NCBI GenBank assembly: GCA_042562855.1
Contig: JBHPNE010000001.1
Coordinates: forward strand, 35,046 to 99,045
Direction: 5' to 3'
Length of the DNA: 64,000 nt
DNA from: Elusimicrobiota bacterium
GTDB lineage: Bacteria > Elusimicrobiota > Endomicrobiia > Endomicrobiales > JAPLKN01
Under the pieces are notes generated by a model, which was not told the DNA's origin, ran no database searches, and was given only the letters and a program-made list of their open reading frames with translations. Positions 1 through 64,000 of the stretch are shown piece after piece (within the stretch, counting starts at the first letter, position 1; the number at the start of each line of letters is the position of its first letter). Both the position numbers and the translations under genes were made by a program.

Positions 1-929
1 TTTATGAGCCCATAACAAAAATGTATAACAATATTGCTTTATGGACATTTGTATGGGTGACATTATTTTTAATTCTCGGGTTTAATTTTGTCAGACGTAT
101 TGTAAATCCTTTAATGATTTTGAAATCAGGAGCCGAAAATATAAGCAAAGGGAAACTTGATATAAGATTAAATATAAACACGGGAGATGAAATAGAGGAA
201 TTGGCCAAGAATTTTGAAACAATGGCCAAGAATTTGAAAGAACTTGAAGTGTTAAGAGAAGACCTTATCAGGATGATAATTCATGACTTGAAAAGCCCAT
301 TAAGCGGAATAACATCAAGCTTAGATTATTTAGATACAGGCCTTGCGGGAAATATATCGGATGAGCAAAAGAGCATTGTTGTATTAGCCAAAAAATCAAC
401 TGAAAATATGCTTGTTATGATCCAAAATTTGCTTGATATTGCAAAAATGGAAGAAGGAAAACTTGAGCTTAAGAAAGAAAAAGTAAACATCACTGAATTG
501 ATTATAGACGCAAAAAAACAATATGATACTCAAGCTTCCCGAGAAAACAAAAGCATGAATCTTGAAGCGGAAGAAACATTGCCAGATATAGAAGTTGAAA
601 AGGGGCTAATTGAGCGTGTAGTGAACAATCTTATAACGAATGCAATTAAACATACTGTATCTGGCGGTAAAATAAGCATTGGTTTGAGAAAAATCGATAA
701 TTTTGTTCAAGTAAAAATTTCAGACAATGGCATAGGAATTCCTGATGAATACAAAAGCAGAATTTTCGAAAAATTTGTTCAAATTGAAGGGAAAAAAACT
801 CACCTGCGGACTGGAGCGGGGCTGGGTCTTACTTTCTGTAAAATGGTGGTTGAGGCGCATGGTGGATATATATTTGTTGAAAGCGAGCAGAATAAAGGCA
901 GCTCATTTATTTTCAATCTGCCGATATAA
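1..929 (+). CDS. Sensor histidine kinase, C-terminal part (5' end lies outside the window)
   Basis: The frame is open from base 3 with no upstream stop. A TM helix and HAMP-like linker are followed by H-box IHDLKSPL, N-box NLITNAIKHT, G1 DNGIGIP and G2 GAGLGL. Confidence 0.9.
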   Translation, partial: YEPITKMYNNIALWTFVWVTLFLILGFNFVRRIVNPLMILKSGAENISKGKLDIRLNINTGDEIEELAKNFETMAKNLKELEVLREDLIRMIIHDLKSPLSGITSSLDYLDTGLAGNISDEQKSIVVLAKKSTENMLVMIQNLLDIAKMEEGKLELKKEKVNITELIIDAKKQYDTQASRENKSMNLEAEETLPDIEVEKGLIERVVNNLITNAIKHTVSGGKISIGLRKIDNFVQVKISDNGIGIPDEYKSRIFEKFVQIEGKKTHLRTGAGLGLTFCKMVVEAHGGYIFVESEQNKGSSFIFNLPI

Positions 930-935
930 TTCTCA

Positions 936-964
936 TTGAATATACCTATCAATTTTGTTATAAT
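936..964 (+). promoter_or_regulatory. Sigma70-type promoter candidate for 1012..2733
   Basis: TTGAAT (936-941), 17-nt spacer, TATAAT (959-964), about 48 nt upstream of the ATG. Confidence 0.4.
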
Positions 965-1011
965 ACAAAACCTTAAATTGTGCATTAACCGGGATAAAAC
1001 AGAAACTGAAA

Positions 1012-2733
1012 ATGACAAGTAAAATAAACCTATTTTTATCATTTGTCTTTTGTTTTTGTCTTTTTGCAAGTGCTGATATTTTATTTGCTGAAGAGCCTAA
1101 ACAAAAGCATATTATTTTTATTGCTGACTGGGGCGATGAGGAACCACCTGAGGAAGTAATATCTTTATTGGTTTATAACCCTATGATAAAGCTGGCTATT
1201 CCATGGCCATCTAGTTTGGAGCCAACTGATCAGGTAAAATATTTAGCGGAAAGCGGGCAGATAGAGCCCATTCTAACAATCGAGAATGAACCCATTCTTC
1301 CTCTGATTTATAAGACCGAGATACCGGCGGAGCCGAAATTCACATATTCATACCCTCAGGATATATGGGATATAGTTGCAAAGAATAATATTCAATACCG
1401 TTCATATTTCCAAAGGGGTAGTAAGGGTTTGTATTTGAGATCAGGAATTTTCGGTGAGAAAACAATTTCGGGCTTAAAAAATCTTGGGTTAACTTGGGCT
1501 AATAGAAAAATATTAGACCCATCTGATGGCATAGGTTATGTAAGAAAAAGATTTCTTGTTTTAAATATGAAAAGAAACTATATCCATAATCCTGAAAAAA
1601 GCTGGAGATGGATCACTGGGCACAAAGAGGATGTGGTTGCAATTGTCTTTTCAAAAAGCTGGCGCTTAAATTATGAGTTTCTTTCATATGTGGGTCAGCA
1701 GTTACTAGTAAACAAAGATGTTAAAATGATTGTTCCACAGGATATTTTTTCAAATGGCACACTAAAAAAATTCCCTAGAAAGAATCTTACCCTAGATGCT
1801 GATTTAAATCCATGGATAAGAGATGTAAACCTATGGAAAAAGCTTTATATGGCAAGAAGGGCGATCAGGGCGTATAAAAATTCCGGAAAAGCGGAGTTGA
1901 ATATTTTGGATGTAGTAAAGAATGAATTAAATTTTATTTACAAATATGATACATTCGCAAAAGCACAAGCCAACTCTAATTCGGAGGAATATCAGATAGT
2001 CTGTGCAGGAATAAGCAATATTTACAGATTCTTGAAAATTAAGGAACCGAAAGAAGCTGATATAGATGCCGAAGAAATGGATGAGGAAGACTTCGATGAA
2101 GAAAATGTATCTCAAAAGTTCAAAATATCACGAGGAAAATATTTTTTAGGCGTGCATAATACGCCGAATATGAAAGAAAAAACAAAACTAACTTATTTTT
2201 CTGTTGCATTAAGTTCATGGAGTGTGAATTACAGGGTTCATCTTCTCAAAAAAACAACAGACTACAATTGCCATGCTGATATTTATATAGACATGAATAA
2301 CAAAAGAGGTGCCGGATTAGTAAGACTTCTCCCTGGCAAAGATGCTTTCTTGGATCCAAAAAATGCATGGGAATATGCCATTAGGATAAAGGATGATAGT
2401 GCAGAGCTTTATAAAGCAAGTAGATTTAATCCGGTTCTGGTCAAAGCTTTTGATATATCGGAAGGAAATAAAGTATTGATTCCAAAAAGTATTTTGAGAG
2501 GCAATCCGCTAAATTGGGGATATCAAGCCGTGGCTTTACATGAAGTTGAGAAAGTTGTGGAGATGGAAAAGAAGGTAAATGATAAACCTACTGATGGAGA
2601 AGAGGCAGAACCGGAAACTGAAATTATTAAGGAATATGAGATTTCAGATTTTCTATGCCGTGATGATTACGTCAGAAGAAAAACCCTAAAATCAAAAACA
2701 ATTCAACTTCGCACAATTAGAGATATTCAATAA
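1012..2733 (+). CDS. Secreted hypothetical protein; the C-terminal third may be a glucodextranase-C-like carbohydrate-binding region
   Basis: Long ORF with an ATG start and an N-terminal signal-like segment (LFLSFVFCFCLFASADILFA). It also has an acidic linker. I recognise no catalytic motif. Confidence 0.55.
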   Translation: MTSKINLFLSFVFCFCLFASADILFAEEPKQKHIIFIADWGDEEPPEEVISLLVYNPMIKLAIPWPSSLEPTDQVKYLAESGQIEPILTIENEPILPLIYKTEIPAEPKFTYSYPQDIWDIVAKNNIQYRSYFQRGSKGLYLRSGIFGEKTISGLKNLGLTWANRKILDPSDGIGYVRKRFLVLNMKRNYIHNPEKSWRWITGHKEDVVAIVFSKSWRLNYEFLSYVGQQLLVNKDVKMIVPQDIFSNGTLKKFPRKNLTLDADLNPWIRDVNLWKKLYMARRAIRAYKNSGKAELNILDVVKNELNFIYKYDTFAKAQANSNSEEYQIVCAGISNIYRFLKIKEPKEADIDAEEMDEEDFDEENVSQKFKISRGKYFLGVHNTPNMKEKTKLTYFSVALSSWSVNYRVHLLKKTTDYNCHADIYIDMNNKRGAGLVRLLPGKDAFLDPKNAWEYAIRIKDDSAELYKASRFNPVLVKAFDISEGNKVLIPKSILRGNPLNWGYQAVALHEVEKVVEMEKKVNDKPTDGEEAEPETEIIKEYEISDFLCRDDYVRRKTLKSKTIQLRTIRDIQ

Positions 2734-2760
2734 ATTACACAATAATACTGGAGGAGTGCA

Positions 2761-3975
2761 ATGTCGGTGATAAGACCATTTAATGGAGTTCGATTTAAGG
2801 GAGCAAATATTTCGAAATTTATTTGTCCTCCCTATGATGTGATTTCTAGTGATGAGAAAAAAAGACTAAAGAATCTTTCAAACAATAATATGGTGAAGCT
2901 TGAATTGCCGGATAGTCTAGGCACTAAAAATAAATATCAGCAAGCAGCGTTTCTTTTTGATAGCTGGCAGAAAAACAACGTCATGAATAAAGATGATAAG
3001 CCGGCCTTTTATTTTTATGAGCAGAAATTCTCAGATAATGGAAAAGGCATGAAAAGATGCGGTTTCCTTGCGGCATTGAAGCTTGAAAATCCTCATGGGG
3101 GAAGTGTTAAACCTCATGAAAAAACCTTGGCAAAACCTAAGCAGGATAGGTTAAGTATGCTGAGAGCGGTGAAAGCGAATTTGAGCCCGATATTTGGCCT
3201 TTTTAATGACGATAAGAAGATTGTGGTTAACATATGTAAAAAAATATCCGGAAAATCCCCGGATTCTGTTGCAAAGGACAAGGATGGAGTGAGCCATAAA
3301 TTATGGAAAGTTGAGGATGAGAAAATAATCGATAAGATTTCGAAAGTCTTGAAAAGCCAAAAAGTGTTTATTGCGGATGGACATCACAGGTATGAAACGG
3401 CATGGAATTATTCTCAAAGTAGAAAGAAGAAAAACAGAAAACACAAAGGAAATGAGCCGTATAATTATGTAATGATATTTTTGTGTCCTATGCAGGACAA
3501 GGGTCTCTCTATTTGGCCGACACATAGGGTCTTTGATGAACCAAAAGACATGGAAGCGAAAATAGATAAGTATTTTAATGTTTCTAATGGTTCAAAATAT
3601 AAAAAGTTAAAGAGTAATGCTTTGCAGCCATTGCTATTTTATAAAAAGGGAAAATTTAGGACATTGACATTAAAGAACAAAACCACGCTTAATGAATTCA
3701 TGAAAGGCGAGTGCAGTTCTTCTAAAAACCTGGGGGTCAGTATGCTTCATAAGATCCTCCTTAAGGGTGTTTCTCCTGAATATATTCGATATGTGAAAAG
3801 CGAAAAAGAAGCGATCAAGAAAGCTAATTCTGAAAAATGCGTGGCTATGATAGTGCCTGCAACACCCATGAAAGCATTAAAAGAAATAGCGACGTTAAAT
3901 CAGACAATGCCTCAGAAATCTACTTATTTTTATCCTAAAGTTACAACCGGTATGGTTTTGCACAGCGTTAAATAG
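2761..3975 (+). CDS. DUF1015 family protein
   Basis: GGAGGAG RBS at 2750-2756. The N-terminus (IRPFNGVRF ... ICPPYDVIS) and the internal ADGHHRYETA motif are typical of DUF1015. Confidence 0.8.
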   Translation: MSVIRPFNGVRFKGANISKFICPPYDVISSDEKKRLKNLSNNNMVKLELPDSLGTKNKYQQAAFLFDSWQKNNVMNKDDKPAFYFYEQKFSDNGKGMKRCGFLAALKLENPHGGSVKPHEKTLAKPKQDRLSMLRAVKANLSPIFGLFNDDKKIVVNICKKISGKSPDSVAKDKDGVSHKLWKVEDEKIIDKISKVLKSQKVFIADGHHRYETAWNYSQSRKKKNRKHKGNEPYNYVMIFLCPMQDKGLSIWPTHRVFDEPKDMEAKIDKYFNVSNGSKYKKLKSNALQPLLFYKKGKFRTLTLKNKTTLNEFMKGECSSSKNLGVSMLHKILLKGVSPEYIRYVKSEKEAIKKANSEKCVAMIVPATPMKALKEIATLNQTMPQKSTYFYPKVTTGMVLHSVK

Positions 3976-3990
3976 GATAAGGGAGAACAA

Positions 3991-4533
3991 ATGTTTAATT
4001 ATTTTGATGTGCTCACCATTTTTGTTATTTTGGGATTGTGTTATTTGGGTTTCAGAACAGGGATTGTGTCCAATATTTTTTATGTGTCCAGCGGTTTTAT
4101 AGGTATGTTTGTTGCCCATAAATTTTATAAGCAACTTGAAATGGATTTTCATCTGTTTTTCATATCAGTTGCACTTTGTGTCATGATTATAGGGTTTTTT
4201 ATTGGGAAAGCTTTAAGAGACTATAAAATCGGACGCTATGATAGAGGTATTGGAGCGTTCTTGGGTTTGATTCTTGGGGTATTAATAACGACGGCGGTGA
4301 CTGGCCCGGTTTTTGCTAAAATATCTGATTACACATATAAAATGGCCTATAATTCCATATCGGGAAAATATATTATTAGAGTAGTTCAGAAGGTGTTTCC
4401 GAATATCAAAGAGTTAAAATTAAGGAAGGTAAAAGAAATGATAGATAAAAGCGAGATTGCTAGTTCTGCTGGCCTAAAAGTGCTTGATACGGCGGAGGAA
4501 GCGGTAAAACAAAAAAAGAAAGACATTAAATAG
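3991..4533 (+). CDS. cvpA: CvpA family membrane protein
   Basis: About 4 TM helices and a CvpA-like N-terminus (FNYFDVLTIFVILGLCYLGFRTGIV). GGGAG RBS upstream. Confidence 0.6.
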   Translation: MFNYFDVLTIFVILGLCYLGFRTGIVSNIFYVSSGFIGMFVAHKFYKQLEMDFHLFFISVALCVMIIGFFIGKALRDYKIGRYDRGIGAFLGLILGVLITTAVTGPVFAKISDYTYKMAYNSISGKYIIRVVQKVFPNIKELKLRKVKEMIDKSEIASSAGLKVLDTAEEAVKQKKKDIK

Positions 4534-4545
4534 AGAGGAAAAGAC

Positions 4546-5418
4546 ATGAAGAAAATAAAATTAGGTTTTCCAAAAGGAAGCTTGCAGGAATCTACCTTAG
4601 AGCTTTTTAAGAAAGCCGGAATTAGAATAAATACGTCTACAAGGTCATATTTTCCGTCGTGTGATGATGATGAAATTGAAGTAATGATGGTTCGCTCACA
4701 GGAAATGGCTAAATATGTTGAAGACGGTGTTTTTGATGTTGGTCTAACCGGCTATGACTGGATATGCGAAACAGGCGCAAAAGTAAAAGAAGTCTGCGAA
4801 CTCATTTATGCAAAGTCGGGCTTTAGACCGGTACGCTGGGTGTTAGCTGTGCCCAATGGGTCTAAAATAAGATCAGTTAAAGATCTTAAAGGAAAGAGTA
4901 TTGCAACAGAGCTGGTAAACTATGTAAAAAAATATTTGAGGAGAAAAGGTGTTAAAGCAAATGTTGAGTTTTCCTGGGGAGCAACGGAGGTAAAGGCTGG
5001 AAGATTTGTTGATGCTATTGTCGAGCTTACAGAAACCGGGTCATCTTTACGGGCAAACAATTTAAGAATAGTTGATGAGATTTTGTCATCCACAACAAGA
5101 TTTATTGCAAATGAAGACGCGTTGAAGGATTCATGGAAAAGGAAAAAGATAGAAAGTATTGCAATACTTCTTAAAAGCGCATTGGCAGCTGAAGGTATGG
5201 TGGGTTTAAAAATGAATGTTTTATGCAAAAACTTAAATAAAATAAATAAACTTCTGCCGGCTTTGCGAAAACCCACACTTTCACAACTTAGTGATCCAAA
5301 GTGGGTTGCTTTAGAGGTTATAATGGAAGAAAAAGTGGTGAAAAAAATTCTTCCGGAACTCAAAAGAGCCGGCGCTGAAGGCATTATAGAGTATCCTCTT
5401 AATAAAATAATCTATTAA
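4546..5418 (+). CDS. hisG: ATP phosphoribosyltransferase (long form)
   Basis: 290 aa. N-terminus [20 protein letters not shown], with TGSSLRAN and a C-terminal regulatory-domain-like tail. Confidence 0.9.
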
Positions 5419-5419
5419 C

Positions 5420-6886
5420 ATGACTATTAGAGTAAGATTTGCTCCATCACCAACGGGGTTTTTGCATATTGGAGGGGTAAGAACAGCCCTTTTTAACTGG
5501 CTTTTTGCAAAAAAATCGGGTGGAAAGCTTATATTGCGTATAGAAGATACTGATGAAGCTCGTTCTACGGATGAGTCTGTTGGTGTTATCTTAGACGGGA
5601 TGAAGTGGTTGGGACTTAATTGGGATGAAGGGCCTACTAAAGAAAAACGTGAGTTTGGGTCCTATTACCAAATGAAGAGAAGAGACGAGGGATTATATAA
5701 AAAATATATTGATGAACTCATTAAAAAAGATTTTGCATATCCGTGTTATTGCACAAAGGAAGAAGTTGATGCAATGCGTAAAAAAGCCCAAATGCAGAAA
5801 TTACCTCCAAAATACGACGGCACTTGCTCTAAACTGACACCAGAACAAAGAAAACAAAAAGAAGCAGAGGGGAGAAAATCAGTAATAAGGTTTAGAATGC
5901 CGAAAGAGGGGAAAGCTCAATTTGATGATATCGTAAGAGCAAGTGTCGAATTTGAAAATGCTCTTTTGGATGATTTTGTAATAATGAAGGCAAGCGGAAC
6001 GCCAACATACAATTTTGCATGTGTGATAGATGATTATCTCATGAAAATATCACACGTTATCAGGGGTGATGACCATATATCAAATACACCTAAACAGATC
6101 AATATATATAAAGCGTTCGGCTGGCAGATTCCGGTTTATGCGCATTTGTCTATGATAATGGGCCCTGATGGTTCAAGGCTTTCTAAGCGTCATGGTCATA
6201 CATCTGTGCTTGAATATCAAAATGACGGTTATCTTCCTGAAGCCGTAATCAACTACTTATCCTTATTGGGTTGGTCAACAGAAGATAGCCAGCAGTTGTT
6301 TGAATCAACAGATGAGCTTATAAGCAAATTTTCACTAGAAAGATGCACAAAAGCTTCAGCGACATTTGATTTGCAGAAACTTTTATGGATGAACGGTGAA
6401 TATATACGAAAGAAAAGTGCTGCAGATTTAACCGAAGCTTTCCTTAATTGGATAGAAGTTGCTAAACAAAGCGAGAAGATCAAGGGCTGGAATAAAAAAC
6501 TGATTGAAAAAACAATAACTTTAGAACAAGATAAAATAAAACTCTTAAGCGAAATTCCCGGGTTGATTGACTTCTTTTTTACTGATAATGTAGAATATCT
6601 CGAAGAAGCCGTAAACAAAGTCTTTAAAAAAGATACTGCTCAGATGGTCTTAGAAGACGGCGTTGGGGAATTGAAGAATATATCGGATTTTTCAGCTGAT
6701 TCTTTAGAAAAATTTTCAAGAGTATTTGCAGAAAAAAAAGGTATAAAGACAGGGCAGGTATTCCATCCTTTACGAGTTGCGGTATCAGGCAGGACTAAGG
6801 GCCCAAGCCTTTTTCATATGCTTGAGGTTTTAGGAAAAGAAAAGGTCGTGCAAAGAATAGAAAATGCCTTAAAAAAATATTTTTAA
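5420..6886 (+). CDS. gltX: Glutamate--tRNA ligase
   Basis: The HIGH-type motif [11 protein letters not shown] and the KMSKS-type motif RLSKRHG are present. The size (488 aa) fits. The start lies 1 nt after the hisG stop. Confidence 0.95.
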
Positions 6887-6897
6887 AGGAGCATATT

Positions 6898-7263
6898 ATG
6901 GAAGCAAAAAATATGGATAGACATTTTGTGGGTTTAGTAATGATGCTTGCATCAGCTGCATGGCAGCAGATGGGTAAAATAGCAAATCCTATGACAGGAA
7001 AAGTAGACAGAAATATGCCTCAGGTTCAAATGATGATAGAAACATTATCTATGCTTCAGAATAAAACCAAAGGCAATCTTTCTACAGATGAGCAGAAATC
7101 TCTGGAAAATGTAATCTCGGATTTGCAATTAAATTATGCTGATGAAGTAAAAAAAACAGACAAGCCCGCGGATAGTGCTCCATCTGCTGAAACCGGTAAA
7201 GTGGAAGAAAAGAAAGAAGATAGCAAAGACGAAAAAGAAGAGAAGAACAAACCCATAAATTAA
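6898..7263 (+). CDS. DUF1844 domain protein
   Basis: AGGAG RBS. The core FVGLVMMLASAAWQQMGKIANPMTGK ... LSMLQNKTKGNLS matches the DUF1844 pattern. The C-terminal tail is K/E-rich. Confidence 0.7.
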   Translation: MEAKNMDRHFVGLVMMLASAAWQQMGKIANPMTGKVDRNMPQVQMMIETLSMLQNKTKGNLSTDEQKSLENVISDLQLNYADEVKKTDKPADSAPSAETGKVEEKKEDSKDEKEEKNKPIN

Positions 7264-7266
7264 TGA

Positions 7267-7475
7267 TTGCCCGGTGGTGCCAGCCTGAGGCTGGTGCGCC
7301 TTTGGTGCATAATTGACCTTAAGGGATCTTTTTAATGTTTTTAGAAAAAATAGAAGCTATTTTTTTATTAGTTGCCCGGTGGTGCCAGCCTGAGGCTGGT
7401 GCGCCTTTGGCGCATAATTGACCTTATACGGTCTTTTTAATGTTTTTAGAAAAAATAGAAGCTATTTTTTATTAG
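7267..7475 (+). repeat. Tandem repeat of two units (7267-7371 and 7372-7475). Each begins with the first 13 nt of the adjacent tRNA-Gln and carries two GC-rich hairpins
   Basis: The units are near-identical by eye. Each starts TTGCCCGGTGGTG. This is followed by CCAGCC-TGA-GGCTGG and TGCGCC-TTT-GG(T/C)GCA, then an AT-rich tail containing TTGACC. A third copy of the 13-mer is the real tRNA 5' end. Confidence 0.85.
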
Positions 7476-7476
7476 T

Positions 7477-7549
7477 TGCCCGGTGGTGTAATTGGTAACA
7501 CGCCTGCCTCTGGAGCAGGAGTCTCCTGGTTCGAGCCCAGGCCGGGCAG
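7477..7549 (+). tRNA. tRNA-Gln (anticodon CUG)
   Basis: Hand-folded cloverleaf:
- acceptor TGCCCGG/CCGGGCA (U1:A72)
- D arm GTGT-AATTGGTA-ACAC
- anticodon arm CCTGC-CTCTGGA-GCAGG
- 5-nt variable loop
- T arm CCTGG-TTCGAGC-CCAGG
- discriminator G
CCA is not encoded. Confidence 0.9.
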
Positions 7550-7556
7550 GTTCTTT

Positions 7557-7690
7557 AAACGAAATTTGCTATTATATATCGCATAGTTTTTGTTTGGCTA
7601 TTATTTGAAGATTATTGGCTTGTTTAAAAGTTCTTTCTTGCGAATGATATATGCTAGTCCAATTCAAGGTTCAAAAATTGTCCAAGCCGG
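7557..7690. repeat. Repeat R1, about 134 bp, paralogous to R2 at 9588-9718. It ends in a degenerate copy of the tRNA-Gln 3' end
   Basis: About 75-80% identity to 9588-9718 by eye alignment. R1 ends GTCCAAGCCGG where R2 ends GCCCAGGCCGG. Confidence 0.75.
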
Positions 7691-7717
7691 AAAATCACTT
7701 TTAAATAAGAGTCAAAA

Positions 7718-7750
7718 AGAGAGCAAGGGAAATGGTATTGCTCTCTTTTT
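7718..7750 (+). terminator. Rho-independent terminator downstream of tRNA-Gln and R1
   Basis: AGAGAGCAA / TTGCTCTCT 9-bp stem with an 11-nt loop, followed by TTTT. Confidence 0.6.
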
Positions 7751-7759
7751 GTTGGTAAT

Positions 7760-7788
7760 TTGACTTTATAAAAAGGAAATAGTAAACT
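7760..7788 (+). promoter_or_regulatory. Sigma70-type promoter candidate for the MFS transporter gene
   Basis: TTGACT (7760-7765), 17-nt spacer, TAAACT (7783-7788). Confidence 0.4.
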
Positions 7789-7804
7789 CATCGTTCAAAT
7801 TTTG

Positions 7805-7859
7805 ATGAATTAAACGCTTCTGATAATACCTTTCAGGCGGCAATTCTTTTTTAATTCAT
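7805..7859 (+). promoter_or_regulatory. Structured 5' leader of the MFS gene (long hairpin)
   Basis: ATGAATTAAA (7805-7814) is the perfect reverse complement of TTTAATTCAT (7850-7859). An inner helix CGC-TT-CTGA / TCAG-GCG lies between them. The element sits between the predicted promoter and the RBS. Confidence 0.3.
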
Positions 7860-7908
7860 ACGATCAAACAAAAAATTTTTTTAATTTTCAAATGGAGGGA
7901 GTATTAAA

Positions 7909-9393
7909 ATGAGCGAAGTTAAACATTATGTGACTAGTGCGGAAGACAGGATCCCTATTTCGCAGAAAATTTTTTACGGACTGGGAATGTTTACCAATAA
8001 TTTAGTTCCTGCAGCAATGGGAATCATGGCGGTGGTGCTTAATCTTGGTTTGGGAATGAATCCTGCCTTGGTTGGCTATATCATGTCATTTCCCCGGATC
8101 GTAGATGCGTTTACGGACCCGGCTATGGGGTATATCTCAGACAATACTAAATCGCGTTTTGGCCGGCGTAAACCGTATATCTTTTTCGGCGCTATCTTGC
8201 TTGGTATTACATTTGCCCTAATGTGGCGGGTCGGGCAGGGACACACCCAAATGTTTTACTTTTGGTTTTTTCTGCTTGGTTTTAATATTTTATTTCTTTG
8301 GAATACTCTTTTTGCAACGCCTTTTACTGCTTTAGGGTATGAAATGACACCTGATTATAATGAAAGAACCAGTGTTATGGCATGGGCTAACTGGTTGGGG
8401 CAGATTCCATGGCTCTTAACTCCCTGGTTCTGGTGGTTAATGGCAAATGAAAATTATTTCGATAATCCTGTAACAGGTGCGCAGACCATTGCACTATGGG
8501 TAGGATTTTCTGTTGTTGTATTAGGAATAATGCCGGCTATTTTCTCTCGCGAGCGATTCCTGAATGTAGCTGAAAATGAAATTAAAAAAGACAAACCGGG
8601 ACTAGGTGCGCATATCATTGATTTCTTAAAAGGATTTGTAGTTACCATGAAAAATGCTGCATTTTTAAAAATAATAGGCGCAACTTTTTTTGTTTTCAAC
8701 GGTTTTATGATAATATCCGGTTTTGCGATGTATATTTTTATTTACTATACATTTGGCGGTGATACAGTGTTGGGGGGTAAATATAACGGCTTATACGGTA
8801 CGACTGCAGCTCTTTCTACGGTGTTTATTGTTATTCCAATCGTGACCCGCCTTTCGAAAGCAATAGGCAAGAAAAGCGCTTTTATTGTTTCAACCTCGAT
8901 TTCTATTATAGGTTTTATTATTAAGTGGTGGTGTTTCAATCCTAAATATTCATCGCTTGTTGTGGTTAATCTGCCTGTTATCGGTGAAGTGCAGCTATTA
9001 ATTCTTTTACCGGGCATTTTGATTTCTTTTGGTATAGGAAGCGTATTTATGCTTATGGGTGCGATGATGGGCGACACCTGTGATCTTGACGAATTGGACA
9101 GCGGCAAACGTCGGGAAGGTATGTATGGTGCAATTTACTGGTGGGTATTAAAACTTGGCATGTCTGTGGCATTTGCAGTTTCAGGGAATGTTCTTAATGC
9201 CACCGGATTTGATGTTGCATTGGGGGCAAATCAGACGGCAGAGACATTGTTTAGGCTTAGATTGTTTGATGTATTTCTCCCGATTTTAACTACACTTTTG
9301 GCGATTGCTGCTATTGCGACTTATCCACTAAATGAAGCAAAGGCGCATGAAATCAGGGCAGAGTTAGAAAAACGCCGCGGCAAGACCGTTTAA
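7909..9393 (+). CDS. MFS transporter, glycoside-pentoside-hexuronide (GPH/MelB-like) family
   Basis: 12 predicted TM segments. The GPH-type motif DAFTDPAMGYISDNTKSRFGRRKPY follows TM2. GGAGGGAG RBS. Confidence 0.85.
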   Translation: MSEVKHYVTSAEDRIPISQKIFYGLGMFTNNLVPAAMGIMAVVLNLGLGMNPALVGYIMSFPRIVDAFTDPAMGYISDNTKSRFGRRKPYIFFGAILLGITFALMWRVGQGHTQMFYFWFFLLGFNILFLWNTLFATPFTALGYEMTPDYNERTSVMAWANWLGQIPWLLTPWFWWLMANENYFDNPVTGAQTIALWVGFSVVVLGIMPAIFSRERFLNVAENEIKKDKPGLGAHIIDFLKGFVVTMKNAAFLKIIGATFFVFNGFMIISGFAMYIFIYYTFGGDTVLGGKYNGLYGTTAALSTVFIVIPIVTRLSKAIGKKSAFIVSTSISIIGFIIKWWCFNPKYSSLVVVNLPVIGEVQLLILLPGILISFGIGSVFMLMGAMMGDTCDLDELDSGKRREGMYGAIYWWVLKLGMSVAFAVSGNVLNATGFDVALGANQTAETLFRLRLFDVFLPILTTLLAIAAIATYPLNEAKAHEIRAELEKRRGKTV

Positions 9394-9502
9394 TTAAACT
9401 ATGGATTACAAAATTATTTTATATCAGCGCAATGTTTGGTAAAGTAAGTTCAATGATTTGTATTAGCCTTTGAGTATAGGCATTTTAATGCATAATCCAT
9501 GG

Positions 9503-9534
9503 AAGAGCAAGGAAAGTTATCTTGCTCTTTTTTT
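9503..9534 (+). terminator. Rho-independent terminator after the MFS gene
   Basis: AAGAGCAAG / CTTGCTCTT 9-bp stem followed by a T-run. The stem sequence resembles the terminator at 7718-7750. Confidence 0.6.
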
Positions 9535-9587
9535 GTTTATAAGGATTTTGAAATAAGAAATTAGAGTTTCATCTTAGCTACAAAACT

Positions 9588-9725
9588 AAAGCGAAATTTG
9601 CTAACATATTATGCAGTTTGTTTGGTTATTAATAGAAGATTATTGATTTGTTTAAAAATGCTCTCTGACGAAGGATATAGGCTAACCCAATTCAAGTTTC
9701 TAAAATCGCCCAGGCCGGGCAGGTT
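9588..9725. repeat. Repeat R2 plus an exact 18-bp copy of the tRNA-Gln 3' end (9708-9725 = 7535-7552)
   Basis: GCCCAGGCCGGGCAGGTT is present at both positions. The preceding ~120 bp align to R1. Confidence 0.8.
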
Positions 9726-9790
9726 AATTCAAGAATATTTTTTTACTTTATACTTCCTTGCGTTTAATAAAATTTAGGGAGGCAGCTAAA

Positions 9791-10087
9791 ATGGAAAAGA
9801 AAATTGGCGAAGTAGACGATTTTTTTGCACACGTAGGTGTAGTAGCACTTGTTCTTAAGGATAAGCTTAATGTAGGAGACACTATCCGGATACACGGGCA
9901 TACGACCGATTTTACTCAAAAAGTTGAGTCTATGCAGATTGAACATGAAAAAATCGAAAAAGCAAAAAAAGGCGATTCAATCGGAATCAAAGTCAGGGAT
10001 AAAGTTCGTAAACACGATACGGTATATAAGGTCATACCCAAAAAGTCTCTTATCGATTCTTTAAAACTTTTATTTAGCAAATCTTAG
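9791..10087 (+). CDS. Small EF-Tu-domain-2-like (translation elongation factor-like) protein
   Basis: The start was moved from the TTG at 9758 to the ATG at 9791, which has an AGGGAGG RBS at 9776-9782. It has beta-barrel-like sequence (GDTIRIHGHTTDFTQKVESMQIEHEKIEKAKKGDSIGIKV). Confidence 0.55.
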   Translation: MEKKIGEVDDFFAHVGVVALVLKDKLNVGDTIRIHGHTTDFTQKVESMQIEHEKIEKAKKGDSIGIKVRDKVRKHDTVYKVIPKKSLIDSLKLLFSKS

Positions 10088-10103
10088 ATCAACAGTTATT
10101 TAA

Positions 10104-10122
10104 ATACTAAAATATTTAGTAT
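10104..10122. promoter_or_regulatory. Inverted repeat ATACTAAA-ATA-TTTAGTAT
   Basis: Perfect 8-bp arms read directly. It could be an operator, or a weak AT-rich hairpin just after the preceding gene. Confidence 0.25.
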
Positions 10123-10284
10123 GCAAGTATACTGTAGCGTGAAAATGACACGGAGTGTCACGTTAAAGCACACAGGGAAGGAAATAGTACGGAAATACGA
10201 AACAATCCATGAGGACCTGCCTTAAAAAGTCGTTTGAAATTCTATTAAAAACCCACAAAAGGAATGGAACTTTCATGACTCAAA

Positions 10285-10307
10285 AATTGTCTAAGTGATA
10301 GACAATT
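10285..10307. promoter_or_regulatory. Operator-like perfect inverted repeat AATTGTCTA-N5-TAGACAATT upstream of the RND gene
   Basis: 9-bp perfect arms, 46 bp upstream of the ATG at 10353. The geometry is typical of TetR/MarR-type operators. Confidence 0.35.
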
Positions 10308-10352
10308 GGGACCTTTTGGTATGTTTATGTCATCGTTTATAGGTAATATTTA

Positions 10353-13300
10353 ATGCTAAACAAGTTTATCTCATTTTTTGTTAACCGCCACTTACTGACA
10401 AATTTAATGTTCATCGTTATATTTGTCGGAGGCATATTTGCATGGGGGCATACAAAAAAAGAGGAAATGCCCGATATTACCTTTGATTTCATGCGTATTG
10501 GAGCTGTCTATCCCGGAGCAACGGCTGAGGAAGTGGAGCACTTTGTTACAAAGCCTATTGAAGAGGAAGTCAGGGGAATCGACGGTGTTTACAGAGTGAC
10601 AAGCACATCCAGTGACGGTTCAGCCAGTGTTATGGTGGAGCTTGAGCAGTATTACCCTAATCGCGAAGAAGCAATTACAGAAATTAAAAATGCTGTTTTA
10701 GATGTTAAACTTCCTGATGATATTATTAATGATCCGACATTCAGAGTATTTAAAACAACAAAAAAAGCAATAATTGATATTGCATTGTATGATACGGAAG
10801 TCCACCTCCTTGATACACAATCCAGAAAAAAACTGCAGCAGTACGTATATGCATTGGAAAATCAGCTTTTAAATCTCCCTCAGATAAATAGTGTCAATAG
10901 AAGCGGTTATCTAAAGGAAGAGATTCAAATTAAAGTTTTACCTGAAAATTTAAGGAAATTTAATATTCCTTTTAATACGGTTATGCGAGAAGTTAAGAAT
11001 AACCATGTCCGCCAGCCTGCCGGCAGTATTGAAACAAAAAATGAACCGAAAGTGACGTTACTTTCCGAATTGGATACTGTAGATAAGCTGAATAGCGTGG
11101 TTGTTCAGGGCGGATTTGAGGGCCAGGTTGTACGTTTAGAGCAGATCGCAAAAGTAACAAAAGGTTATGAAAAAAATAAGCGAATAACAAAGATAAACGG
11201 CCACGAAGGGGTTATTTTAAACGTTGTCAAAAACACTTCTAGCGGTATACTTGAAGCGATAGAGGTGGTAGAAAAAACGGTTAAAAGTTTCAATAAGAAT
11301 AGTCTAAAAGGTACCTCTATAACATTAATTACTTTAGATGATGAATCACTAGATGTTCGTAACCGTTTATCGCTTATTACAATAAACGGTTCTATAGGAT
11401 TCACTCTAATCCTAATAATGCTTTTTTTATTTTTGAACATTCGTTCAGCAATTTGGGTGGCGATAGGCATACCTTTTACATTTTGTTTCGCGATGATATG
11501 CGCTTTTTTAATGGGTTATACGATAAATAATATAACGCTGGCTGCGGTAATACTTGTTATGGGTATTATTGTTGACGATGCTATTGTGGTTGCAGAAAAT
11601 ATTGCGAGAATGCGTTCGCAGGGCATGAGTTCGCATGATGCGTCGGTTAAAGGAACTGGAAGAATGTTTATGCCCATTGTTGCAAGCATTGTTACTACAT
11701 GTGTTGCATTTGTCCCACTTTTCTTTTTTTCGGGAAGGTTCGGCCAGATGGCGTCATTTATTCCTCCTATTATTTTCTTCATGCTTGGGGCAAGCCTTTT
11801 TGAATCACTTGTTATACTCCCCGGTCATATGCATTTTGAAATTACACCACTGAAAAACTATCTTTCTAAATTTAAAAAGAATGCAAATAATGCAATTCAT
11901 TGGTTTAATAATTTCGAGGATAAATATGAGAAGGCTTTGAGCAAATTATTACCTTACAAGTGGTTCGTTTTCGGATTTTTTGCATTTTTACTCATTCTTG
12001 CCGGTTTTATTATGACTAAACAGATGAAATTCGTAATGTTTCCCGGAGAAGAAACAAGGCAAATTCATTTAACGGGGGAGGCAGATCCGGACAAAGACCG
12101 TTATGAAACAGCGGCACTAACCAAAAAAGTAGAGGATATAATCGGAGCTAATCTCGGCAAGGAAGTAATAGGGTTTAGAACAAGTATTGCCAGAAGCAGG
12201 CGCGGCGGGGCTGTTGAAGAGAATAAATTCAGTATGAGGATAGAAATATTACCTAGGGAAAAAAGGGAAAAGTCGGCCCAACAGCTTAATAAGGAGTGGA
12301 ACGAAAAACTTAAAAGCATAACTGATTTGAAAAACTTAAAACTTTCAACAAGCCATTGGGGGCAATCCAGCGGAAGCGCAATTGAGCTTGTAGTGAAAGA
12401 AAATAACGATGATACAAGACATAAGGTTGCGCAGCGTATTGAAAGCATAATGAAGGAGTTTTATGCACTCAAAGATGTTGAAATTGAACGCGCATTGCTA
12501 AACCCTGAATATAAGATAAGCCTAAAAAGGGAAAAAATTAAAAGATTGGTTATAAGTCCTGCAAGCGTGGCATCAACTTTAAGAGCTGCTTTGGAGGGTA
12601 CTGTAATATACGAATTGCCTCATGGGGACGAGGAGGTTAATGTCAGATTTTCTATTGTTGACGGATCAAAAGATGATATTGATAAAATTTTAGATCTTCC
12701 GGTAGAAAACCAGGGAGATTATCTGGTACCTCTAAGAGATATAGTAACGGTTGAAAAAACCGTAACACCTAATTCGATTTCAAGAAAAGACAATAAAAGA
12801 ATAACTAAAATATTTGCTGACATAAAAAAAGATTCACGAGCGACTCCTCTTGAAATTGCCGAACATTTCGAAAATGAAGTCTTTCCTATAATTCTATCCG
12901 AATACCCTTCTACTACGCTAACATTTGAAGGCGAAATTCAGGATACCCGGGAGTCTAAAGGAGATCTCATAAATGCTGTTATAATGGTTGTATTTCTTAT
13001 CTATGTAATTCTGGTGTTACTTTTTAATTCCCTTTTTAAACCTATCATTATCATGTTTATAATTCCTTTCGGTATGGTTGGCATTGTTCTTGCATTTTGG
13101 CTTCATGGAAAAGTATTATTCGGTTTCTTTGCAGCAATTGGTGCTTTGGGGCTTGCCGGAGTCGTTATCAACGATTCTATAATTATGCTCGATAAGCTTG
13201 ATAAGGAATTCGATGGATCTCAAGGAACGGAGAATACTAACAAACAAATAGCGGCTATAGCAAGGACAAGGCTTCGTGCTGTTGTTTTAACTACTTTAAC

Positions 13301-13517
13301 AACTGTTGCAGGAGTCTTGCCGACCGCATATGGTTTGGCAGGTTATGATGCTATGCTGGCTGAGATGATGCTTGCATTAGCCTGGGGCCTAGTTTTTGGG
13401 ACACTAATAACGCTTATTTTAGTTCCGTGTGCTTATAGTTTTACTCGTGACATAAACCTTTACAAAGTAGATCTGACAAAAAACGGGGAAGAAAAGCCAG
13501 AGGGACAAAATGCTTAA
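10353..13517 (+). CDS. Efflux RND transporter permease (AcrB/CzcA superfamily)
   Basis: 1054 aa. It has two large periplasmic loops and 12 TM segments in the usual 1+5/1+5 pattern, and a typical N-terminus (FFVNRHLLTNLMFIVIFVGGIFAW). Confidence 0.9.
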   Translation: MLNKFISFFVNRHLLTNLMFIVIFVGGIFAWGHTKKEEMPDITFDFMRIGAVYPGATAEEVEHFVTKPIEEEVRGIDGVYRVTSTSSDGSASVMVELEQYYPNREEAITEIKNAVLDVKLPDDIINDPTFRVFKTTKKAIIDIALYDTEVHLLDTQSRKKLQQYVYALENQLLNLPQINSVNRSGYLKEEIQIKVLPENLRKFNIPFNTVMREVKNNHVRQPAGSIETKNEPKVTLLSELDTVDKLNSVVVQGGFEGQVVRLEQIAKVTKGYEKNKRITKINGHEGVILNVVKNTSSGILEAIEVVEKTVKSFNKNSLKGTSITLITLDDESLDVRNRLSLITINGSIGFTLILIMLFLFLNIRSAIWVAIGIPFTFCFAMICAFLMGYTINNITLAAVILVMGIIVDDAIVVAENIARMRSQGMSSHDASVKGTGRMFMPIVASIVTTCVAFVPLFFFSGRFGQMASFIPPIIFFMLGASLFESLVILPGHMHFEITPLKNYLSKFKKNANNAIHWFNNFEDKYEKALSKLLPYKWFVFGFFAFLLILAGFIMTKQMKFVMFPGEETRQIHLTGEADPDKDRYETAALTKKVEDIIGANLGKEVIGFRTSIARSRRGGAVEENKFSMRIEILPREKREKSAQQLNKEWNEKLKSITDLKNLKLSTSHWGQSSGSAIELVVKENNDDTRHKVAQRIESIMKEFYALKDVEIERALLNPEYKISLKREKIKRLVISPASVASTLRAALEGTVIYELPHGDEEVNVRFSIVDGSKDDIDKILDLPVENQGDYLVPLRDIVTVEKTVTPNSISRKDNKRITKIFADIKKDSRATPLEIAEHFENEVFPIILSEYPSTTLTFEGEIQDTRESKGDLINAVIMVVFLIYVILVLLFNSLFKPIIIMFIIPFGMVGIVLAFWLHGKVLFGFFAAIGALGLAGVVINDSIIMLDKLDKEFDGSQGTENTNKQIAAIARTRLRAVVLTTLTTVAGVLPTAYGLAGYDAMLAEMMLALAWGLVFGTLITLILVPCAYSFTRDINLYKVDLTKNGEEKPEGQNA

Positions 13518-14913
13518 AAAACTGATCAGTCTTTTATTAATACCAATATTTTTTACATCAATAGCTTATGCCAAAAATAGTAAAAAAGTGCATAAACTTC
13601 CAGTAGAGGACTTTGTCAAGCTTGCGATAGAAAATGACACTGTTTTTGAGGAAATACTAATTGATGAACTAAGTCTAAAATACAGTAAAGGCTTACAGCT
13701 TCCCGCAAAAGATATAGTATTAGAGATCAAAGGGCAATACGATGCCTATTTTGATTTGGAAAAAGAATATCCTGAAGGATCAGCTTCTTTAAGCAAACTT
13801 TTTCCCTATATTGGAACAAGTGTGTCTGCAGAGTATACTACAATGCCTTCGTTGAGTGCTGATCAAAACAGCTCCATGTTTACATTTCTTATTTCGCAAC
13901 CTCTTGCAGAAAATGCTTTCGGCTTTGCTACACGCATGCACAGTAAAATTATCGGTATAGAAATTGATGTAGCAAAGTATCAAATAGTTGAAGCTTATGA
14001 AGATTATTTGGCAACAATCATAACGGCATACTACAATTGGTATTCGGCATATGAGAATTTAAAAATCGGAAACTCTTCTTATAAACAAAATTTGAAATTG
14101 CTCGAAAATGTCAAAGATAGAAGGCGGAGCAATATTGCCCTTCCTATTGATGTCAATAAGGTAAATGTTCAGGTCTTAAGCAAGAAGGAAAATTTAATAA
14201 CATTAGAAGAATCATATGAAAATGTTTTAAACTTTATAAAACAAACAATTAGATATAAGGGGAATGAAATACTAGAGCCCATGCCCCCCTCTGATTATAA
14301 AAACAAGGTTGTGGTATTTGAAACTGAATATGAAAATTTTAAAAAGGAAAGCCGGACATATGATATTCTAAAAATCTTAGAAAAAAAGAGCAGCTTAGAA
14401 GTAAAGAAAAATGCCAATGAACTTCTTCCTTCAACAAATTTACTGTTGGGTTATAAGACTTCCGGTGAAGATTTTGATATTAAAAATGAGGAAAAGTATG
14501 CGTACGGTGCTATTTCTGTTTCCTGGCCTCTTTCGGACCAGATCGCGCACGCAGAATATGAGATATCAAAGATAACGCATAAAAAGACTCAAATTTCAAA
14601 TGAAAACAAATATGTCCAGTTGTATACCGATTTGAAAAACTTGTCCATTCAGATTGAGAGGGAGAAAAAACTGATCAGTATAGCCGATAAAAAAATTAAA
14701 TTAGCAGAGTCTATCTTAAAGGATGAATCCCAGAATTATTCTTATGGGAAAGTTACATTAAATGACTACATAGATGCCGTAAATCGGTTAGATGATAATA
14801 AATTCAATAGAATACTGCATTTGGTACAGCTTAAAATACTTACCACAGAATGGCTGAGAATGACCGACCAGTTGATCAATCGGAAAGAAATACAGAACAA
14901 GCCAAAGTTGTAA
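13510..14913 (+). CDS. TolC-family outer membrane efflux protein
   Basis: Overlaps the RND stop by 8 nt. It has a signal peptide and two-fold repeated coiled-coil/OEP-like halves. Confidence 0.75.
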   Translation: MLKKLISLLLIPIFFTSIAYAKNSKKVHKLPVEDFVKLAIENDTVFEEILIDELSLKYSKGLQLPAKDIVLEIKGQYDAYFDLEKEYPEGSASLSKLFPYIGTSVSAEYTTMPSLSADQNSSMFTFLISQPLAENAFGFATRMHSKIIGIEIDVAKYQIVEAYEDYLATIITAYYNWYSAYENLKIGNSSYKQNLKLLENVKDRRRSNIALPIDVNKVNVQVLSKKENLITLEESYENVLNFIKQTIRYKGNEILEPMPPSDYKNKVVVFETEYENFKKESRTYDILKILEKKSSLEVKKNANELLPSTNLLLGYKTSGEDFDIKNEEKYAYGAISVSWPLSDQIAHAEYEISKITHKKTQISNENKYVQLYTDLKNLSIQIEREKKLISIADKKIKLAESILKDESQNYSYGKVTLNDYIDAVNRLDDNKFNRILHLVQLKILTTEWLRMTDQLINRKEIQNKPKL

Positions 14914-14994
14914 CCTTTTTTAAAACTTATAATTTTGATACAATATTTTTATATTAATATTTCGGGGAAATTTCAGTTAGTTAAATACTTAGAT

Positions 14995-15246
14995 ATGTGG
15001 TATGTATATATATTGCAGTGTCAAAATGGGAAGTTGTATACGGGGACGACCAACGATGTGGAGCGTCGCATCAAAAAACATAGGGAGGGGAAGGGTGCGC
15101 GTTATACAAGAATATTTGGAGTAGATTCTCTGCTTTATAAGGAAGAATATAAAACTCGAAGCGAAGCTTTGAGGCGGGAAGCACAAATAAAAGGTTTAAC
15201 AAGGAAAGGGAAACTTATTTTGATAAAAGAGAATGGGGAGAAATAA
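14995..15246 (+). CDS. GIY-YIG nuclease family protein (UPF0213-like)
   Basis: The start was moved to the ATG at 14995. The GIY-YIG core is YVYILQCQNGKLYTGTTNDVERRIKKH. Confidence 0.8.
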   Translation: MWYVYILQCQNGKLYTGTTNDVERRIKKHREGKGARYTRIFGVDSLLYKEEYKTRSEALRREAQIKGLTRKGKLILIKENGEK

Positions 15247-15248
15247 CT

Positions 15249-16385
15249 TTGATTTATGATGTCATTGTAGTTGGCGGTGGTCCGGCAGGCGCAACTGTTG
15301 CCTATCATCTGGCCAGGGGAGGTCTTAAGGTGCTTTTACTGGAAAGGCAGAAAATTCCCCGTGATAAACTTTGCGGAGGACTGCTTAGCCTCAAGGCTGC
15401 AAAACTTTTAAATTTTGATTTAAGTGAAGTGATAGAAAAAGAGATTTTTAAAGCCAACATTTCTTTCGGCAAACTTAAACGTGTTATAGGAGGTTTTGGG
15501 GCTGTAGGATATCTTCTTTCTAGGGACAAGTTTGATCAGTTTCTTTGCGCTAAGGCCAAAAGTGAGGGGGCAGATATCCTCGATGGAGCAAGAGTCACTG
15601 AAATTGAACAAAAAAGTGAAGATGTGATTGTGAGATGTGAAGGGAAAACCTTACGGTCTAAAATAGTTGTAGGAGCTGATGGTATTGGAAGTATTGTTGC
15701 AAAAGCAATGAATTTATCTGAGGGAGAAATGGGGCTTGCTCTTCTAACTAAAATCCCATATAAGAAAAACAAGCTTCTTAAAAAGGCATTTAAGTCTGTT
15801 CTTATGGATTATGGATGTATCCCAGGCGGATACGGGTGGGTGTTTCCGAAACAGGACCATTTAAACGTAGGAATTGGAACTTCTAATAAGAAAAAATACA
15901 CTCAACTGAAGAGGTATTTTTACAAGTTTCTTTCAAATCAAGGGTTTCTTCCTAAGGGAGAAGATATTGAGATTTCTGCACATCCAGTACCATTAGGAAA
16001 TAAAATGGAGAAGTTTCAGAATGGGAGAACACTCGTAGTAGGAGATGCTGCATTCTTGGCTGAACCCTTTTTCGGAGAGGGGATATACTGGTCAGTTTAT
16101 AGTGCTCAGATGGCTGCTTCAGTGATTGTTAAAAAGCTAAAAGAGAAAACCTCTGGTGAATTCTCCCTCCACGAATATGAGGAGAGTATTCAGAAGTTAG
16201 TGCTTCCGGAAATAAATGCTGCTCGAGCAGTAGCTAAAACATTTTATCGTTCCCCTCGTAAACTTTTTATTTCGATGAACAAAAAGGTTGAAAAGAGTAT
16301 CAGTCAATTAGTAACAGGGGATTTGACCTTTCAGGAATATGTAAACTCTGATATATTAAAACGATGGATTTTTAGGCCTCGTTAG
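15249..16385 (+). CDS. Geranylgeranyl reductase-family FAD-dependent oxidoreductase
   Basis: TTG start. The dinucleotide-binding motif is DVIVVGGGPAGATVA, followed by LCGG, with GDAA near the C-terminal third. Confidence 0.8.
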   Translation: MIYDVIVVGGGPAGATVAYHLARGGLKVLLLERQKIPRDKLCGGLLSLKAAKLLNFDLSEVIEKEIFKANISFGKLKRVIGGFGAVGYLLSRDKFDQFLCAKAKSEGADILDGARVTEIEQKSEDVIVRCEGKTLRSKIVVGADGIGSIVAKAMNLSEGEMGLALLTKIPYKKNKLLKKAFKSVLMDYGCIPGGYGWVFPKQDHLNVGIGTSNKKKYTQLKRYFYKFLSNQGFLPKGEDIEISAHPVPLGNKMEKFQNGRTLVVGDAAFLAEPFFGEGIYWSVYSAQMAASVIVKKLKEKTSGEFSLHEYEESIQKLVLPEINAARAVAKTFYRSPRKLFISMNKKVEKSISQLVTGDLTFQEYVNSDILKRWIFRPR

Positions 16386-16450
16386 CAGTAATGTGCTAGA
16401 CTCGTTTCTACAGTTGGAAAAAACTTGCTCTAATAAAAAACAGTAAATCC

Positions 16451-16479
16451 TTGTAAATAAAAATAGAATTTGCTAGTAT
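16451..16479 (+). promoter_or_regulatory. Sigma70-type promoter candidate for the cold-shock gene
   Basis: TTGTAA (16451-16456), 17-nt spacer, TAGTAT (16474-16479). This leaves a ~70-nt 5' UTR, as is common for csp genes. Confidence 0.35.
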
Positions 16480-16555
16480 CTACCGAGTTTAAAAAGCTCA
16501 GAATAATCGTTTCGGCATTAAATGCTTGAAAAGAGTAAAGCGGGAGAATTATTGT

Positions 16556-16759
16556 ATGGCAACAGGAAAAGTGAAGTGGTTTAATGATGCGAAAGGTTTT
16601 GGTTTCATTTCAAATGATGATGGTAGCGGTGATGTTTTCGCACATTTTTCAGCAGTAGAAGCTTCAGGTTTTAAAACTTTGGCTGAAGGTGATTCTGTAG
16701 AGTTTGAGGTAGAATCTTCAGACAAAGGCCCAAAGGCATCAAATATCAGAAAAGTATAA
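16556..16759 (+). CDS. Cold-shock protein (CspA family)
   Basis: The start was moved to the ATG at 16556. RNP-1 KGFGFI and RNP-2 VFAHF are present. 67 aa. Confidence 0.92.
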
Positions 16760-16787
16760 TTTTCTGTATTATAGTATTAAAGAACAA

Positions 16788-16818
16788 AACCCTTAATTGT
16801 TAGTTGAGGGTTTTTTTC
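16788..16818 (+). terminator. Rho-independent terminator after csp
   Basis: AACCCTTAA / TTGAGGGTT stem (one G-U pair) with a 7-nt loop, followed by TTTTTT. Confidence 0.7.
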
Positions 16819-16861
16819 TGTGTTTTTAAAGTATTTCGAGCGATTTAAAGGTTGATATATT

Positions 16862-18676
16862 ATGGATCAAAACAAAATTAGGAATATAGCTATTATTTCA
16901 CATGTTGATCATGGTAAAACAACATTGGTTGATCAGCTGTTTAAACAAAGTGGAATGTTTAGGGACAATCAAGCTGTAGCTGAACGCCTTATGGATTCTA
17001 TGGATCTGGAAAAGGAACGTGGTATAACGATTGCTGCTAAGAACGGTTCTTTTACGTATAAAGATTATTTTGTAAACATAATTGACACTCCCGGTCATGC
17101 TGATTTTGGCGGGCAGGTGGAACGTGTCCTGAAAATGGCAGACGGGGTTCTTCTTTTGGTTGATGCTGCTGAAGGACCCATGCCTCAAACTTATTTTGTC
17201 TTGAAGAAAGCTCTATCTATTCACTTGCCGGTGATTGTTGTTGTTAATAAAGTTGACAAACCAACCGCAAGATGTAGTTGGGTAGTTGATCAGGTTCTCG
17301 AACTATTTATAAAGCTACATGCACCTGATGAGCTCCTTGATTTTCCATTAATCTATGCTTCAGCCCGGGACGGTTATGCCATGGATGATTATCATAAGAA
17401 GGGAAAATCAATGGGTCCTCTTTTCGAAAAGATTATCGGTTGCATCCCATCTCCAAAAGGAGATGCCAATGCCGGGCTCCAGCTTTTGGTCAGCTCAATA
17501 GGACATTCTTCGTTTTTGGGACGGCTTGCCACTGGCAAGATAACCTCAGGAAGCTTAAGTAAAAATAAGAATGTTGCCGTTGCAAAAACTAACCACAATA
17601 TTGTTCCTGCTCGTATTACAAAAACCTATCGCTATCATGGAAGTGAAATGAAAGAGGTTGATGATGCAAGTGTTGGTGAGATAGTTGCAGTTGCAGGCAT
17701 GGAAGATATAACCGTAGGTGAAACTCTTACGGATATGGATAATCCTATGCCTCTTCCTCCAATGGAGCTTGATCCACCGACTTTATCGATGAATTTTATC
17801 CCGAATGATTCTCCGTTTTCCGGAAAAGAAGGCGAATTTGTTACATCAAGCCATATCCGTGAACGGTTAGCTCGTGAGACTTTATCTGATGTTGCATTAG
17901 TTGTAGAGGATCTTATCAATATGGTCGGATACAAGGTATCGGGGAGAGGCGAACTTCATTTATCGATATTAATAGAAAAAATGAGACGGGAAGGATATGA
18001 GTTTCAGGTAACACGGCCGCATGCTATTTTTCATGAAGAAAACGGAGTTGTAAAAGAACCATATGAGGAGCTTATATTAGATATTGATGAATCTGCTATT
18101 GGTGATATTATGGCTAATGTCAGTTCCCGTAAGGGTGAGATGATTGAAATGCATCAAGACGGGACTATGGTCCGTCTAAAATACAAAATTCCAACTCGCG
18201 GATTGTTGGGTTTTAAATCAGAATTTATGACCGCGACCAAGGGCCTGGGTATAATGAATTACATGTTTTTAGATTATGATTCATATGCTGGGGAAATAAA
18301 AAACCGGGTTAATGGTGTTTTAATAGCAATGGAAAATGGTATTACCGCCGGATATGCGTTGTTCAATCTCCAGGATAGAGGAAAGTTTTTTGTTGGACCC
18401 GGCGAGAATGTATATTGTGGTCAGATACTCGGCGAACATTCAAGGGAAAACGACCTCGTGATAAACGCATGCAAAGGAAAAAAGCTCACTAATATGCGTG
18501 CTTCAGGATCTGATGATAATATAATACTTACTCCTCCGGAAAACTTGAGCCTTGAAAACTGCGTTGCATATATAAATGATGACGAACTAGTTGAAATTAC
18601 CCCCAAATCTATCCGTATGCGCAAATTATTGCTGGATGAAAATGCGCGCAAGCGTTCTAAAAAATCAAAAAATTAA
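16862..18676 (+). CDS. typA: Translational GTPase TypA/BipA
   Basis: G1 SHVDHGKTTL, G3 DTPGHADFGG and G4 NKVD are present. 604 aa, with a BipA-type C-terminal domain. Confidence 0.95.
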   Translation: MDQNKIRNIAIISHVDHGKTTLVDQLFKQSGMFRDNQAVAERLMDSMDLEKERGITIAAKNGSFTYKDYFVNIIDTPGHADFGGQVERVLKMADGVLLLVDAAEGPMPQTYFVLKKALSIHLPVIVVVNKVDKPTARCSWVVDQVLELFIKLHAPDELLDFPLIYASARDGYAMDDYHKKGKSMGPLFEKIIGCIPSPKGDANAGLQLLVSSIGHSSFLGRLATGKITSGSLSKNKNVAVAKTNHNIVPARITKTYRYHGSEMKEVDDASVGEIVAVAGMEDITVGETLTDMDNPMPLPPMELDPPTLSMNFIPNDSPFSGKEGEFVTSSHIRERLARETLSDVALVVEDLINMVGYKVSGRGELHLSILIEKMRREGYEFQVTRPHAIFHEENGVVKEPYEELILDIDESAIGDIMANVSSRKGEMIEMHQDGTMVRLKYKIPTRGLLGFKSEFMTATKGLGIMNYMFLDYDSYAGEIKNRVNGVLIAMENGITAGYALFNLQDRGKFFVGPGENVYCGQILGEHSRENDLVINACKGKKLTNMRASGSDDNIILTPPENLSLENCVAYINDDELVEITPKSIRMRKLLLDENARKRSKKSKN

Positions 18677-18768
18677 TAACAGAATTAGTCCTGCGCATTT
18701 CAAAATTCACAGAAGCTTAAGCTAAGTGTGACCCCAAGAATATTGCGAAAAATCGAGCCAAAAGGTGT

Positions 18769-18796
18769 TTTACATAAACGAAATATTATGTATAAT
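18769..18796 (+). promoter_or_regulatory. Sigma70-type promoter candidate for pfp
   Basis: TTTACA (18769-18774), 16-nt spacer, TATAAT (18791-18796). Confidence 0.4.
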
Positions 18797-18830
18797 GCAT
18801 AATCTATATCGCTAATCAGGAGAGAGTAAA

Positions 18831-20511
18831 ATGGCAAAAGGATCAAACATTTCAGAATTGCAGGTGGAAAGAAAAAAATTTAAACCAGTACTTCCGGCGG
18901 TACTCAAAGGCGGTCCGGCTGCAGTAAAACTAAAGTCAGGAAAAACTACACAATGTATATCAGATCAGGAAACGGTAAAAAAACTTTTCATCAATACTTA
19001 TGGAATGCCTGAAATTCATTTTTCTAAAGGGGTAAATTCGGGACTAAAAAAGAAAACGGTAAAAATCGGTGTGGTTTTATCAGGTGGCCAGGCTCCAGGG
19101 GGGGCATAATGTTATAGCGGGGATTTTTGATGGATTAAAAAAGGCCAATCCCAAAAATAAGCTCATAGGTTTTTTAGGCGGGCCTTCAGGTATTCTTGAT
19201 AATGAATGGAAGGAAATCACAGCCCCTTTTGTGGATCAATACAGAAACACAGGCGGTTTTGATATGATCCAGTCGGGCAGAACCAAAATAGAGACGCCTG
19301 CGCAGTTTGAACAGACTAAGCAGACTTTAATAAAAAATAAAATTGATGCACTTGTAGTTGTGGGAGGAGATGATTCAAATACAAACGGCGCCTTGTTGGC
19401 AGAATACTTTAGAAAAGAAAAAACTGGTATTAGCGTAATAGGCGTGCCTAAAACTATTGACGGCGATTTGAAAAATAAGCAGATTGAGGCATCTTTCGGT
19501 TTTGATACCGCTACAAAGATATATGCTGAATTAGTCGGAAATGTGTGCCGCGATGTAAACTCTGCAAGAAAGTATTGGCATTTTGTAAGACTTATGGGGC
19601 GATCAGCCTCACATATAACACTGGAAGTCGGATTTAAGACCCAGGCGAATATTATATTGGTTGGCGAGGAAGTCCTTGAAAAGAACATGACTCTTTCTCA
19701 AGTGGTTAACTATATTACTGAAATAATTACTAAACGTTCAGAAATGAAAAAGAATTTCGGAGTAATACTTATACCTGAAGGTTTGATTGAATTTATCCCT
19801 GAAATGAAAGAACTAATTTCTGCTTTAAATGATGTTCTTGCAGACAATGAAAAGGAGATCAATTCAATATCGAGCATAGTTGAACGTAAAAATCTTGTAT
19901 ACGAAAAACTCCCTGAAAAATTAGCCGCACTCATGAAGTCTCTTCCGGATGGTATAGAATCTCAGCTAATGCTGGATCGTGATCCTCACGGGAACGTCCA
20001 GGTTTCATTGATAGAAACTGAAAAGCTGCTTATTGAAATGGTTAAGATCAGGCTTTCTCAGCTCAAGAAGGAAGGAAAATTTGATGGTAAATTTTCTACT
20101 ATCACCCATTTTTTTGGTTATGAGGGTCGTTGCGGAGCACCGTCAAATTTTGATGCGAACTATACTTATGCATTGGGATATAATGCGTCAGTGCTTGCAC
20201 TAAACGGGCTTACCGGTTACTTATCTTCCGTAAGAAAGCTTGTGAAAAAATCAAATCAGTGGGAATGCGGCGGGATTCCGTTAACAATGATGATGAACAT
20301 TGAAAGAAGAAAAGGCAAAGAAAAGCCGGTCATACAAAAGGCTTTGGTCAGGCTTGATGGAGCACCGTTTAAAGAATTGGTTAAAAACAGGGAAAGCTGG
20401 GCTTTAGCTGAAGACTATATTTATCCCGGCCCTATACAGTATTTTGGACCTTCAACTGTTGCAGACATTACAACTAAGACTCTACAATTGGAACAAAAAG
20501 GCAGCAAATAA
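18831..20511 (+). pseudogene. pfp: Pyrophosphate-dependent phosphofructokinase, interrupted by a 1-nt frameshift in a G7 run (19098-19104)
   Basis: ORF 18831..19109 ends ...[14 protein letters not shown] 19069..20511 continues in the next frame with [10 protein letters not shown]. Removing one G restores the conserved GGQAPGGHNVI. The downstream motifs GVPKTIDGD and MGRSASHI are intact. Confidence 0.85.
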
Positions 20512-20528
20512 AGACTTGCGGAGAACTT

Positions 20529-21155
20529 ATGCAGCTATGGGATGCACTGTTGGGTAAGAATGCGGTTTTGCAAACAATAAAGAAAAGGCGCAGTACAAGA
20601 GTGTTTTTAGATAAACAAGTTCCTGATGAGGATATAGATGCGCTTCTTCAGGCGGCAAATCAGGCTCCTTCAGCCCACAATCAGCAGTCCTGGCGTTTTA
20701 TTGTAATCAAAGGAAAGAAAAAAAGTGAACTAGTAAACCTTATTACCGATAAAGCCGCCCAACTTCCAAAAACTTCCTCGGTTCTTTTGAGAATGGCTTC
20801 CAGGAGCATTCAGGAAGCACCCGTTGTTATTGCTATTTCAAATTCCGGTGAGCTTATGAAACGCGGGGGAGAACGTTTTAAACTAAACAAAAATATATCG
20901 CATGATTTCTTTAGAACAATGGAAATACAAAGTTCTGCCGCGGCAGTTCAAAATCTCCTTCTTGCTGCAACCTCTCTTGATATAGGTGCTGTATGGCTTG
21001 GAATTCTTTTTTTAATTAAAGATGATGTTTTAGAATTTTTAGAAGAACCAAAGGGAGAATTTATGGCGGTGGTTCCGGTTGGTTACGCTTCAAAAGAAAT
21101 GAAGGGGCCTAAAAAAAGAGGACTAGAAGCAGTTGTAAAAAGGTTTGAGGATTAG
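20529..21155 (+). CDS. Nitroreductase family protein
   Basis: RRSTRVF and PSAHNQQSWRF motifs. 208 aa. Confidence 0.8.
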   Translation: MQLWDALLGKNAVLQTIKKRRSTRVFLDKQVPDEDIDALLQAANQAPSAHNQQSWRFIVIKGKKKSELVNLITDKAAQLPKTSSVLLRMASRSIQEAPVVIAISNSGELMKRGGERFKLNKNISHDFFRTMEIQSSAAAVQNLLLAATSLDIGAVWLGILFLIKDDVLEFLEEPKGEFMAVVPVGYASKEMKGPKKRGLEAVVKRFED

Positions 21156-21156
21156 G

Positions 21157-21774
21157 ATGATTAAATTAATTGTAAAGGAATTGAAAGAACATGTACCGTT
21201 TACATTCTTCGGGGCTGTTACGGGAATAGTGTTAATGATATTTTTTTACAGACTTCCGTACAATGTATCATACAATATTTTTTATGTCCTTCATCCCATG
21301 CATGTTTTTTTCAGTGCTTTTGTGACAGCCTCTTTATTTGAAATATACAATAGGAAGAAAAACTGCAGAAGTAACATTTTTGCACTGATTTTAATAGGTT
21401 ATACGGGGTCAGTCGGTATCGCTACATTGAGCGATTCTTTAATTCCATATATCGGAGAAGTATTATTAAATCTACCGAACAAGGAAGCGCATATCGGTTT
21501 TATTGAAGAATGGTGGTTAGTAAATCCCTTGGCATTTGCCGGTATTGCAGCTGCATATTTTATCCCAAGAACAAAAATGCCGCATGCCGGCCATGTACTA
21601 TTGAGTACCTGGGCATCTCTTTTTCATATAATCATGGCTTCAGGCGATCAGATGAGTTGGCTCCTATATTTAATGGTATTCATCTTTTTGTTTCTTGCAG
21701 TCTGGATACCATGTTGCTTAAGCGATATAATATTTCCACTTCTTTTTGTAAATGAAAAGAGGCATTGTCATTAA
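21157..21774 (+). CDS. Integral membrane protein of unknown function
   Basis: The start was moved to the ATG at 21157. It has 6-7 hydrophobic segments and His-containing motifs (HPMHVF, PHAGHV). Confidence 0.5.
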   Translation: MIKLIVKELKEHVPFTFFGAVTGIVLMIFFYRLPYNVSYNIFYVLHPMHVFFSAFVTASLFEIYNRKKNCRSNIFALILIGYTGSVGIATLSDSLIPYIGEVLLNLPNKEAHIGFIEEWWLVNPLAFAGIAAAYFIPRTKMPHAGHVLLSTWASLFHIIMASGDQMSWLLYLMVFIFLFLAVWIPCCLSDIIFPLLFVNEKRHCH

Positions 21775-21784
21775 GGAGAAAATC

Positions 21785-22240
21785 ATGGGATTGTTCAAGT
21801 ATTTTAAATCCTTATTCGTAAGGGAGGCGGTTGTGGATTACAAAAAGCTTGTTATCGCAGCAGTTGCAGTATTTTTTGTTTATGAGTTTGTTGATTTTAC
21901 TGTTCATTCATTGATTCTAGCACCTACTTACATGAAAATGCAGAATATTTGGCGAGCGGATATGATGCAGAAAATGTGGATAATGTATATTACTGCGCTC
22001 GTTTTTTCTTTTACTTTTGTTTATATTTTTGCGAAGGGCTATGAAGGTAAAGGAATTATTGAGGGGGTGCGTTTTGGCGCTATAATATCTTTGCTCATGC
22101 TTTTGCCTGGAATATTTAACCAATATGTAATTTACCCAGTATCTTACAAACTAGCGCTTACGTGGTTTGTTTTTGGAGTTGCTCAGTTTGTGATATGCGG
22201 CATTGTTGCATCTCTTATTTATAAACCGAAAAAAGCGTAA
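21785..22240 (+). CDS. Integral membrane protein (DUF1761-like)
   Basis: The start was moved to the ATG at 21785, which has an AGGAG RBS. 4 TM segments. The family assignment is tentative. Confidence 0.45.
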   Translation: MGLFKYFKSLFVREAVVDYKKLVIAAVAVFFVYEFVDFTVHSLILAPTYMKMQNIWRADMMQKMWIMYITALVFSFTFVYIFAKGYEGKGIIEGVRFGAIISLLMLLPGIFNQYVIYPVSYKLALTWFVFGVAQFVICGIVASLIYKPKKA

Positions 22241-22247
22241 AATCACA

Positions 22248-22871
22248 TTATAGAAATTTAACTATTGTATAAAGACTTCTGGCTAAATACCATATCCCCA
22301 CAGCAATTGCCGCGATACGGCCGATTAATTTTACGCTTTCAAAAGCGGTTAACCTTTCAGTAAATAAAAGAAATATTAACCAAAGACTTGACCCTAAATA
22401 AAACCCTAAGAAGTATATAATAGGTTTTATTAAGCTCTTCATTTGAAGAGCATCGCTTAATCCTAACAGGAAAGGCGGACAGATATTTACCCCCAAAACA
22501 AAACCGGCAAAAAACGGAAAATTCTTTTCAAAAAAACCTCTGGAAAAATTCCCACAGAAAGAAAAACTTGTGTTTATTTTACCGAATGCATAGAAAAGAA
22601 GCCAAAAAGCTAAAAGTAGTGTAAGAGCAGAAAATATTAAGGGATCTATCCTGCCGTTAAAATATATACCTATAGTTCCTGAGGCAACGGCAAACAAAAT
22701 ATATGCTGTAAGTCTGCCAAGCATAAAATATACAACAGGAAAAATTATTTTTCTTTTTTCAGATAATAAAAAGGGGAGTAATACGGGAAGGCATGTTCCA
22801 ATACAAAAAAAATTGACCGATAGACCAGTTAATGTTCCTTGAATTAATTGTTCCATTGTTTTTAGAAGCAA
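22248..22871 (-). CDS. DsbD_2/UreH-like transmembrane protein (paired cysteines in TM1)
   Basis: 6 TM segments. The TM1 motif FFCIGTCLPVLLP resembles the C-x3-C-x-P of DsbD_2-type membrane proteins. It lies 6 nt downstream of the radical SAM gene on the same strand. Confidence 0.45.
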   Translation of the reverse strand: MLLKTMEQLIQGTLTGLSVNFFCIGTCLPVLLPFLLSEKRKIIFPVVYFMLGRLTAYILFAVASGTIGIYFNGRIDPLIFSALTLLLAFWLLFYAFGKINTSFSFCGNFSRGFFEKNFPFFAGFVLGVNICPPFLLGLSDALQMKSLIKPIIYFLGFYLGSSLWLIFLLFTERLTAFESVKLIGRIAAIAVGIWYLARSLYTIVKFL

Positions 22872-22877
22872 TAAGAC

Positions 22878-23948
22878 TTATTCCCAGATCCCAGATATTT
22901 TATGGCCGCAGTAAATACATTTACCTTTTTTTATATGGAACCCTTCTATAAAATAACCCTTTCTTTCAACAAGCAACTTTTTGCAATTCGGACAATAAGT
23001 ATTTTCATATTTGTGACCGGGTACATTTCCCAGATACACATAATTTATTCCGGATTCTTTTGCAATAGAATACGCCGTTTCTAGGGTTTTTACCGGTGTT
23101 GGGGGTAAGTTGGTAAGTTTATGTCTTGGGAAAAACCGCAAAAAATGAACAGGAACATTATCCCCCAGATTTTCAACTATCCAATCACAAAGTTTCTGTA
23201 TTTCTTCCTGACTGTCGTTTAAGGTGGGAACCACTAAATAACCAACTTCAAGCCAGACATCATTCTCTTTTAATATCTTTAATGTTTCAAGAACGGGTTC
23301 AAATTTTGCAGCAGCAACTTTTCTATAGGCTCTTTTTGAAAAACCCTTCAGGTCCACGTTTGCTGCATCCAAGACAGTGCAGAGTTGTTTCAGAGGTTTA
23401 GGGTTGATATATCCGCTTGTTACCCACACATTTCGTATCCCGTGTTCTTTTGCAAGGAAAGCAGTATCATACATGTATTCATAGAAAACAGTCGGCTCGC
23501 TGTAGGTATAGGATATTGAGGGAGAATGCTTTTCTTTAGCAATTTTAATAACTTCTTCGGGCAACAATTCTTGTGAAACTACATTTTCTGGTTTTGCTTG
23601 AGATATGCTCCAGTTTTGGCAAAATACACATCTTAAATTACATCCTGCTGTTGCAATAGACAATGTTGTTGTTTGCGGCAAAAAATGGAAAAGAGGTTTT
23701 TTCTCAATCGGATCTAGGTTTAAGGAGCACACTTTTGCATAAACTAAACTTTGCAGTTTCCCATCGATATTTTTTCTTACCGTACAAACACCTGTTTGTC
23801 CGTCTTTTAGGAAACATTCACGCGGACAAAGGAGGCATTGTACGTCAGTTTTTTGTATTTTTTCATAATAGCGGGCTTCCTCAGCATAAAGAACGCTAAA
23901 TAAAAGAAGACACGATAAGAAGGTAAAAATATATTTCATATATGACAC
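22878..23948 (-). CDS. AmmeMemoRadiSam-type radical SAM enzyme (AmrS-like) with an N-terminal signal/anchor-like extension
   Basis: The radical SAM motif is CNLRCVFCQNWSISQ. The upstream Cys cluster is CLLCPRECFLKDGQTGVC. DPIEKKPLFHF and a C-terminal CPNC...CIYCG are present. The N-terminus is MKYIFTFLSCLLLFSVLYAEE. The listed start is GTG at 23948, with an alternative ATG at 23939. Confidence 0.85.
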   Translation of the reverse strand: MSYMKYIFTFLSCLLLFSVLYAEEARYYEKIQKTDVQCLLCPRECFLKDGQTGVCTVRKNIDGKLQSLVYAKVCSLNLDPIEKKPLFHFLPQTTTLSIATAGCNLRCVFCQNWSISQAKPENVVSQELLPEEVIKIAKEKHSPSISYTYSEPTVFYEYMYDTAFLAKEHGIRNVWVTSGYINPKPLKQLCTVLDAANVDLKGFSKRAYRKVAAAKFEPVLETLKILKENDVWLEVGYLVVPTLNDSQEEIQKLCDWIVENLGDNVPVHFLRFFPRHKLTNLPPTPVKTLETAYSIAKESGINYVYLGNVPGHKYENTYCPNCKKLLVERKGYFIEGFHIKKGKCIYCGHKISGIWE

Positions 23949-23993
23949 AAAAATTCTACTTCTTCAAATAGATAAAGCCAAACATAACTTTCA

Positions 23994-26165
23994 TTAGGCT
24001 TTATTGCGGGATAAAAATGAGGGCAGTACAAGCCATTTTAAAGTAATGATTTTTAATATTACAACACAAATGATCGTTTTTTCTATTCCCCATGCCGGAA
24101 TAAGAAGAGTTCCGGCTAAAACTGATGCGAACCAAGCACCCAACACGTCTGCTGAGTAGACCTTTCCTCCTATGGATGCCTCTCTTTCATAGGTCTGTTT
24201 ACGCATAATTGATGAAATAATCGGGAATTCAAAGCCTACGAAATATCCTGATCCTGCGGACAGAACGAACAAAAGGGGAATATTGACTAAAGAATATTTA
24301 ATTAAAATCCACCATAAAATTATCCAAACGCAGAAAATAATTTCAGTTTTTAGTAGAACATTTTCGTTTTCCAATCGGTATCTATACTGCATAGTCCATG
24401 CACCTAGGCTTGAGCCAATCATAAAAAAAGCACTCAAAACCCCTATCCAATAGTAAATATTTCCGCTGATTATTTGAAGCGCGAGTATACTTATCATCTG
24501 AAGACTCATGCCCGCAAAACCCGAACTGAAGGCCGTTCCGCGGGCTTTTACTTTTGACAGCGAAAGCAAAAATAGGATTACGACCACAATTATCAAGGAG
24601 TAGTTCACAAAGAACTTATAAATGAGCGTAAAATGAGGAGAAAATATAGACTGCCAATATAATAGAGCTTTTAGCATTCCATTAGGGGAAAAATCCTTAT
24701 TAATTGCGGTTTCAACAGAGCTTGTGATTTGGTAAAGAAGTATGTTTTTTCTTTCAAGATTTAGCTTGTAATCAATCAAGGATGAGCTCAAATATTTCGT
24801 ATCCAGTCTTAATTTTTTTAAACGATCTTTAATAACACTTGGAGCAACTATCGGAGAGTCAGATCCTATAAAGAGGTTAGTTTCTCCGGGTATCAGATCA
24901 GTATGTTTAAAGACTTTTTGCAGGGTGTTTAATATAGTGTTATTGAGCCTTGCCTGATATTTATCTACGTATACGGACGATCCGGGCAAAGTAAATGCAA
25001 CTATTCCGTTTTTAAGCAGTCTACTTTTTGCTAAATTAAAAAATTCGTAGGTGTAGAATCTGTTCAATGATAGAGTTAAAGGATAAGACAGGCCAATTAG
25101 AATTACATCGTATTTTGTCTCATACTTCTTTAAATATGAGCGCCCGTCTTCCAAGCTCATTTGTATTCTTGGATCGGACAGAGAGTATTTTGCCTCTTTG
25201 GGCCAGTATGAATATAGAAATTCCAGATATGCAGGATCAGTTTCAAGATAATGAAGTTTTTTTACCTTATGGTCTAAAATAGTACTAATATATTTTCCTG
25301 AACCTCCAATTAAGATTACTGATTTCGGATTTGGATGAAACAGAAGAGACAGATGGCCAAATTCCTCAGCAGAAGCCGTATCAATGTTTGGCAGGCTGAT
25401 TTGAGGGACTCCGTTTGAAAAAAGTACCTTTTCATCATCTCTTACTGCAGAGCTGATTTTTCCCTGGAATGAATCCGTGTACTTTTCAACTTTATAGCCT
25501 TGGAATATTTCAGCGAAAGTATATTTTTCTATGGTAGATGTTAAAAATGGTGCCAAGAAAATAAAAACGATAAGAGAAATTACTGCTTGGTTTTTATGTT
25601 TCGTTACCATATATAAAGCCCACAAGCACACTGTGCAGATCAATATAACGATGGCAAAAGGAATAAGCGTATGAATTAAAATGAAAGTAAATATTACGCC
25701 GCCGGCCAGGCATCCGGCAGATTCCCAAAGATAGCAAGTGGCGAGTTTAAATACAGGTTTTTCTTTTTTAGCCCAGCTGACAATTGTGCTGAATTGCGAG
25801 CCCATTATAAAACTTAACGGGAAATAAATAAATAGTGACATAATAAAACAAGCAATTAGAGATATTCCTTCCCCTGGGAGAACTTGAAAAAGATTTCTAA
25901 TATTTCTGGTTAAAAAGAAAGAGACAATAAATAATATGAATGCTATGACGAATGATTTTGATAATGCATCCCTTTCGGTGATTTTTTCTCCGAAAGGATA
26001 TGTCGCTGCAACATAGCTTCCAACGGCGGTTCCAAGGAGCCAATTGGATAGCATTAAGCCTATTGTGAGTTCATTACCCTGAAAAACAACCAACATTTCT
26101 CTTAAAAGAAGAGTTTGCGTAACTATTGCAACAAAACCAGATATGAAGAACAATATTTTAAACAT
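23994..26165 (-). CDS. Fused polytopic membrane / spermidine synthase-like protein
   Basis: 723 aa. About 7 N-terminal and 5 C-terminal TM segments flank a soluble methyltransferase-fold core (VILIGGSG, LETDP, DVILIG, NGIVAF). Confidence 0.8.
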   Translation of the reverse strand: MFKILFFISGFVAIVTQTLLLREMLVVFQGNELTIGLMLSNWLLGTAVGSYVAATYPFGEKITERDALSKSFVIAFILFIVSFFLTRNIRNLFQVLPGEGISLIACFIMSLFIYFPLSFIMGSQFSTIVSWAKKEKPVFKLATCYLWESAGCLAGGVIFTFILIHTLIPFAIVILICTVCLWALYMVTKHKNQAVISLIVFIFLAPFLTSTIEKYTFAEIFQGYKVEKYTDSFQGKISSAVRDDEKVLFSNGVPQISLPNIDTASAEEFGHLSLLFHPNPKSVILIGGSGKYISTILDHKVKKLHYLETDPAYLEFLYSYWPKEAKYSLSDPRIQMSLEDGRSYLKKYETKYDVILIGLSYPLTLSLNRFYTYEFFNLAKSRLLKNGIVAFTLPGSSVYVDKYQARLNNTILNTLQKVFKHTDLIPGETNLFIGSDSPIVAPSVIKDRLKKLRLDTKYLSSSLIDYKLNLERKNILLYQITSSVETAINKDFSPNGMLKALLYWQSIFSPHFTLIYKFFVNYSLIIVVVILFLLSLSKVKARGTAFSSGFAGMSLQMISILALQIISGNIYYWIGVLSAFFMIGSSLGAWTMQYRYRLENENVLLKTEIIFCVWIILWWILIKYSLVNIPLLFVLSAGSGYFVGFEFPIISSIMRKQTYEREASIGGKVYSADVLGAWFASVLAGTLLIPAWGIEKTIICVVILKIITLKWLVLPSFLSRNKA

Positions 26166-26234
26166 GATGTCACGATTTTAACAAAATATTTTTATTTTTA
26201 CAAAACTAATTCTATTTTTGGTATAATAAATATA

Positions 26235-26909
26235 ATGGGAGCAAAAATGAATAAAAAGCTCATTACGTTATTTTTAAATTTGTGTATAATAATGGTTTTC
26301 CAAAAAGCTTTTGGAGGAGAAATAAAAAATGTTAGTTTGCCTCAGCCAAAACTGGACAGTTCCTATTCTTTAGAAAGAGCAATACTAAAAAGAAGGTCTG
26401 TAAGAAATTATATAAATAAAGAGCTCGACAATGGTCAGATCTCTCAAGTTTTATGGTCCGCCCAAGGAATTACGAACAAAAGCATGGGTTTTCGTTCCGC
26501 TCCTTCAGCTGGGGCAATTTATCCTATAGAGTTGCTTGTTCTTACAAACAAAGGAGTATTCATTTATTATCCGGATAATCATTCTCTAGGTAAAATCAGC
26601 AGTGCAGATAAACGCTCAGAGTTGTCGAGGGCGGCATATAGCCAGGGTTTTATTTCAGATGCAGGTATGACCGTCGTTGTTTGTGCAAATTATTCGCATA
26701 TAACCAAAAGATACGGTAGTCGCGGGATTAGATATGCAGACATGGAAGCCGGACACATTGCTCAAAATATACATCTACAGGCAGTTGCTCTAGAGCTTTC
26801 TTCTGTACCTGTTGCTGCGTTTTCAGAGGAAGGAGTTCATGAGCTGTTAAATCTTTCAAAGGATTCTACGCCGATTTATATAATTTCCGTTGGGTATAAA
26901 AATGAATAA
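26235..26909 (+). CDS. SagB/ThcOx-type nitroreductase-fold protein with signal peptide
   Basis: The start was moved to the ATG at 26235 (or 26247), because the listed start overlaps the divergent gene. Motifs RRSVRNY, WSAQGIT and PSAGAIYP are present. The N-terminus is KKLITLFLNLCIIMVFQKAFG. Confidence 0.75.
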   Translation: MGAKMNKKLITLFLNLCIIMVFQKAFGGEIKNVSLPQPKLDSSYSLERAILKRRSVRNYINKELDNGQISQVLWSAQGITNKSMGFRSAPSAGAIYPIELLVLTNKGVFIYYPDNHSLGKISSADKRSELSRAAYSQGFISDAGMTVVVCANYSHITKRYGSRGIRYADMEAGHIAQNIHLQAVALELSSVPVAAFSEEGVHELLNLSKDSTPIYIISVGYKNE

Positions 26910-27633
26910 TATGAAAAAAATACTAATTATCTTTACAATTTTGGTTTCAACAGTTAAAGGGCTTGCGTTAGCTGAAAAGCTCTGGGAAATCAAAAGTTCT
27001 TTGGGGTATAACAGTTTTAGTGGTAATACTGACAGTCAGCAGTTGGCAATAGATGTATTTGCAAACAGAAAAACAAACGGTGACGAATTTACGGTTTCCG
27101 GGAATACTTATTATTCGGCAATCAGCGGCCAATTGGACGCGGAAAGATGGTACAATATGGTGCGTTATGCATTTAGTTTCGGAGAGAAGAGATGGTTTAA
27201 CTTCTATAAAGTTGAAACTGACCATGACCGCTTTACAAATATTGACTACAGAATAGTTCCTTCAATCGGTGTGGGTTATTGGCATTCAGATAAACCAGAT
27301 TGGAAGCTGATGGGTGAAGTCGGAGCCGGTTACGTTTACACGGCATATACCAGCACATCTTCTGTAGAAAATAACGGCATAATATTGGTAGCCAGGGTGT
27401 TTTTGGAAAAAGGGGTATTTGATTCATCAAAAATTACACAGCAGGTAAAGTTTTATCATTCGTTAGATGATATAAATAATTTTAGAATATTTTCCGAGAC
27501 ATCGTTCATAAACCCTGTAAACAAAAACATTTCAATAAAATTTAGCTTGGTTGATGAATATAATTCACAACCGGCCGTTGGAGCTGAAAAAAACGACCTA
27601 AGATTTATGACACTTTTGACCTATACGTATTAA
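26902..27633 (+). CDS. DUF481 (YdiY-like) outer membrane beta-barrel protein
   Basis: Signal peptide. Alternating beta-strand pattern with GNTDSQ and DHDRFTNIDYR motifs. The C-terminus is aromatic (TYTY). Confidence 0.7.
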   Translation: MNNMKKILIIFTILVSTVKGLALAEKLWEIKSSLGYNSFSGNTDSQQLAIDVFANRKTNGDEFTVSGNTYYSAISGQLDAERWYNMVRYAFSFGEKRWFNFYKVETDHDRFTNIDYRIVPSIGVGYWHSDKPDWKLMGEVGAGYVYTAYTSTSSVENNGIILVARVFLEKGVFDSSKITQQVKFYHSLDDINNFRIFSETSFINPVNKNISIKFSLVDEYNSQPAVGAEKNDLRFMTLLTYTY

Positions 27634-27674
27634 AATATTGTATAATAAACAAAAATTTGAAAAAGGACTAAAAT

Positions 27675-28778
27675 ATGGAAGAGCAAAATATCACTAAACC
27701 AAAGGGAAGTTTTTTGAAATTATCATTATCATTTGTTTTTGGAATTGTTTTTACCGTTCTTTTAATTAATTTTAGCATACAGCGTTTACTGGGCAATTAT
27801 TTGTTGGAAATTGCGAATAAAAAAATACCTGAAATATTTGACAGAAAGATTAGTATTGAAAAGATAAATATTTCAGCAATTACCGGAAAAGTAATACTAA
27901 AGAATGTTAAGATTGAAACCTATCCTCAAGTATCATCCAAACCCGCTCTTACTGTGCCAAGTTTTGTAATCCAGATATCTCTACAGGACCTTTTTATCGG
28001 TAAACTTTTGATAAGAAAAGTTGTGTTGGCCAAGCCCGTACTAAACGCAAAGTTAGAAGGCATATCAAAAAGTGATTCAATGCTTTCATATATTGCAGGC
28101 CTTAGAAGCTTAAACGTGGGTCCTCGAAATCTGTTTATTCACAAGGGTCTGTTTATTGCGGATATTGACGAATCCAATGAATTGGTGATTTTTTCCGATT
28201 TTAACGTTGCTATTAAAAATATGCCGGTTAAATTTAACGAGGATAGGCCTTTTAGTGTTGAGTTATCTGCCAGCATACCCTCATTTGAAAAGGGCTTTAT
28301 AAATTTAGACCTGCAGTTTAATTCTGTTAGGCCTAATCTTGATTTCGAAGGAGAATTCAAGGCAAAAAATGTTTCCATTCCTTATTTTTCTCCGATGTTT
28401 AGAGAAGGAGATGAAGTTATCGTTCAAAACGGCACCCTTGAAATTCGAAGCAATATTCATTGTGTAGATAATTGGCTCACGGAAAGTAATGTCATAAGCA
28501 TAAATAAGCTAAACCTTGATATATCTTCCAAAAAAATATTCGGTATTCCTGCGGAAGTTGCTACAGAATTTTTCGAATCAAACACTGTTACCTTTGATCT
28601 GCCTATCAGCGGAGACATAAGGAATTTAAATTATGATTTTGAAACTGCCTCAACCCAAGTTATGTATAAGGCTCTTCAGGGGAGATTCAAAAGCGATGCT
28701 TTTACAAAAAAAATATCTGAACGTTTCGGCAAAAAAATCGGAAAAAAGCTTGATGTACTGTTTGCCAAACTCTTATAA
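27675..28778 (+). CDS. Membrane-anchored hypothetical protein (AsmA/DUF748-like)
   Basis: A single N-terminal TM segment is followed by a beta-rich region. The family call is tentative. Confidence 0.45.
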   Translation: MEEQNITKPKGSFLKLSLSFVFGIVFTVLLINFSIQRLLGNYLLEIANKKIPEIFDRKISIEKINISAITGKVILKNVKIETYPQVSSKPALTVPSFVIQISLQDLFIGKLLIRKVVLAKPVLNAKLEGISKSDSMLSYIAGLRSLNVGPRNLFIHKGLFIADIDESNELVIFSDFNVAIKNMPVKFNEDRPFSVELSASIPSFEKGFINLDLQFNSVRPNLDFEGEFKAKNVSIPYFSPMFREGDEVIVQNGTLEIRSNIHCVDNWLTESNVISINKLNLDISSKKIFGIPAEVATEFFESNTVTFDLPISGDIRNLNYDFETASTQVMYKALQGRFKSDAFTKKISERFGKKIGKKLDVLFAKLL

Positions 28779-28807
28779 ATAGGAACTGAAAAATCAATAA
28801 AATAAAG

Positions 28808-28846
28808 CCTTTTGATTTAATTATCAAATGGTTTTATTTTTTTAAT
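28808..28846 (+). terminator. Rho-independent terminator candidate
   Basis: CCTTTTGAT / ATCAAATGG stem (one mismatch) followed by TTTTATTTTTTT. Confidence 0.4.
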
Positions 28847-28902
28847 AGTTTTGCTAGAATAAGCCGGAATTAGGAAAGACTAAAATATTGTATTTTTAAA
28901 AA

Positions 28903-31900
28903 ATGAAATTATTTAAAAACATTAAAACCCGCATCAATAAACTTTTATTATCGCGTAAGGTAAGCGACGAACATCCGCTTAGAGCGGAACTTTTCAACGT
29001 GGATCAGCTTGAACAGCATGCTAAGATGCTTGCGGGCCGCCATGAAGTAACTTCAAAGCGCGTTCCGGAAATGCTTCTCCCCAGATTAAAAAATAATGAA
29101 TACATATTGCTAAAGACCAGGGATTTTTTGGAATCTGCAGGAAAAGCCAAACGCCGCATTTCAATGGCCGGCGAATGGTTGATAGACAATTTTTACCTTA
29201 TTGAAGAGCAGATTCTCTTATCCCAAAGACATCTCCCCAAAGGCTATAGCCAGGAATTACCTCATCTTGTGAAGGGTCCCTTAGCCGGACATCCGAGAGT
29301 ATATGAAATTGCCTCTGAAATTATTGCTCACGGGGACGGCCATATAGATGAAAAGGGCCTCCTTAGTTTTATTAAATCCTACCAGACAATTGCTCCTTTA
29401 AGACTGGGTGAATTATGGGCAATACCAATAATGCTTAGACTTGCTTTAATTGAAAATCTTCGGCGTGTGGCATCTCGTCTAACAATTTCCCAGATAGACA
29501 GAAACAAGGCAGATTATTGGTCAAACCGTATGACAGAAGTTTTTGATAAAGATGCCAACAGTCTTATAGTTGAGATTGCTGCTATGGCCAAAGCCGATCC
29601 TCCAATGTCGAGTACATTTGTTTCTGAATTTGTTAGAAGGCTTCACGGCCTAAGCTCAACATTAACTCTTCCTTTGACCTGGCTTGAGAAAAAACTAGCA
29701 GAAAAAGGACAAACTGTTGACCAAATGCTTCAATTAGCCAGTCAAAGGCAAGCTTCTGATCAGGTATCAATTTCAAACAGTATCGCGTCTTTAAGACTTC
29801 TTGAATCTGCTGATTGGCGGGATTTTGTTGAGGAATTAAGTTTGGTTGAACAAGTTTTGCGCAAAGATCCTTCCGGGGCTTACTCAGGCATGGATTTTGC
29901 TACCAGGGACCGTTATCGTCACGTTATTGAGGCAGTTGCAACACGAAGTAAACTGCAGGAACATGTCGTTGCATCCAAAGTTGTACAAACAGCTCAGAAC
30001 TGCATGAAAGATAATGGATATAACGACAGGGCTTCTCATATAGGGTATCACTTAATAGGGGGAGGATTCCAGAGATTTGCAAAACTTATAAATATTAGGC
30101 TAAAGTTTTCCGAAATTATGCAGACCAAAGGCAACACTCTTTCGGGCATTTTGTATTTCTTACCGATGTTAGTTATTAATTTGTTCGCTACAGCTGTCAT
30201 AATTGTTCAGGGCTATGCGTTCGGCTTGAGAGGGCCTCTTTTGTGGATTGCTGCGGTATTACTCCTTTTTGCAACAAGTCAGCTTGCGGTTTCAATTGTG
30301 AATTGGCTAGTAACAATGCTTATTAAACCGAACGATCTTCCAAAAATGGATTTTTCAAAAGGAATACCACCCCAATTTCATACATTGATTATGATCCCGA
30401 CGATGCTAAATAATGCCAAAGGCGTGGAAGAATTATTGGAAGGATTGGAAGTCAGATACCTTGCAAATAATGACCCGAGTCTTCATTTCGGGCTGCTAAC
30501 AGATTTCATTGATGCAAAACAAGAGAAGATACCTGATGATGAGACATTATTAAATCTTGCCGTTAGCGGAGTTAAGAGATTAAATAAGAAATATGCGAGA
30601 GAAGCTGGTGAAATATTTTTTCTTTTTCACAGACCAAGGCTTTGGAATGAACAGGAAAAGATATGGATGGGCTATGAACGCAAGCGCGGAAAACTTTCGG
30701 ATCTAAATATGTTACTTAGGGGAGGCGGAAAGGAAAAATTTTCCAAAATAGTAGGTGACGTGTCCATACTGCAGGACGTTAAATATGTTATTACGCTTGA
30801 TACGGACACTCAAATGCCAAGAGATGCTGCGCACCAATTAATCGGAACAATAGCACATCCCCTGAACCAGGCTTACTATGATGAAGCATTGCAAAGGGTC
30901 ACAAAAGGTTACGGGATCTTGCAGCCAAGAGTCGATGTAAGCTATCCGGGAAATAAAGTGTCTCACTTTGTAAGAATATTCGGGGGCGAACCGGGTATTG
31001 ATCCTTATACAAGGGCTGCGTCTGATGTATATCAGGATATGTTTAAAGAAGGTTCTTTTATAGGCAAAGGGTTATATGATGTAGATGCTTTTGAGAGATC
31101 TTTAGATAAACGTTTCCCTGAGAATTTAATTTTAAGCCATGATTTGCTGGAAGGTTGTTATGCGCGTTCAGGTTTAATAACAGATGTACAACTGTACGAG
31201 GCTTATCCGTACAGTTATATTAAAGATGTCAGCAGAAGATATCGCTGGATGAGAGGTGATTGGCAGATTATTAAATGGCTTCTATTTAAAGTTCCCGGTT
31301 TTGATTCTAAAGTATACAAAAATCCTATTTCATTAATTTCAAAATGGAAGATTTACGATAATTTGAGACGCAGTATCGTCTCTTTTTCGACATCAATGCT
31401 TTTTATTTTAGGTTGGATTTTATTCAAACCTGCATGGTTTTGGACATTGGTTGTAATGGGTATTGTAGCTTTGCCCATGTTTTTTATGTCTATGGTCCCA
31501 ATAGTGCGAAAACCAAAAGATCTTGAACTGAAATCGCATATTAGTTCAATACTGGGCCTACTGGGTAAACATTTGTTCCAGTTTATGTTCATCATTGGTT
31601 TTGTAATTTATGATGCTTTTTTTAGCCTGAATGCAATCATATCTACGATATGGAGAATGTTCATATCAAAGAGGAGACTTTTGGAATGGAGAACTTCCGG
31701 CGAATCCAGTACTCCAACATCAGCTTTCGGTTTCCTGCGTGTTATGTATATATCCCCATCAATAGCTGCTTCTATTTTATTGTTTTATTATTTCGGGAAA
31801 CTTCAAATAGCTTTAGCTGAACAGACACTTCTTTGTATATGGTTTTTGTCGCCTTTTTTCGCTTGGTGGCTTAGTAAACCAATCTCAACAAAAGATGTTA

Positions 31901-34900
31901 AACTATCCGGCAAGCAAATAATATATTTAAGAAATCTTTCAAGGAAAATATGGAGGTTTTTTGAAACTTTCGTAACAGCTGATGACAATTGGCTGCCGCC
32001 GGATAATTTTCAGGAATCCCCAATTAAAGTAGTTGCCCATCGTACATCTCCAACTAATATGGGCTTGGCCTTGTTATCGAAACTTACCGCACATGATTTT
32101 GGATATATTTCACCCGGAAAACTTGTTAACCGTTTAAAAAAATCCTTAAATAGCATGGGAAAGCTTGATAGATTTAGGGGGCATTTTTACAACTGGTACA
32201 ACACTCAGACGTTAATACCTCAGCAGCCTCTATATGTTTCTACGGTTGACAGCGGAAATTTGGTGGGCCACCTGATTGTTTTGCGAATGGGATTGATAGA
32301 ATTGATTGATAAAAAGATCTTTTCAAAAACTGTCTTTGAAGGAATTTCTGATACACTGCGCTTGCTGTATGATAACACCAATAATATTTTAAAATCAAAA
32401 GAGAAAAATAAAGATATACAAAAAGTAGCAGAAATAATTAATCGGATACAAAACGAGCTAAAAACTGAACCCGAAAGTCTCACACCATTTTATGCGATGC
32501 TGCGCCGTATTACGCTTGACGTACAGGAAATAATCAGAGTTATTCCTTTGAAAGATTCTAATGAACTTCAATGGTGGGCCAAAGCTTTAGAACTGCAGTG
32601 TTATGATTATATTAATGATACGGCATTTATTGCTCCTTGGATAAAAATTTCACAACCACTTTCTGACATATGGACCAGAGGTACTGATGAACAAAAAGAG
32701 GATCTTAATAGACTTAGGGAAAAATTAAAGGAATTGGATTACAACCCTACTTTAAGAGAAATTTCTGTGTTAGAAAATGATCTATTGCCCTTGTTAGATA
32801 AAGTAACAAGCAATATCGATGCGAGCAGTGATACAGAGGCAGAAAGTGAAAAAGACTGGATGATTAATTTAAAAAGTATTGTTAAAAATGCAAGTGATCA
32901 TGCAAATGAAAGAATCATTGAAATTGAAACCATTATAAAGCAGTGTAACGAATTTTCAGATATTGAGTATGATTTCCTATACGATAAAACCTCACACTTG
33001 TTTTATATTGGATACAACGTAAATCAAAGAAAAACAGATGCAAGCTGTTATGATCTCCTAGCTTCAGAGGCAAGATTATGCAGTTTTATAGCGATTGCGC
33101 AAGGTAAAATACCTCAAGAACATTGGTTTTCTTTAGGCAGGCTTCTTACAAAGACTGCCGGAGACCCCGTATTAATATCCTGGGGCGGATCCATGTTTGA
33201 ATATCTTATGCCTCTTTTGGTTATGCCGAATTATGAGAATACTCTCTTAGACAGAACTTATAAAGCGGTAATTAAAACCCAAAAAGAATATGGAAAAAAA
33301 AGAAATGTCCCCTGGGGAGTATCTGAATCAGGGTACAACATAATTGATGCAAGCATGAATTATCAATACCGTAGTTTTGGTATTCCCGAAATAGGATTCA
33401 AGCGCGGATTATTTGAAGACATTGTAATCGCTCCCTATGCTTCGATGATGGGCCTAATGGTGAGTCCGGAAGAGTCTTGCGAGAATTTGGAAGTAATGTC
33501 AGACAAAGGTTTTGAAGGGATATATGGTTTTTATGAAGCTATAGACTTTACGCCTTCAAGAGTGTCATCCGACGAATCATATTCGATAGTCGAATCGTTT
33601 ATGGCGCATCACCAAGGCATGAGCTTTCTCTCGCTGTCTTATCTATTATTAAATCAGCCTATGCAAAAACGTTTTTTAATGGACCCAATGTGCAAGGCTA
33701 CTGAGCTTCTTCTTCAAGAACGTGTTCCAAAAACTGTTCCCTATCTTTATGATACAGAAGTCACGGGGATTTTGCGAAGTGTAGAGGAAAAAGAAACACT
33801 TATGCGTGTTTTTTCAAATCCTAATACAGCCGCACCCGAAGTACATCTTTTAACTAACGGTCAATACAATGTGATGGTTACAAACTCAGGGGCAGGATAC
33901 AGTAAGTGGAAAAACTTTTCAGTTTCAAGATGGCACGAAGATTCAGTGCAGGACAAGTGGGGCAATTTTACTTATGTGAGAGACGTCGAAAGCGGTGAAT
34001 TTTGGTCCACAGCTTTCCAACCTACACAAACAAAGTCGAAATATTATGAAGCTATTTTTTCACAATCTAAAGCAGAATTAAGAAGAAAGGATCATGAAAT
34101 AGAGACGTATACAGAAATAGTAGTTTCTCCCGAAGATGATATTGAGATTAGGCGTACCACCGTTGTGAATCAATCACGCACCAGACGTGTTATTGAATTT
34201 ACAAGTTATGCGGAAGTTGTAATTGCTTCTCAGTCAGAAGACGATTCTCATAAATCATTCAGCAGTCTTTTTATCCAAACACAAATAGATTTTTCAAAAC
34301 AAGCAATAATATGCAATCGCCGGCCAAGATCAGAGAACGAAAAGATGCCCTGGATGCTGCATTTAATGGCGGTTCACGGAGAAACAACCGAAGGTGCAAC
34401 ATACGAAACAGACAGGGCAAAATTCATCGGACGCGGCAAAAGCCTAGTAAGACCTTTTGCTATGACTGATTCTGACAAGCTTAGCAATAGCGAAGGCTCA
34501 GTTTTAGATCCTATTGTCTCTATACGCTGCCGTGTAATTCTTGAGCCGGATGAATCAGCAACCATAGACTATATAACCGGCGTGAGTGAAACAAAGCAAA
34601 TGGCCAGTTATCTGATAGACAAATATCGCGATAAGAATTTAGCGGACAGAGTTTTTGATTTAGCATGGACGCAGGCGCAGATAAAGCTCCAGCAGATTAA
34701 TGCAACGGAATCTGATGCACAGTTATACGGCCGCTTGGCCAGCTCTTTAATATACATAAATGCGTCTTGGCGAGCAAATGCGAATATCTTAAAGCAAAAT
34801 ACGAGAGGCCAATCTGACCTTTGGGGGTATAGCATTTCCGGCGATATACCAATTGTGCTACTTAGGATAGAAGACCAGGCAAATATGGATATTCTAAGAC

Positions 34901-37662
34901 ACATCGTTCAGGCGCATGAATATTGGCGAATGAAAGGGCTTATGGTTGATCTTTTGATATGGAATGAGGATCATTCTGTGTATAGAGATCTCCTTAATGA
35001 TCAAATAGTTGGCTTGGTTACAGCAGGGATTGAATCTCAAACACTAAACAAGCCCGGCGGGATTTTTATACGACGGGCAGATCAGATGTCCAATGAGGAT
35101 AAGATACTCATGCAGACAGTTGCACGCATCGTTATTACTGACAGAGGAGGATCCTTAGAAGAGCAGTTAGAACGCAGAGGTCATTCAAAGCTGAATGTTT
35201 TGCCTTTCACTCCTACAAAAAGACAAGAAAAAGAAAAAGTTATTAATATTGAACCTAACAGAAAAGACTTGCTTTATTTTAATGGGTTTGGCGGGTTTTC
35301 AAAAAATGGCCGAGAATATGTAATTATAACCTCAAAAGATAGAGCTACACCTGCTCCATGGTCAAATGTTTTAGCTAATCCAAATTTTGGTACGGTAGTA
35401 TCGGAAAGTGGAGGAGCTTACACGTGGAGCGAAAATGCTCATGAATTCAGAATTACCCCATGGAAAAATGATTCCGTTACGGATTCAAGCGGTGAAGCAA
35501 TGTATGTTCGTGATGAGGAAACGGGAGATTATTGGTCTCCCACGCCCTTGCCAGCCCGCGGAAAAACGCCATACGTAAGTCGTCATGGGTTCGGTTACAG
35601 TATTTTTGAACACGCGCAAGAAGGAATAGAAACGGAATTAACGGTATATACTGCACTAGAGTCTCCTGTTAAGTTTGGAGTCTTAAGGATAAAAAATCGG
35701 TCTGGAAGAAAAAGAAAACTTTCGGCAACAGGTTATTACGAATTAATACTGGGCGACTTAAGGCAAAAAACACATATGCACATTGTTACAGAGCTTGACC
35801 CTAAAAGCGGAGCTCTCATTGCGTACAATCCTTATAACAAGGAATTCCACGGACGAGTGGCATTTCTGGATGTTAATGATAGTACAAGGAGCGTCAGCGG
35901 CGACAAAAAAGAATTTATTGGAAGAAACAGAACGCTTGCCAATCCTGAAATTATGCTGAGGGAACGTTTGTCAGGAAAAGTCGGAGCCGGTTCTGAGGCT
36001 TGTGCGGCAATGCAGGTTAAGTTTGACCTAATTGACAACGACGAAAGAGAGATAATATTTACTTTAGGCGCAGGCAAAAGTATAGATGAGGCAAAAAGCA
36101 TTATTCATAAATTTAAAGGTGCTGTTTCAGTACATAAAGAATTAGATAAAGTAATACATTATTGGGAACGTAGTCTTGGGGTATTACAGGTTGATACTCC
36201 TGACAAATCTGTGAATATTTTAGCAAATGGATGGCTGCAGTATCAGGCGTTAGCATGTCGTATTTGGGCAAGAAGCGGATACTATCAGTCCGGAGGCGCT
36301 TTTGGTTTTCGTGATCAACTACAGGATGCAATGTCTCTTGTTTATTCCGATCCCGGTATTTTAAAAAATATTTTAATAGATTTTGCACAACATCAATTTA
36401 TAGAAGGAGATGTGCAGCATTGGTGGCATCCGCCATCGGGAAGAGGGGTAAGAACCCATTGTTCTGACGATTATCTGTGGCTGGTTTTTGCTGCGTGTCA
36501 CTATGTAAAAACCTCAGGGGACAAAGGAATCTTAAATGAAATAATACCCTTTATTGAAGGACCGTTAGTTAAACCTGATACTGAATCCTATTTTGATATT
36601 CCTAAAAAATCCAGTGAAACGGGCACGCTTTATGAACATTGTGTTTTGGCAATTGAGCGGGCCTTAAAATTTGGTGAGCATGGATTGCCTCTTATGGGTC
36701 ATGGGGATTGGAATGACGGGATGAACCTTGTAGGTGCAAAAGGAAAGGGAGAAAGTGTTTGGCTTGCATTTTTCCTTTATAGTGTACTTATATCGTTTTC
36801 TGAAATATCTGAAATGCATGGTGATAAAGAGTTTTCGAAAACATGCTTAAATAAAGCAGAAAATTTGAAAGAAAATATTGAAAAAAATGCATGGGACGGC
36901 CAGTGGTATAAACGTGCGTATTTTGATAATGGTGATCCTTTGGGGTCTGCTTCAAATATGGAATGTCAGATTGACTCAATTCCTCAAAGCTGGTCAATAA
37001 TATCAAAAGCTGGAGATTTGCAACGGTCCAAACAAGCTATGGATTCAGTTGACAACCGTCTAGTTGATAGAAAAAATTCCTTAATCAAACTTTTCGACCC
37101 GGCATTTGATAAATCTGACCTTAACCCAGGCTATATTAAGGGCTATGTGCCGGGGGTTAGGGAAAATGGCGGACAGTATACTCATGCGGCTGTATGGGCT
37201 GTTATGGCTTTTGCTATTCTTGGTGATAGTGAAAAAGCGAGTGAACTACTATCTCTAATAAATCCAATAAACCATTCAACTGATGAAAACGGAATTAACA
37301 AATATAGAGTAGAACCATATGTTATGGCGGGGGATGTTTATGCTGTTTCGCCTAACGAAGGGCGGGGCGGTTGGACATGGTACAGTGGTTCTGCAGGATG
37401 GATGTATCAGTTGATAATCATGTACTTGTTAGGTATAAAAATAAGCGCAAATAAGCTGTATTTTGAGCCTTGCATTTCAAAAGACTGGAAATCTTATAAA
37501 ATACACTACAAATACAAAAATACTCTATACAATATTACAGTGACCAAAAATGCTAGTAATAAAAAAGATCACGTAGTTTTGGACGGTCACGCTCAGGATG
37601 AATCGTTTCTTACGCTAGTTAACGATAACAAAGAGCACACAGTTCAGATAAAGCTTATTTAA
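28903..37662 (+). CDS. cgs: Cyclic beta-1,2-glucan synthase (Cgs/ChvB/NdvB-like: GT84 domain plus GH94 phosphorylase-like domain)
   Basis: 2919 aa uninterrupted. There is an N-terminal TM region. The GT motifs are ITLDTDTQMPRD (DxD), SHDLLEG and RRYRWMRGDWQ. A second TM block follows. The C-terminal GH94-like region carries GHGDWNDGMN and ENGGQYTHAA. Confidence 0.85.
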   Translation: MKLFKNIKTRINKLLLSRKVSDEHPLRAELFNVDQLEQHAKMLAGRHEVTSKRVPEMLLPRLKNNEYILLKTRDFLESAGKAKRRISMAGEWLIDNFYLIEEQILLSQRHLPKGYSQELPHLVKGPLAGHPRVYEIASEIIAHGDGHIDEKGLLSFIKSYQTIAPLRLGELWAIPIMLRLALIENLRRVASRLTISQIDRNKADYWSNRMTEVFDKDANSLIVEIAAMAKADPPMSSTFVSEFVRRLHGLSSTLTLPLTWLEKKLAEKGQTVDQMLQLASQRQASDQVSISNSIASLRLLESADWRDFVEELSLVEQVLRKDPSGAYSGMDFATRDRYRHVIEAVATRSKLQEHVVASKVVQTAQNCMKDNGYNDRASHIGYHLIGGGFQRFAKLINIRLKFSEIMQTKGNTLSGILYFLPMLVINLFATAVIIVQGYAFGLRGPLLWIAAVLLLFATSQLAVSIVNWLVTMLIKPNDLPKMDFSKGIPPQFHTLIMIPTMLNNAKGVEELLEGLEVRYLANNDPSLHFGLLTDFIDAKQEKIPDDETLLNLAVSGVKRLNKKYAREAGEIFFLFHRPRLWNEQEKIWMGYERKRGKLSDLNMLLRGGGKEKFSKIVGDVSILQDVKYVITLDTDTQMPRDAAHQLIGTIAHPLNQAYYDEALQRVTKGYGILQPRVDVSYPGNKVSHFVRIFGGEPGIDPYTRAASDVYQDMFKEGSFIGKGLYDVDAFERSLDKRFPENLILSHDLLEGCYARSGLITDVQLYEAYPYSYIKDVSRRYRWMRGDWQIIKWLLFKVPGFDSKVYKNPISLISKWKIYDNLRRSIVSFSTSMLFILGWILFKPAWFWTLVVMGIVALPMFFMSMVPIVRKPKDLELKSHISSILGLLGKHLFQFMFIIGFVIYDAFFSLNAIISTIWRMFISKRRLLEWRTSGESSTPTSAFGFLRVMYISPSIAASILLFYYFGKLQIALAEQTLLCIWFLSPFFAWWLSKPISTKDVKLSGKQIIYLRNLSRKIWRFFETFVTADDNWLPPDNFQESPIKVVAHRTSPTNMGLALLSKLTAHDFGYISPGKLVNRLKKSLNSMGKLDRFRGHFYNWYNTQTLIPQQPLYVSTVDSGNLVGHLIVLRMGLIELIDKKIFSKTVFEGISDTLRLLYDNTNNILKSKEKNKDIQKVAEIINRIQNELKTEPESLTPFYAMLRRITLDVQEIIRVIPLKDSNELQWWAKALELQCYDYINDTAFIAPWIKISQPLSDIWTRGTDEQKEDLNRLREKLKELDYNPTLREISVLENDLLPLLDKVTSNIDASSDTEAESEKDWMINLKSIVKNASDHANERIIEIETIIKQCNEFSDIEYDFLYDKTSHLFYIGYNVNQRKTDASCYDLLASEARLCSFIAIAQGKIPQEHWFSLGRLLTKTAGDPVLISWGGSMFEYLMPLLVMPNYENTLLDRTYKAVIKTQKEYGKKRNVPWGVSESGYNIIDASMNYQYRSFGIPEIGFKRGLFEDIVIAPYASMMGLMVSPEESCENLEVMSDKGFEGIYGFYEAIDFTPSRVSSDESYSIVESFMAHHQGMSFLSLSYLLLNQPMQKRFLMDPMCKATELLLQERVPKTVPYLYDTEVTGILRSVEEKETLMRVFSNPNTAAPEVHLLTNGQYNVMVTNSGAGYSKWKNFSVSRWHEDSVQDKWGNFTYVRDVESGEFWSTAFQPTQTKSKYYEAIFSQSKAELRRKDHEIETYTEIVVSPEDDIEIRRTTVVNQSRTRRVIEFTSYAEVVIASQSEDDSHKSFSSLFIQTQIDFSKQAIICNRRPRSENEKMPWMLHLMAVHGETTEGATYETDRAKFIGRGKSLVRPFAMTDSDKLSNSEGSVLDPIVSIRCRVILEPDESATIDYITGVSETKQMASYLIDKYRDKNLADRVFDLAWTQAQIKLQQINATESDAQLYGRLASSLIYINASWRANANILKQNTRGQSDLWGYSISGDIPIVLLRIEDQANMDILRHIVQAHEYWRMKGLMVDLLIWNEDHSVYRDLLNDQIVGLVTAGIESQTLNKPGGIFIRRADQMSNEDKILMQTVARIVITDRGGSLEEQLERRGHSKLNVLPFTPTKRQEKEKVINIEPNRKDLLYFNGFGGFSKNGREYVIITSKDRATPAPWSNVLANPNFGTVVSESGGAYTWSENAHEFRITPWKNDSVTDSSGEAMYVRDEETGDYWSPTPLPARGKTPYVSRHGFGYSIFEHAQEGIETELTVYTALESPVKFGVLRIKNRSGRKRKLSATGYYELILGDLRQKTHMHIVTELDPKSGALIAYNPYNKEFHGRVAFLDVNDSTRSVSGDKKEFIGRNRTLANPEIMLRERLSGKVGAGSEACAAMQVKFDLIDNDEREIIFTLGAGKSIDEAKSIIHKFKGAVSVHKELDKVIHYWERSLGVLQVDTPDKSVNILANGWLQYQALACRIWARSGYYQSGGAFGFRDQLQDAMSLVYSDPGILKNILIDFAQHQFIEGDVQHWWHPPSGRGVRTHCSDDYLWLVFAACHYVKTSGDKGILNEIIPFIEGPLVKPDTESYFDIPKKSSETGTLYEHCVLAIERALKFGEHGLPLMGHGDWNDGMNLVGAKGKGESVWLAFFLYSVLISFSEISEMHGDKEFSKTCLNKAENLKENIEKNAWDGQWYKRAYFDNGDPLGSASNMECQIDSIPQSWSIISKAGDLQRSKQAMDSVDNRLVDRKNSLIKLFDPAFDKSDLNPGYIKGYVPGVRENGGQYTHAAVWAVMAFAILGDSEKASELLSLINPINHSTDENGINKYRVEPYVMAGDVYAVSPNEGRGGWTWYSGSAGWMYQLIIMYLLGIKISANKLYFEPCISKDWKSYKIHYKYKNTLYNITVTKNASNKKDHVVLDGHAQDESFLTLVNDNKEHTVQIKLI

Positions 37663-37900
37663 ACCGATTGAGAGGGGCACTAAGCCTAAGACGGAAAAGT
37701 AGAATCTGCCTGTAAAATCAAATCAATTTGACTTTAACCTATCTTAACCAATTTAAACCTATTTGAACCTCATATGGACACTTTTTGGACACCCCAGCCG
37801 TCGTCCTGTTTTAACATCCTTATAGTCATACCCCATAAGAATATGGGAGTTTCTTACCCTACCATGCTGTTTACTATTTCGGAACTTTTGCCAATTGGAG

Positions 37901-37929
37901 TTGACAAAAAATATTGTTTATGATAGACT
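37901..37929 (+). promoter_or_regulatory. Sigma70-type promoter inside module A
   Basis: Perfect -35 TTGACA (37901-37906), 17-nt spacer, TAGACT (37924-37929). The CCAATTGG palindrome ends 2 bp upstream of the -35. Confidence 0.5.
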
Positions 37930-37939
37930 TCTAACTAGA

Positions 37940-37984
37940 AGGACAAAGAGGTCCTCAAATCGCTGACGATTTGGGGACTTTTTT
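37940..37984 (+). terminator. Leader terminator with a competing upstream hairpin (attenuator candidate), module A
   Basis: The terminator is GTCCTCAAATCG-CTGA-CGATTTGGGGAC (12-bp stem, one G-U pair) followed by TTTTTT. The alternative hairpin AGGAC-AAAGAG-GTCCT uses the first 5 nt of the terminator stem. Confidence 0.6.
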
Positions 37985-38175
37985 ATTGTAAGTCTTGGCA
38001 AAGAAGCTTAGAAAGTTTTAAGACATGGAAGTCTTTGGTTCTAAAGTAAATTTAGAGCTGAGGGCTTTTTTTATTGGTCTTAAACACCAACGGTGGTAGC
38101 AAAGTATTTTAAAATTTTAAAGGAGAATGTCTCCCAAGGGACAAATCTCATCAAAAACACTCAAAGGAGATTTAG

Positions 38176-38904
38176 ATGAAAAAAAGAATTATGACATTAG
38201 TATTGATGTTAGTTTTTACAACAAGTCAGTTTGTTTATGCAAGTCCTTTGTTTTCCGGTTCTGAGGTGTCGGTTTCTGGGACATTGGACTATTTCTCTTC
38301 TTACATGTGGAGAGGTCAGACATTGGATACAGATCTGGTAGTGCAGCCGGGTTTTACAGTAGGTTGTAAAGATTTTAGTTTTGGATTTTGGAGCAGTATG
38401 CCGGTTTCCGACAAAGATTCTTCCGGTGCATCAAATGAAGTAGATATTACTGTTTCATACAGTAGGGATTTTGGAAAAGTCGGTATTTCACTCGGATATG
38501 TTTCCTATGAATTTCCTTCTACAGTTTTTTCCGGAACGGATGAGGTGTTTGCAGGATTTTCCTTAAATGAACTTCCCATATCTTTCGGAGTCACTTATTA
38601 TAATGACTACGATGACGCTGACGGATTAAAAGGTAGTTATACAGTAGTAGATTTGGGAAAAGATATTGGCAAGATTACAGAACTTCCAATAAGCGTGTCT
38701 TTGAGCATGGGCACGTATAGCGATTACGGAACATTCATGAACGGATCTGTAATTACAGTTGGATTAGGTTCGGAAGTAGAAATTTCCGAAAAAGTAACAA
38801 TGTCTCCATCGATCTATTATGTGTACACGTCAGGAGATTTATCAGAAGATTCTATCGGTAATCAGAAAGGTGGAGTATATGGCGGATTTAGTTTGGGATT
38901 CTAA
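38176..38904 (+). CDS. TorF/Gcw_chp-like outer membrane porin (family often found upstream of amtB)
   Basis: Signal peptide. SSYMWRGQTLD motif and beta-strand periodicity. The C-terminus ends in Phe (GFSLGF). Confidence 0.65.
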   Translation: MKKRIMTLVLMLVFTTSQFVYASPLFSGSEVSVSGTLDYFSSYMWRGQTLDTDLVVQPGFTVGCKDFSFGFWSSMPVSDKDSSGASNEVDITVSYSRDFGKVGISLGYVSYEFPSTVFSGTDEVFAGFSLNELPISFGVTYYNDYDDADGLKGSYTVVDLGKDIGKITELPISVSLSMGTYSDYGTFMNGSVITVGLGSEVEISEKVTMSPSIYYVYTSGDLSEDSIGNQKGGVYGGFSLGF

Positions 38905-38921
38905 AAAAGGAGGGTAAAAAA

Positions 38922-40148
38922 ATGAATTCAGGTGATACAGCTTTTATTCTGATATGTGCCGCTTTAGTATTGTTAATGACGCCGGGACTTGCTTTCTTCT
39001 ACGGTGGCATGGTCAGGAAGAAAAATGTTTTAGGTGTTTTAATGCAGTGTTTTGCGATAATGGGTGTTATGAGTTTGCAGTGGGTGCTGTTTGGTTACAG
39101 TTTGGCTTTTTCGGAAGGTAGCTGGTTTATCGGCGGGTTGCAGTGGATGGGGCTTAATGGTGTAGGGCTTGAACCGTATGCAAATTTTTCGGAAACTATA
39201 CCGCATCAGGCTTTTATGATATTTCAGGCGATGTTTGCGATCATAACACCGGCACTTATAATCGGTGCTTTTGCTGAAAGGATAAAGTTTTCTGGATTTA
39301 TAATCTTTTCATTGTTGTGGGCTACATTTGTTTATGATCCGGTTTGTCATTGGGTCTGGGGTCCTGGAGGATGGTTAGGACAGCTTGGTGCTTTGGACTT
39401 TGCCGGAGGAACTGTTGTTCATATTAATGCTGGGGTAGCAGCTTTAGTTATGGCGCTTTTCTTAGGGCGGAGAAAGGGTTATGAGAATAAGCCAATGCCT
39501 CCTCATAATTTGCCCTTCACGGCTTTAGGTGCTGGATTATTGTGGTTCGGATGGTTTGGATTCAATGCAGGAAGTGCTTTGGCTGCTGACGGCATAGCTG
39601 TGAATGCTTTTGTTGTTACAAATACAGCTGCAGCTGCTGCGGGTCTGACATGGGCTTTCCTTGAATGGATATTGAATGGAAAACCCACAATCTTCGGTAT
39701 TGTTACCGGCGCAGTAGCAGGGCTCGTTGCTATCACACCTGCCGCTGGTTTTGTCAGCGCATTATCAAGTATAGCTATAGGTGTTTTAGTCAGTGTAGTA
39801 TGCTTTGTAATGGTCAGTATGGTTAAACCAAAGTTGGGCTATGATGACTCGCTTGATGCTTTCGGAGTTCATGGAATAGGCGGAATGGTAGGAGCTATTG
39901 CTACGGGGCTGTTTGCTTCTGTAGCTGTAAATGCAGGTGGAGCAAATGGGTTGTTCTTTGGGAATTTCGAGCAGCTAAAAATTCAATTAATAGCTGTAGG
40001 AGCAACGACTCTGTATACTTTGGTAGTAACGGTAATACTGTATAAGGTTGTTGATCTAATGGTAGGAATGCGTGTTAGTGAAAAAGATGAGGCCTTAGGA
40101 TTAGATTTGGCTGAACATCATGAAGGCGCATATACTGTAATTGAATAA
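38922..40148 (+). CDS. amtB: Ammonium transporter
   Basis: [22 protein letters not shown] and [14 protein letters not shown] motifs. 11 TM segments. Confidence 0.95.
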
Positions 40149-40158
40149 GGAGGAAAAT

Positions 40159-40503
40159 ATGAAACTAATAATTGCAATAATTCAACCGTATAAGTTAGAA
40201 GAAGTTAAAAAGGAGCTTTATGCGAACGACATAAATCTTATTACTGTTACTGAAGTCCTTGGACACGGCAGACAAAAAGGTGTTACAGAAATTTATAGGG
40301 GCGTTAAGGAAACAGGTAATTTATTAAGAAAAGTGCGTTTAGATATAGCCGTTAACGATGAATATGTTGAGAAAGCGGTGTATTCTATTAGAAAAGGAGC
40401 AAAAACAGGTGAAAAGTTTGGCGATGGGAAAATATTCGTTCTCGACCTTAAGGAATGCATAAGAATAGGTTCGGGTGATACAGGTAAGAGAGCTATAGGT
40501 TAA
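40159..40503 (+). CDS. glnK: P-II nitrogen regulatory protein (GlnK type, amtB-linked)
   Basis: The start was moved to the ATG at 40159, which has an AAGGAGG RBS. The T-loop region is GHGRQKG. The B-loop-like segment is [11 protein letters not shown]. 114 aa. Confidence 0.9.
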
Positions 40504-40656
40504 CCAATCTCAACCTATTAGGATATAATATGGACACTTTTTGGACACCCCAGCCGTCGTCCTGTTTTAACATCCTTATAGTCATACCCCATAAGAATAT
40601 GGGAGTTTCTTACCCTACCATGCTGTTTACTATTTCGGAACTTTTGCCAATTGGAG

Positions 40657-40685
40657 TTGACAAAAAATATTGTTTATGATAAGCT
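40657..40685 (+). promoter_or_regulatory. Sigma70-type promoter inside module B
   Basis: TTGACA (40657-40662), 17-nt spacer, TAAGCT (40680-40685). Confidence 0.5.
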
Positions 40686-40695
40686 ATTAATTAGA

Positions 40696-40740
40696 AGGAC
40701 AAAGAGGTCCTCAAATCGCTGACGATTTGGGGACTTTTTT
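40696..40740 (+). terminator. Leader terminator with a competing upstream hairpin (attenuator candidate), module B
   Basis: Sequence identical to 37940-37984. Confidence 0.6.
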
Positions 40741-40876
40741 ATTTGTATTCTAAGCGAAGAAGCTTAAAAGGATCTAAGACATAGACGTCTTCGGTTTCTA
40801 AGATAGTTTTAGAAATTTTGAGGGCGTTTTTTCTTTGTGTGCTGGAAAGATAAGCAGAATAATTGGAGGGAAATTA

Positions 40877-42472
40877 ATGACAAAATATATTTTTGTAACT
40901 GGTGGTGTGGTATCTTCATTAGGAAAAGGAATTACTGCTGCTTCAATAGGCAGTCTATTTAAAAGTTGTGGATTAAGAATTAATATTATAAAGATTGATC
41001 CTTATCTGAATGTTGATCCAGGCACAATGAGTCCTTTCCAGCATGGCGAGGTATTTGTAACAGATGATGGAGCAGAAACAGATCTTGATTTAGGTTACTA
41101 TGAAAGGTTTCTTGATATAAACTTGTCGCAAGACAGTAATTTTACCAGCGGTAAAGTATATGAAACAATAATTTCAAGAGAAAGAGAAGGAGGTTATCTG
41201 GGAAATACTGTGCAGGTTATTCCTCATGTAACAAATGAAATAAAATCCAGAATAAAAAAAGCCTCAAGAGGCAACGATATTGTTATTGTTGAGATAGGAG
41301 GTACAACCGGCGATATAGAAGGCTTACCGTTTCTTGAAGCAATACGCCAAATGAGGCATGATGTAGGCCATGATAACGTGTGTTATGTCCATGTAACACT
41401 TGTTCCTTACATTAACGCTGCTCAGGAGATGAAAACAAAACCTACTCAACAGAGTGTTGCAAAACTCAGGGAAATAGGAATAGCTCCACACGTATTAGTA
41501 TGCAGGACAGAAAGGCGCATGACACCGGATATGAAGAAAAAAATAGCTTTGTTCTGCAATGTCCGTGAAGATGCAGTAATCGAGGAAAAAGATGTTGATA
41601 CGAGCATATATGAAGTTCCTGTTATGCTCAAAGATCAGGGTATGGATAAGTTGATAGTTGACATGCTTCATATTAATTGTAGAAAAAGTAATTCTAACAA
41701 TTGGAAAAAAGTTATTAAAAATATAAAGAGCTGCAAAAAAACAGTAAATATAGCGGTTGCCGGAAAATACACAGAATTAAAAGATTCATATAAGAGTATA
41801 TGGGAGGCTTTAACTCATGGTGCGTGGGCAAATAATGCTAAGATCAATATAAGTTATGTAGATGTGGAAAAAGATGATCTGAACGAAAAATTTTCAAAAG
41901 CTGATGGCATATTGGTTCCCGGAGGATTTGGGGACAGGGGTATTGAAGGAAAAATAAATGTTGTATGTTATGCAAGAGAGAATAAAATACCATTTTTCGG
42001 GATTTGCCTTGGGATGCAGTGTGTTGTAATTGAATTTGCAAGGAATGTATGCGGCTTAAAAAATGCAAATAGTACGGAGTTTAATGCTAAAACACCTTAT
42101 CCTGTTATTGATATAATGAAAGAACAAAAGAAAATATCAAACAAAGGCGGAACAATGAGGCTGGGTAAGTATCCATGCCAGTTAATAAAAGGCTCGCTGG
42201 CAAATAAAGCGTACAAAAAATCATTGATTTATGAGCGTCACAGGCACAGATATGAACTAAACAATAAGTTTAGAAAAAAACTTGAACAGTTCGGAATGGT
42301 CATTACCGGAAAATATGAAAATAAGAATCTGGCAGAGATAGTTGAACTAAAAAATCATCCATGGTTTATAGGAACTCAATTTCATCCTGAATTTAAATCA
42401 CGCCCGACAAGTCCACACCCACTTTTTAGTGATTTTATTAAATCGGCAATAGAAAATAAAAGTAGAAAATGA
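40877..42472 (+). CDS. pyrG: CTP synthase
   Basis: The start was moved to the ATG at 40877, which has a GGAGGG RBS. Motifs GGVVSSLGKGI, GICLGMQ and HRHRYE are present. Confidence 0.95.
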   Translation: MTKYIFVTGGVVSSLGKGITAASIGSLFKSCGLRINIIKIDPYLNVDPGTMSPFQHGEVFVTDDGAETDLDLGYYERFLDINLSQDSNFTSGKVYETIISREREGGYLGNTVQVIPHVTNEIKSRIKKASRGNDIVIVEIGGTTGDIEGLPFLEAIRQMRHDVGHDNVCYVHVTLVPYINAAQEMKTKPTQQSVAKLREIGIAPHVLVCRTERRMTPDMKKKIALFCNVREDAVIEEKDVDTSIYEVPVMLKDQGMDKLIVDMLHINCRKSNSNNWKKVIKNIKSCKKTVNIAVAGKYTELKDSYKSIWEALTHGAWANNAKINISYVDVEKDDLNEKFSKADGILVPGGFGDRGIEGKINVVCYARENKIPFFGICLGMQCVVIEFARNVCGLKNANSTEFNAKTPYPVIDIMKEQKKISNKGGTMRLGKYPCQLIKGSLANKAYKKSLIYERHRHRYELNNKFRKKLEQFGMVITGKYENKNLAEIVELKNHPWFIGTQFHPEFKSRPTSPHPLFSDFIKSAIENKSRK

Positions 42473-42512
42473 TAAAATAAAAATTATTAGCTACGTATAG
42501 GAAAATATTATT

Positions 42513-45179
42513 ATGGGAAAAGTTTATTCATTAATGAGTACCGGGCTTCCTGAGCTGGATAATGTAATTCAGAACGTAATGCCAGGCGATAATATTGTCT
42601 GGCAGATGGACTCTATTGAAGATTATATCCTTTTTGTACATCCATTCTTAAGCGATGCATACAAAAAAGGAAACAAGCTGATCTATTTCCGGTTTGCAGA
42701 GCACTCTTCATTGTTACCTGAAGGAGTTAACGCTGAAGTTTATACCCTTCACCCTGAAGATGGGTTTGAATCATTTATAGCAGAGATTTTTAATGTTATA
42801 GAAAAATATGGTACAGGTGTATTTTATGTTTTTGATTGTTTGTCAGAGCTTACAGTGGATTGGTATAGTGACCGAATGCTTGCTAATTTTTTTATGCTTA
42901 CCTGTCCCTATCTTTATGATTATGAAACTGTAACATATTTTGCTCTTCTAAGGAATCATCATACCTCGCAAACTATTAATGCCATACATAATACTGCTCA
43001 GGTGATTATAGATGTTTATCGTAATAAAAATGATTTGTTTTTGCAGCCACTCAAGGTTTATAAACGACATACTCCGACTATGTATATGCTTCATCACTGG
43101 AAAGATAGAGAGCTTAAACCTGAAACAAGTAGTACTATAATTTCAGAAATACTTGAAGAGGTATCACATCCCTGGCTTGATTTCTCTGTAAGCAGGCGGG
43201 ATATGTGGATCAGAGTATTTTCAAAAGCACGTGAGATTCATGAAACCATCTCTTCTTCAAAGTCACCTCAAGAAGGGTTGGATGAAGATATTGTCAAAAG
43301 CAAAAAGTTTGATAAGGAATATGAAAAGTATTTTCAACGTCTATTAAGAATGGCTGTAACAAGAGATGAACGAGTTATAAAATTGGCAGAAAAATATTTT
43401 GAACTTTCTGACCTTATAGATATTGGCAAACATATGATAGGAACCGGGCTCATAGGAGGTAAGACAGTAGGAATGCTTTTAGCCCGCGCTATTTTAAAAC
43501 GTTCCAATAAAAAGTACTGGCAAGAAAAATTGGAGCCGCATGACAGTTTTTATATTGGCTCAGATGTTTTTTATACATATTTAGTCCAGAGCGGCTGCTG
43601 GTGGCCACGGTGGAAACAGAGGCATGAAGACAATGTATTAGAAGGTGCTGAAGATGTGCGGCAAAGAATGCTTTCCGGTGATTTTTCGAGCGATATCAAA
43701 GATCAATTCGTGGAAATATTAAATTATTTTGGGCAGTCGCCAATTATTGTACGTTCCAGCAGTCTCTTAGAAGACGCATACGGAAACTCTTTTTCAGGAA
43801 AGTATGAGAGTGTGTTTTGTGCGAATCAGGGCACCCCGCAGGAACGGCTTGAGGGATTTATGAATGCTGTGCGCGCTGTTTATGCAAGCACTATGAACCG
43901 TGATGCATTGTTATATCGTGCTCAAAGAGGCCTTTTAGACCGTGATGAACAGATGGCACTTCTTGTTCAGCGGGTTTCAGGCTCTGTTTATAATGACACG
44001 TTCTTTCCTCAGATTGCAGGTGTAGGATTTTCATATAATCCGTTTGCGTGGAGCCAGGATATTGATCCTAAGGCCGGAGTGCTTCGTCTCGTCTTTGGAT
44101 TAGGGACAAGAGCAGTGAACCGCAGTGATGACGATTACACATGTATTGCAGCGCTAAACGAACCTAAGAAAAGGCCCTCAGCAAACATAGACGATGATAG
44201 AAAATATGCACAGAAAAAGATTGATATCTTAGACCTTAAGGCTAACCAGCTTGTATCAAGACACTTTGAGGATCTGGCAAAAAATATTTCCAAATTACAA
44301 CTTGATCTTTTTGCCATACGTGATAATGAGATGGAGAAAAGAGCCAAAGAAAGAAATATTCATGATATATTTTCATGGATCATTACATTTGACGGCCTTT
44401 TTTCTAATACAGAGTTTGCACAGGATATGCGTAGGATATTAAGAACAATTGAGGACGCTTATGAATATCCTGTTGATATTGAGTTTACATCCAATTTTTT
44501 AAGTAATGGACAATATAAGATTAATCTTTTGCAATGCCGCCCCTTTCAGGTAAAAAGAGGAACTTATATAGTAAGGGAACCTGGGAGGATACAGGAGAAG
44601 AATTTAATATTGAGAACAAAAGGCCCCATAATCGGCAATAGTGTGCAGATAGTAATTGACAGGTTGATTTATATTCTTCCTTCTATTTATGGACATATGT
44701 CCATGCCTGACCGCTATTCGATTGCACGGCTAATAGGAAAGTTGACTAATCTTGAAAATAAACAGGAGAAAAAAAACATTATGCTTATAGGGCCGGGCAG
44801 ATGGGGAACTACAACTCCTTCGCTCGGTGTTCCCGTTGAGTTTGGCGAGATAAATAATGTTTCGGTTCTATGCGAGATTACAGAAATGCATGAAGGCCTT
44901 GTCCCGGATGTTTCGCTTGGAACCCATTTCTTCAATGACATTGTAGAGTTGGATATGCTTTATATGGCCATTCATCCTGCGGGAAGTGATAACTTTATAA
45001 ATAAAAAGTTTTTGGAGACAGCACATAATCAATTGGAAAAGCTTCTTCCGGGTGAATCTAAATGGTCTAATGCTGTACGTATTATAGATTTGTCACAGGA
45101 ACAGCAGAGTAGTTGTATTTATTTAAATGTAAATTCCCCGGAGCAAAAGGGCGTTTGTTATATAGGTAAAAAAGAATGA
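42513..45179 (+). CDS. PEP/pyruvate-binding (PPDK_N ATP-grasp) domain protein with a degenerate KaiC/RecA-like N-terminal domain
   Basis: The central region (IVRSSSLLEDAYGNSFSGKYESV ... PVDIEF ... LLQCRP) matches the PPDK_N pattern. The N-terminus (STGLPELDNVI...PGDNIVWQ ... VFYVFDCLSEL) resembles KaiC-type ATPases but has no Walker A. I see no phosphohistidine swivel motif. Its stop overlaps the gltB start (ATGA). Confidence 0.75.
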   Translation: MGKVYSLMSTGLPELDNVIQNVMPGDNIVWQMDSIEDYILFVHPFLSDAYKKGNKLIYFRFAEHSSLLPEGVNAEVYTLHPEDGFESFIAEIFNVIEKYGTGVFYVFDCLSELTVDWYSDRMLANFFMLTCPYLYDYETVTYFALLRNHHTSQTINAIHNTAQVIIDVYRNKNDLFLQPLKVYKRHTPTMYMLHHWKDRELKPETSSTIISEILEEVSHPWLDFSVSRRDMWIRVFSKAREIHETISSSKSPQEGLDEDIVKSKKFDKEYEKYFQRLLRMAVTRDERVIKLAEKYFELSDLIDIGKHMIGTGLIGGKTVGMLLARAILKRSNKKYWQEKLEPHDSFYIGSDVFYTYLVQSGCWWPRWKQRHEDNVLEGAEDVRQRMLSGDFSSDIKDQFVEILNYFGQSPIIVRSSSLLEDAYGNSFSGKYESVFCANQGTPQERLEGFMNAVRAVYASTMNRDALLYRAQRGLLDRDEQMALLVQRVSGSVYNDTFFPQIAGVGFSYNPFAWSQDIDPKAGVLRLVFGLGTRAVNRSDDDYTCIAALNEPKKRPSANIDDDRKYAQKKIDILDLKANQLVSRHFEDLAKNISKLQLDLFAIRDNEMEKRAKERNIHDIFSWIITFDGLFSNTEFAQDMRRILRTIEDAYEYPVDIEFTSNFLSNGQYKINLLQCRPFQVKRGTYIVREPGRIQEKNLILRTKGPIIGNSVQIVIDRLIYILPSIYGHMSMPDRYSIARLIGKLTNLENKQEKKNIMLIGPGRWGTTTPSLGVPVEFGEINNVSVLCEITEMHEGLVPDVSLGTHFFNDIVELDMLYMAIHPAGSDNFINKKFLETAHNQLEKLLPGESKWSNAVRIIDLSQEQQSSCIYLNVNSPEQKGVCYIGKKE

Positions 45180-48100
45180 AGAATTTTGGATTATATGATA
45201 AATCATTTGAACATGACAGCTGTGGCGTAGGATTTGTTGTTGATATTAAAGGCAAAGCCTCGCATCAAATTATAAAAGACGGCGTTACCGTTTTAAAAAA
45301 TCTTGTGCACAGAGGAGCTATTGGAGGTGATTTGAAAACAGGTGACGGGGCTGGAATGCTTCTTCAGATACCACATCGTTTTTATTATGAGGAATGTGCT
45401 AAACTGGGATTTAACCTTCCTGATAAGGGTAACTACGGAGTAGGTTTTCTTTTTTTACCGCAGGATAAGAAAGTCCGAAATAATATAGAAAAAGAGGTAA
45501 CAAACATTATACAGCAGGAAGGGGGCAGTGTTATTGGCTGGCGTGATGTTCCTGTATGCTCGGATTGCCTTGGTGAAATAGCGAAAAGGACTATGCCGTT
45601 TATGAGACAGGTGTTTACAAATTTCCCCAATTTAATTGGCGACGAGCTGGAAAGAAAACTATATATTTCAAGAAAACGAATGGAAAAAGCCGCAATAAGC
45701 ATAAAACTGTCTATGGAAGAGTTTTATATTCCAAGTTTTTCATCAAGGACCATAGTTTATAAAGGCATGTTTGTTGCTCCTCAGTTTGAAAGTTTTTATC
45801 CTGACCTGGTAGAAAAAAGTTTTCAGAGCGCTTTTGCGCTTGTGCACCAACGATACAGCACAAATACATTTCCCTCATGGCCACTTGCACAACCGTTCCG
45901 CAATATTGCCCACAATGGTGAGATAAATACCTTGCGGGGAAATATTAATAATATGAAAGTACGTGAAGCAACGTTATCATCACCACTGTTTGGCAAGGGT
46001 ATAAAAAAATTATTTCCCATTATTATGGAAGGGGGCAGCGATTCTGCCGTATTCGATAATACTTATGAATTGCTGGTTTCATCCGGGAGATCTGTTGAAC
46101 ATGCTATGATGATGATGATTCCTGAACCTTTTGGAACCAAATATCATATTAGTACTGATAAACGTGGTTTTTATGAATTTCACGCTGCATTTATGGAACC
46201 TTGGGACGGCCCTGCTGCAATAGCTTATACCGATGGGACAAAAATAGGTGCTGTTTTGGATAGGAACGGCTTAAGGCCAGCACGATACGTAATTACTAAA
46301 AGCGGGAAAGTTGTGCTTGCATCTGAAGTGGGGGTTCTTGATATAGCCCCGGAAGATGTTTTAGAAAAAGGACGGCTTGCACCTGGAAAGATGATTTTAA
46401 TAGACACTGCTATAGGAAGAGTTAAAAAGGATAATGAGATAAAGGCGTCCGTATCAAGGCAGAAATTATATAGGCGGTGGCTGGAAGAAAACCGTATTGA
46501 ATTAAAGGGCTTGTTTCAGCCAGCCGGGCCTGTTAAAGTTGATGAAAAATCGCTCTTGATAAAACAAAAAGCTTTTGGTTATACACTGGAAGATCTGAAC
46601 ATGATTATAAAACCAATGGCTGAAAATGCCCAAGAGCCAATAGGTTCAATGGGTGATGATGAGGCTTTAAGTGTTTTATCGGATCGTCCCCAGCGGTTAT
46701 ACAGGTACTTTAAACAGCTTTTTGCCCAGGTTACAAATCCGCCTATTGACCCGTATAAGGAAAACCTTGTTATGTCGTTAATGAGTTTTATTGGGAAAGA
46801 AAGGAACTTGTTAGAAGAAAGCCCGGATCAGTGCCGCCAGCTTAAACTTTCACATCCAATTTTAACCAACGAAGATATGGACAAACTAAGAAATGTGGAT
46901 ATTCGTGATTTTAAGTCAACTGTTGTTCCGATGACATATAATTTAAGTTCTTCAGAAGATACTAAAAGAAATTTTGAAAATGCCATTAAATTTTTGTGCC
47001 GGCAAGTTGAAAAGAAGGTTGATGAAGGCTATTCAATTGTTATTATCAGCGACAGGAGAATTGATGAAAATAATGTTCCGATACCAGCGCTTCTTGCAAC
47101 ATCGGCTGTAAACAATTATCTAGTTAAAAAAGGAAAACGGCATTTAATAGGGCTTGTGGTTGAAACAGGAGAAACAAAAGAGGTTATGGACTTTGCAACT
47201 TTGATTGGTTATGGTGCCAGTGCCATAAATCCCTATCTGGCTTTCGAAATCCTGGCGTATTTAAAGGTAAATGGCCACCTTAGCCAGGACATGAAACTTG
47301 AAACAGCTATTGATAACTACATTATAGCAGTTAAGAAAGGTTTACTAAAAATCATGTCAAAAATGGGAGTGTCAACAATTCGCAGTTACAAAGGCGCTCA
47401 TTTATTCGAAGCCGTTGGATTAAATTCTGAGTTTGTGAACAAGTACTTTCCTGAAACCCCGTCACGTATAGAAGGTGTGGGCATTGATATTATAGCTCAA
47501 GAGGCTCTATTAAAACACAGGAATGCTTTCACGGGAAATAATATGGTTGATTCAGGGGGACACTACCATTTCAGGCGTTCTTCTGAAAAACATTTACTAA
47601 GGCCTGAAGTTATTGGGCTACTTCAAAAAGCAGTCAGGGAAGGAAATTATGATTTATACAAAAAATATTCCAGGCTAATTAATGAGGATGAAGAATGCCT
47701 GTGTACATTAAGAGGCCTTTTCAGGTTTAAAAAAGACAAGTCTGTACCTGTTGAAGAAGTTGAGCCTGTTGATACTATTGTAAAGCGTTTTGTTACATCT
47801 GCCATGTCATTTGGAAGTATCAGTAAAGAGGCACATGAAACTCTGGCAGTAGCTATGAACCGCCTAGGCGCACAAAGCAATTCCGGTGAAGGCGGCGAGG
47901 ATGAGGAACGTTATAAGCCTTTGCCAAATGGCGATTCCATGATGAGTAAGATCAAACAAGTTGCTTCAGGCAGGTTTGGGGTAAATAGCAATTATCTTGT
48001 TCATTCAAAGGAACTTCAAATAAAGATGGCTCAAGGCGCTAAGCCAGGTGAAGGCGGCCAGCTGCCAGGGCATAAGGTTGATAAGATAATTGCAAAGGTC

Positions 48101-49720
48101 AGGCATTCTACGCCTGGCGTTGTACTTATATCACCCCCTCCTCATCATGATATTTACTCTATTGAAGATCTGTCCCAGCTGATATTTGATTTGAAAAATG
48201 CAAGCCCAGACGCCCGGGTTTCTGTAAAACTTGTAAGCGAGGCAGGAGTAGGGACTGTTGCAGCGGGCGTTGCAAAAGGCAAGGCAGATATGGTTCTTAT
48301 AAGCGGGGGTGACGGCGGGACAGGAGCATCACCTTGGTCTTCGATAAAACATGCTGGAATGCCGTGGGAAATCGGATTGTCTGAAACACAGCAGACACTG
48401 GTACTTAATAATTTAAGGGATCGTATACGCGTGCAGGTTGACGGGCAGTTGAGAACAGGAAGGGATGTGGTTATTGCTGCTCTTCTTGGCGCTGAAGAGT
48501 ATGGTTTTGGAACAATTGCTCTTGTTACTCTTGGATGCGTGATGATGCGCAAATGCCATTTGAATACCTGTCCTGTAGGTGTTGCTACACAAGATGAAAG
48601 ACTGCGCAAACGATTTGCCGGTAAACCGGAATATGTCATCAACTTTATGAGATTTGTGGCACAGGAAGTAAGGGAAATTATGGCTGAATTAGGCTTTAGA
48701 ACAATTGATGAAATGGTAGGACAGGTTGACAGGCTTAAGGCAGATAAAACAATTAAGCATTGGAAAGCAAAAGGCATTGATTTTTCAAAACTGTTTATGA
48801 AACCAGCCTTGCCTGAAGGCTCTTCATATCATTGTGTTACAACACAGAAATATGATTTCTCGAAATCCATTGGTGAGTCCCCGTATATAGACGGGGAGTT
48901 AATAAAGAACGCAAAAAATGCAATAGAAAATAAACAGCCTGTTAGTTTATTTGCTCAAATAAGAAACTCCAATAGAACTGTTGGAACACGATTAAGTTCC
49001 GAAGTTTCAAAACTTTATGGTTCTGCCGGTTTGCCCGAAAACACAATTAAATGCAAGCTTACCGGTGAAGCAGGCCAAAGTTTTGGAGCATTTCTATCTA
49101 AAGGTATCACATTTGAGCTTGAAGGCGATGCTAATGATTATCTAGGCAAGGGTTTATCAGGCGGACGTATTATACTATATCCAAACAGGAAATCTACGTT
49201 TCGTGCACAGAATAACATTATAACTGGCAATGTAAATTTATTTGGTGCAACTGAAGGAGAGGTTTTTATACATGGGATGGCAGGTGAACGTTTTGCAGTA
49301 CGTAATAGCGGAGCTATTGCTGTCGTTGAAGGAGTGGGTGACCATGGGTGTGAATATATGACGGGCGGGCGAGTGGTTGTACTTGGCCGTACCGGTGTGA
49401 ATTTTGCTGCAGGGATGAGCGGTGGAATTGCGTATGTTTTAGACGAAAACCAGCTTTTTGATACCAAGTGCAACCTGGATATGGTGGACTTAGAGCCTGT
49501 AACCGAAAAAGAAGATATGGATTTTCTATATAATTTAATAAAACGGCACGTAGAATTTACCGAGAGCCAATATGCTGTAAGGATAATAAAAGACTGGGAT
49601 GAGATGCTACCAAAGTTTGTAAAAGTATTCCCGATTGATTATAAGAAGGTTATTGAACGCCAGAAAACAGGCCTTTTAAAAGAAGCCGAAGTTGAGTCTG
49701 TAACAGAGGAAGTTTATTAA
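45176..49720 (+). CDS. gltB: Glutamate synthase large subunit
   Basis: 1514 aa. The N-terminal amidotransferase Cys lies in SCGVGFV. The central, FMN-binding and C-terminal GXGXG beta-helix domains are recognisable. Confidence 0.95.
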   Translation: MKNFGLYDKSFEHDSCGVGFVVDIKGKASHQIIKDGVTVLKNLVHRGAIGGDLKTGDGAGMLLQIPHRFYYEECAKLGFNLPDKGNYGVGFLFLPQDKKVRNNIEKEVTNIIQQEGGSVIGWRDVPVCSDCLGEIAKRTMPFMRQVFTNFPNLIGDELERKLYISRKRMEKAAISIKLSMEEFYIPSFSSRTIVYKGMFVAPQFESFYPDLVEKSFQSAFALVHQRYSTNTFPSWPLAQPFRNIAHNGEINTLRGNINNMKVREATLSSPLFGKGIKKLFPIIMEGGSDSAVFDNTYELLVSSGRSVEHAMMMMIPEPFGTKYHISTDKRGFYEFHAAFMEPWDGPAAIAYTDGTKIGAVLDRNGLRPARYVITKSGKVVLASEVGVLDIAPEDVLEKGRLAPGKMILIDTAIGRVKKDNEIKASVSRQKLYRRWLEENRIELKGLFQPAGPVKVDEKSLLIKQKAFGYTLEDLNMIIKPMAENAQEPIGSMGDDEALSVLSDRPQRLYRYFKQLFAQVTNPPIDPYKENLVMSLMSFIGKERNLLEESPDQCRQLKLSHPILTNEDMDKLRNVDIRDFKSTVVPMTYNLSSSEDTKRNFENAIKFLCRQVEKKVDEGYSIVIISDRRIDENNVPIPALLATSAVNNYLVKKGKRHLIGLVVETGETKEVMDFATLIGYGASAINPYLAFEILAYLKVNGHLSQDMKLETAIDNYIIAVKKGLLKIMSKMGVSTIRSYKGAHLFEAVGLNSEFVNKYFPETPSRIEGVGIDIIAQEALLKHRNAFTGNNMVDSGGHYHFRRSSEKHLLRPEVIGLLQKAVREGNYDLYKKYSRLINEDEECLCTLRGLFRFKKDKSVPVEEVEPVDTIVKRFVTSAMSFGSISKEAHETLAVAMNRLGAQSNSGEGGEDEERYKPLPNGDSMMSKIKQVASGRFGVNSNYLVHSKELQIKMAQGAKPGEGGQLPGHKVDKIIAKVRHSTPGVVLISPPPHHDIYSIEDLSQLIFDLKNASPDARVSVKLVSEAGVGTVAAGVAKGKADMVLISGGDGGTGASPWSSIKHAGMPWEIGLSETQQTLVLNNLRDRIRVQVDGQLRTGRDVVIAALLGAEEYGFGTIALVTLGCVMMRKCHLNTCPVGVATQDERLRKRFAGKPEYVINFMRFVAQEVREIMAELGFRTIDEMVGQVDRLKADKTIKHWKAKGIDFSKLFMKPALPEGSSYHCVTTQKYDFSKSIGESPYIDGELIKNAKNAIENKQPVSLFAQIRNSNRTVGTRLSSEVSKLYGSAGLPENTIKCKLTGEAGQSFGAFLSKGITFELEGDANDYLGKGLSGGRIILYPNRKSTFRAQNNIITGNVNLFGATEGEVFIHGMAGERFAVRNSGAIAVVEGVGDHGCEYMTGGRVVVLGRTGVNFAAGMSGGIAYVLDENQLFDTKCNLDMVDLEPVTEKEDMDFLYNLIKRHVEFTESQYAVRIIKDWDEMLPKFVKVFPIDYKKVIERQKTGLLKEAEVESVTEEVY

Positions 49721-49736
49721 GGAGAATATTTAAAAG

Positions 49737-51182
49737 ATGGCAAAACCTACAGGTTTTCTAGAAATCAAACGAAAAGATGCTAAATATCGTCCTGTTAAGG
49801 AACGAATAAAAGACTATAAGAATGTTGTAGAGTATTTATCATATGACGATGTACGCGAACAGGCATCGCGTTGCATGGATTGCGGCGTGCCTTTCTGTCA
49901 TTGTATTGGATGCTCCGTTGAAAATCTCATACCTGAGTGGAATGATTTGGTATACAAGGGAAAATGGAAGGAAGCATTGGAAAGACTGGAAAACACTAAC
50001 TCTTTGCCTGAAATAACAGGCAGAGTGTGTCCTGCAACTTGTGAAGCCTCGTGTACGTTATCTATAAACGATAACCCTGTTGCAATAAAACAGATTGAGC
50101 TGGCAATTATTGAATACGGATTTAAACAAGGCTGGATTAAACCAAAAATACCTGGTGCAAAAATAGATAAGAAGGTGGCAATTATAGGTTCAGGGCCGGC
50201 TGGCCTTTCTGCTGCTATAGTTTTAAGGGAGTTGGGGTACAAAGTTACTGTGTTTGAAAAATCAAAAGCTATTGGTGGTATATTAAGGTATGGAATTCCG
50301 GATTTTAAACTGGAAAAATGGGTGATTGACCGAAGGATTGATATAATGAAAAAATCAGGGATTAAGTTTGAAACAGGTGTTAACATAGGTGAGGATATGT
50401 CTGAGCATTACCTTAGAAGGTCTTTTGACACAATTCTTTTAACCATTGGCGCTGGGCAACCCAGGGATTTAACAGTACCTGGCCGCCAGTTACAAGGCAT
50501 TCATTTTGCAATGGATTATTTAATGTGTTCTAATAAATACGTATCAGGCGATATAAAAAAAGATGTCCCCATAAATGCCAAAGGAAAAAATGTTCTTGTT
50601 ATAGGTGCTGGGGATACTGGTTCAGATTGTATAGGAACTGCTAACAGGCAAGGTGCAAAAAAGGTTTATCAATTTGAAATTTTACAAAAGCCTGAAGAAT
50701 GGAAAGAATCCTATAACCCAAACTGGCCTGACTGGCCTTTGATACTAAGAACAACGTCTTCTCATAAAGAAGGAGTAGAGAGAGACTGGTCTATTACTAC
50801 AAAAAAATTTATGGGTAAAAATAATCAAGTTCAAGAAATACATTGCTCTAGGGTTGAGTGGAAGTCGTCAGAAAAAGGTTTAAGACCTCAAATGGTTGAA
50901 GCGCAAGGAAGCGATTTTACCATTAAGGTTGACCTGGTTATACTGGCAACAGGTTTTGTGCATGTTGAACACAATAAATTGCTTAAGAAATTGAAGATTG
51001 AGTATGACCAGTGTGGCAATATCAAAACTGATATAAACTACACTACAAATGTTGAAGGTATATTTGCTGCTGGTGATTCTAATGTGGGTGCTTCACTAGT
51101 AGTTCGTGCGATTTATGACGGCCAGCAGGTGGCCATGAAGATGCACGGATTTCTAAATAGTCTAAATAGCAGCAAAAAATAG
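49737..51182 (+). CDS. gltD: Glutamate synthase small subunit (NADPH)
   Basis: The Fe-S Cys clusters are CMDCGVPFC and CPATCEASC. The dinucleotide folds are VAIIGSGPAGLSAA and VLVIGAGDTGSDC. Confidence 0.9.
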   Translation: MAKPTGFLEIKRKDAKYRPVKERIKDYKNVVEYLSYDDVREQASRCMDCGVPFCHCIGCSVENLIPEWNDLVYKGKWKEALERLENTNSLPEITGRVCPATCEASCTLSINDNPVAIKQIELAIIEYGFKQGWIKPKIPGAKIDKKVAIIGSGPAGLSAAIVLRELGYKVTVFEKSKAIGGILRYGIPDFKLEKWVIDRRIDIMKKSGIKFETGVNIGEDMSEHYLRRSFDTILLTIGAGQPRDLTVPGRQLQGIHFAMDYLMCSNKYVSGDIKKDVPINAKGKNVLVIGAGDTGSDCIGTANRQGAKKVYQFEILQKPEEWKESYNPNWPDWPLILRTTSSHKEGVERDWSITTKKFMGKNNQVQEIHCSRVEWKSSEKGLRPQMVEAQGSDFTIKVDLVILATGFVHVEHNKLLKKLKIEYDQCGNIKTDINYTTNVEGIFAAGDSNVGASLVVRAIYDGQQVAMKMHGFLNSLNSSKK

Positions 51183-51203
51183 TATCTATCAGAGGCATAG
51201 ATT

Positions 51204-51320
51204 ATGAAAAGTGTTATAAAATACGAAGATGAAGTGAAAATATTGCGTGATATTACTCAAAGTATAAGTTGTACTTTAAATCTTGAGGAAGTTTTAAAAA
51301 AGATAGTAGTGGCGGTTTGA
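51204..51320 (+). pseudogene. 38-codon ORF resembling the start of a GAF-domain regulator (possible gene relic)
   Basis: MKSVIKYEDEVKILRDITQSISCTLNLEEVLKKIVVAV* resembles the first helix/strand of GAF domains and then stops. AGAGG lies 8 nt upstream. Confidence 0.25.
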
Positions 51321-51332
51321 TAAAGCAAAAAC

Positions 51333-51361
51333 TTGACAAGTTGGCAAATATTTGAGAAAAT
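51333..51361 (+). promoter_or_regulatory. Sigma70-type promoter candidate for the GSIII gene
   Basis: TTGACA (51333-51338), 17-nt spacer, GAAAAT (51356-51361). Confidence 0.35.
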
Positions 51362-51436
51362 GTCTTCGGAAAGACAAAGGTGTTTTTCCATGTATGACTG
51401 TGAGAGTCAAAATATTTTGTGAAAAGTAATCGCGAT

Positions 51437-51469
51437 GAAGCGTTCCGATAAAGGGCGTTTCTTTTTTTT
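51437..51469 (+). terminator. Terminator-like hairpin plus U-run inside the GSIII leader
   Basis: GAAGCG / CGTTTC stem (one G-U pair) with a 13-nt loop, followed by 8 T. It ends 33 nt upstream of the ATG at 51502. Confidence 0.35.
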
Positions 51470-51501
51470 GTTTAAAAAACTATTGAAAAGGAGATACTAA
51501 A

Positions 51502-53643
51502 ATGGTAAAAGGAATAAACATTGAAAAGGAGATAGGCAAAATGGTTACAAAACGAAAGAAAATTAATATTAATGCAGCGACTGATGTTTATGGTAAAAAT
51601 GTATTTAGCCTGAAAAATATGCGTAGTTATTTGTCGGAAAAAGCATATAATTCCCTAAGGTCAACTATAAAGGAAGGAAAGTCAATAGATCCAAAAATTG
51701 CCGATGAAGTGGCCGAGGCCATGAAGGCCTGGGCAGTTGAGAAAGGTGCAACTCACTTTACCCATTGGTTTCAGCCTTTAACTGGTTCAACAGCTGAAAA
51801 ACATGATTCATTTATTTCTCCGGATGGTGAGGGTGGAATAGTGATGAAGTTTTCAGGCAAGGAACTTATCCAGGGAGAGCCTGATGCTTCAAGTTTTCCT
51901 TCGGGCGGCTTACGTGCAACTTTTGAAGCTCGTGGTTACACAGCTTGGGATCCGACAAGCCCTGCTTTTATTACTGAAGGCACAAAAGCTGTAACTCTTT
52001 GCATTCCTACAGCATTTTATTCGTATACAGGCGTGGCATTGGACAAGAAAACTCCTCTTTTGAGATCAATTGATGTTTTATCCAGACAGCTTTGTCGTCT
52101 TGGAAGTTTATTTGGCGGCAATATAAAAAATAAGCGAGCCTATGCTACGCTTGGTGCTGAACAGGAGTATTTCTTAATAGATAAAAAATTCTATGATGAA
52201 AGACTGGATCTTTTACAAACAGGGCGAACGCTTTTTGGCAGAAAACCTGCTAAACATCAGCAAATGGAAGATCATTATTTCGGTGCTATAAAGCCAAGAG
52301 TATTGGCATTTATGGAAGACTTGGACAATGCTCTTTGGAAATTAGGTGTTCCGTCAAAAACAAGGCATAATGAAGTTTGCCCGGCACAGTTTGAGATCGC
52401 TCCCGTTTTTGAGGAGTTGAATCTTGCGGTTGACCATAATATGCTGACCATGGAAACATTGCGTCGGGTAGCTGGGAAACATGGTTTTGTGTGTTTATTG
52501 CATGAAAAACCTTTTGCCGGTGTTAATGGGTCTGGTAAGCATAACAACTGGGCAATAGTCGGCCCGGATGGTAAGAACTGGTTAAGCCCCGGAGATAATC
52601 CTCACGATAATGCCCAGTTTTTGACAATAATATGCGCTTTGATAAAAGCGGTTGATGCAAATGCTGATATTTTAAGAGGAAGCATTGCATCCGCTGGAAA
52701 CGATCATAGACTGGGCGCTAATGAAGCTCCTCCTGCGATAATTTCAATTTTTTTGGGAGAGCAGCTAACCGATATCATAGAACAGATTGAAAAAGGTGGC
52801 GCAAAAACATCTAAAGCACAGGATGTTTTAGAACTTGGAGCTACATCTCTTCCTCCTTTAGCAAAAGATGTTACAGATAGAAACAGGACTTCTCCTTTTG
52901 CATTTACGGGAAACAAATTTGAATTTCGTGCTGTTGGTTCCAATCAAAGCTGTTCAGGGCCTAATGTTGTTTTAAATACCATAGTTGCCGATGTAATTGA
53001 TGAGATTTGTACACAACTTGAGAAAGACAAAAAAGATGGGAAAGACTTCAATTCATCATTACAGTTAATTCTGCAAGACATCGTTACGAAACATAAAAGA
53101 ATTCTATTTAACGGTGATAATTATACTGATGAATGGCACGCAGAAGCTGAAAGACGAGGGCTTCCGAACTTAAAAACTACTCCTGAAGCTTTAGAGTCTT
53201 TGAGAACTGATAAAGCGGTTAAATTGTTCAGTAAGCACAAAGTTCTTTCAAAAGAAGAATTACAATCCCGTTACGATATTTATGCAGAACAATATGAAAA
53301 AATTATCACAATAGAGGCCGGTGTTTCTCTAGAAATAGCTAATACTATGATTCTTCCCGCAGCTTTGGAATATCAGAATCTTTTGGCCAGCACGCTTGAA
53401 AAAACAAAAAATTGCGGTATACAATCTTCTAAAACCGAAGATCTTCTAAAACAAACTTGCAGTTTATTTGACTCCCTGGTTGATAAAATCGAAAACCTGG
53501 AAAAGGTATCAGAAGGAGAGGATACAAAAGAGAAGCTTTCAGCAATGAATAATTTGCGCGAGGTTGCAGATGAATTGGAAGGAATTGTGCCGAGTGATAT
53601 CTGGCCTTTGCCTTCATATGCTGAGATGCTTTTTGTAATGTAA
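51502..53643 (+). CDS. glnN: Glutamine synthetase type III
   Basis: 713 aa. AGGAG RBS. GSIII-type motifs are NGSGKHNNWA and EVCPAQFEIAP, with NDHRLGANEAPP. Confidence 0.9.
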   Translation: MVKGINIEKEIGKMVTKRKKININAATDVYGKNVFSLKNMRSYLSEKAYNSLRSTIKEGKSIDPKIADEVAEAMKAWAVEKGATHFTHWFQPLTGSTAEKHDSFISPDGEGGIVMKFSGKELIQGEPDASSFPSGGLRATFEARGYTAWDPTSPAFITEGTKAVTLCIPTAFYSYTGVALDKKTPLLRSIDVLSRQLCRLGSLFGGNIKNKRAYATLGAEQEYFLIDKKFYDERLDLLQTGRTLFGRKPAKHQQMEDHYFGAIKPRVLAFMEDLDNALWKLGVPSKTRHNEVCPAQFEIAPVFEELNLAVDHNMLTMETLRRVAGKHGFVCLLHEKPFAGVNGSGKHNNWAIVGPDGKNWLSPGDNPHDNAQFLTIICALIKAVDANADILRGSIASAGNDHRLGANEAPPAIISIFLGEQLTDIIEQIEKGGAKTSKAQDVLELGATSLPPLAKDVTDRNRTSPFAFTGNKFEFRAVGSNQSCSGPNVVLNTIVADVIDEICTQLEKDKKDGKDFNSSLQLILQDIVTKHKRILFNGDNYTDEWHAEAERRGLPNLKTTPEALESLRTDKAVKLFSKHKVLSKEELQSRYDIYAEQYEKIITIEAGVSLEIANTMILPAALEYQNLLASTLEKTKNCGIQSSKTEDLLKQTCSLFDSLVDKIENLEKVSEGEDTKEKLSAMNNLREVADELEGIVPSDIWPLPSYAEMLFVM

Positions 53644-53665
53644 TTTTTTGCTGTACATATAAACG

Positions 53666-53709
53666 TTAGAGGTGCTCATTGTTTTTACAATAAGCACCTC
53701 TAATTTTTT
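53666..53709 (+). terminator. Rho-independent terminator after glnN
   Basis: TTAGAGGTGC / GCACCTCTAA 10-bp stem followed by TTTTTT. Confidence 0.75.
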
Positions 53710-53721
53710 AGAGTAAAAAAC

Positions 53722-53753
53722 AAAAAACTCTCAATTAATAATTGAGAGTTTTT
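53722..53753. terminator. Bidirectional terminator between glnN and the convergent csp
   Basis: CTCTCAATT-AAT-AATTGAGAG perfect stem, flanked by an A-run upstream and a T-run downstream. Confidence 0.7.
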
Positions 53754-53788
53754 GTTTAATTGTTCAAAAGCTATTGTTTAAGAGATTA

Positions 53789-53992
53789 TTATGCTTTCTT
53801 AATGTTAGTTGCTTTTGGACCTTTGTCTGAAGACTCAACTTCAAATGTAACTGAATCTCCTTCTGCTAAGCTTTTGTAGCCATCTCCTGTAATTGCAGAA
53901 TAATGTGCGAACACATCACCACTACCATCATCATTGGAAATGAATCCAAAACCCTTCGCATCGTTGAACCACTTCACTTTTCCTGTTGCCAT
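53789..53992 (-). CDS. Cold-shock protein (CspA family), paralog of 16556..16759
   Basis: The start was moved to the ATG at 53992. KGFGFI and VFAHY motifs are present. It shares about 85% of residues with the other copy. Confidence 0.92.
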
Positions 53993-54117
53993 GTAACACT
54001 TCACCTTCCTTTTCTCTTCACCCAGAATCGGGATAATTTTCGCGCCCACCAATCGTTGAAACCTGTTGCATTATAGCTAATTAATGACTAATAAGTCAAC
54101 CTATTTTCAAAAATAAT

Positions 54118-54984
54118 TTATTGTTTTTGAACAGGTCTTTTGCGTTGTGATGAAGACGGATTTAGGCCTATCATTGGGATTGAGCCAGTACCTGTAACCT
54201 GAGGCAGAATACCGTCCCATTTTTCAATAGCTTTCATATTTGCTTCAACTTTTCTAAGCTCAATCAGTTGGCCTGAGATGTTAGCTCTTTGAAGCCTTAA
54301 AGATTCTGCTTCAGCTTTTGCTGCTGTAACCTTTTGTTTTGCTTCAATTTTTATTCTATCTAAATCTCTCGATGCTTTTAAAGCAAGCTGTTCAGCACTT
54401 TGCTTTGCTTCTATTGCTTCAGTGAAACTTGCCGAAAAACTGAATGCTGCAATTGAAAAAGCATCAACTGTAATATTATGTTTGCCGAGTCTTTCTGTAA
54501 GCGCTTCTTGCATTCCCATGCTTACCATAGGTCTTTTGGTGATCAGCTCTTCTGCTGTATACTTTGCAGTCACTGCTTTGACAATTTCCAAGATTGCAGG
54601 GTCAATTATTCTTTCTTTAAATCTAATGCCAAGCTTTTGATATACAATATTTGTTTTTGAAGGGTCTAAGTGATAGTTCAATGCTACGGTTGATGTTACA
54701 TCTTGTAGATCTGCGGAAGCGGCAACGGTGTCTGTTGTAGCTTTTTGTACCTTTACATCCATTAATACTACATCCTGCATAACAGGTACCCTAAAATGCA
54801 AACCTTCATTAAATACAGCATCCTGTACAGCGCCAAAATTCATAACTACTCCGCGTTCTCCAGGGCCGACAACCACCCAAGGTCTAAAAAGCAGAAAAAG
54901 AAAAAACAACGCCCCAATAATAATCAGCCAAAAGGGAGTTTTTTTAATTGAATCAAGTACCTTTGTAATATCTTGTTCTTCCAT
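54118..54984 (-). CDS. SPFH/Band 7 (prohibitin-like) membrane protein
   Basis: An N-terminal TM segment is followed by VVVGPGERGVVMNFGAV...GLHFRVP and a coiled-coil tail. AGGAGG RBS. Confidence 0.85.
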   Translation of the reverse strand: MEEQDITKVLDSIKKTPFWLIIIGALFFLFLLFRPWVVVGPGERGVVMNFGAVQDAVFNEGLHFRVPVMQDVVLMDVKVQKATTDTVAASADLQDVTSTVALNYHLDPSKTNIVYQKLGIRFKERIIDPAILEIVKAVTAKYTAEELITKRPMVSMGMQEALTERLGKHNITVDAFSIAAFSFSASFTEAIEAKQSAEQLALKASRDLDRIKIEAKQKVTAAKAEAESLRLQRANISGQLIELRKVEANMKAIEKWDGILPQVTGTGSIPMIGLNPSSSQRKRPVQKQ

Positions 54985-55081
54985 AAAATCCTCCTAATTT
55001 TTGTGTCATTCTATATATTTCAAGACCCTATGTCAATCAAAATAATTTTAATTTTTACTAAAAAAATGTTAGAATCAAAAA

Positions 55082-55615
55082 ATGAATTCAATAAAGGGCA
55101 TTGACGATATTTTTGTTTTGTATGAAGAACAAATTTCCGATCACTTTTGTTCAATGATGCAAGGCATTAAAAATGATAAGGTTAAATTGGTCGAGTTGGC
55201 AGAGAAACTAGCAAGCGCTTTAAAGGACAAAAAAAGCATAATTAAAAATATTGATGCAATTGTCCCAATTCCATTACATTCAGAAAGGGAAAAAAGCCGG
55301 GGTTTTAATCAGTCATACGAAATATCAAAAATGGTGGCCAAAAAACTTGATATTCCGATTATTTCAGGAGCAATTGAGAGGACCAAAAATACCCGTCAGT
55401 TAAAAGCTTTAAGCAAAGAGGAAAGAGAAACTGAAATCGAAGAAGCATTTAATTTATTGGGGCCTGAATTGTTGAAAGGAAAAAACCTTCTTGTAATTGA
55501 CGATGTAATATCATCGGGAACAACGCTTTCGAAATTTTCAAATTATTTGAAACAAGCTGGTGCAAAAAATATTTTCGCTGCAGCACTTTTCAAAGTGAAA
55601 ATTGTTAAGGTTTAA
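55082..55615 (+). CDS. ComF-family phosphoribosyltransferase-like protein (lacks the N-terminal zinc-finger region)
   Basis: PRTase motif LLVIDDVISSGTTL. ComF-like IVPIPLHSEREKSRGFNQS. Confidence 0.7.
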   Translation: MNSIKGIDDIFVLYEEQISDHFCSMMQGIKNDKVKLVELAEKLASALKDKKSIIKNIDAIVPIPLHSEREKSRGFNQSYEISKMVAKKLDIPIISGAIERTKNTRQLKALSKEERETEIEEAFNLLGPELLKGKNLLVIDDVISSGTTLSKFSNYLKQAGAKNIFAAALFKVKIVKV

Positions 55616-55624
55616 GGATTAATT

Positions 55625-55844
55625 ATGTCCAGAGTTAAAATGTTAGAATGCTTTCAGGCCCGGAATGCCCCGTTTGTGTTACTCCTGTATCATGTATTGA
55701 TAAGATTATTGCTTTGTCTGAATATAAAGATATATTATAGCGATTTTTGGAGATATGTTAAGAGTTTCTGGTTCAAAGAAAAATCTTGAAAAAGAAAGAA
55801 GCGAAGACAAGGCAATAAAAGTTGTTTATTCTCCAAGGGTATAA
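55625..55844 (+). pseudogene. hypD: Relic of hydrogenase maturation gene hypD (three short fragments in different frames)
   Basis: The fragments translate to RVKMLEC, SGPECPVCVTPVSCIDKIIALSEYKDIL* and DMLRVSGSKKNLEKERSEDKAIKVVYSPRV*. These match the conserved HypD blocks MEVCGGHT, GPGCPVCVT and GDMLRVPGS...VRIVYSP. Confidence 0.5.
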
Positions 55845-55981
55845 TCCTATATTAAAATACAAAATAACAAAGAAGAATTTATAATTCCAATAAAAAATAT
55901 GCAAAAGAAAACCCAAAAATAATTTAAAAGCTAACGTTATAATTTTTAAGAATATTTTTGAATTTAACAGGAGAATAAATT

Positions 55982-56536
55982 ATGCTCATAAAAATGATTT
56001 TAAAAACCTTGCTTTCATTTTCAAGTAAAGAAAAAAATAAATTCAATAAAATAATTGAAACTATTTCTGTATGGTTGTTTTTTTTGCTTTTACTGCCGGC
56101 ACCTTTTGTTTTGGTGTTTAATAAATATTTTCTTAATTCCTTGTATATTAAGTATTCTTTTCTAACACACATATTTATTGTTTGTTTGTTTATATTTTTA
56201 GGACTTTTTATTATTATATGGTCAATTATTAGTCACTTGAAAATTGGGAAGGGAACATCAGTGCCTAATATACCTCCTAAAAATCTTATTATATTAGGAC
56301 CTTATAAAATAGTAAGAAATCCTATTATGCTTGGTTTAGCAATTTATTATTGTGGAATAGGTACACTTTTTGCAAATCTATCGCTTGGAATAATGAGTTT
56401 TATTCTTTATTTATTAGCAGGGGGATTTTATAACAAATTTGTCGAAGAAAAGGAACTTGAAGCAAGATTTGGCGATGATTATATTGAGTATAAGAAAAAT
56501 ACACCCTTTGTTTTTCCATTTAGATTATTTAAATAA
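55982..56536 (+). CDS. Isoprenylcysteine carboxyl methyltransferase (ICMT/PEMT) family membrane protein
   Basis: GPYKIVRNPIMLG and EEKELEARFGDDYIEYKKNTP motifs. 4-5 TM segments. AGGAG RBS. Confidence 0.75.
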   Translation: MLIKMILKTLLSFSSKEKNKFNKIIETISVWLFFLLLLPAPFVLVFNKYFLNSLYIKYSFLTHIFIVCLFIFLGLFIIIWSIISHLKIGKGTSVPNIPPKNLIILGPYKIVRNPIMLGLAIYYCGIGTLFANLSLGIMSFILYLLAGGFYNKFVEEKELEARFGDDYIEYKKNTPFVFPFRLFK

Positions 56537-56579
56537 ATGTTAGTTAAAAAATTAAATTGTATTAGAGCGTGAAAAAATA

Positions 56580-56814
56580 ATGAAAATATATGTTTTTTGC
56601 GGTGCAAATTCAGGGAAATCTACAAAATATTCAATGCTCGCTTATGAACTTGGCAAAATAATGGCAGAAGAAAATATAAGCTTGGTTTACGGCGCAACAG
56701 TTCCGAGTATTAATTGCCGGCGGAGATATTGTTGGCGATGATGCTGTAATTAAAGCAATGGACATGGGCAAAAAAGCAGCGTTTGAAATCTCAAAATACC
56801 TATCTAAAAAATAG
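56580..56814 (+). pseudogene. Chimeric gene relic: a LOG-family (TIGR00730-like) N-terminus joined out of frame to the C-terminus of a GltD-like pyridine-nucleotide oxidoreductase
   Basis: Frame 1 reads MKIYVFCGANSGKSTKYSMLAYELGKIMAEENISLVYGA and then stops. Another frame reads IAGGDIVGDDAVIKAMDMGKKAAFEISKYLSKK*. Confidence 0.45.
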
Positions 56815-56843
56815 CTTCTGTTACAGCTCAACATTTACCATTG

Positions 56844-56872
56844 TTGACTATCTAAATAGTTATAAGTATAAT
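56844..56872 (+). promoter_or_regulatory. Strong sigma70-type promoter upstream of tRNA-Thr
   Basis: TTGACT (56844-56849), 17-nt spacer, TATAAT (56867-56872). The tRNA starts ~47 nt downstream. Confidence 0.55.
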
Positions 56873-56918
56873 TAGCCTAAGTTAAACATTGATTTTTCAA
56901 TATATTTATTTAAATTGT

Positions 56919-56990
56919 GCCGGCGTAGCTCAGTGGTAGAGCAATCGCTTCGTAAGCGATGGGTCGGGGGTTCAAATCCCTTCGCCGGCT
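56919..56990 (+). tRNA. tRNA-Thr (anticodon CGU)
   Basis: Hand-folded cloverleaf:
- acceptor GCCGGCG/CGCCGGC
- D arm GCTC-AGTGGTA-GAGC
- anticodon arm ATCGC-TTCGTAA-GCGAT
- T arm GGGGG-TTCAAAT-CCCTT (two G-U pairs)
CCA is not encoded. Confidence 0.88.
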
Positions 56991-57013
56991 TACTTAATAA
57001 GCACAGCAAATTA

Positions 57014-58387
57014 ATGACGAAAACAAAAAATAAGTTTATAGTGATTTTATTTTTTAGTGTATTTATTCCTTCTTTGGTTTTTGGAGCTTCAGAAGGAAGT
57101 TCAATCTTTCCGTTTTTGAAAATTTGTACTTCCCCACGTGATTCTGCAATAGGTAAAATGCGCGGCTTTTCCGAATCCGGTTCATCAATTTCTAATCCTG
57201 CAGTTCTGCCTTTCGTTGGAAGAAGCAAGGTTTCATTGGGACAGCTGTCTTATCTGGCTGATACAAAATACAGTTTTTTAAACTTCATACAGCCGGTTTC
57301 TCAAAAAATTACTGTGAATTCATCTTTCGGATACATTGGAAACGACGGGCTTATTAAAACAGTAGCTGATTCAAGTACTCAAGGGTATAAAGAGGCCGGA
57401 ACATTTGATTATATGGACTCAATTTTTGCTGTTGCCTATGGACACAAAATAAGTAAGAGTTTTTCCTACGGTATTTCTGCAAAATACATTCAACAGACCA
57501 TAGATTCTAATTCCGATTCAGGAGCCTCAGGCTCATTAGGTTTTTTGTATAAAAGCCCCTTGAAAAATTTTGCAATGGGATTCGGAGTCTTTGATCTAGG
57601 TCCCAAGATTAAAGGATATGACCTACCTTCGGGGGCATATTGGAGTATAGGAAAACACTTTAATAAAAAACTATTTTCCGAATTTGAAATTGTGAGTTAT
57701 AGTGAAAACACTTTAAACGTTCAGGCGGGAGTGGAATACGCATATAATGAAAATTTAAACTTAAGAGCTGGTTATGTTTATCCTTTCCAAAATCCGGACT
57801 TAGGGACCTTCCATGAAGTAAATTATACGGTAGGATTTGGGTTTTTTTACAACCATTTTTCTATTGATTATGCATGGGTACCGTACGGAGATTTAGGTCA
57901 TACGCACCGTTTTTCGTTTACAAAAGAGTTTGGAAAACAGCCTCATACAAGTGCCATAGCACCTGTTATTGAGAAAAAAGGACCATTAAAAATTGAGGTG
58001 GCTGTTGCGGATTTTAGGTCAGAAAATATTTCTGCTAAATACGCTAAACTGGCAGAAAGTTCATTGATTGAGGAGCTTGTCAGTTCGGGCAAATTCCGAG
58101 TCCTTGATACAGAGTATATGAAGATAGAACTTGAGAAACACAATGTGAAAAATCTCCAAGTAGCTGTACAGGAAAATAATGTTGATATTAAATCCATCTT
58201 AGGCGTTAAAAAAGTTATCTTTGGAAACATCCAAAAAATAGGAGATTTATATTACATTAGGGTAAACATGATGGATGTTACTACCAAAAATGTAATAAGG
58301 TCATACAGCAATACTGCTAAAAACGTAGAACAGATTCGTAAAATATGCAAGGAATTTGTAAGGAAATTAGGTAAAAACAATGAATAA
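57014..58387 (+). CDS. Outer-membrane beta-barrel protein (PorV/UPF0164-like) with a C-terminal CsgG/LpoB-like domain
   Basis: The start was moved to the ATG at 57014, because the listed start lies inside tRNA-Thr. It has a signal peptide and a beta-barrel-like N-terminal ~330 aa. The C-terminal ~110 aa (IEVAVADFRSENIS...KFRVLDTE...IFGNIQKIGDLYYIRVNMMDV) resemble lipoprotein activator/CsgG-type domains. Confidence 0.6.
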   Translation: MTKTKNKFIVILFFSVFIPSLVFGASEGSSIFPFLKICTSPRDSAIGKMRGFSESGSSISNPAVLPFVGRSKVSLGQLSYLADTKYSFLNFIQPVSQKITVNSSFGYIGNDGLIKTVADSSTQGYKEAGTFDYMDSIFAVAYGHKISKSFSYGISAKYIQQTIDSNSDSGASGSLGFLYKSPLKNFAMGFGVFDLGPKIKGYDLPSGAYWSIGKHFNKKLFSEFEIVSYSENTLNVQAGVEYAYNENLNLRAGYVYPFQNPDLGTFHEVNYTVGFGFFYNHFSIDYAWVPYGDLGHTHRFSFTKEFGKQPHTSAIAPVIEKKGPLKIEVAVADFRSENISAKYAKLAESSLIEELVSSGKFRVLDTEYMKIELEKHNVKNLQVAVQENNVDIKSILGVKKVIFGNIQKIGDLYYIRVNMMDVTTKNVIRSYSNTAKNVEQIRKICKEFVRKLGKNNE

Positions 58388-60620
58388 TGTAGTTTTTTCT
58401 TTAAGAAATGAAATAATTAAATACACGGAAAAAATACTAAGCATTGGACTCCCCCTGCTGTATTTTCTTGTTGCAGTAGGATTTTATCTTAAAACTTATG
58501 ATTCCGCTCAGATAAAAATAACTTTTACTCAAATCGGAGGAGCAGTCATTGTTGCAGTTTGGTTGGTAAAAATTATCGAAGAAGACATTTTTCTATTTTT
58601 TAAGAAAAATATATTGATTATTTTTCCGCTTTTAGCGTTTCTTTTGTCGGGGCTAATATCGCATCTTCATTCATCATTTCCCTATGCTAGTTCTAATGAG
58701 CTTATTAGAAGAGTTATATACATGTGTATAGCGATGCTCGCAATTTCAGAAATAAATAGCAGAGAAAAAATGGTTCAATTATTCAATTGGCTGATTGCTG
58801 CGACATTTGTCGTTTCAATTTATGGGCTCATACAGTATTTAGATTTTAAGTTTTTTCCAAGGCCTCCGGAACCGGGCCTCGATCCATTTGTATGGCGCGG
58901 TGCTTTTGGGGAAAGGATTTTTTCGACATTCGGTAATCCAAACTTTTTTGGTGACTTTCTGGTTGTAATGAGTCCGGTTGTACTGGCTCTTTTTTTTCTA
59001 AAAAAACAGGCTCATCTTTTCGTTTTGTGGGCTTTAATGGCTTTTTGTGCGATGTTTACTTTTTCAAAAGGAACATGGCTTGGTTTTGCGATTGGTTTTG
59101 TTATTTTTGTCATTTTGTATGTGGGATATTTTGCCAACATAAAATCTAATAAAGTACGCGGTATTCTGATTGGATTTATAATAGCCGTTCTTTTATTTGC
59201 AGGAATAGGAACCCTGCAGAGATTAAGCAAACGAAGCGACAGTGCATCATTCAGAATATTTACATGGCTGTCCACCTGGGAAATGATAAATACCAAACCT
59301 GTTTTTGGGACAGGAATTGGTTCGTTTTATGTGTCTTATCCGGCATTTAGACGGCCTCAGATATTTTTTATTGAAGGAAAACATAATACGGAAACAGATC
59401 ATTCTGAAAATGAATACATTGAGGTATGGGCTGATGAGGGAATATTTGGTTTCGGCATTTTTTTAGCCTTGTTAACAGTCTTCTTGTTTATGGGTTTTAG
59501 GAACTTGAGATATTTTACAAAAAGAAAACAGGATGGCTCTGGATACGATATAAGAGCGTACTATCAGTTGGGTCTATTAACAGCCGTAATGGCGCAATTA
59601 GCTCACAATTTTGTTTGTGTATCTTTAAGATTTGTATCCTCGGGAGTAATGCTTTGGCTTTTTATAGGGCTAATTGGGTCACTAGCAGTAAATAATCCCC
59701 TGCCTAATAAGTTTGAGCGCGTTTTAGAAAAAAATCCAATTCCTGAAAATTTAAGACGCATGCTTCAAGCTATGATACTGCTTCTGGCTGCGTATTTTGT
59801 CTGGGTTTTTTGTGGATATTTCAAAGCAGATATGGAGCATAATCGTGCAATATTTTTCTCGAAACAAGCAAAGTGGGAAGAAGCCTTGAAAACATATGAA
59901 GGGGTAGTAAGTAAAAATCCTTCATTCATTATGGCATATTATTTTATGGGGAATGTTTATAACGACAGATGGAGCAAAGATGATGCCCATAAAGCTATAG
60001 AAAAATATGGAAAAGCATGGGAGCTTGCGCCAAATTATGTGCAGTCACATCACCAGGCAGGATTAATTTATCTGAAATGGGGCCAGGATGAAAATAGATT
60101 AGCATATGAAGCTAAACAAAAAGGCAATAGAAAAAAAATGCTTGAACATGAAAAAAAGAAAAAGGAATTGTGGATGAAAGCGTTGGAAGAGTTCGATAAA
60201 TACAGAATGATTGACCCAATATACAACCTCAATTATTATAGAATGGCATGGATATATATGCAGTTGGGGGAAAAAACAAAAGCCGAAGAGATATATAAGA
60301 TGCATTTAGATTTTCCTGAAGAACTTCAGAAACCTCCTCATAGTGCTTGGGTGGAGGACTGGGCGCCAAGAAGGGCTCAGGAATACTCAGAAACATCTGT
60401 AAACCTCGGAAATTTAAGATTCATGCAGAATGATTTTAAAAAAGCCGAAGAATATTACAAAAAATCAATTGATTTATATCCGGATTCTATCAACGCAATG
60501 AAAAATCTCGCAATACTATACAGTCGTACGAATAGAAAAAAACTGGCCGGTGAGCTTTGGCAAAAAATCAGAGTGCTTGCCCCGAACGACCCTGATGTAA
60601 AAAAAGTTTTTAATAAATAA
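58380..60620 (+). CDS. O-antigen ligase (Wzy_C) family membrane protein fused to C-terminal TPR repeats
   Basis: About 11 TM segments with FSTFGNPNFFGDFL and HSENEYIEVWADEGIFGF. The C-terminal ~270 aa contain TPR-like repeats. Confidence 0.8.
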   Translation: MNNVVFSLRNEIIKYTEKILSIGLPLLYFLVAVGFYLKTYDSAQIKITFTQIGGAVIVAVWLVKIIEEDIFLFFKKNILIIFPLLAFLLSGLISHLHSSFPYASSNELIRRVIYMCIAMLAISEINSREKMVQLFNWLIAATFVVSIYGLIQYLDFKFFPRPPEPGLDPFVWRGAFGERIFSTFGNPNFFGDFLVVMSPVVLALFFLKKQAHLFVLWALMAFCAMFTFSKGTWLGFAIGFVIFVILYVGYFANIKSNKVRGILIGFIIAVLLFAGIGTLQRLSKRSDSASFRIFTWLSTWEMINTKPVFGTGIGSFYVSYPAFRRPQIFFIEGKHNTETDHSENEYIEVWADEGIFGFGIFLALLTVFLFMGFRNLRYFTKRKQDGSGYDIRAYYQLGLLTAVMAQLAHNFVCVSLRFVSSGVMLWLFIGLIGSLAVNNPLPNKFERVLEKNPIPENLRRMLQAMILLLAAYFVWVFCGYFKADMEHNRAIFFSKQAKWEEALKTYEGVVSKNPSFIMAYYFMGNVYNDRWSKDDAHKAIEKYGKAWELAPNYVQSHHQAGLIYLKWGQDENRLAYEAKQKGNRKKMLEHEKKKKELWMKALEEFDKYRMIDPIYNLNYYRMAWIYMQLGEKTKAEEIYKMHLDFPEELQKPPHSAWVEDWAPRRAQEYSETSVNLGNLRFMQNDFKKAEEYYKKSIDLYPDSINAMKNLAILYSRTNRKKLAGELWQKIRVLAPNDPDVKKVFNK

Positions 60621-60627
60621 AATTTAA

Positions 60628-62997
60628 ATGAAACGATTCTATTCTTACATAATATTCTCACTTCTTTTTATTCCACCTCTTATTTTTTTTACCGATCTCA
60701 CTCGTAATCCCTATTATTTCCAGATAGTCCTGCTTAATAGTCTTACGGTAATACTTTGGATAGCCTGGATTTATGAGCAAATAAAAAATAACAAGCTAAT
60801 ATTTCCAAAGACAAATCTCGATTTGCCTATATCAGCTTTTTTTATCGTTGCTACAATTTCTTTAGCAATCGCTTTGTTTTTTAGCTGGTCCGATCCTTAT
60901 CTTAAACACAGTGTTTTTAACGAGGGAATTAAAAGATGGCTTTTTTTGCTCGTCAATTCAATTCTTGTCTATTATGCAGCAATAAACTTTATTAATGATA
61001 GTAACCGTATAAAAGCTATAAAAATTGTTTTTTGGGTAGGTATTTTATCGTCTTTATACGGAATACTTCAATACTTTGGTATAGAAATCATTTGGCCTAA
61101 AATATTGAATCCATTTGGAGGAAGAAGTGTTTCCACTTTTGGTAATCCGAATTTCTTGTCTTCTTACATTGTGCTGTTATTTCCAATCTCGTTTAGCTTA
61201 TTCTTAGGTTCAAAAACATCCGATAAAAAATTGATTCATATGATTCTCATGGGTATATATTTTACTGCTTTATTATGCACGTTAACCCGTTCATCATGGG
61301 TGGGACTTTTTGTTGCAGTTGTTTTTGTCTTGTTTGCTTTTTTCAAATACGAAAAACAGACTCTTTTTAAAAATGGGAAAATACTCTTTGCATTAATGCT
61401 TCTTTTTCTTTGCTTTATGGTCTTCTGGCCGAAAAGCAAAGTATCAGGATATAGCCCTTCCGTTATCGAGCGTCTAGCCGAGGTTGGCAAAGCAGAGAAA
61501 GATTATTATGGGCCTTGGCATCAGAGGCGGCTTATCTGGTCTTGCGCATGGTATATGGTAAAAGAGAATCCGTTTTTAGGAAAAGGGTGGGGATGTTTTG
61601 AGTTGTTCTATCCTTTTTACCAAGGAAGACACCTTTTTCTTGATGCTTATCGGAATTTTAGAACGCATGCGAATAATACGCATAATGAAATTTTGGAAGT
61701 ATGGTCACAGGTCGGAACGGTTGGTTTCGGGATATATATATGGCTTTTGGTAACAATTTTTTATTACGGCAATTTTCTAATGAGAAAACTATCGTCTGAG
61801 AAGAAATTTCTCAGCATAGGGTTAACAGCTTCGTTAGTTGGAATGCTTACAGACAATCTGTTGAATGTTTCAATAAATTTTCCCATACCGGGTTTTTTAT
61901 ACTGGTGGAATGTAGGATTGTTGATGGGTATGGGGCACAGGGAGCATTATACCATTGATTTGAAGGGACTGTATAAGAAAATTGCTCCCTGGATTTTAAT
62001 ATGCCTTGGAATCGTTCTTATCAGATACTACTCAATGAATTTTTTGGCGGAAGTTCATTTTTTTAAAGGTTTTAAAGCTTCAAGGGGCAATAACTTAAAA
62101 AAAGCAGTAAAAGAATTTGAGACTTCAAAAAAATACCGTAAATATGAAGTTAATAATAACTACGAATTGGGCAATGCTTACGCGCGTTTGAATATGTCCG
62201 AAAAAGCAATAGAGCTTTACAGAGAGGCTTTACGCTCGAATGCCGGGTATGACGAAATATATTTTAATATGGCAAATATGCTAAGACAAAAAGGCGACAA
62301 CAAAACCAGTGCTGATGAATATACGAGATCTATATACATAAATCCGGTCACTATCGAATGCTACAATGCACTGGGCAGTGTATTTCTTCAGGAACCCGGC
62401 AAGTACAGCGAGGAAGGTATAAAATTATTTCAGCAATACGTTTATTTCTTTCCGAATGAAAAAGATGTTTGGAATAATTTAGGTTTTTTATATATGCAAA
62501 GCGGTGAATATGAAAAAGCACTGAATTCGTACAGGAAAGCATTAGAAATTGATGAAAATTTTGAAATGGCAAGAAGAAACATAAATATTTTGTTAACAAA
62601 ACTCGGGGCAAGGGATAAAAAACAGGATTCGATTGATAGGCTTTTTAGAGAAGTTGAACGAAATATTAACGAGAAAAACTGGGAACAGGGCACTAAAAAT
62701 GCGGAAAGGCTTGTCGGTCTGATCCCCAACAATTTCCGAGCAAATTTATATCTTGCTAATATGTATTTCACTATAGGTAAAGTTGATGAGGCAATAGAAA
62801 AATATAAAGTGGCTATAAATTTGAGCCCTAATAATGAGGCGGCAATTGGAAATCTTGCAATTGCGTATTTTCAGGTTAAAAGATACAAATTATCACTTGA
62901 ACAATTCCAATTGCTGATAAAAATTGACCCAAAAAACCAGATGGTCGGAAATAAAATTAGGGAAATTAATCATATATTGCAGTCCCAAAAGAAGTGA
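60628..62997 (+). CDS. Second O-antigen ligase (Wzy_C)-TPR fusion protein, paralog of 58380..60620
   Basis: Same architecture: VSTFGNPNFLSSYI and HNEILEVWSQVGTVGFG. The TPR region is longer (~330 aa). Confidence 0.8.
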   Translation: MKRFYSYIIFSLLFIPPLIFFTDLTRNPYYFQIVLLNSLTVILWIAWIYEQIKNNKLIFPKTNLDLPISAFFIVATISLAIALFFSWSDPYLKHSVFNEGIKRWLFLLVNSILVYYAAINFINDSNRIKAIKIVFWVGILSSLYGILQYFGIEIIWPKILNPFGGRSVSTFGNPNFLSSYIVLLFPISFSLFLGSKTSDKKLIHMILMGIYFTALLCTLTRSSWVGLFVAVVFVLFAFFKYEKQTLFKNGKILFALMLLFLCFMVFWPKSKVSGYSPSVIERLAEVGKAEKDYYGPWHQRRLIWSCAWYMVKENPFLGKGWGCFELFYPFYQGRHLFLDAYRNFRTHANNTHNEILEVWSQVGTVGFGIYIWLLVTIFYYGNFLMRKLSSEKKFLSIGLTASLVGMLTDNLLNVSINFPIPGFLYWWNVGLLMGMGHREHYTIDLKGLYKKIAPWILICLGIVLIRYYSMNFLAEVHFFKGFKASRGNNLKKAVKEFETSKKYRKYEVNNNYELGNAYARLNMSEKAIELYREALRSNAGYDEIYFNMANMLRQKGDNKTSADEYTRSIYINPVTIECYNALGSVFLQEPGKYSEEGIKLFQQYVYFFPNEKDVWNNLGFLYMQSGEYEKALNSYRKALEIDENFEMARRNINILLTKLGARDKKQDSIDRLFREVERNINEKNWEQGTKNAERLVGLIPNNFRANLYLANMYFTIGKVDEAIEKYKVAINLSPNNEAAIGNLAIAYFQVKRYKLSLEQFQLLIKIDPKNQMVGNKIREINHILQSQKK

Positions 62998-63112
62998 AGT
63001 AAATTTGAAAGCTTGTTTGATATTTCAATATGTTTTTGAAAATTTAAAACATTGACAACTCATGGCTAAAAATGTAAAATTCTCATCAGAATCGATGAAA
63101 AGGGGTGAAAAT

Positions 63113-63826
63113 ATGCGTAATTTTGTAGGAAAAAAGTTGTTTTTTTCAAGTTTCATAATTTTGCTTTTTTTTATTTTTTCTGCCCCAAAATTGAATGCTG
63201 AAGTGTCTACCTACCAAATAGACACACCAACGCACGAAATGCTTGATTACGGTAGTTATGATGCCGATTTCCGTTTTTTCACAAATGGAGGGGTGCTTTC
63301 CCGGTTTAGTTTTGGCGTGTTTGATATTTTAAATCTTGGTGTCGGATGGGAACTGGAAAATTTCATTGGAACACAGTCCATAATCATTAGCCCTCCTTCT
63401 ATGTATTTTAAGGTCAAGCCTTTTGAAGGAGGAATGGTTTTGCCAGCAATTGCTATTGGCTATGATGGGCAAGGTTATTTTTATGACAAGGATTCCGGTG
63501 AATACGCCCAGAAGGAGAAAGGGCTTTTTGTAGTTTTTGGCAGGGAAATATTTTTCCCTTACTTTAATCTAAATCTTGGATTTAATATCAACGATTATCA
63601 GGAAAGTAAAATTCTCTCCTTTTTAAATTTTGATTATGAGATTGAAGAATCTTTAATGCTGTTGGTAGAGCTTGATGATTTGGGATCATCTGATGATCCG
63701 AGATTCAATTTTGGAGTCAGATTTTATGTGGCGGAAGACTTAGCAATATGTATTGCCGGAAGAGATACTATTTCAGACCGTGCAGCAGAAAGAATAGCAA
63801 ATATTAAATACACAGGAAGATTTTAA
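63113..63826 (+). CDS. Secreted hypothetical protein, probable small outer-membrane beta-barrel
   Basis: The start was moved to the ATG at 63113. The signal peptide is LFFSSFIILLFFIFSAPKLNA. It shows alternating beta-strand patterning, and the C-terminal residue is Phe (YTGRF). Confidence 0.5.
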   Translation: MRNFVGKKLFFSSFIILLFFIFSAPKLNAEVSTYQIDTPTHEMLDYGSYDADFRFFTNGGVLSRFSFGVFDILNLGVGWELENFIGTQSIIISPPSMYFKVKPFEGGMVLPAIAIGYDGQGYFYDKDSGEYAQKEKGLFVVFGREIFFPYFNLNLGFNINDYQESKILSFLNFDYEIEESLMLLVELDDLGSSDDPRFNFGVRFYVAEDLAICIAGRDTISDRAAERIANIKYTGRF

Positions 63827-63839
63827 GGCTAGGATTTTT

Positions 63840-64000
63840 ATGGCAAAAGATATTATTGGGCTTGATTTTGAAAAACCGATTCTGGATTTAGAGAAAAAAA
63901 TAGACGAACTACGCCTTTCCGTAAATGACGGTAAACTTGAGATTGCTAAAGAAATTGCAGATTTGGAAAGTAAAAGTAAAAAGCTCAAAAACGATATTTA
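63840..64000 (+). CDS. accA: Acetyl-CoA carboxylase carboxyltransferase subunit alpha, 5' part (runs off the window)
   Basis: MAKDIIGLDFEKPILDLEKKIDELRLS... matches the conserved AccA N-terminus (LDFEKPI-ELE-KI-EL). It is open to the window end and absent from the ORF track because it is under 60 aa. Confidence 0.75.
   Translation, partial: MAKDIIGLDFEKPILDLEKKIDELRLSVNDGKLEIAKEIADLESKSKKLKNDI

Follow-up and report, generated by a model that had tools for sequence, protein, structure and literature searches.

The window, that is the whole 64,000-nucleotide stretch of DNA analysed here, contains two operons of nitrogen assimilation, porin-amtB-glnK and pyrG-PPDK_N-gltB-gltD, each of which is preceded by one copy of a module of about 330 bp. 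Pfam confirms the ammonium transporter (Ammonium_transp), P-II, CTP synthase, the PPDK_N protein, gltB and gltD; the "porin" has no Pfam match, and its homologues carry the labels TIGR02001/PF09694. The repeat search reports the module as its sole family (37744-38043 and 40500-40799; 300 nt, 90% identical).

A base-by-base count exactly reproduces the original prediction, which had described a duplicated module at an offset of 2756 with 154 of 154 positions identical, five mismatches within 11 nt and a further 51 of 51 identical. The spacing of 2756 is constant between both copies: 37772-37925 equals 40528-40681 throughout, 6 of the 11 positions of 37926-37936 agree (with mismatches at 37926, 37927, 37930, 37931 and 37935), and 37937-37987 is again identical, the maximal run of this second exact block being 37936-37987. 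The 5' flank (37744-37771 against 40500-40527) is identical at 21 of 28 positions, upstream of which the copies are no longer similar (7/28). In the ungapped tail 37988-38036, where 35 of 49 positions are identical (~71%), stems are kept and loops drift, as had been proposed. Altogether 26 mismatches occur over 293 ungapped positions with none in 206 of these, and by our own estimate the chance of this at a uniform divergence rate is about 5e-9.

The module is composed of two different parts, a 5' block of 154 nt (block B) and a 3' part of about 200 nt with a promoter and two terminator units, T1 and T2. The 5' features are as follows.

37744..37771, + strand: diverged 5' edge of copy 1, with phased TTAACC/TAAACC/TGAACC units
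37772..37925, + strand: block B of copy 1, orphan DNA upstream of and overlapping the promoter
40500..40527, + strand: diverged 5' edge of copy 2, beginning at the glnK stop codon TAA (40501-40503)
40528..40681, + strand: block B of copy 2, with an ORF at 40530-40679 and AGGA ahead of it

Promoters and tandem hairpin-terminator units

The predicted features of the 3' part are listed here in the order of transcription.

37901..37929, + strand: copy 1 promoter, sigma-70-type, TTGACA, 17-nt spacer with TG, TAGACT
37940..37955, + strand: copy 1 T1 hexaloop hairpin, AGGAC-AAAGAG-GUCCU (A1, G4), its 3' arm being the base of terminator T1
37945..37984, + strand: copy 1 terminator T1, 18-bp stem and U-tract, -23.5 kcal/mol
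37997..38008, + strand: copy 1 P1 hairpin of the T2 unit, GGC-AAAGAA-GCU (A1, G4), weak (3 bp, -1.6 kcal/mol)
38020..38035, + strand: copy 1 P2 hairpin of the T2 unit, AAGAC-AUGGAA-GUCUU (A1, G4)
38027..38072, + strand: copy 1 terminator T2, stem 38027-38069, apex UCUAAA/UUUAGA, U-tract 38066-38072
40657..40685, + strand: copy 2 promoter, TTGACA-17-TAAGCT, TG extended
40696..40740, + strand: copy 2 T1 unit, hairpin 40696-40711 and terminator 40701-40740, identical to copy 1
40752..40765, + strand: copy 2 P1 hairpin of the T2 unit, AAGC-GAAGAA-GCUU (G1, G4)
40776..40791, + strand: copy 2 P2 hairpin of the T2 unit, AAGAC-AUAGAC-GUCUU (A1, G4), 5-bp stem
40785..40832, + strand: copy 2 terminator T2

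The copy 1 promoter matches the consensus at 10 of 12 positions with the TG present, and its predicted transcription start lies at about 37936-37938, so that the consensus scan agrees with the -10/start assignment made originally. The copy 2 promoter is absent from the consensus-scan list and was assigned by eye from the sequence. The five mismatches between the copies correspond to positions 3-4 of the -10 element and the discriminator. No separate promoter is evident for T2. The porin-like gene (38176) lies 104 nt downstream of T2 in copy 1 and pyrG (40877) 45 nt downstream of T2 in copy 2.

Targets of ANTAR proteins are hexaloop hairpins with A1 and G4 that overlap intrinsic terminators; several occur in one transcription unit, the genes downstream of them include those for P-II, ammonium transporters and glutamate/glutamine synthases, and in the eut leaders a linker of 5-12 nt separates the hairpins (PMC3369931). 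The minimal ANTAR binding site is a single hexaloop (PMC8934654). Like such targets, the units described here lie in the 5' leaders of nitrogen-metabolism genes. Hexaloops with A1 and G4 are AAAGAG in T1, AAAGAA and AUGGAA in the T2 unit of copy 1, and AUAGAC in P2 of copy 2, the exceptions at A1 being GAAGAA in P1 of copy 2 and GCUGAC at the T1 apex. G4 is found in every loop of these units, both in the window and in four relatives (L081, L091, L141 and L145).

The T2 units of both copies contain two stem-loops of at least 3 bp with a short linker: P2 of copy 1 begins 11 nt after P1 and provides the 5' base of terminator T2 with its 3' arm, and in copy 2 the linker is about 10 nt and the P1 stem can also be read as UAAGC/GCUUA (5 bp). 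The T1 unit alone has no pair of hairpins with a linker, as its 5-bp hairpin abuts the terminator apex directly; the MFE fold has a tetraloop as the second loop, and reading the apex as CUCAAAUC-GCUGAC-GAUUUGGG gives instead a GnnGnn hexaloop with G4 and zero linker. The AAGAC/GTCTT and TCTAAA/TTTAGA hairpins noted originally are real and represent P2 and the T2 apex, respectively.

The folds have z-scores of -5.8 to -6.3. Forcing the hexaloop hairpin of T1 changes the energy from -23.5 to -13.0 kcal/mol with the U-tract left unpaired; enforcing the hairpins costs 6-10 kcal/mol and frees the U-tracts, the 3' arms GUCC(U) and GUCUU being the bases of T1 and T2. Hairpin and terminator are thus mutually exclusive in the predicted folds, as in ANTAR targets. 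The T2 base stem of copy 2 differs from that of copy 1 by one double change (A-U to C-G) and by several wobble changes, and still pairs.

The original prediction had recognised no named riboswitch or sRNA family, and the Rfam scan is in accordance with this: its only matches in the window at or above a gathering threshold are two tRNAs, and no other curated family, including the glutamine riboswitch, the T-box and the known sRNAs, reaches its threshold. At E<=10 between 37600 and 41000, ctRNA_p42d on the T1 hairpin (17-20 bits, threshold 50) and gCoV-3UTR (23 bits, threshold 176) are chance matches. As the hairpin-plus-terminator scanner gives about 2 chance matches per shuffled window, the motif alone is weak evidence, and the case for a putative ANTAR-type leader rests on comparative data.

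Leader conservation and the candidate regulator

In the relative L081, TTGACA-17-TATAAT is followed by a T1 of 86% identity, in which one A-U pair is replaced by G-C and the remaining differences are confined to wobbles or loops, and then by an AAGAC-hexaloop-GUCUU hairpin and T2. The arrangement is the same in L091 and L141, and in all three T1 and T2 are kept upstream of the orthologous porin-amtB-glnK operon. The conservation upstream of orthologues for which the original prediction had asked is therefore found for T1 and T2; it does not extend to block B, which occurs nowhere among the relatives, or to pyrG, where the nearest relative (L156, 85% nucleotide identity) has no such module upstream. 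In two further relatives (L083 and L087), the porin gene is preceded by dual hexaloops of the canonical kind, GGAC-AUGGAA-GUCC and GGC-AAAGAA-GCC. At least six lineages have a promoter that abuts a single-hexaloop terminator, in each case ahead of a second unit, and the promoter-to-hairpin distance (-38 to -49) is alike in seven loci (L091, L114, L126, L130, L131, L144 and L145).

A pattern derived from T1 finds 65 metagenome loci, at least 14 of them directly upstream of amtB, glnK or glnN; the pattern fixes the GGAC/GUCC stem, whose conservation is thus not independent evidence. Among loci picked independently of the motif, the element has a 6-fold higher density in the 500 nt ahead of nitrogen-gene starts (13 observed, ~2.6 expected). 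The T1 covariance model scores copy 1 at 58.7 bits, and its additional matches lie beside amtB or GAF-ANTAR genes (L002, L041) or between both (L004). Across 14 T1-type sequences 93.5% of cells pair and 17 cells show double changes, a covariation score reached by 0 of 500 shuffles.

The closest AmtB relative (L145, AmtB 76% identical) carries a GAF+ANTAR gene (Pfam ANTAR, 1e-20) immediately upstream of promoter-T1-T2-amtB. GAF-ANTAR homologues adjoin the motif in six further loci (L137, L131, L139, L129, L102 and L142) and lie near amtB in three (L004, L041 and L065). These GAF-ANTAR proteins of ~232 aa form a large family that is frequent in Elusimicrobiota and Omnitrophota; within the 64-kb window, tblastn finds no ANTAR gene. 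Ramesh et al. (2012) pointed out that GAF-ANTAR proteins had so far not been characterised (PMC3369931), and a literature search found no occurrence of the term "GAF-ANTAR".

A third leader in the window, related to the module and not homologous to it, precedes the gene of a type III glutamine synthetase.

51333..51469, + strand: leader before glnN, TTGACA-17-GAAAAT
51371-51386, + strand: hairpin AAGAC-AAAGGU-GUUUU
51431-51442, + strand: hairpin CGC-GAUGAA-GCG, overlapping the terminator 51437-51469

Upstream of this leader, a 38-aa GAF-like N-terminal fragment is encoded.

Taken together, each copy appears to be the promoter and 5' leader of a nitrogen-assimilation operon under ANTAR-type antitermination, a reading to which we assign a probability of roughly 0.7. 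Transcription would begin about 7 nt past the near-consensus sigma-70 promoter, and the first ~50 nt would fold into terminator T1 and a further ~90 nt into terminator T2. Within each unit, one and the same strand would serve either as the 3' arm of the hexaloop hairpin or as the lower part of the terminator stem. The nascent hexaloop hairpins are most likely bound and stabilised by an ANTAR-domain regulator, which by analogy with the relatives would be a GAF-ANTAR protein of ~232 aa that senses nitrogen status; this would block the terminators and permit read-through into porin-amtB-glnK (copy 1) or pyrG-PPDK_N-gltB-gltD (copy 2). When the regulator is absent, short RNAs of ~50 nt and ~140 nt would result. 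T1 probably also terminates the transcript of the upstream operon. The shared control region of nitrogen-assimilation operons that had been proposed is supported by these data. The module is not a new class of element, ANTAR-type antitermination being already known, and the notion of an uncharacterised kind of element has to be given up: its transcribed part fits the published definition of ANTAR targets (PMC3369931), and relatives encode GAF-ANTAR proteins beside the leader.

The nearest counterparts are the eut leaders bound by EutV in Enterococcus faecalis, with which the module shares hexanucleotide loops conserved at A1 and G4, a 3' hairpin mutually exclusive with an intrinsic terminator, and a linker (10-11 nt between P1 and P2) within the range of 5-12 nt (PMC3369931). 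Unlike these, the window belongs to the phylum Elusimicrobiota, its likely regulator is a GAF-ANTAR and not a response-regulator ANTAR protein with binding being predicted, position 1 is G in some loops, and T1, close to the promoter, has a single canonical hexaloop directly against the terminator apex, without a linker. In the GnfK/GnfR system of Geobacter sulfurreducens, GnfR acts on the leaders of glnK, amtB and nif genes, where the ANTAR protein relieves premature termination, a role inferred for the window as well; the Geobacter genes serve ammonium assimilation and nitrogen fixation, and a conserved loop-containing sequence overlaps the terminator (PMC2995071). Geobacter, however, uses RpoN promoters and a REC-ANTAR regulator, whereas the window has sigma-70 promoters and two tandem terminators. 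The ANTAR nitrogen regulon of Desulfotomaculum acetoxidans, with 13 attenuators in six transcription units, likewise has more than one attenuator per transcription unit and includes glutamate synthase, P-II and amt genes, but is a bioinformatic prediction for which no near-identical duplicated leader has been described (PMC3369931). Downstream genes for P-II, ammonium transporter and glutamate/glutamine synthase and several attenuators per regulon are common to the window and the ANTAR targets of that study.

T1 could instead be a free-standing sRNA gene present in two identical copies, each transcribed from its own promoter into an abundant ~50-nt RNA that would act in trans, for example as a sponge of the ANTAR regulator, with T2 as the only cis attenuator. 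The exact block 37936-37987 coincides with the whole of such a short RNA, beginning at the predicted start and ending with the T1 U-tract, and the recurrence of promoter and single-hexaloop terminator ahead of a second unit in at least six lineages would suit this reading as well. One hexaloop suffices for ANTAR binding, and the EutV sponge EutX/Rli55 is a precedent: these ANTAR-sequestering sRNAs are short RNAs with an ANTAR hexaloop and their own terminator, which the terminated T1 product could resemble (PMC8934654). EutX, however, has a gene of its own under the control of a B12 riboswitch, whereas T1 immediately precedes, in cis, the operon that it would regulate, in line with T2, which has no evident promoter of its own; a cis role of T1 is unavoidable, since read-through must pass through it. 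Furthermore, in the terminated T1 RNA the 5' hexaloop hairpin would be melted into the terminator stem, leaving the apex loop alone on display. We consider a free-standing sRNA unlikely.

Block B and the history of the two copies

Within block B of copy 1, three features can be discerned.

37774-37923, + strand: stop-free ORF of 49 codons
37775-37792: direct repeat TGGACAC-N4-TGGACAC, 11-bp phase
37832-37847: palindrome CCCATAAGAATATGGG

It may be asked whether selection maintains this block as an activator-binding region for a nitrogen transcription factor or as the gene of a 49-aa protein. The exact block spans from 2 nt before the ATG to 2 nt after the TGA of the 49-codon frame, a stop-free frame has a chance of about 0.026 per frame, AGGA lies 6 nt before the ATG in copy 2, and the phased direct repeat and palindromes lie inside the block. 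Against the protein gene, copy 1 has no Shine-Dalgarno sequence, the NCBI annotation calls no CDS, the codon score is ordinary among stop-free non-coding frames (15-31% of null sequences score as high), and a search of 1.84 billion representative proteins yields no credible homologue, its four matches (E 5e-5 to 8e-4) being internal stretches of large repetitive-looking proteins; a small protein gene is not supported on these grounds. Against a binding region, no other site in the window, the glnN promoter included, repeats the sub-motifs. Six-pattern scans of genomes and metagenomes find no homologues of block B, which is missing upstream of the matching leader in all relatives, and there is no excess RNA structure (z +0.67, +0.11). 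Selection cannot hold 154 nt invariant while the conserved T1 tolerates 14% change between relatives. Block B is without detectable signal of function at the level of sequence, and a functional role is improbable.

The perfect identity of block B is most likely explained by recent gene conversion or copying, because identity is strongly heterogeneous along the repeat and block B is absent from every relative. Of the causes named originally, recent copying or gene conversion stands and constraint does not, T1 being only 86% identical in relatives. The two leaders would be old paralogues, as suggested by T2 units of ~71% identity with compensatory changes, whose 5' ~206 nt (block B, the -35 element and T1) have recently been homogenised; the -10/discriminator alone would have stayed different, either left so or by selection. 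The cluster of five mismatches in 11 nt, with a perfect block on either side, is not accounted for by one conversion tract.

A bolder reading, which we regard as doubtful, is that the T1 RNA is a ~50-nt sRNA from two identical genes that titrates or buffers GAF-ANTAR in trans, that block B is a lineage-specific control element or micro-protein gene, and that both are kept identical by concerted evolution. If true, T1 would represent a variant of ANTAR control with a single hexaloop near the promoter, one that recurs in several phyla, and selection would maintain a difference at the -10/discriminator alone, giving each operon its own level of expression.

It is very unlikely that the module has no particular connection with nitrogen regulation and is a generic repeat, dispersed or mobile (a MITE-like element or promoter cassette), or an artefact of assembly. 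In favour of this, the genome is a MAG, the perfect repeat exceeds a typical assembler k-mer and block B lacks homologues, as is often so for mobile or orphan DNA. Against it, neither BLASTN nor repeat searches over the whole 64 kb reveal a third copy (a 22-mer of the block occurs exactly twice, 0 expected), both copies precede nitrogen operons, no inverted repeats of at least 20 nt flank the module, genome, metagenome, viral, plasmid and phage collections give no match beyond one chance 19-mer in the plasmid/phage/viral set, T1 and T2 occupy the orthologous position in relatives, and the tails differ by compensatory changes not expected of an artefact.

For this uncultured lineage, a regulatory model emerges in which constitutive promoters would be gated by ANTAR-type antitermination, which may explain how ammonium uptake (amtB-glnK), glutamate synthase and CTP synthase are coordinated, with glutamine synthetase III joined to the model through the third, non-homologous leader. 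The striking identity over 154 nt is most likely a by-product of recent gene conversion. Under this model, the likely regulators belong to the very large GAF-ANTAR family of ~232-aa proteins, and the design of promoter, single-hexaloop terminator and dual-hexaloop terminator, which recurs across lineages, offers a clean substrate for the question of co-transcriptional antitermination by one hexaloop.

Extent of the duplication

The repeat search of the window returned one repeat family, 300 nt long and 90% identical, at 37744-38043 and 40500-40799 with a spacing of 2756, which bears out the near-identical duplicated module of the original prediction. The flanking nitrogen-assimilation genes were confirmed as well: copy 1 (37744-38073) precedes a porin-like gene, amtB and glnK, and copy 2 (40500-40832) precedes pyrG, a gene for a PPDK_N-domain protein, gltB and gltD, after which comes a type III glutamine synthetase gene (glnN). 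No third copy was found within the 64-kb window.

Base-by-base counts between the copies gave 154/154 identical positions for 37772-37925 against 40528-40681 (block B), 6/11 for 37926-37936 and 51/51 for 37937-37987, the longest exact run there being 37936-37987. The 5' edge (37744-37771) is identical at 21 of 28 positions and the ungapped tail at 35 of 49, while 5' of 37744 the similarity is gone (only 7/28 matching). Divergence is thus far from uniform, with 26 mismatches over 293 positions but none within 206 of those. The csp-like paralogues (16543-16765 and 53783-54005), already described as diverged, form an inverted repeat that is 78% complementary, confirming that ordinary paralogue pairs of this genome have drifted far apart. 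Elsewhere, at 7260-7469, a pair of tandem 105-nt units with 92% identity sits immediately 5' of a tRNA (7477-7549); each begins with TTGCCCGGTGGTG, the bases of the tRNA 5' end, and the pair could have arisen by partial duplication of the tRNA, as in the scar of an old integration.

Anatomy of the leader and its likeness to ANTAR-target RNAs

The module consists of two dissimilar parts, block B with its diverged edge, followed by a regulatory leader with two predicted conditional terminators, T1 and T2.

Features of the two modules and of the glnN leader
37744-37771: diverged 5' edge, copy 1
37772-37925: block B, copy 1
Promoter, copy 1: TTGACA-17-TAGACT with extended -10 TG (consensus promoter scan)
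Promoter, copy 2: -10 TAAGCT, read by eye (the promoter scan lists copy 1)
Near 37937: predicted transcription start, copy 1
37945-37984: predicted terminator T1, copy 1
T1 5' hairpin: AGGAC-AAAGAG-GUCCU, its 3' arm being the bottom of the T1 stem
Between T1 and T2, copy 1: two small hairpins, GGC-AAAGAA-GCU, 11-nt linker, AAGAC-AUGGAA-GUCUU
T2-unit hairpins, copy 2: UAAGC-GAAGAA-GCUUA and AAGAC-AUAGAC-GUCUU
38027-38072: predicted terminator T2, copy 1
51333-51469: glnN leader with its own promoter, TTGACA-17-GAAAAT

All five mismatches of the 11-nt cluster fall on -10 positions 3-4 and the discriminator, so that the second exact block coincides exactly with the short T1 RNA that is predicted. 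The second T2-unit hairpin of copy 1 contributes its 3' arm to the bottom of the T2 stem, and when the small hairpins are enforced in folding the U-tracts become single-stranded, with T1 weakened from -23.5 to -13.0 kcal/mol. Between the copies, the T2 base stem differs by a double change (A-U to C-G) and several wobble substitutions yet still pairs; the earlier observation that tail stems are kept while loops drift holds here. A hairpin-plus-terminator scanner found six matches in the window, five of them inside the two modules, and 2.1 +/- 1.5 in shuffled windows. Rfam covariance models gave no relevant match at gathering or permissive thresholds, in line with the original view that the module resembles no named riboswitch or sRNA family. 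Reiterative-transcription attenuation of the pyrG type was rejected for copy 2, as the G-run is missing at the predicted start.

The published ANTAR-target RNA has a pair of hairpins, each with a stem of 3 bp or more and a hexaloop carrying A1 and G4; the linker measures 5-12 nt in eut leaders, and the second hairpin is overlapped by a terminator (PMC3369931). A later structural study found that a single hexaloop is the minimal unit for binding (PMC8934654). The T2 unit is alike in its dual hairpins, G4 hexaloops, 11-nt linker and overlapping terminator, and the hairpin and terminator design of the leader is that of the published definition. A 2012 study (PMC3369931) had already described ANTAR targets 5' of P-II, amt and glutamate/glutamine synthase genes and several attenuators within one regulon, and those in glnK/amtB-type leaders of Geobacter have been demonstrated experimentally (PMC2995071). 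The window leaders therefore belong to a known kind; of the uncharacterised nitrogen-regulon control region first suggested, the control region before nitrogen operons stands and the uncharacterised kind does not.

The glnN leader carries two G4 hexaloop hairpins, AAGAC-AAAGGU-GUUUU and CGC-GAUGAA-GCG, with a terminator overlapping the second, and looks like a third ANTAR-like leader without sequence homology to the duplicated module. L110, one of the loci fetched from relatives and metagenomes for comparison (L-numbers), shows a dual-hexaloop arrangement more clearly in the leader of its own glnN. Directly before that leader lies a 56%-identical homologue of the PPDK_N (PEP/pyruvate-binding) protein, which in the window is 888 aa long, is encoded between pyrG and gltB (42513-45179) and has a stop that overlaps the gltB start; this protein travels with nitrogen-assimilation genes in the lineage.

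Conservation in relatives and a candidate regulator

GTDB species representatives include no close relative, the best AmtB match being 71% identical. Conservation before the orthologous operons, on which the original prediction was to stand or fall, was found at the porin operon, as relatives retrieved through the porin-like protein (57-61% identity) have the same leader. L081 has TTGACA-17-TATAAT, a T1 86% identical to that of the window, then AAGAC-CACGAA-GUCUU and T2; its T1 changes are one A-U to G-C swap and otherwise wobble substitutions or loop changes. In L081 (9314-9868), as in L091 and L141, the porin gene is separated from the T1-T2 leader by a small GerE/sigma-70-region-4-like gene that the window lacks; in L081 a further hexaloop hairpin with a terminator (GGGAC-AUAGAU-GUCCC) comes after this gene.

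Before the porin gene of L083 and L087 stand textbook dual hexaloops (GGAC-AUGGAA-GUCC and GGC-AAAGAA-GCC). In both loci (L083 6987-9950, L087 7016-9930), a GAF-sigma54-activator gene and a gene for a 378-386-aa protein with only a Sigma54 DNA-binding domain precede porin-amtB-glnK; 3' of these lies a conserved TTCGCAYGCKGATTGCA, resembling a -24/-12 promoter with CG replacing GG, and the canonical dual ANTAR hexaloops come after it. This arrangement suggests two control layers, as opposed to the sigma-70 promoter predicted in the window.

A degenerate T1 pattern matched 65 loci in JGI metagenomes, at least 14 of them directly 5' of amtB, glnK or glnN. The whole design of promoter, single-hexaloop terminator and second hexaloop-terminator unit is repeated in L091, L141/L114, L126, L130, L144 and L145/L131/L137; pattern matches without an adjoining promoter mostly have a second hexaloop hairpin just 5', which is the classical arrangement. 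Because the pattern fixed the GGAC/GUCC stem, three pattern-independent tests were made. The stretch of the T1 stem left free by the pattern pairs in 93.5% of cells and has double changes in 17 cells, and none of 500 shuffles reached its covariation score. Loci chosen by AmtB or porin homology only, not by motif, had 13 scanner matches in the 500 nt 5' of nitrogen-gene starts, where the overall density predicts about 2.6, a 6-fold enrichment. In these loci the extra matches of a covariance model of the T1 alignment adjoin amtB or a GAF-ANTAR gene (L002, L041) or lie between the two (L004). The evidence as a whole indicates a tandem attenuator of the ANTAR type in the transcribed portion of the module, conserved across the lineage.

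The candidate regulator family is GAF-ANTAR. In L145, which has the closest AmtB found (76% identity), the promoter-T1-T2-amtB leader is preceded, at a distance of about 30 nt, by the end of a gene for a 232-aa GAF+ANTAR protein (Pfam ANTAR 1.1e-20). Homologues of this protein are encoded next to the motif in L137, L131, L139, L129, L102 and L142 and close to amtB in L004, L041 and L065; at E<=1e-30 the family exceeds 6,800 members, and many of those with names come from Elusimicrobiota and Omnitrophota. No ANTAR gene was found within the 64-kb window. A 38-aa ORF at 51204-51320 (MKSVIKYEDEVKILRDITQSISCTLNLEEVLKKIVVAV, then a stop), whose end is 12 nt 5' of the glnN promoter's -35, aligns with the N-terminal end of a profile made from six GAF-ANTAR proteins (22.3 bits, single-target p 2.4e-9), which is a hint only, as this custom profile is its sole match; Pfam GAF did not match it and BLASTP gave no alignment. 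The ORF may be what remains of a truncated or deleted GAF-regulator gene, and its position is the one that the GAF-ANTAR gene occupies in L145.

Block B and the history of the two copies

There is no support for any function of block B. The 49-aa ORF that strikingly coincides with the exact block has no Shine-Dalgarno sequence in copy 1 and no NCBI annotation, and a conserved protein or pseudogene was rejected: back-translated scans with six peptides found no homologue in 185,579 species genomes or in JGI metagenomes, HMMER run in full against 1.84 billion representatives yielded no more than four marginal matches, Pfam gave none, and an apparently positive first test of codon usage lost its signal against a proper stop-free null. 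A structured RNA was likewise rejected, both strands folding no better than shuffles (z-scores +0.67 and +0.11), as was mobile or viral DNA, since plasmid, phage and viral collections gave only one viral 19-mer match, which does not extend. Its sub-motifs and internal repeats do not occur again in the window, which speaks against recurring operator sites, and a sigma-54 promoter was rejected by eye because the GG-to-GC spacing is wrong. No relative has block B 5' of its version of the leader, and none of the 157 fetched loci contains it.

At pyrG the expected conservation failed. The nearest pyrG relative (L156, 85% nucleotide identity) has a different 5' gene and no module, so the pyrG-side copy is specific to the window's lineage. 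In L156 (5654-8607) an inverted P-II gene fragment lies 5' of a GATase-pyrG pair beside IS66 transposase fragments; at this locus the amtB-glnK/pyrG junction is a rearranged one.

The two leaders appear to be old paralogues, because their tails have diverged yet are compensated, and their 5' ~206 nt were probably homogenised recently. Of the explanations first offered for the identity, recent copying or gene conversion survives as homogenisation; strong constraint does not, since T1 differs by 14% between relatives and constraint cannot account for 100% identity. A single neutral conversion tract would not explain the five clustered differences in the -10 and discriminator, for which selection may have favoured promoters of unequal strength, or one complex mutation may be responsible.

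Relative to the ANTAR literature considered, the host phylum is new for ANTAR attenuators. Less ordinary and unproven are the promoter-proximal single-hexaloop T1, a possible trans role of the short T1 RNA, and the orphan block B.

Follow-up and report, generated by a model that had tools for sequence, protein, structure and literature searches.

Candidate tandem ANTAR-type attenuators, the first with a single hexaloop hairpin, in the leaders of two nitrogen-assimilation operons of an Elusimicrobiota bacterium

ANTAR-domain antitermination proteins target hairpins with A1/G4 hexaloops (A at the first and G at the fourth loop position) that overlap transcription terminators, and such targets are enriched upstream of P-II, ammonium transporter, glutamate synthase and glutamine synthetase genes (Ramesh et al. 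2012, PMC3369931); for Desulfotomaculum and Pelobacter, nitrogen regulons under ANTAR control have been predicted (PMC3369931). Both hairpins of a target and a linker of 5-12 nt were needed in EutV reporter assays (PMC3369931); Walshe et al. 2022 (PMC8934654) later proposed a single hexaloop with G4 as the minimal ANTAR target, with the protein dimer engaging one hexaloop at a time. The locus analysed here resembles EutV/eut of Enterococcus faecalis, NasR/nasF and AmiR/amiE in its A1/G4 hexaloop hairpin, the 3' arm of which is also the 5' base of a terminator that forms by default, and it resembles the ANTAR regulons compiled previously (PMC3369931) in having several attenuators per regulon and the same classic nitrogen target genes.

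Within a 64-kb window (the whole stretch of Elusimicrobiota DNA that was analysed), an element consisting of a promoter followed by hairpins occurs twice, at 37901-37987 and 40657-40743. Copy 1 lies in the leader of a porin-amtB-glnK operon, the porin gene starting 3' of it at 38176, and copy 2 lies in the leader of a pyrG-PPDK_N-gltB-gltD operon (annotated pyrG start at 40877, where an ATG is implied by the 531-aa CTP synthase of NCBI). We interpret 37901-37987, with a probability of roughly 0.7, as a sigma-70 promoter plus the first of two tandem, protein-dependent ANTAR-type transcription attenuators. The attenuators most likely control these nitrogen-assimilation operons, the first switch being unusual in that it has one protein-binding hairpin, not two.

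The putative antiterminator, hairpin A (37940-37955, + strand), is a 5-bp stem of AGGAC (37940-37944) and GUCCU (37951-37955) with the hexaloop AAAGAG (37945-37950), placing A1 at 37945 and G4 at 37948. GUCCU is shared with the 5' base of terminator T1 (37951-37984, + strand), which comprises a 12-bp stem, GUCCUCAAAUCG (37951-37962) and CGAUUUGGGGAC (37967-37978), a CUGA loop and U6 (37979-37984). Copy 2 is identical in both elements (40696-40740, + strand; hairpin A at 40696-40711, T1 with its U-run at 40707-40740). The 12-bp stem with U6 had been predicted originally and is confirmed, as are the mutually exclusive folds, in which pairing of AGGAC with GUCCU leaves only a 7-bp remainder of the terminator: the computed energy is -6.2 kcal/mol for hairpin A alone and -13.0 kcal/mol for hairpin A with the 7-bp tip, against -17.8 kcal/mol for the 12-bp T1 and about -23 kcal/mol with its A/U extension, formed by pairing of the A-rich 5' flank with the U-run. 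By this computation the terminator is the default; hairpin A is the first to form during transcription and is displaced only once GGGAC emerges. Relative to shuffled sequences, folding of the 151-nt leader gave z = -5.7 for copy 1 and -5.5 for copy 2. The logic of a transcription attenuator, in which a short 5'-proximal hairpin competes for the base of an intrinsic terminator, is supported, as first proposed.

The promoters, too, were found where expected, as TTGACA, a 17-nt spacer and TA(G/A)(A/G)CT at 37901 and 40657. In copy 1 (37901-37929, + strand), TTGACA (37901-37906) is followed by the extended -10 element TGaTAGACT, with TG just before TAGACT (37924-37929); in copy 2 (40657-40685, + strand), TTGACA (40657-40662) is followed by TGaTAAGCT, with TAAGCT at 40680-40685. 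Judged by these boxes, transcription would start at about 37936 and 40692, respectively; hairpin A begins about 10 nt after the -10 box and 2-5 nt past the predicted start site. By itself the promoter pattern is unremarkable in the window (4 matches versus 2.7 expected). Its support lies instead in conservation, since homologous leaders in L001, L020, L021 and L023, from other Elusimicrobiota, have a like promoter directly upstream (TTGACA, a 16/17-nt spacer and TATAAT/TATACT). The window promoter looks like a constitutive one of the sigma-70 type; in a by-eye check of the window leaders for sigma-54 promoters, the GG/GC spacing was unsuitable.

Each leader copy has a second terminator some 80 nt further downstream, and here the layout is that of canonical dual-hairpin ANTAR targets. 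Hairpin B (GGC/AAAGAA/GCU, 37997-38008, + strand), the P1 of this second unit, is followed after 11 nt by hairpin C (AAGAC/AUGGAA/GUCUU, 38020-38035, + strand), its P2, of which the 3' arm GUCUU (38031-38035) is common to the 5' base of terminator T2 (38027-38072, + strand; a 19-pair stem and a U7 run). The second unit of copy 2 (40752-40832, + strand) consists of hairpin B as AAGC-GAAGAA-GCUU (40752-40765), with G at loop position 1, hairpin C as AAGAC-AUAGAC-GUCUU (40776-40791), and T2 with its U-run (40785-40832). Between the copies, the loop of hairpin C keeps A1 and G4 while positions 3 and 6 are changed, and both copies display the canonical ANTAR dual-hairpin arrangement of B, an 11-nt linker and C overlapping T2. 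Among copy 1, copy 2 and L001, the base of T2 is conserved, the tip is replaced, and three pairs are changed on both sides.

A third leader with attenuator logic like that of copies 1 and 2 precedes the glutamine synthetase III (GSIII) gene (51333-51469, + strand; TTGACA-17-GAAAAT, ending with a U8 run), where a hairpin GGAAAGAC-AAAGGU-GUUUUUCC (51368-51389) is followed by CGC-GAUGAA-GCG (51431-51442), which overlaps a terminator at 51437-51461. Every one of the competing hairpins is capped by an NNNGAN hexaloop, in most cases with A as its first and G as its fourth nucleotide, and at hairpin A the full signature is a purine-rich arm ending in C, an NNNGAN loop and a G-pyrimidine arm. A generic search of the window for dual A..G.. 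hexaloops was non-specific, with 27 matches on the + strand, and a census of hairpins overlapping terminators was therefore used instead. An NNNGAN hexaloop hairpin covered the 5' arm of 16 of 17 terminators in nitrogen leaders, which were picked by inspection and include both identical copies; among 103 other terminator-like hairpins, only 1 was so covered (Fisher p about 1e-17). Similarly, G4-A5 loops accounted for 16/23 in leaders and 1/49 in controls. Unlike in the canonical A1/G4 targets, position 1 of the loop in Elusimicrobiota leaders is not always A (sometimes G, C or U), whereas G4-A5 is nearly invariant. The tip loop of T1 was considered as a second, nested hexaloop, but this is not supported, the difference in UGA content of tip loops (7/17 versus 22/103) not being significant (p = 0.076).

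The census bears on the idea that T1 is a strong constitutive (bidirectional-looking) terminator or insulator for the upstream glucan synthase gene and glnK, with hairpin A incidental and only B-C/T2 regulated. With 290 nt between it and the 2919-aa ORF, and 200 nt between it and glnK, T1 could terminate both; its A-rich 5' flank pairs with the U-run, and the unit has no P1 hairpin. We nevertheless consider this arrangement unlikely: hairpin A bears exactly the signature that separates nitrogen leaders from other terminators, its sequence is shared by L001 and L020, in which the T1 stem has drifted, and both in the window and in L001 a consensus promoter stands between the upstream gene and T1, which places T1 inside the downstream transcript. 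In L001 (4972-5250), the order is TTGACA-16-TATAAT, 8 nt, AGGAC-AAAGAA-GUCCU, T1' with an A-U to G-C compensatory change, then hairpin B' (GGAGC-GCCGAA-GCUUC), hairpin C' (AAGAC-CACGAA-GUCUU) and T2'. The orthologous GSIII leader in L020 comprises AAGGC-AAAGGU-GUCUU, a 12-nt linker and GGAC-AAAGAG-GUCC, the latter as the P2 of a canonical dual hairpin, and leaders with like hairpins are also present in L021, L023, L003, L007, L018 and L024. RNAalifold applied to three sequences (window, L001 and L020) kept 17 pairs of T1, three of them changed on both sides. Covariation across homologous leaders, raised originally as a check, is thus seen for terminators T1 and T2 and is absent from hairpin A itself because its stem is invariant among the three orthologues. 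The closest pyrG relative, L017, retains a decayed T1-like sequence only, and a search of genome contigs with the PPDK_N protein as query gave matches in distant taxa only (Bacteroidales, Clostridia and others), none of which has the leader. A dual-hairpin covariance model was dropped, as MAFFT aligned the GGAC-type hairpin irrespective of its P1 or P2 position.

Tandem P1/P2 hairpins separated by 5-12 nt, the ANTAR criterion of Ramesh 2012, are present in the second unit and absent from unit A/T1, a single hexaloop without P1. No P1 fits before hairpin A, either in the window or in the L001 orthologue, because no more than 8-10 nt separate the hairpin from the -10 element. This would change if transcripts began further upstream, for example at 37744-37775/40500-40531, where a partly conserved TATAAT element with TTAACCAAT upstream is found (the copy 2 site scores 10/12). 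Hairpin A would then be the P2 of a canonical dual hairpin, with a weak P1, GUUU-AUGAU-AGAC (37915-37927), overlapping the -10 box and ending 12 nt before A, a linker that agrees with the 5-12-nt rule; the GA-to-AG difference between the copies (37925-37926) preserves pairing with UU, and relatives use a GTTACCAAA-N14/15-CTTGTAT promoter before amtB leaders. However, each window copy matches only half of that promoter motif, the loop of the putative P1 is a pentaloop, not a hexaloop, and the hairpin has no conserved counterpart in L001, which has just 12 nt between the end of the upstream gene and TTGACA. We regard an upstream start as improbable and retain the single-hexaloop arrangement of unit A/T1.

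As to what would bind hairpin A, the original prediction had considered the sensing segment too small for known riboswitch aptamers and an RNA-binding protein or a trans-acting RNA the likelier effector. The size argument and a protein as the likely effector are supported. In an Rfam 15 scan of the leaders, no family reached the gathering score and only chance-level matches appeared at E <= 10. P-II, the GS/GOGAT enzymes and the "PEP-binding" protein PPDK_N, the candidates named then, are not supported: both the hexaloop motif and the gene neighbourhoods in relatives favour a GAF-ANTAR protein. Full-length GAF(-GAF)-ANTAR genes reside in the homologous nitrogen clusters of relatives, where they share contigs with pyrG, their own leaders carry the hexaloop motif, and they are paired with a small GerE/sigma70_r4-like protein or a short sigma-54-like protein. 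Among the matches listed, GAF-GAF-ANTAR proteins are 64-74% identical across several phyla, and as of Ramesh et al. 2012 (PMC3369931) this class was uncharacterised. The window contains a remnant of such a gene (51204-51320, + strand), in which 35-38 codons for the start of a GAF-GAF-ANTAR protein precede two stop codons; by tblastn it is 66-71% identical to residues 1-35 of P0139 and P0144. It lies directly after the glutamate synthase genes, a position held by the intact gene in L018. No intact ANTAR gene is present within the 64-kb window, and since only these 35-38 codons remain, the effector must act in trans. An ANTAR protein is the presumed effector in this genome, judging from sequence; in contrast to EutV and NasR, the likely regulator would be a GAF-GAF-ANTAR protein and not a response regulator or NIT-ANTAR protein, with the cluster-linked gene deleted.

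Loss of that gene would fit control by something other than an ANTAR protein, be it another RNA-binding protein, a trans-acting RNA or ribosome-mediated attenuation through a 49-codon ORF (37774-37923) that ends 16 nt before hairpin A. The boundaries of the ORF coincide with those of a 152-nt block identical between the copies (37773-37924 and 40529-40680, + strand), and its stop codon is within a ribosome footprint of hairpin A. The conserved short ORF with regulatory codons that marks leader-peptide attenuators was not found: the ORF is missing in L001, which keeps the promoter, A and T1, it has no Shine-Dalgarno sequence in copy 1, and a search of 1.84 billion representative proteins yielded no credible homologues for a small protein or leader peptide, only four weak matches to repetitive giant proteins. 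With a loop signature that is specifically ANTAR-type and no Rfam family to suggest another class, such control appears very doubtful. Even less can be said for a free-standing sRNA of ~45-50 nt, whether it acts as the anti-Shine-Dalgarno RNA originally proposed (then put at ~50 nt) or as a decoy that occupies the regulator. In its favour, the default T1 fold means that a terminated RNA of this size must accumulate when the promoter fires, and sequestration of an ANTAR protein by an sRNA has a precedent in EutX/Rli55 (PMC8934654). However, CCUC (37953-37956) is paired in either of the two folds and unavailable as an anti-SD element, the terminated fold lacks the ANTAR hexaloop hairpin, and the unit always precedes the second attenuator and operon on the same strand, with no promoter between, the transcript continuing into both and the arrangement being conserved in L001.

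Under the preferred reading of tandem ANTAR-type attenuators, the nascent RNA would by default fold into T1, and any read-through transcript into T2, both of which would stop transcription. Upon an inducing nitrogen signal, a dimeric ANTAR-domain antiterminator, in relatives the GAF-GAF-ANTAR protein, would bind the AAAGAG hexaloop of hairpin A through A1/G4 and keep GUCCU in hairpin A, blocking the base of the terminator and leaving a 7-bp tip 6 nt from the U-tract. T2 would be overcome likewise via hairpins B and C, and two attenuators in series would multiply the off-state and sharpen the response. The GAF domains may sense 2-oxoglutarate or glutamine as the signal, a guess by analogy with GAF sensors such as NifA.

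More tentatively, the observations can be combined into one scenario, in which A/T1 is a natural, conserved single-hexaloop attenuator at the extreme 5' end of the transcript, without a P1 "loading" hairpin, the regulator is a trans-encoded paralogue, and an identical 216-nt promoter-plus-attenuator cassette was recently copied before two older leaders. Hairpin A/T1 may then be a high-threshold first gate, or it may be a loading site that passes the regulator to the B-C unit about 45 nt downstream. As in the work of Walshe et al. 2022, the target would be a single hexaloop; here, however, the hairpin stands directly before a terminator, in a co-transcriptional setting. Being conserved in two genomes, the unit would offer a natural test of the 2022 proposal of a single-hexaloop minimal target, and also of whether P1 is needed for co-transcriptional timing.

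These leaders would extend ANTAR-dependent, post-initiation nitrogen control to Elusimicrobiota, an uncultured and poorly studied phylum, with GAF-GAF-ANTAR proteins as the probable master regulator. The Geobacter GnfK/GnfR cascade, reportedly described by Ueki and Lovley in 2010, is said to place nitrogen-fixation and assimilation genes under REC-ANTAR control. It is similar in exerting post-initiation ANTAR control over a nitrogen regulon, layered on a transcription-factor/sigma-factor cascade; its sensor is a two-component system, whereas GAF domains would serve here, and the phylum differs. CTP synthase in the window, like a whole set of glutamine amidotransferases in relatives, appears to be under the same control, which suggests coordinated rationing of glutamine-consuming enzymes. 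Bacillus subtilis pyrG is regulated by attenuation through CTP-sensitive reiterative transcription, and the two cases are alike in that, upstream of CTP synthase, the 5' end of a very short leader competes with a terminator. Here, however, there is no G-run at the start site and the competing segment is a preformed hexaloop hairpin; control of this kind, or of the PyrR type, was rejected in view of the missing G-run and of the identical module before amtB-glnK.

The duplicated region as a whole (37744-38043 versus 40500-40799) is 90% identical, with 100% identity over 37773-37924 and again over 37937-37988; five differences between the copies cluster in the -10/start-site segment. The 152-nt identical block ends inside the promoter spacer. 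It has no Rfam match, is absent from the L001 orthologue, and was rejected as a gene fragment on the basis of tblastx, which detected no similarity to the neighbouring genes of relatives. Together with the second attenuator, the GSIII leader and the A1/G4 hexaloop signature, this upstream block is an observation that goes beyond the original prediction.

Re-reading of both duplicated leaders bore out the original prediction of a promoter followed by mutually exclusive hairpins, although its interpretation was right only in part. In copy 1, TTGACA (37901-37906), a 17-nt spacer and TAGACT (37924-37929, with TG before it) are followed, 10 nt past the -10 box, by hairpin A (AGGAC-AAAGAG-GUCCU, 37940-37955), which overlaps the base of the terminator T1, a 12-bp stem, GUCCUCAAAUCG-CUGA-CGAUUUGGGGAC (37951-37978), ending in U6, all on the plus strand. 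Copy 2 (40657-40743) differs at five bases only, all within the short stretch that holds the -10 box and the start site, and a repeat search places both copies within a 300-nt direct repeat of 90% identity (37744-38043 versus 40500-40799). ViennaRNA energies support the exclusive folds: hairpin A reaches -6.2 kcal/mol, or -13.0 kcal/mol with the residual 7-bp tip, against -17.8 kcal/mol for T1 (about -23 kcal/mol with its A/U extension), and in computed co-transcriptional folding A forms first, being displaced only once GGGAC has been made. The promoter pattern by itself is not rare (4 matches versus 2.7 expected within the window); its credibility derives from the relatives' leaders, not from pattern frequency.

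The original prediction captured this first terminator and overlooked a second, T2, located ~80 nt downstream on the same strand in each leader (38027-38069 followed by U7; 40785-40827 followed by U6). Two small hexaloop hairpins precede T2: B (GGC-AAAGAA-GCU, 37997-38008; AAGC-GAAGAA-GCUU in copy 2) and, 11 nt further on, C (AAGAC-AUGGAA-GUCUU, 38020-38035; loop AUAGAC in copy 2), the 3' arm of which is the base of T2. The post-T1 segment is only ~80% identical between the copies, yet the hairpins and loop positions A1 and G4 are kept. The leader of glutamine synthetase III (GSIII; 51333-51469) is built alike: TTGACA-17-GAAAAT comes first, one hairpin has the loop AAAGGU, and a further one, CGC-GAUGAA-GCG, overlaps the terminator. 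The published recognition element of ANTAR, the RNA-binding domain of antiterminator proteins, consists of A1/G4 hexaloop hairpins, a 5-12-nt linker and a P2 overlapping the terminator, and is enriched upstream of P-II, ammonium transporter, glutamate synthase and glutamine synthetase genes (PMC3369931). Judged by sequence, the leader motif is this element, and B-C/T2 is a canonical member of the class. The element as a whole is most likely an ANTAR-type nitrogen attenuator and no new class of switch.

In a set of 120 terminator-like hairpins, drawn from nine loci in addition to the window, overlap of the terminator 5' arm by a hexaloop hairpin of at least 3 bp with G4-A5 was found at 16 of 17 nitrogen-gene leader terminators versus 1 of 103 others (Fisher p about 1e-17, with the leader set picked by inspection and including two identical copies). 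When only overlapping hairpins are considered, 16/23 leader loops and 1/49 controls carry G4-A5. All four window occurrences of GAC-NNNGAN-GUC lie within the two leaders.

The metagenomic relative L001, whose porin is 59% identical to that of the window, matched the A/T1 unit at 5006-5051 (85% identity, blastn). Its leader begins with TTGACA-16-TATAAT, 8 nt and AGGAC-AAAGAA-GUCCU; its terminator, GUCCUCGGAUCG-GUGU-CGAUUCGGGGAU-U6, differs from T1 by one compensatory change (A-U to G-C) and two one-sided changes, and ~100 nt beyond it lies a second unit with GGAGC-GCCGAA-GCUUC, AAGAC-CACGAA-GUCUU and a counterpart of T2. A metagenome scan for the hairpin recovered the L020 GSIII leader, where GGAC-AAAGAG-GUCC with its terminator serves as P2 in a canonical arrangement, the matching P1 (AAGGC-AAAGGU-GUCUU) lying 12 nt upstream behind TTGACA-16-TATACT. 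RNAalifold retained T1 across the window, L001 and L020 (17 pairs, 3 with both sides changed), and T2 across copy 1, copy 2 and L001 (3 pairs with both sides changed, tip sequence replaced). The same hairpin type precedes nitrogen genes in L003, L007, L018, L021, L023 and L024 (for example, GGAC-AAGGUA-GUCC...GGC-AAAGAU-GCC, AAGAC-AUUGAU-GUCUU and AGAAC-GUAGAC-GUUCU). L017, the closest pyrG relative (86% identity), retains at 8255-8360 and 8430-8560 a TTGACAAAA...ATTGTT promoter and a decayed T1-like sequence, UCAAAUCG...GAUUUU...GAUUUUUU; a GGACAAAGAGG fragment adjoins, by eye, an apparent carB pseudogene piece, and the leader appears to be eroding.

The first unit works like an ANTAR antiterminator but has a single hexaloop and lacks P1. 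The gap between the -10 box and the hairpin is 8-10 nt in the window and in L001 alike, so that no canonical P1 is possible on a transcript from this promoter. Transcription might instead start farther upstream, with the -10 box then lying inside a weak P1, but this arrangement is not conserved in L001. For the T1 tip loop as a second hexaloop (CUGA/GUGU, or GCUGAC/GGUGUC with the closing pair open), UGA enrichment in tip loops was not significant (p = 0.076). About half of the relatives' units, inspected by eye, are single too, among them those in front of nadE in L021 and L023. Walshe et al. (PMC8934654) showed that an ANTAR dimer contacts only one hexaloop at any moment and redefined the minimal target as a single hexaloop, with single sites expected mainly outside the co-transcriptional time window. 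Given this minimal target and the lack of room for P1, we assign A/T1 as a single-hexaloop variant; a promoter-adjacent first unit of this kind is a new variant of the ANTAR antiterminator. Two gates in series, A/T1 and B-C/T2, would provide a tight off-state, and the P1-less gate would require more active regulator, or may itself load regulator in advance for the B-C unit.

The other proposal of the original prediction, a free-standing ~50-nt sRNA with a CCUC anti-Shine-Dalgarno-like element, is unlikely: a terminated product of promoter and T1 has to exist, but CCUC is base-paired in both folds and the terminated fold has no hexaloop hairpin. The copies also share a 152-nt block (37773-37924 and 40529-40680, plus strand) that is 100% identical between flanks of 75-80%, contains the direct repeat TGGACAC-N4-TGGACAC and has edges coinciding with a 49-codon ORF (37774-37923). 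Control through this block by a leader peptide or riboswitch is unlikely, as the block has no credible protein homologues, no Rfam match and no counterpart in the L001 orthologue. The mosaic would be accounted for by gene conversion, or by a 216-nt 'promoter + A/T1' cassette having recently been copied into leaders older than itself. That T1 is a constitutive terminator and hairpin A incidental is contradicted by the conserved upstream promoter and the regulon-specific loop signature.

A promoter-like motif, GTT(A/T)AC(C/A)AAA-N14/15-(A)CTTGTAT, precedes amtB, porin and GATase leaders of relatives (L001 5836, 8741 and 11154; L018 8171; L021 13759; L023 13784; L003 ~2880), and the window copies (37744-37775 and 40500-40531) each hold only half of it, TTAACCAAT ... 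CCTCATAT / TATAATAT. Clusters with this motif contain, in addition, a gene for a small GerE/sigma70_r4-like protein, a candidate sigma factor for the motif.

A GAF(-GAF)-ANTAR protein is encoded in the homologous nitrogen clusters of L018, L021 and L023; the family is 64-74% identical over many phyla, often shares contigs with pyrG, and has the motif in its own leader. Directly after gltD and immediately 5' of the GSIII promoter, the window contains a 38-codon ORF (51204-51320, plus strand; MKSVIKYEDEVKILRDITQSISCTLNLEEVLKKIVVAV, ending in two stops) that corresponds to residues 1-35 of the full-length GAF-GAF-ANTAR proteins P0139 and P0144 at 66-71% identity and then stops, indicating deletion of the cluster-linked regulator. 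By this match, the ORF is what remains of the N terminus of the conserved regulator, which is ~405 aa when intact and in L018 occupies the same place, next in line behind the glutamate synthase genes. The 64-kb window encodes no further ANTAR domain. Two strong terminators stand in front of pyrG and the assimilation genes, and we infer a trans-encoded ANTAR protein in this genome. The orphaned remnant merits follow-up.

Copy 1 leads into genes for an outer-membrane protein of the TIGR02001 type, AmtB and P-II, and copy 2 into those for CTP synthase, a PPDK_N-domain protein of 888 aa and both glutamate synthase subunits, large and small, followed by GSIII. The source is labelled by NCBI as an Elusimicrobiota bacterium (locus tags ACFL58_). 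CTP synthase lies inside the nitrogen regulon (40877-51182), and in relatives (L019 2500-12993; L021 1-9580) it clusters with many glutamine amidotransferase genes (purF-like, guaA, carAB, hisH/F, purQ/L, nadE and queC) adjoining a GAF-ANTAR gene, which suggests coordinated control of glutamine-consuming enzymes. In L020, the gene immediately preceding the ANTAR-type GSIII leader (3643-3029, minus strand) encodes a homologue of the PPDK_N protein (42513-45179), 56% identical in the C-terminal 200 aa, so that the protein adjoins GS/GOGAT genes in both loci.

In some relatives, a GAF-sigma54-activator gene precedes the porin-amtB-glnK operon (L003 3016-5729, L007 2987-5679, L024 2418-5035) and is followed by a short protein (363-386 aa) with only a Sigma54_DBD domain. 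ANTAR-type hairpins there follow sigma-54-like elements, a textbook TGGCACG-N4-TTGC in L024 and TTCGCA(C/T)GC(T/G)GATTGCA, with CG instead of the usual GG, in L003 and L007. The activator gene's leader in L024 (2290-2410) has a TTGACA promoter and a terminator, CCCG..CGGG-U7, with a further ANTAR-like hexaloop, UCUC-AUUGAA-GAGA, at its tip, a tip pattern without overall statistical support. Elsewhere in the window, tRNA-Gln (7476-7550) is directly preceded by a 105-nt tandem duplication (7260-7469, 92% identity), and a 33-nt repeat beginning in the tRNA 3' end (7535-7567) recurs at 9708-9740; the pair flanks an MFS transporter gene (7909-9393), much as duplicated att sites flank a small integrated element.
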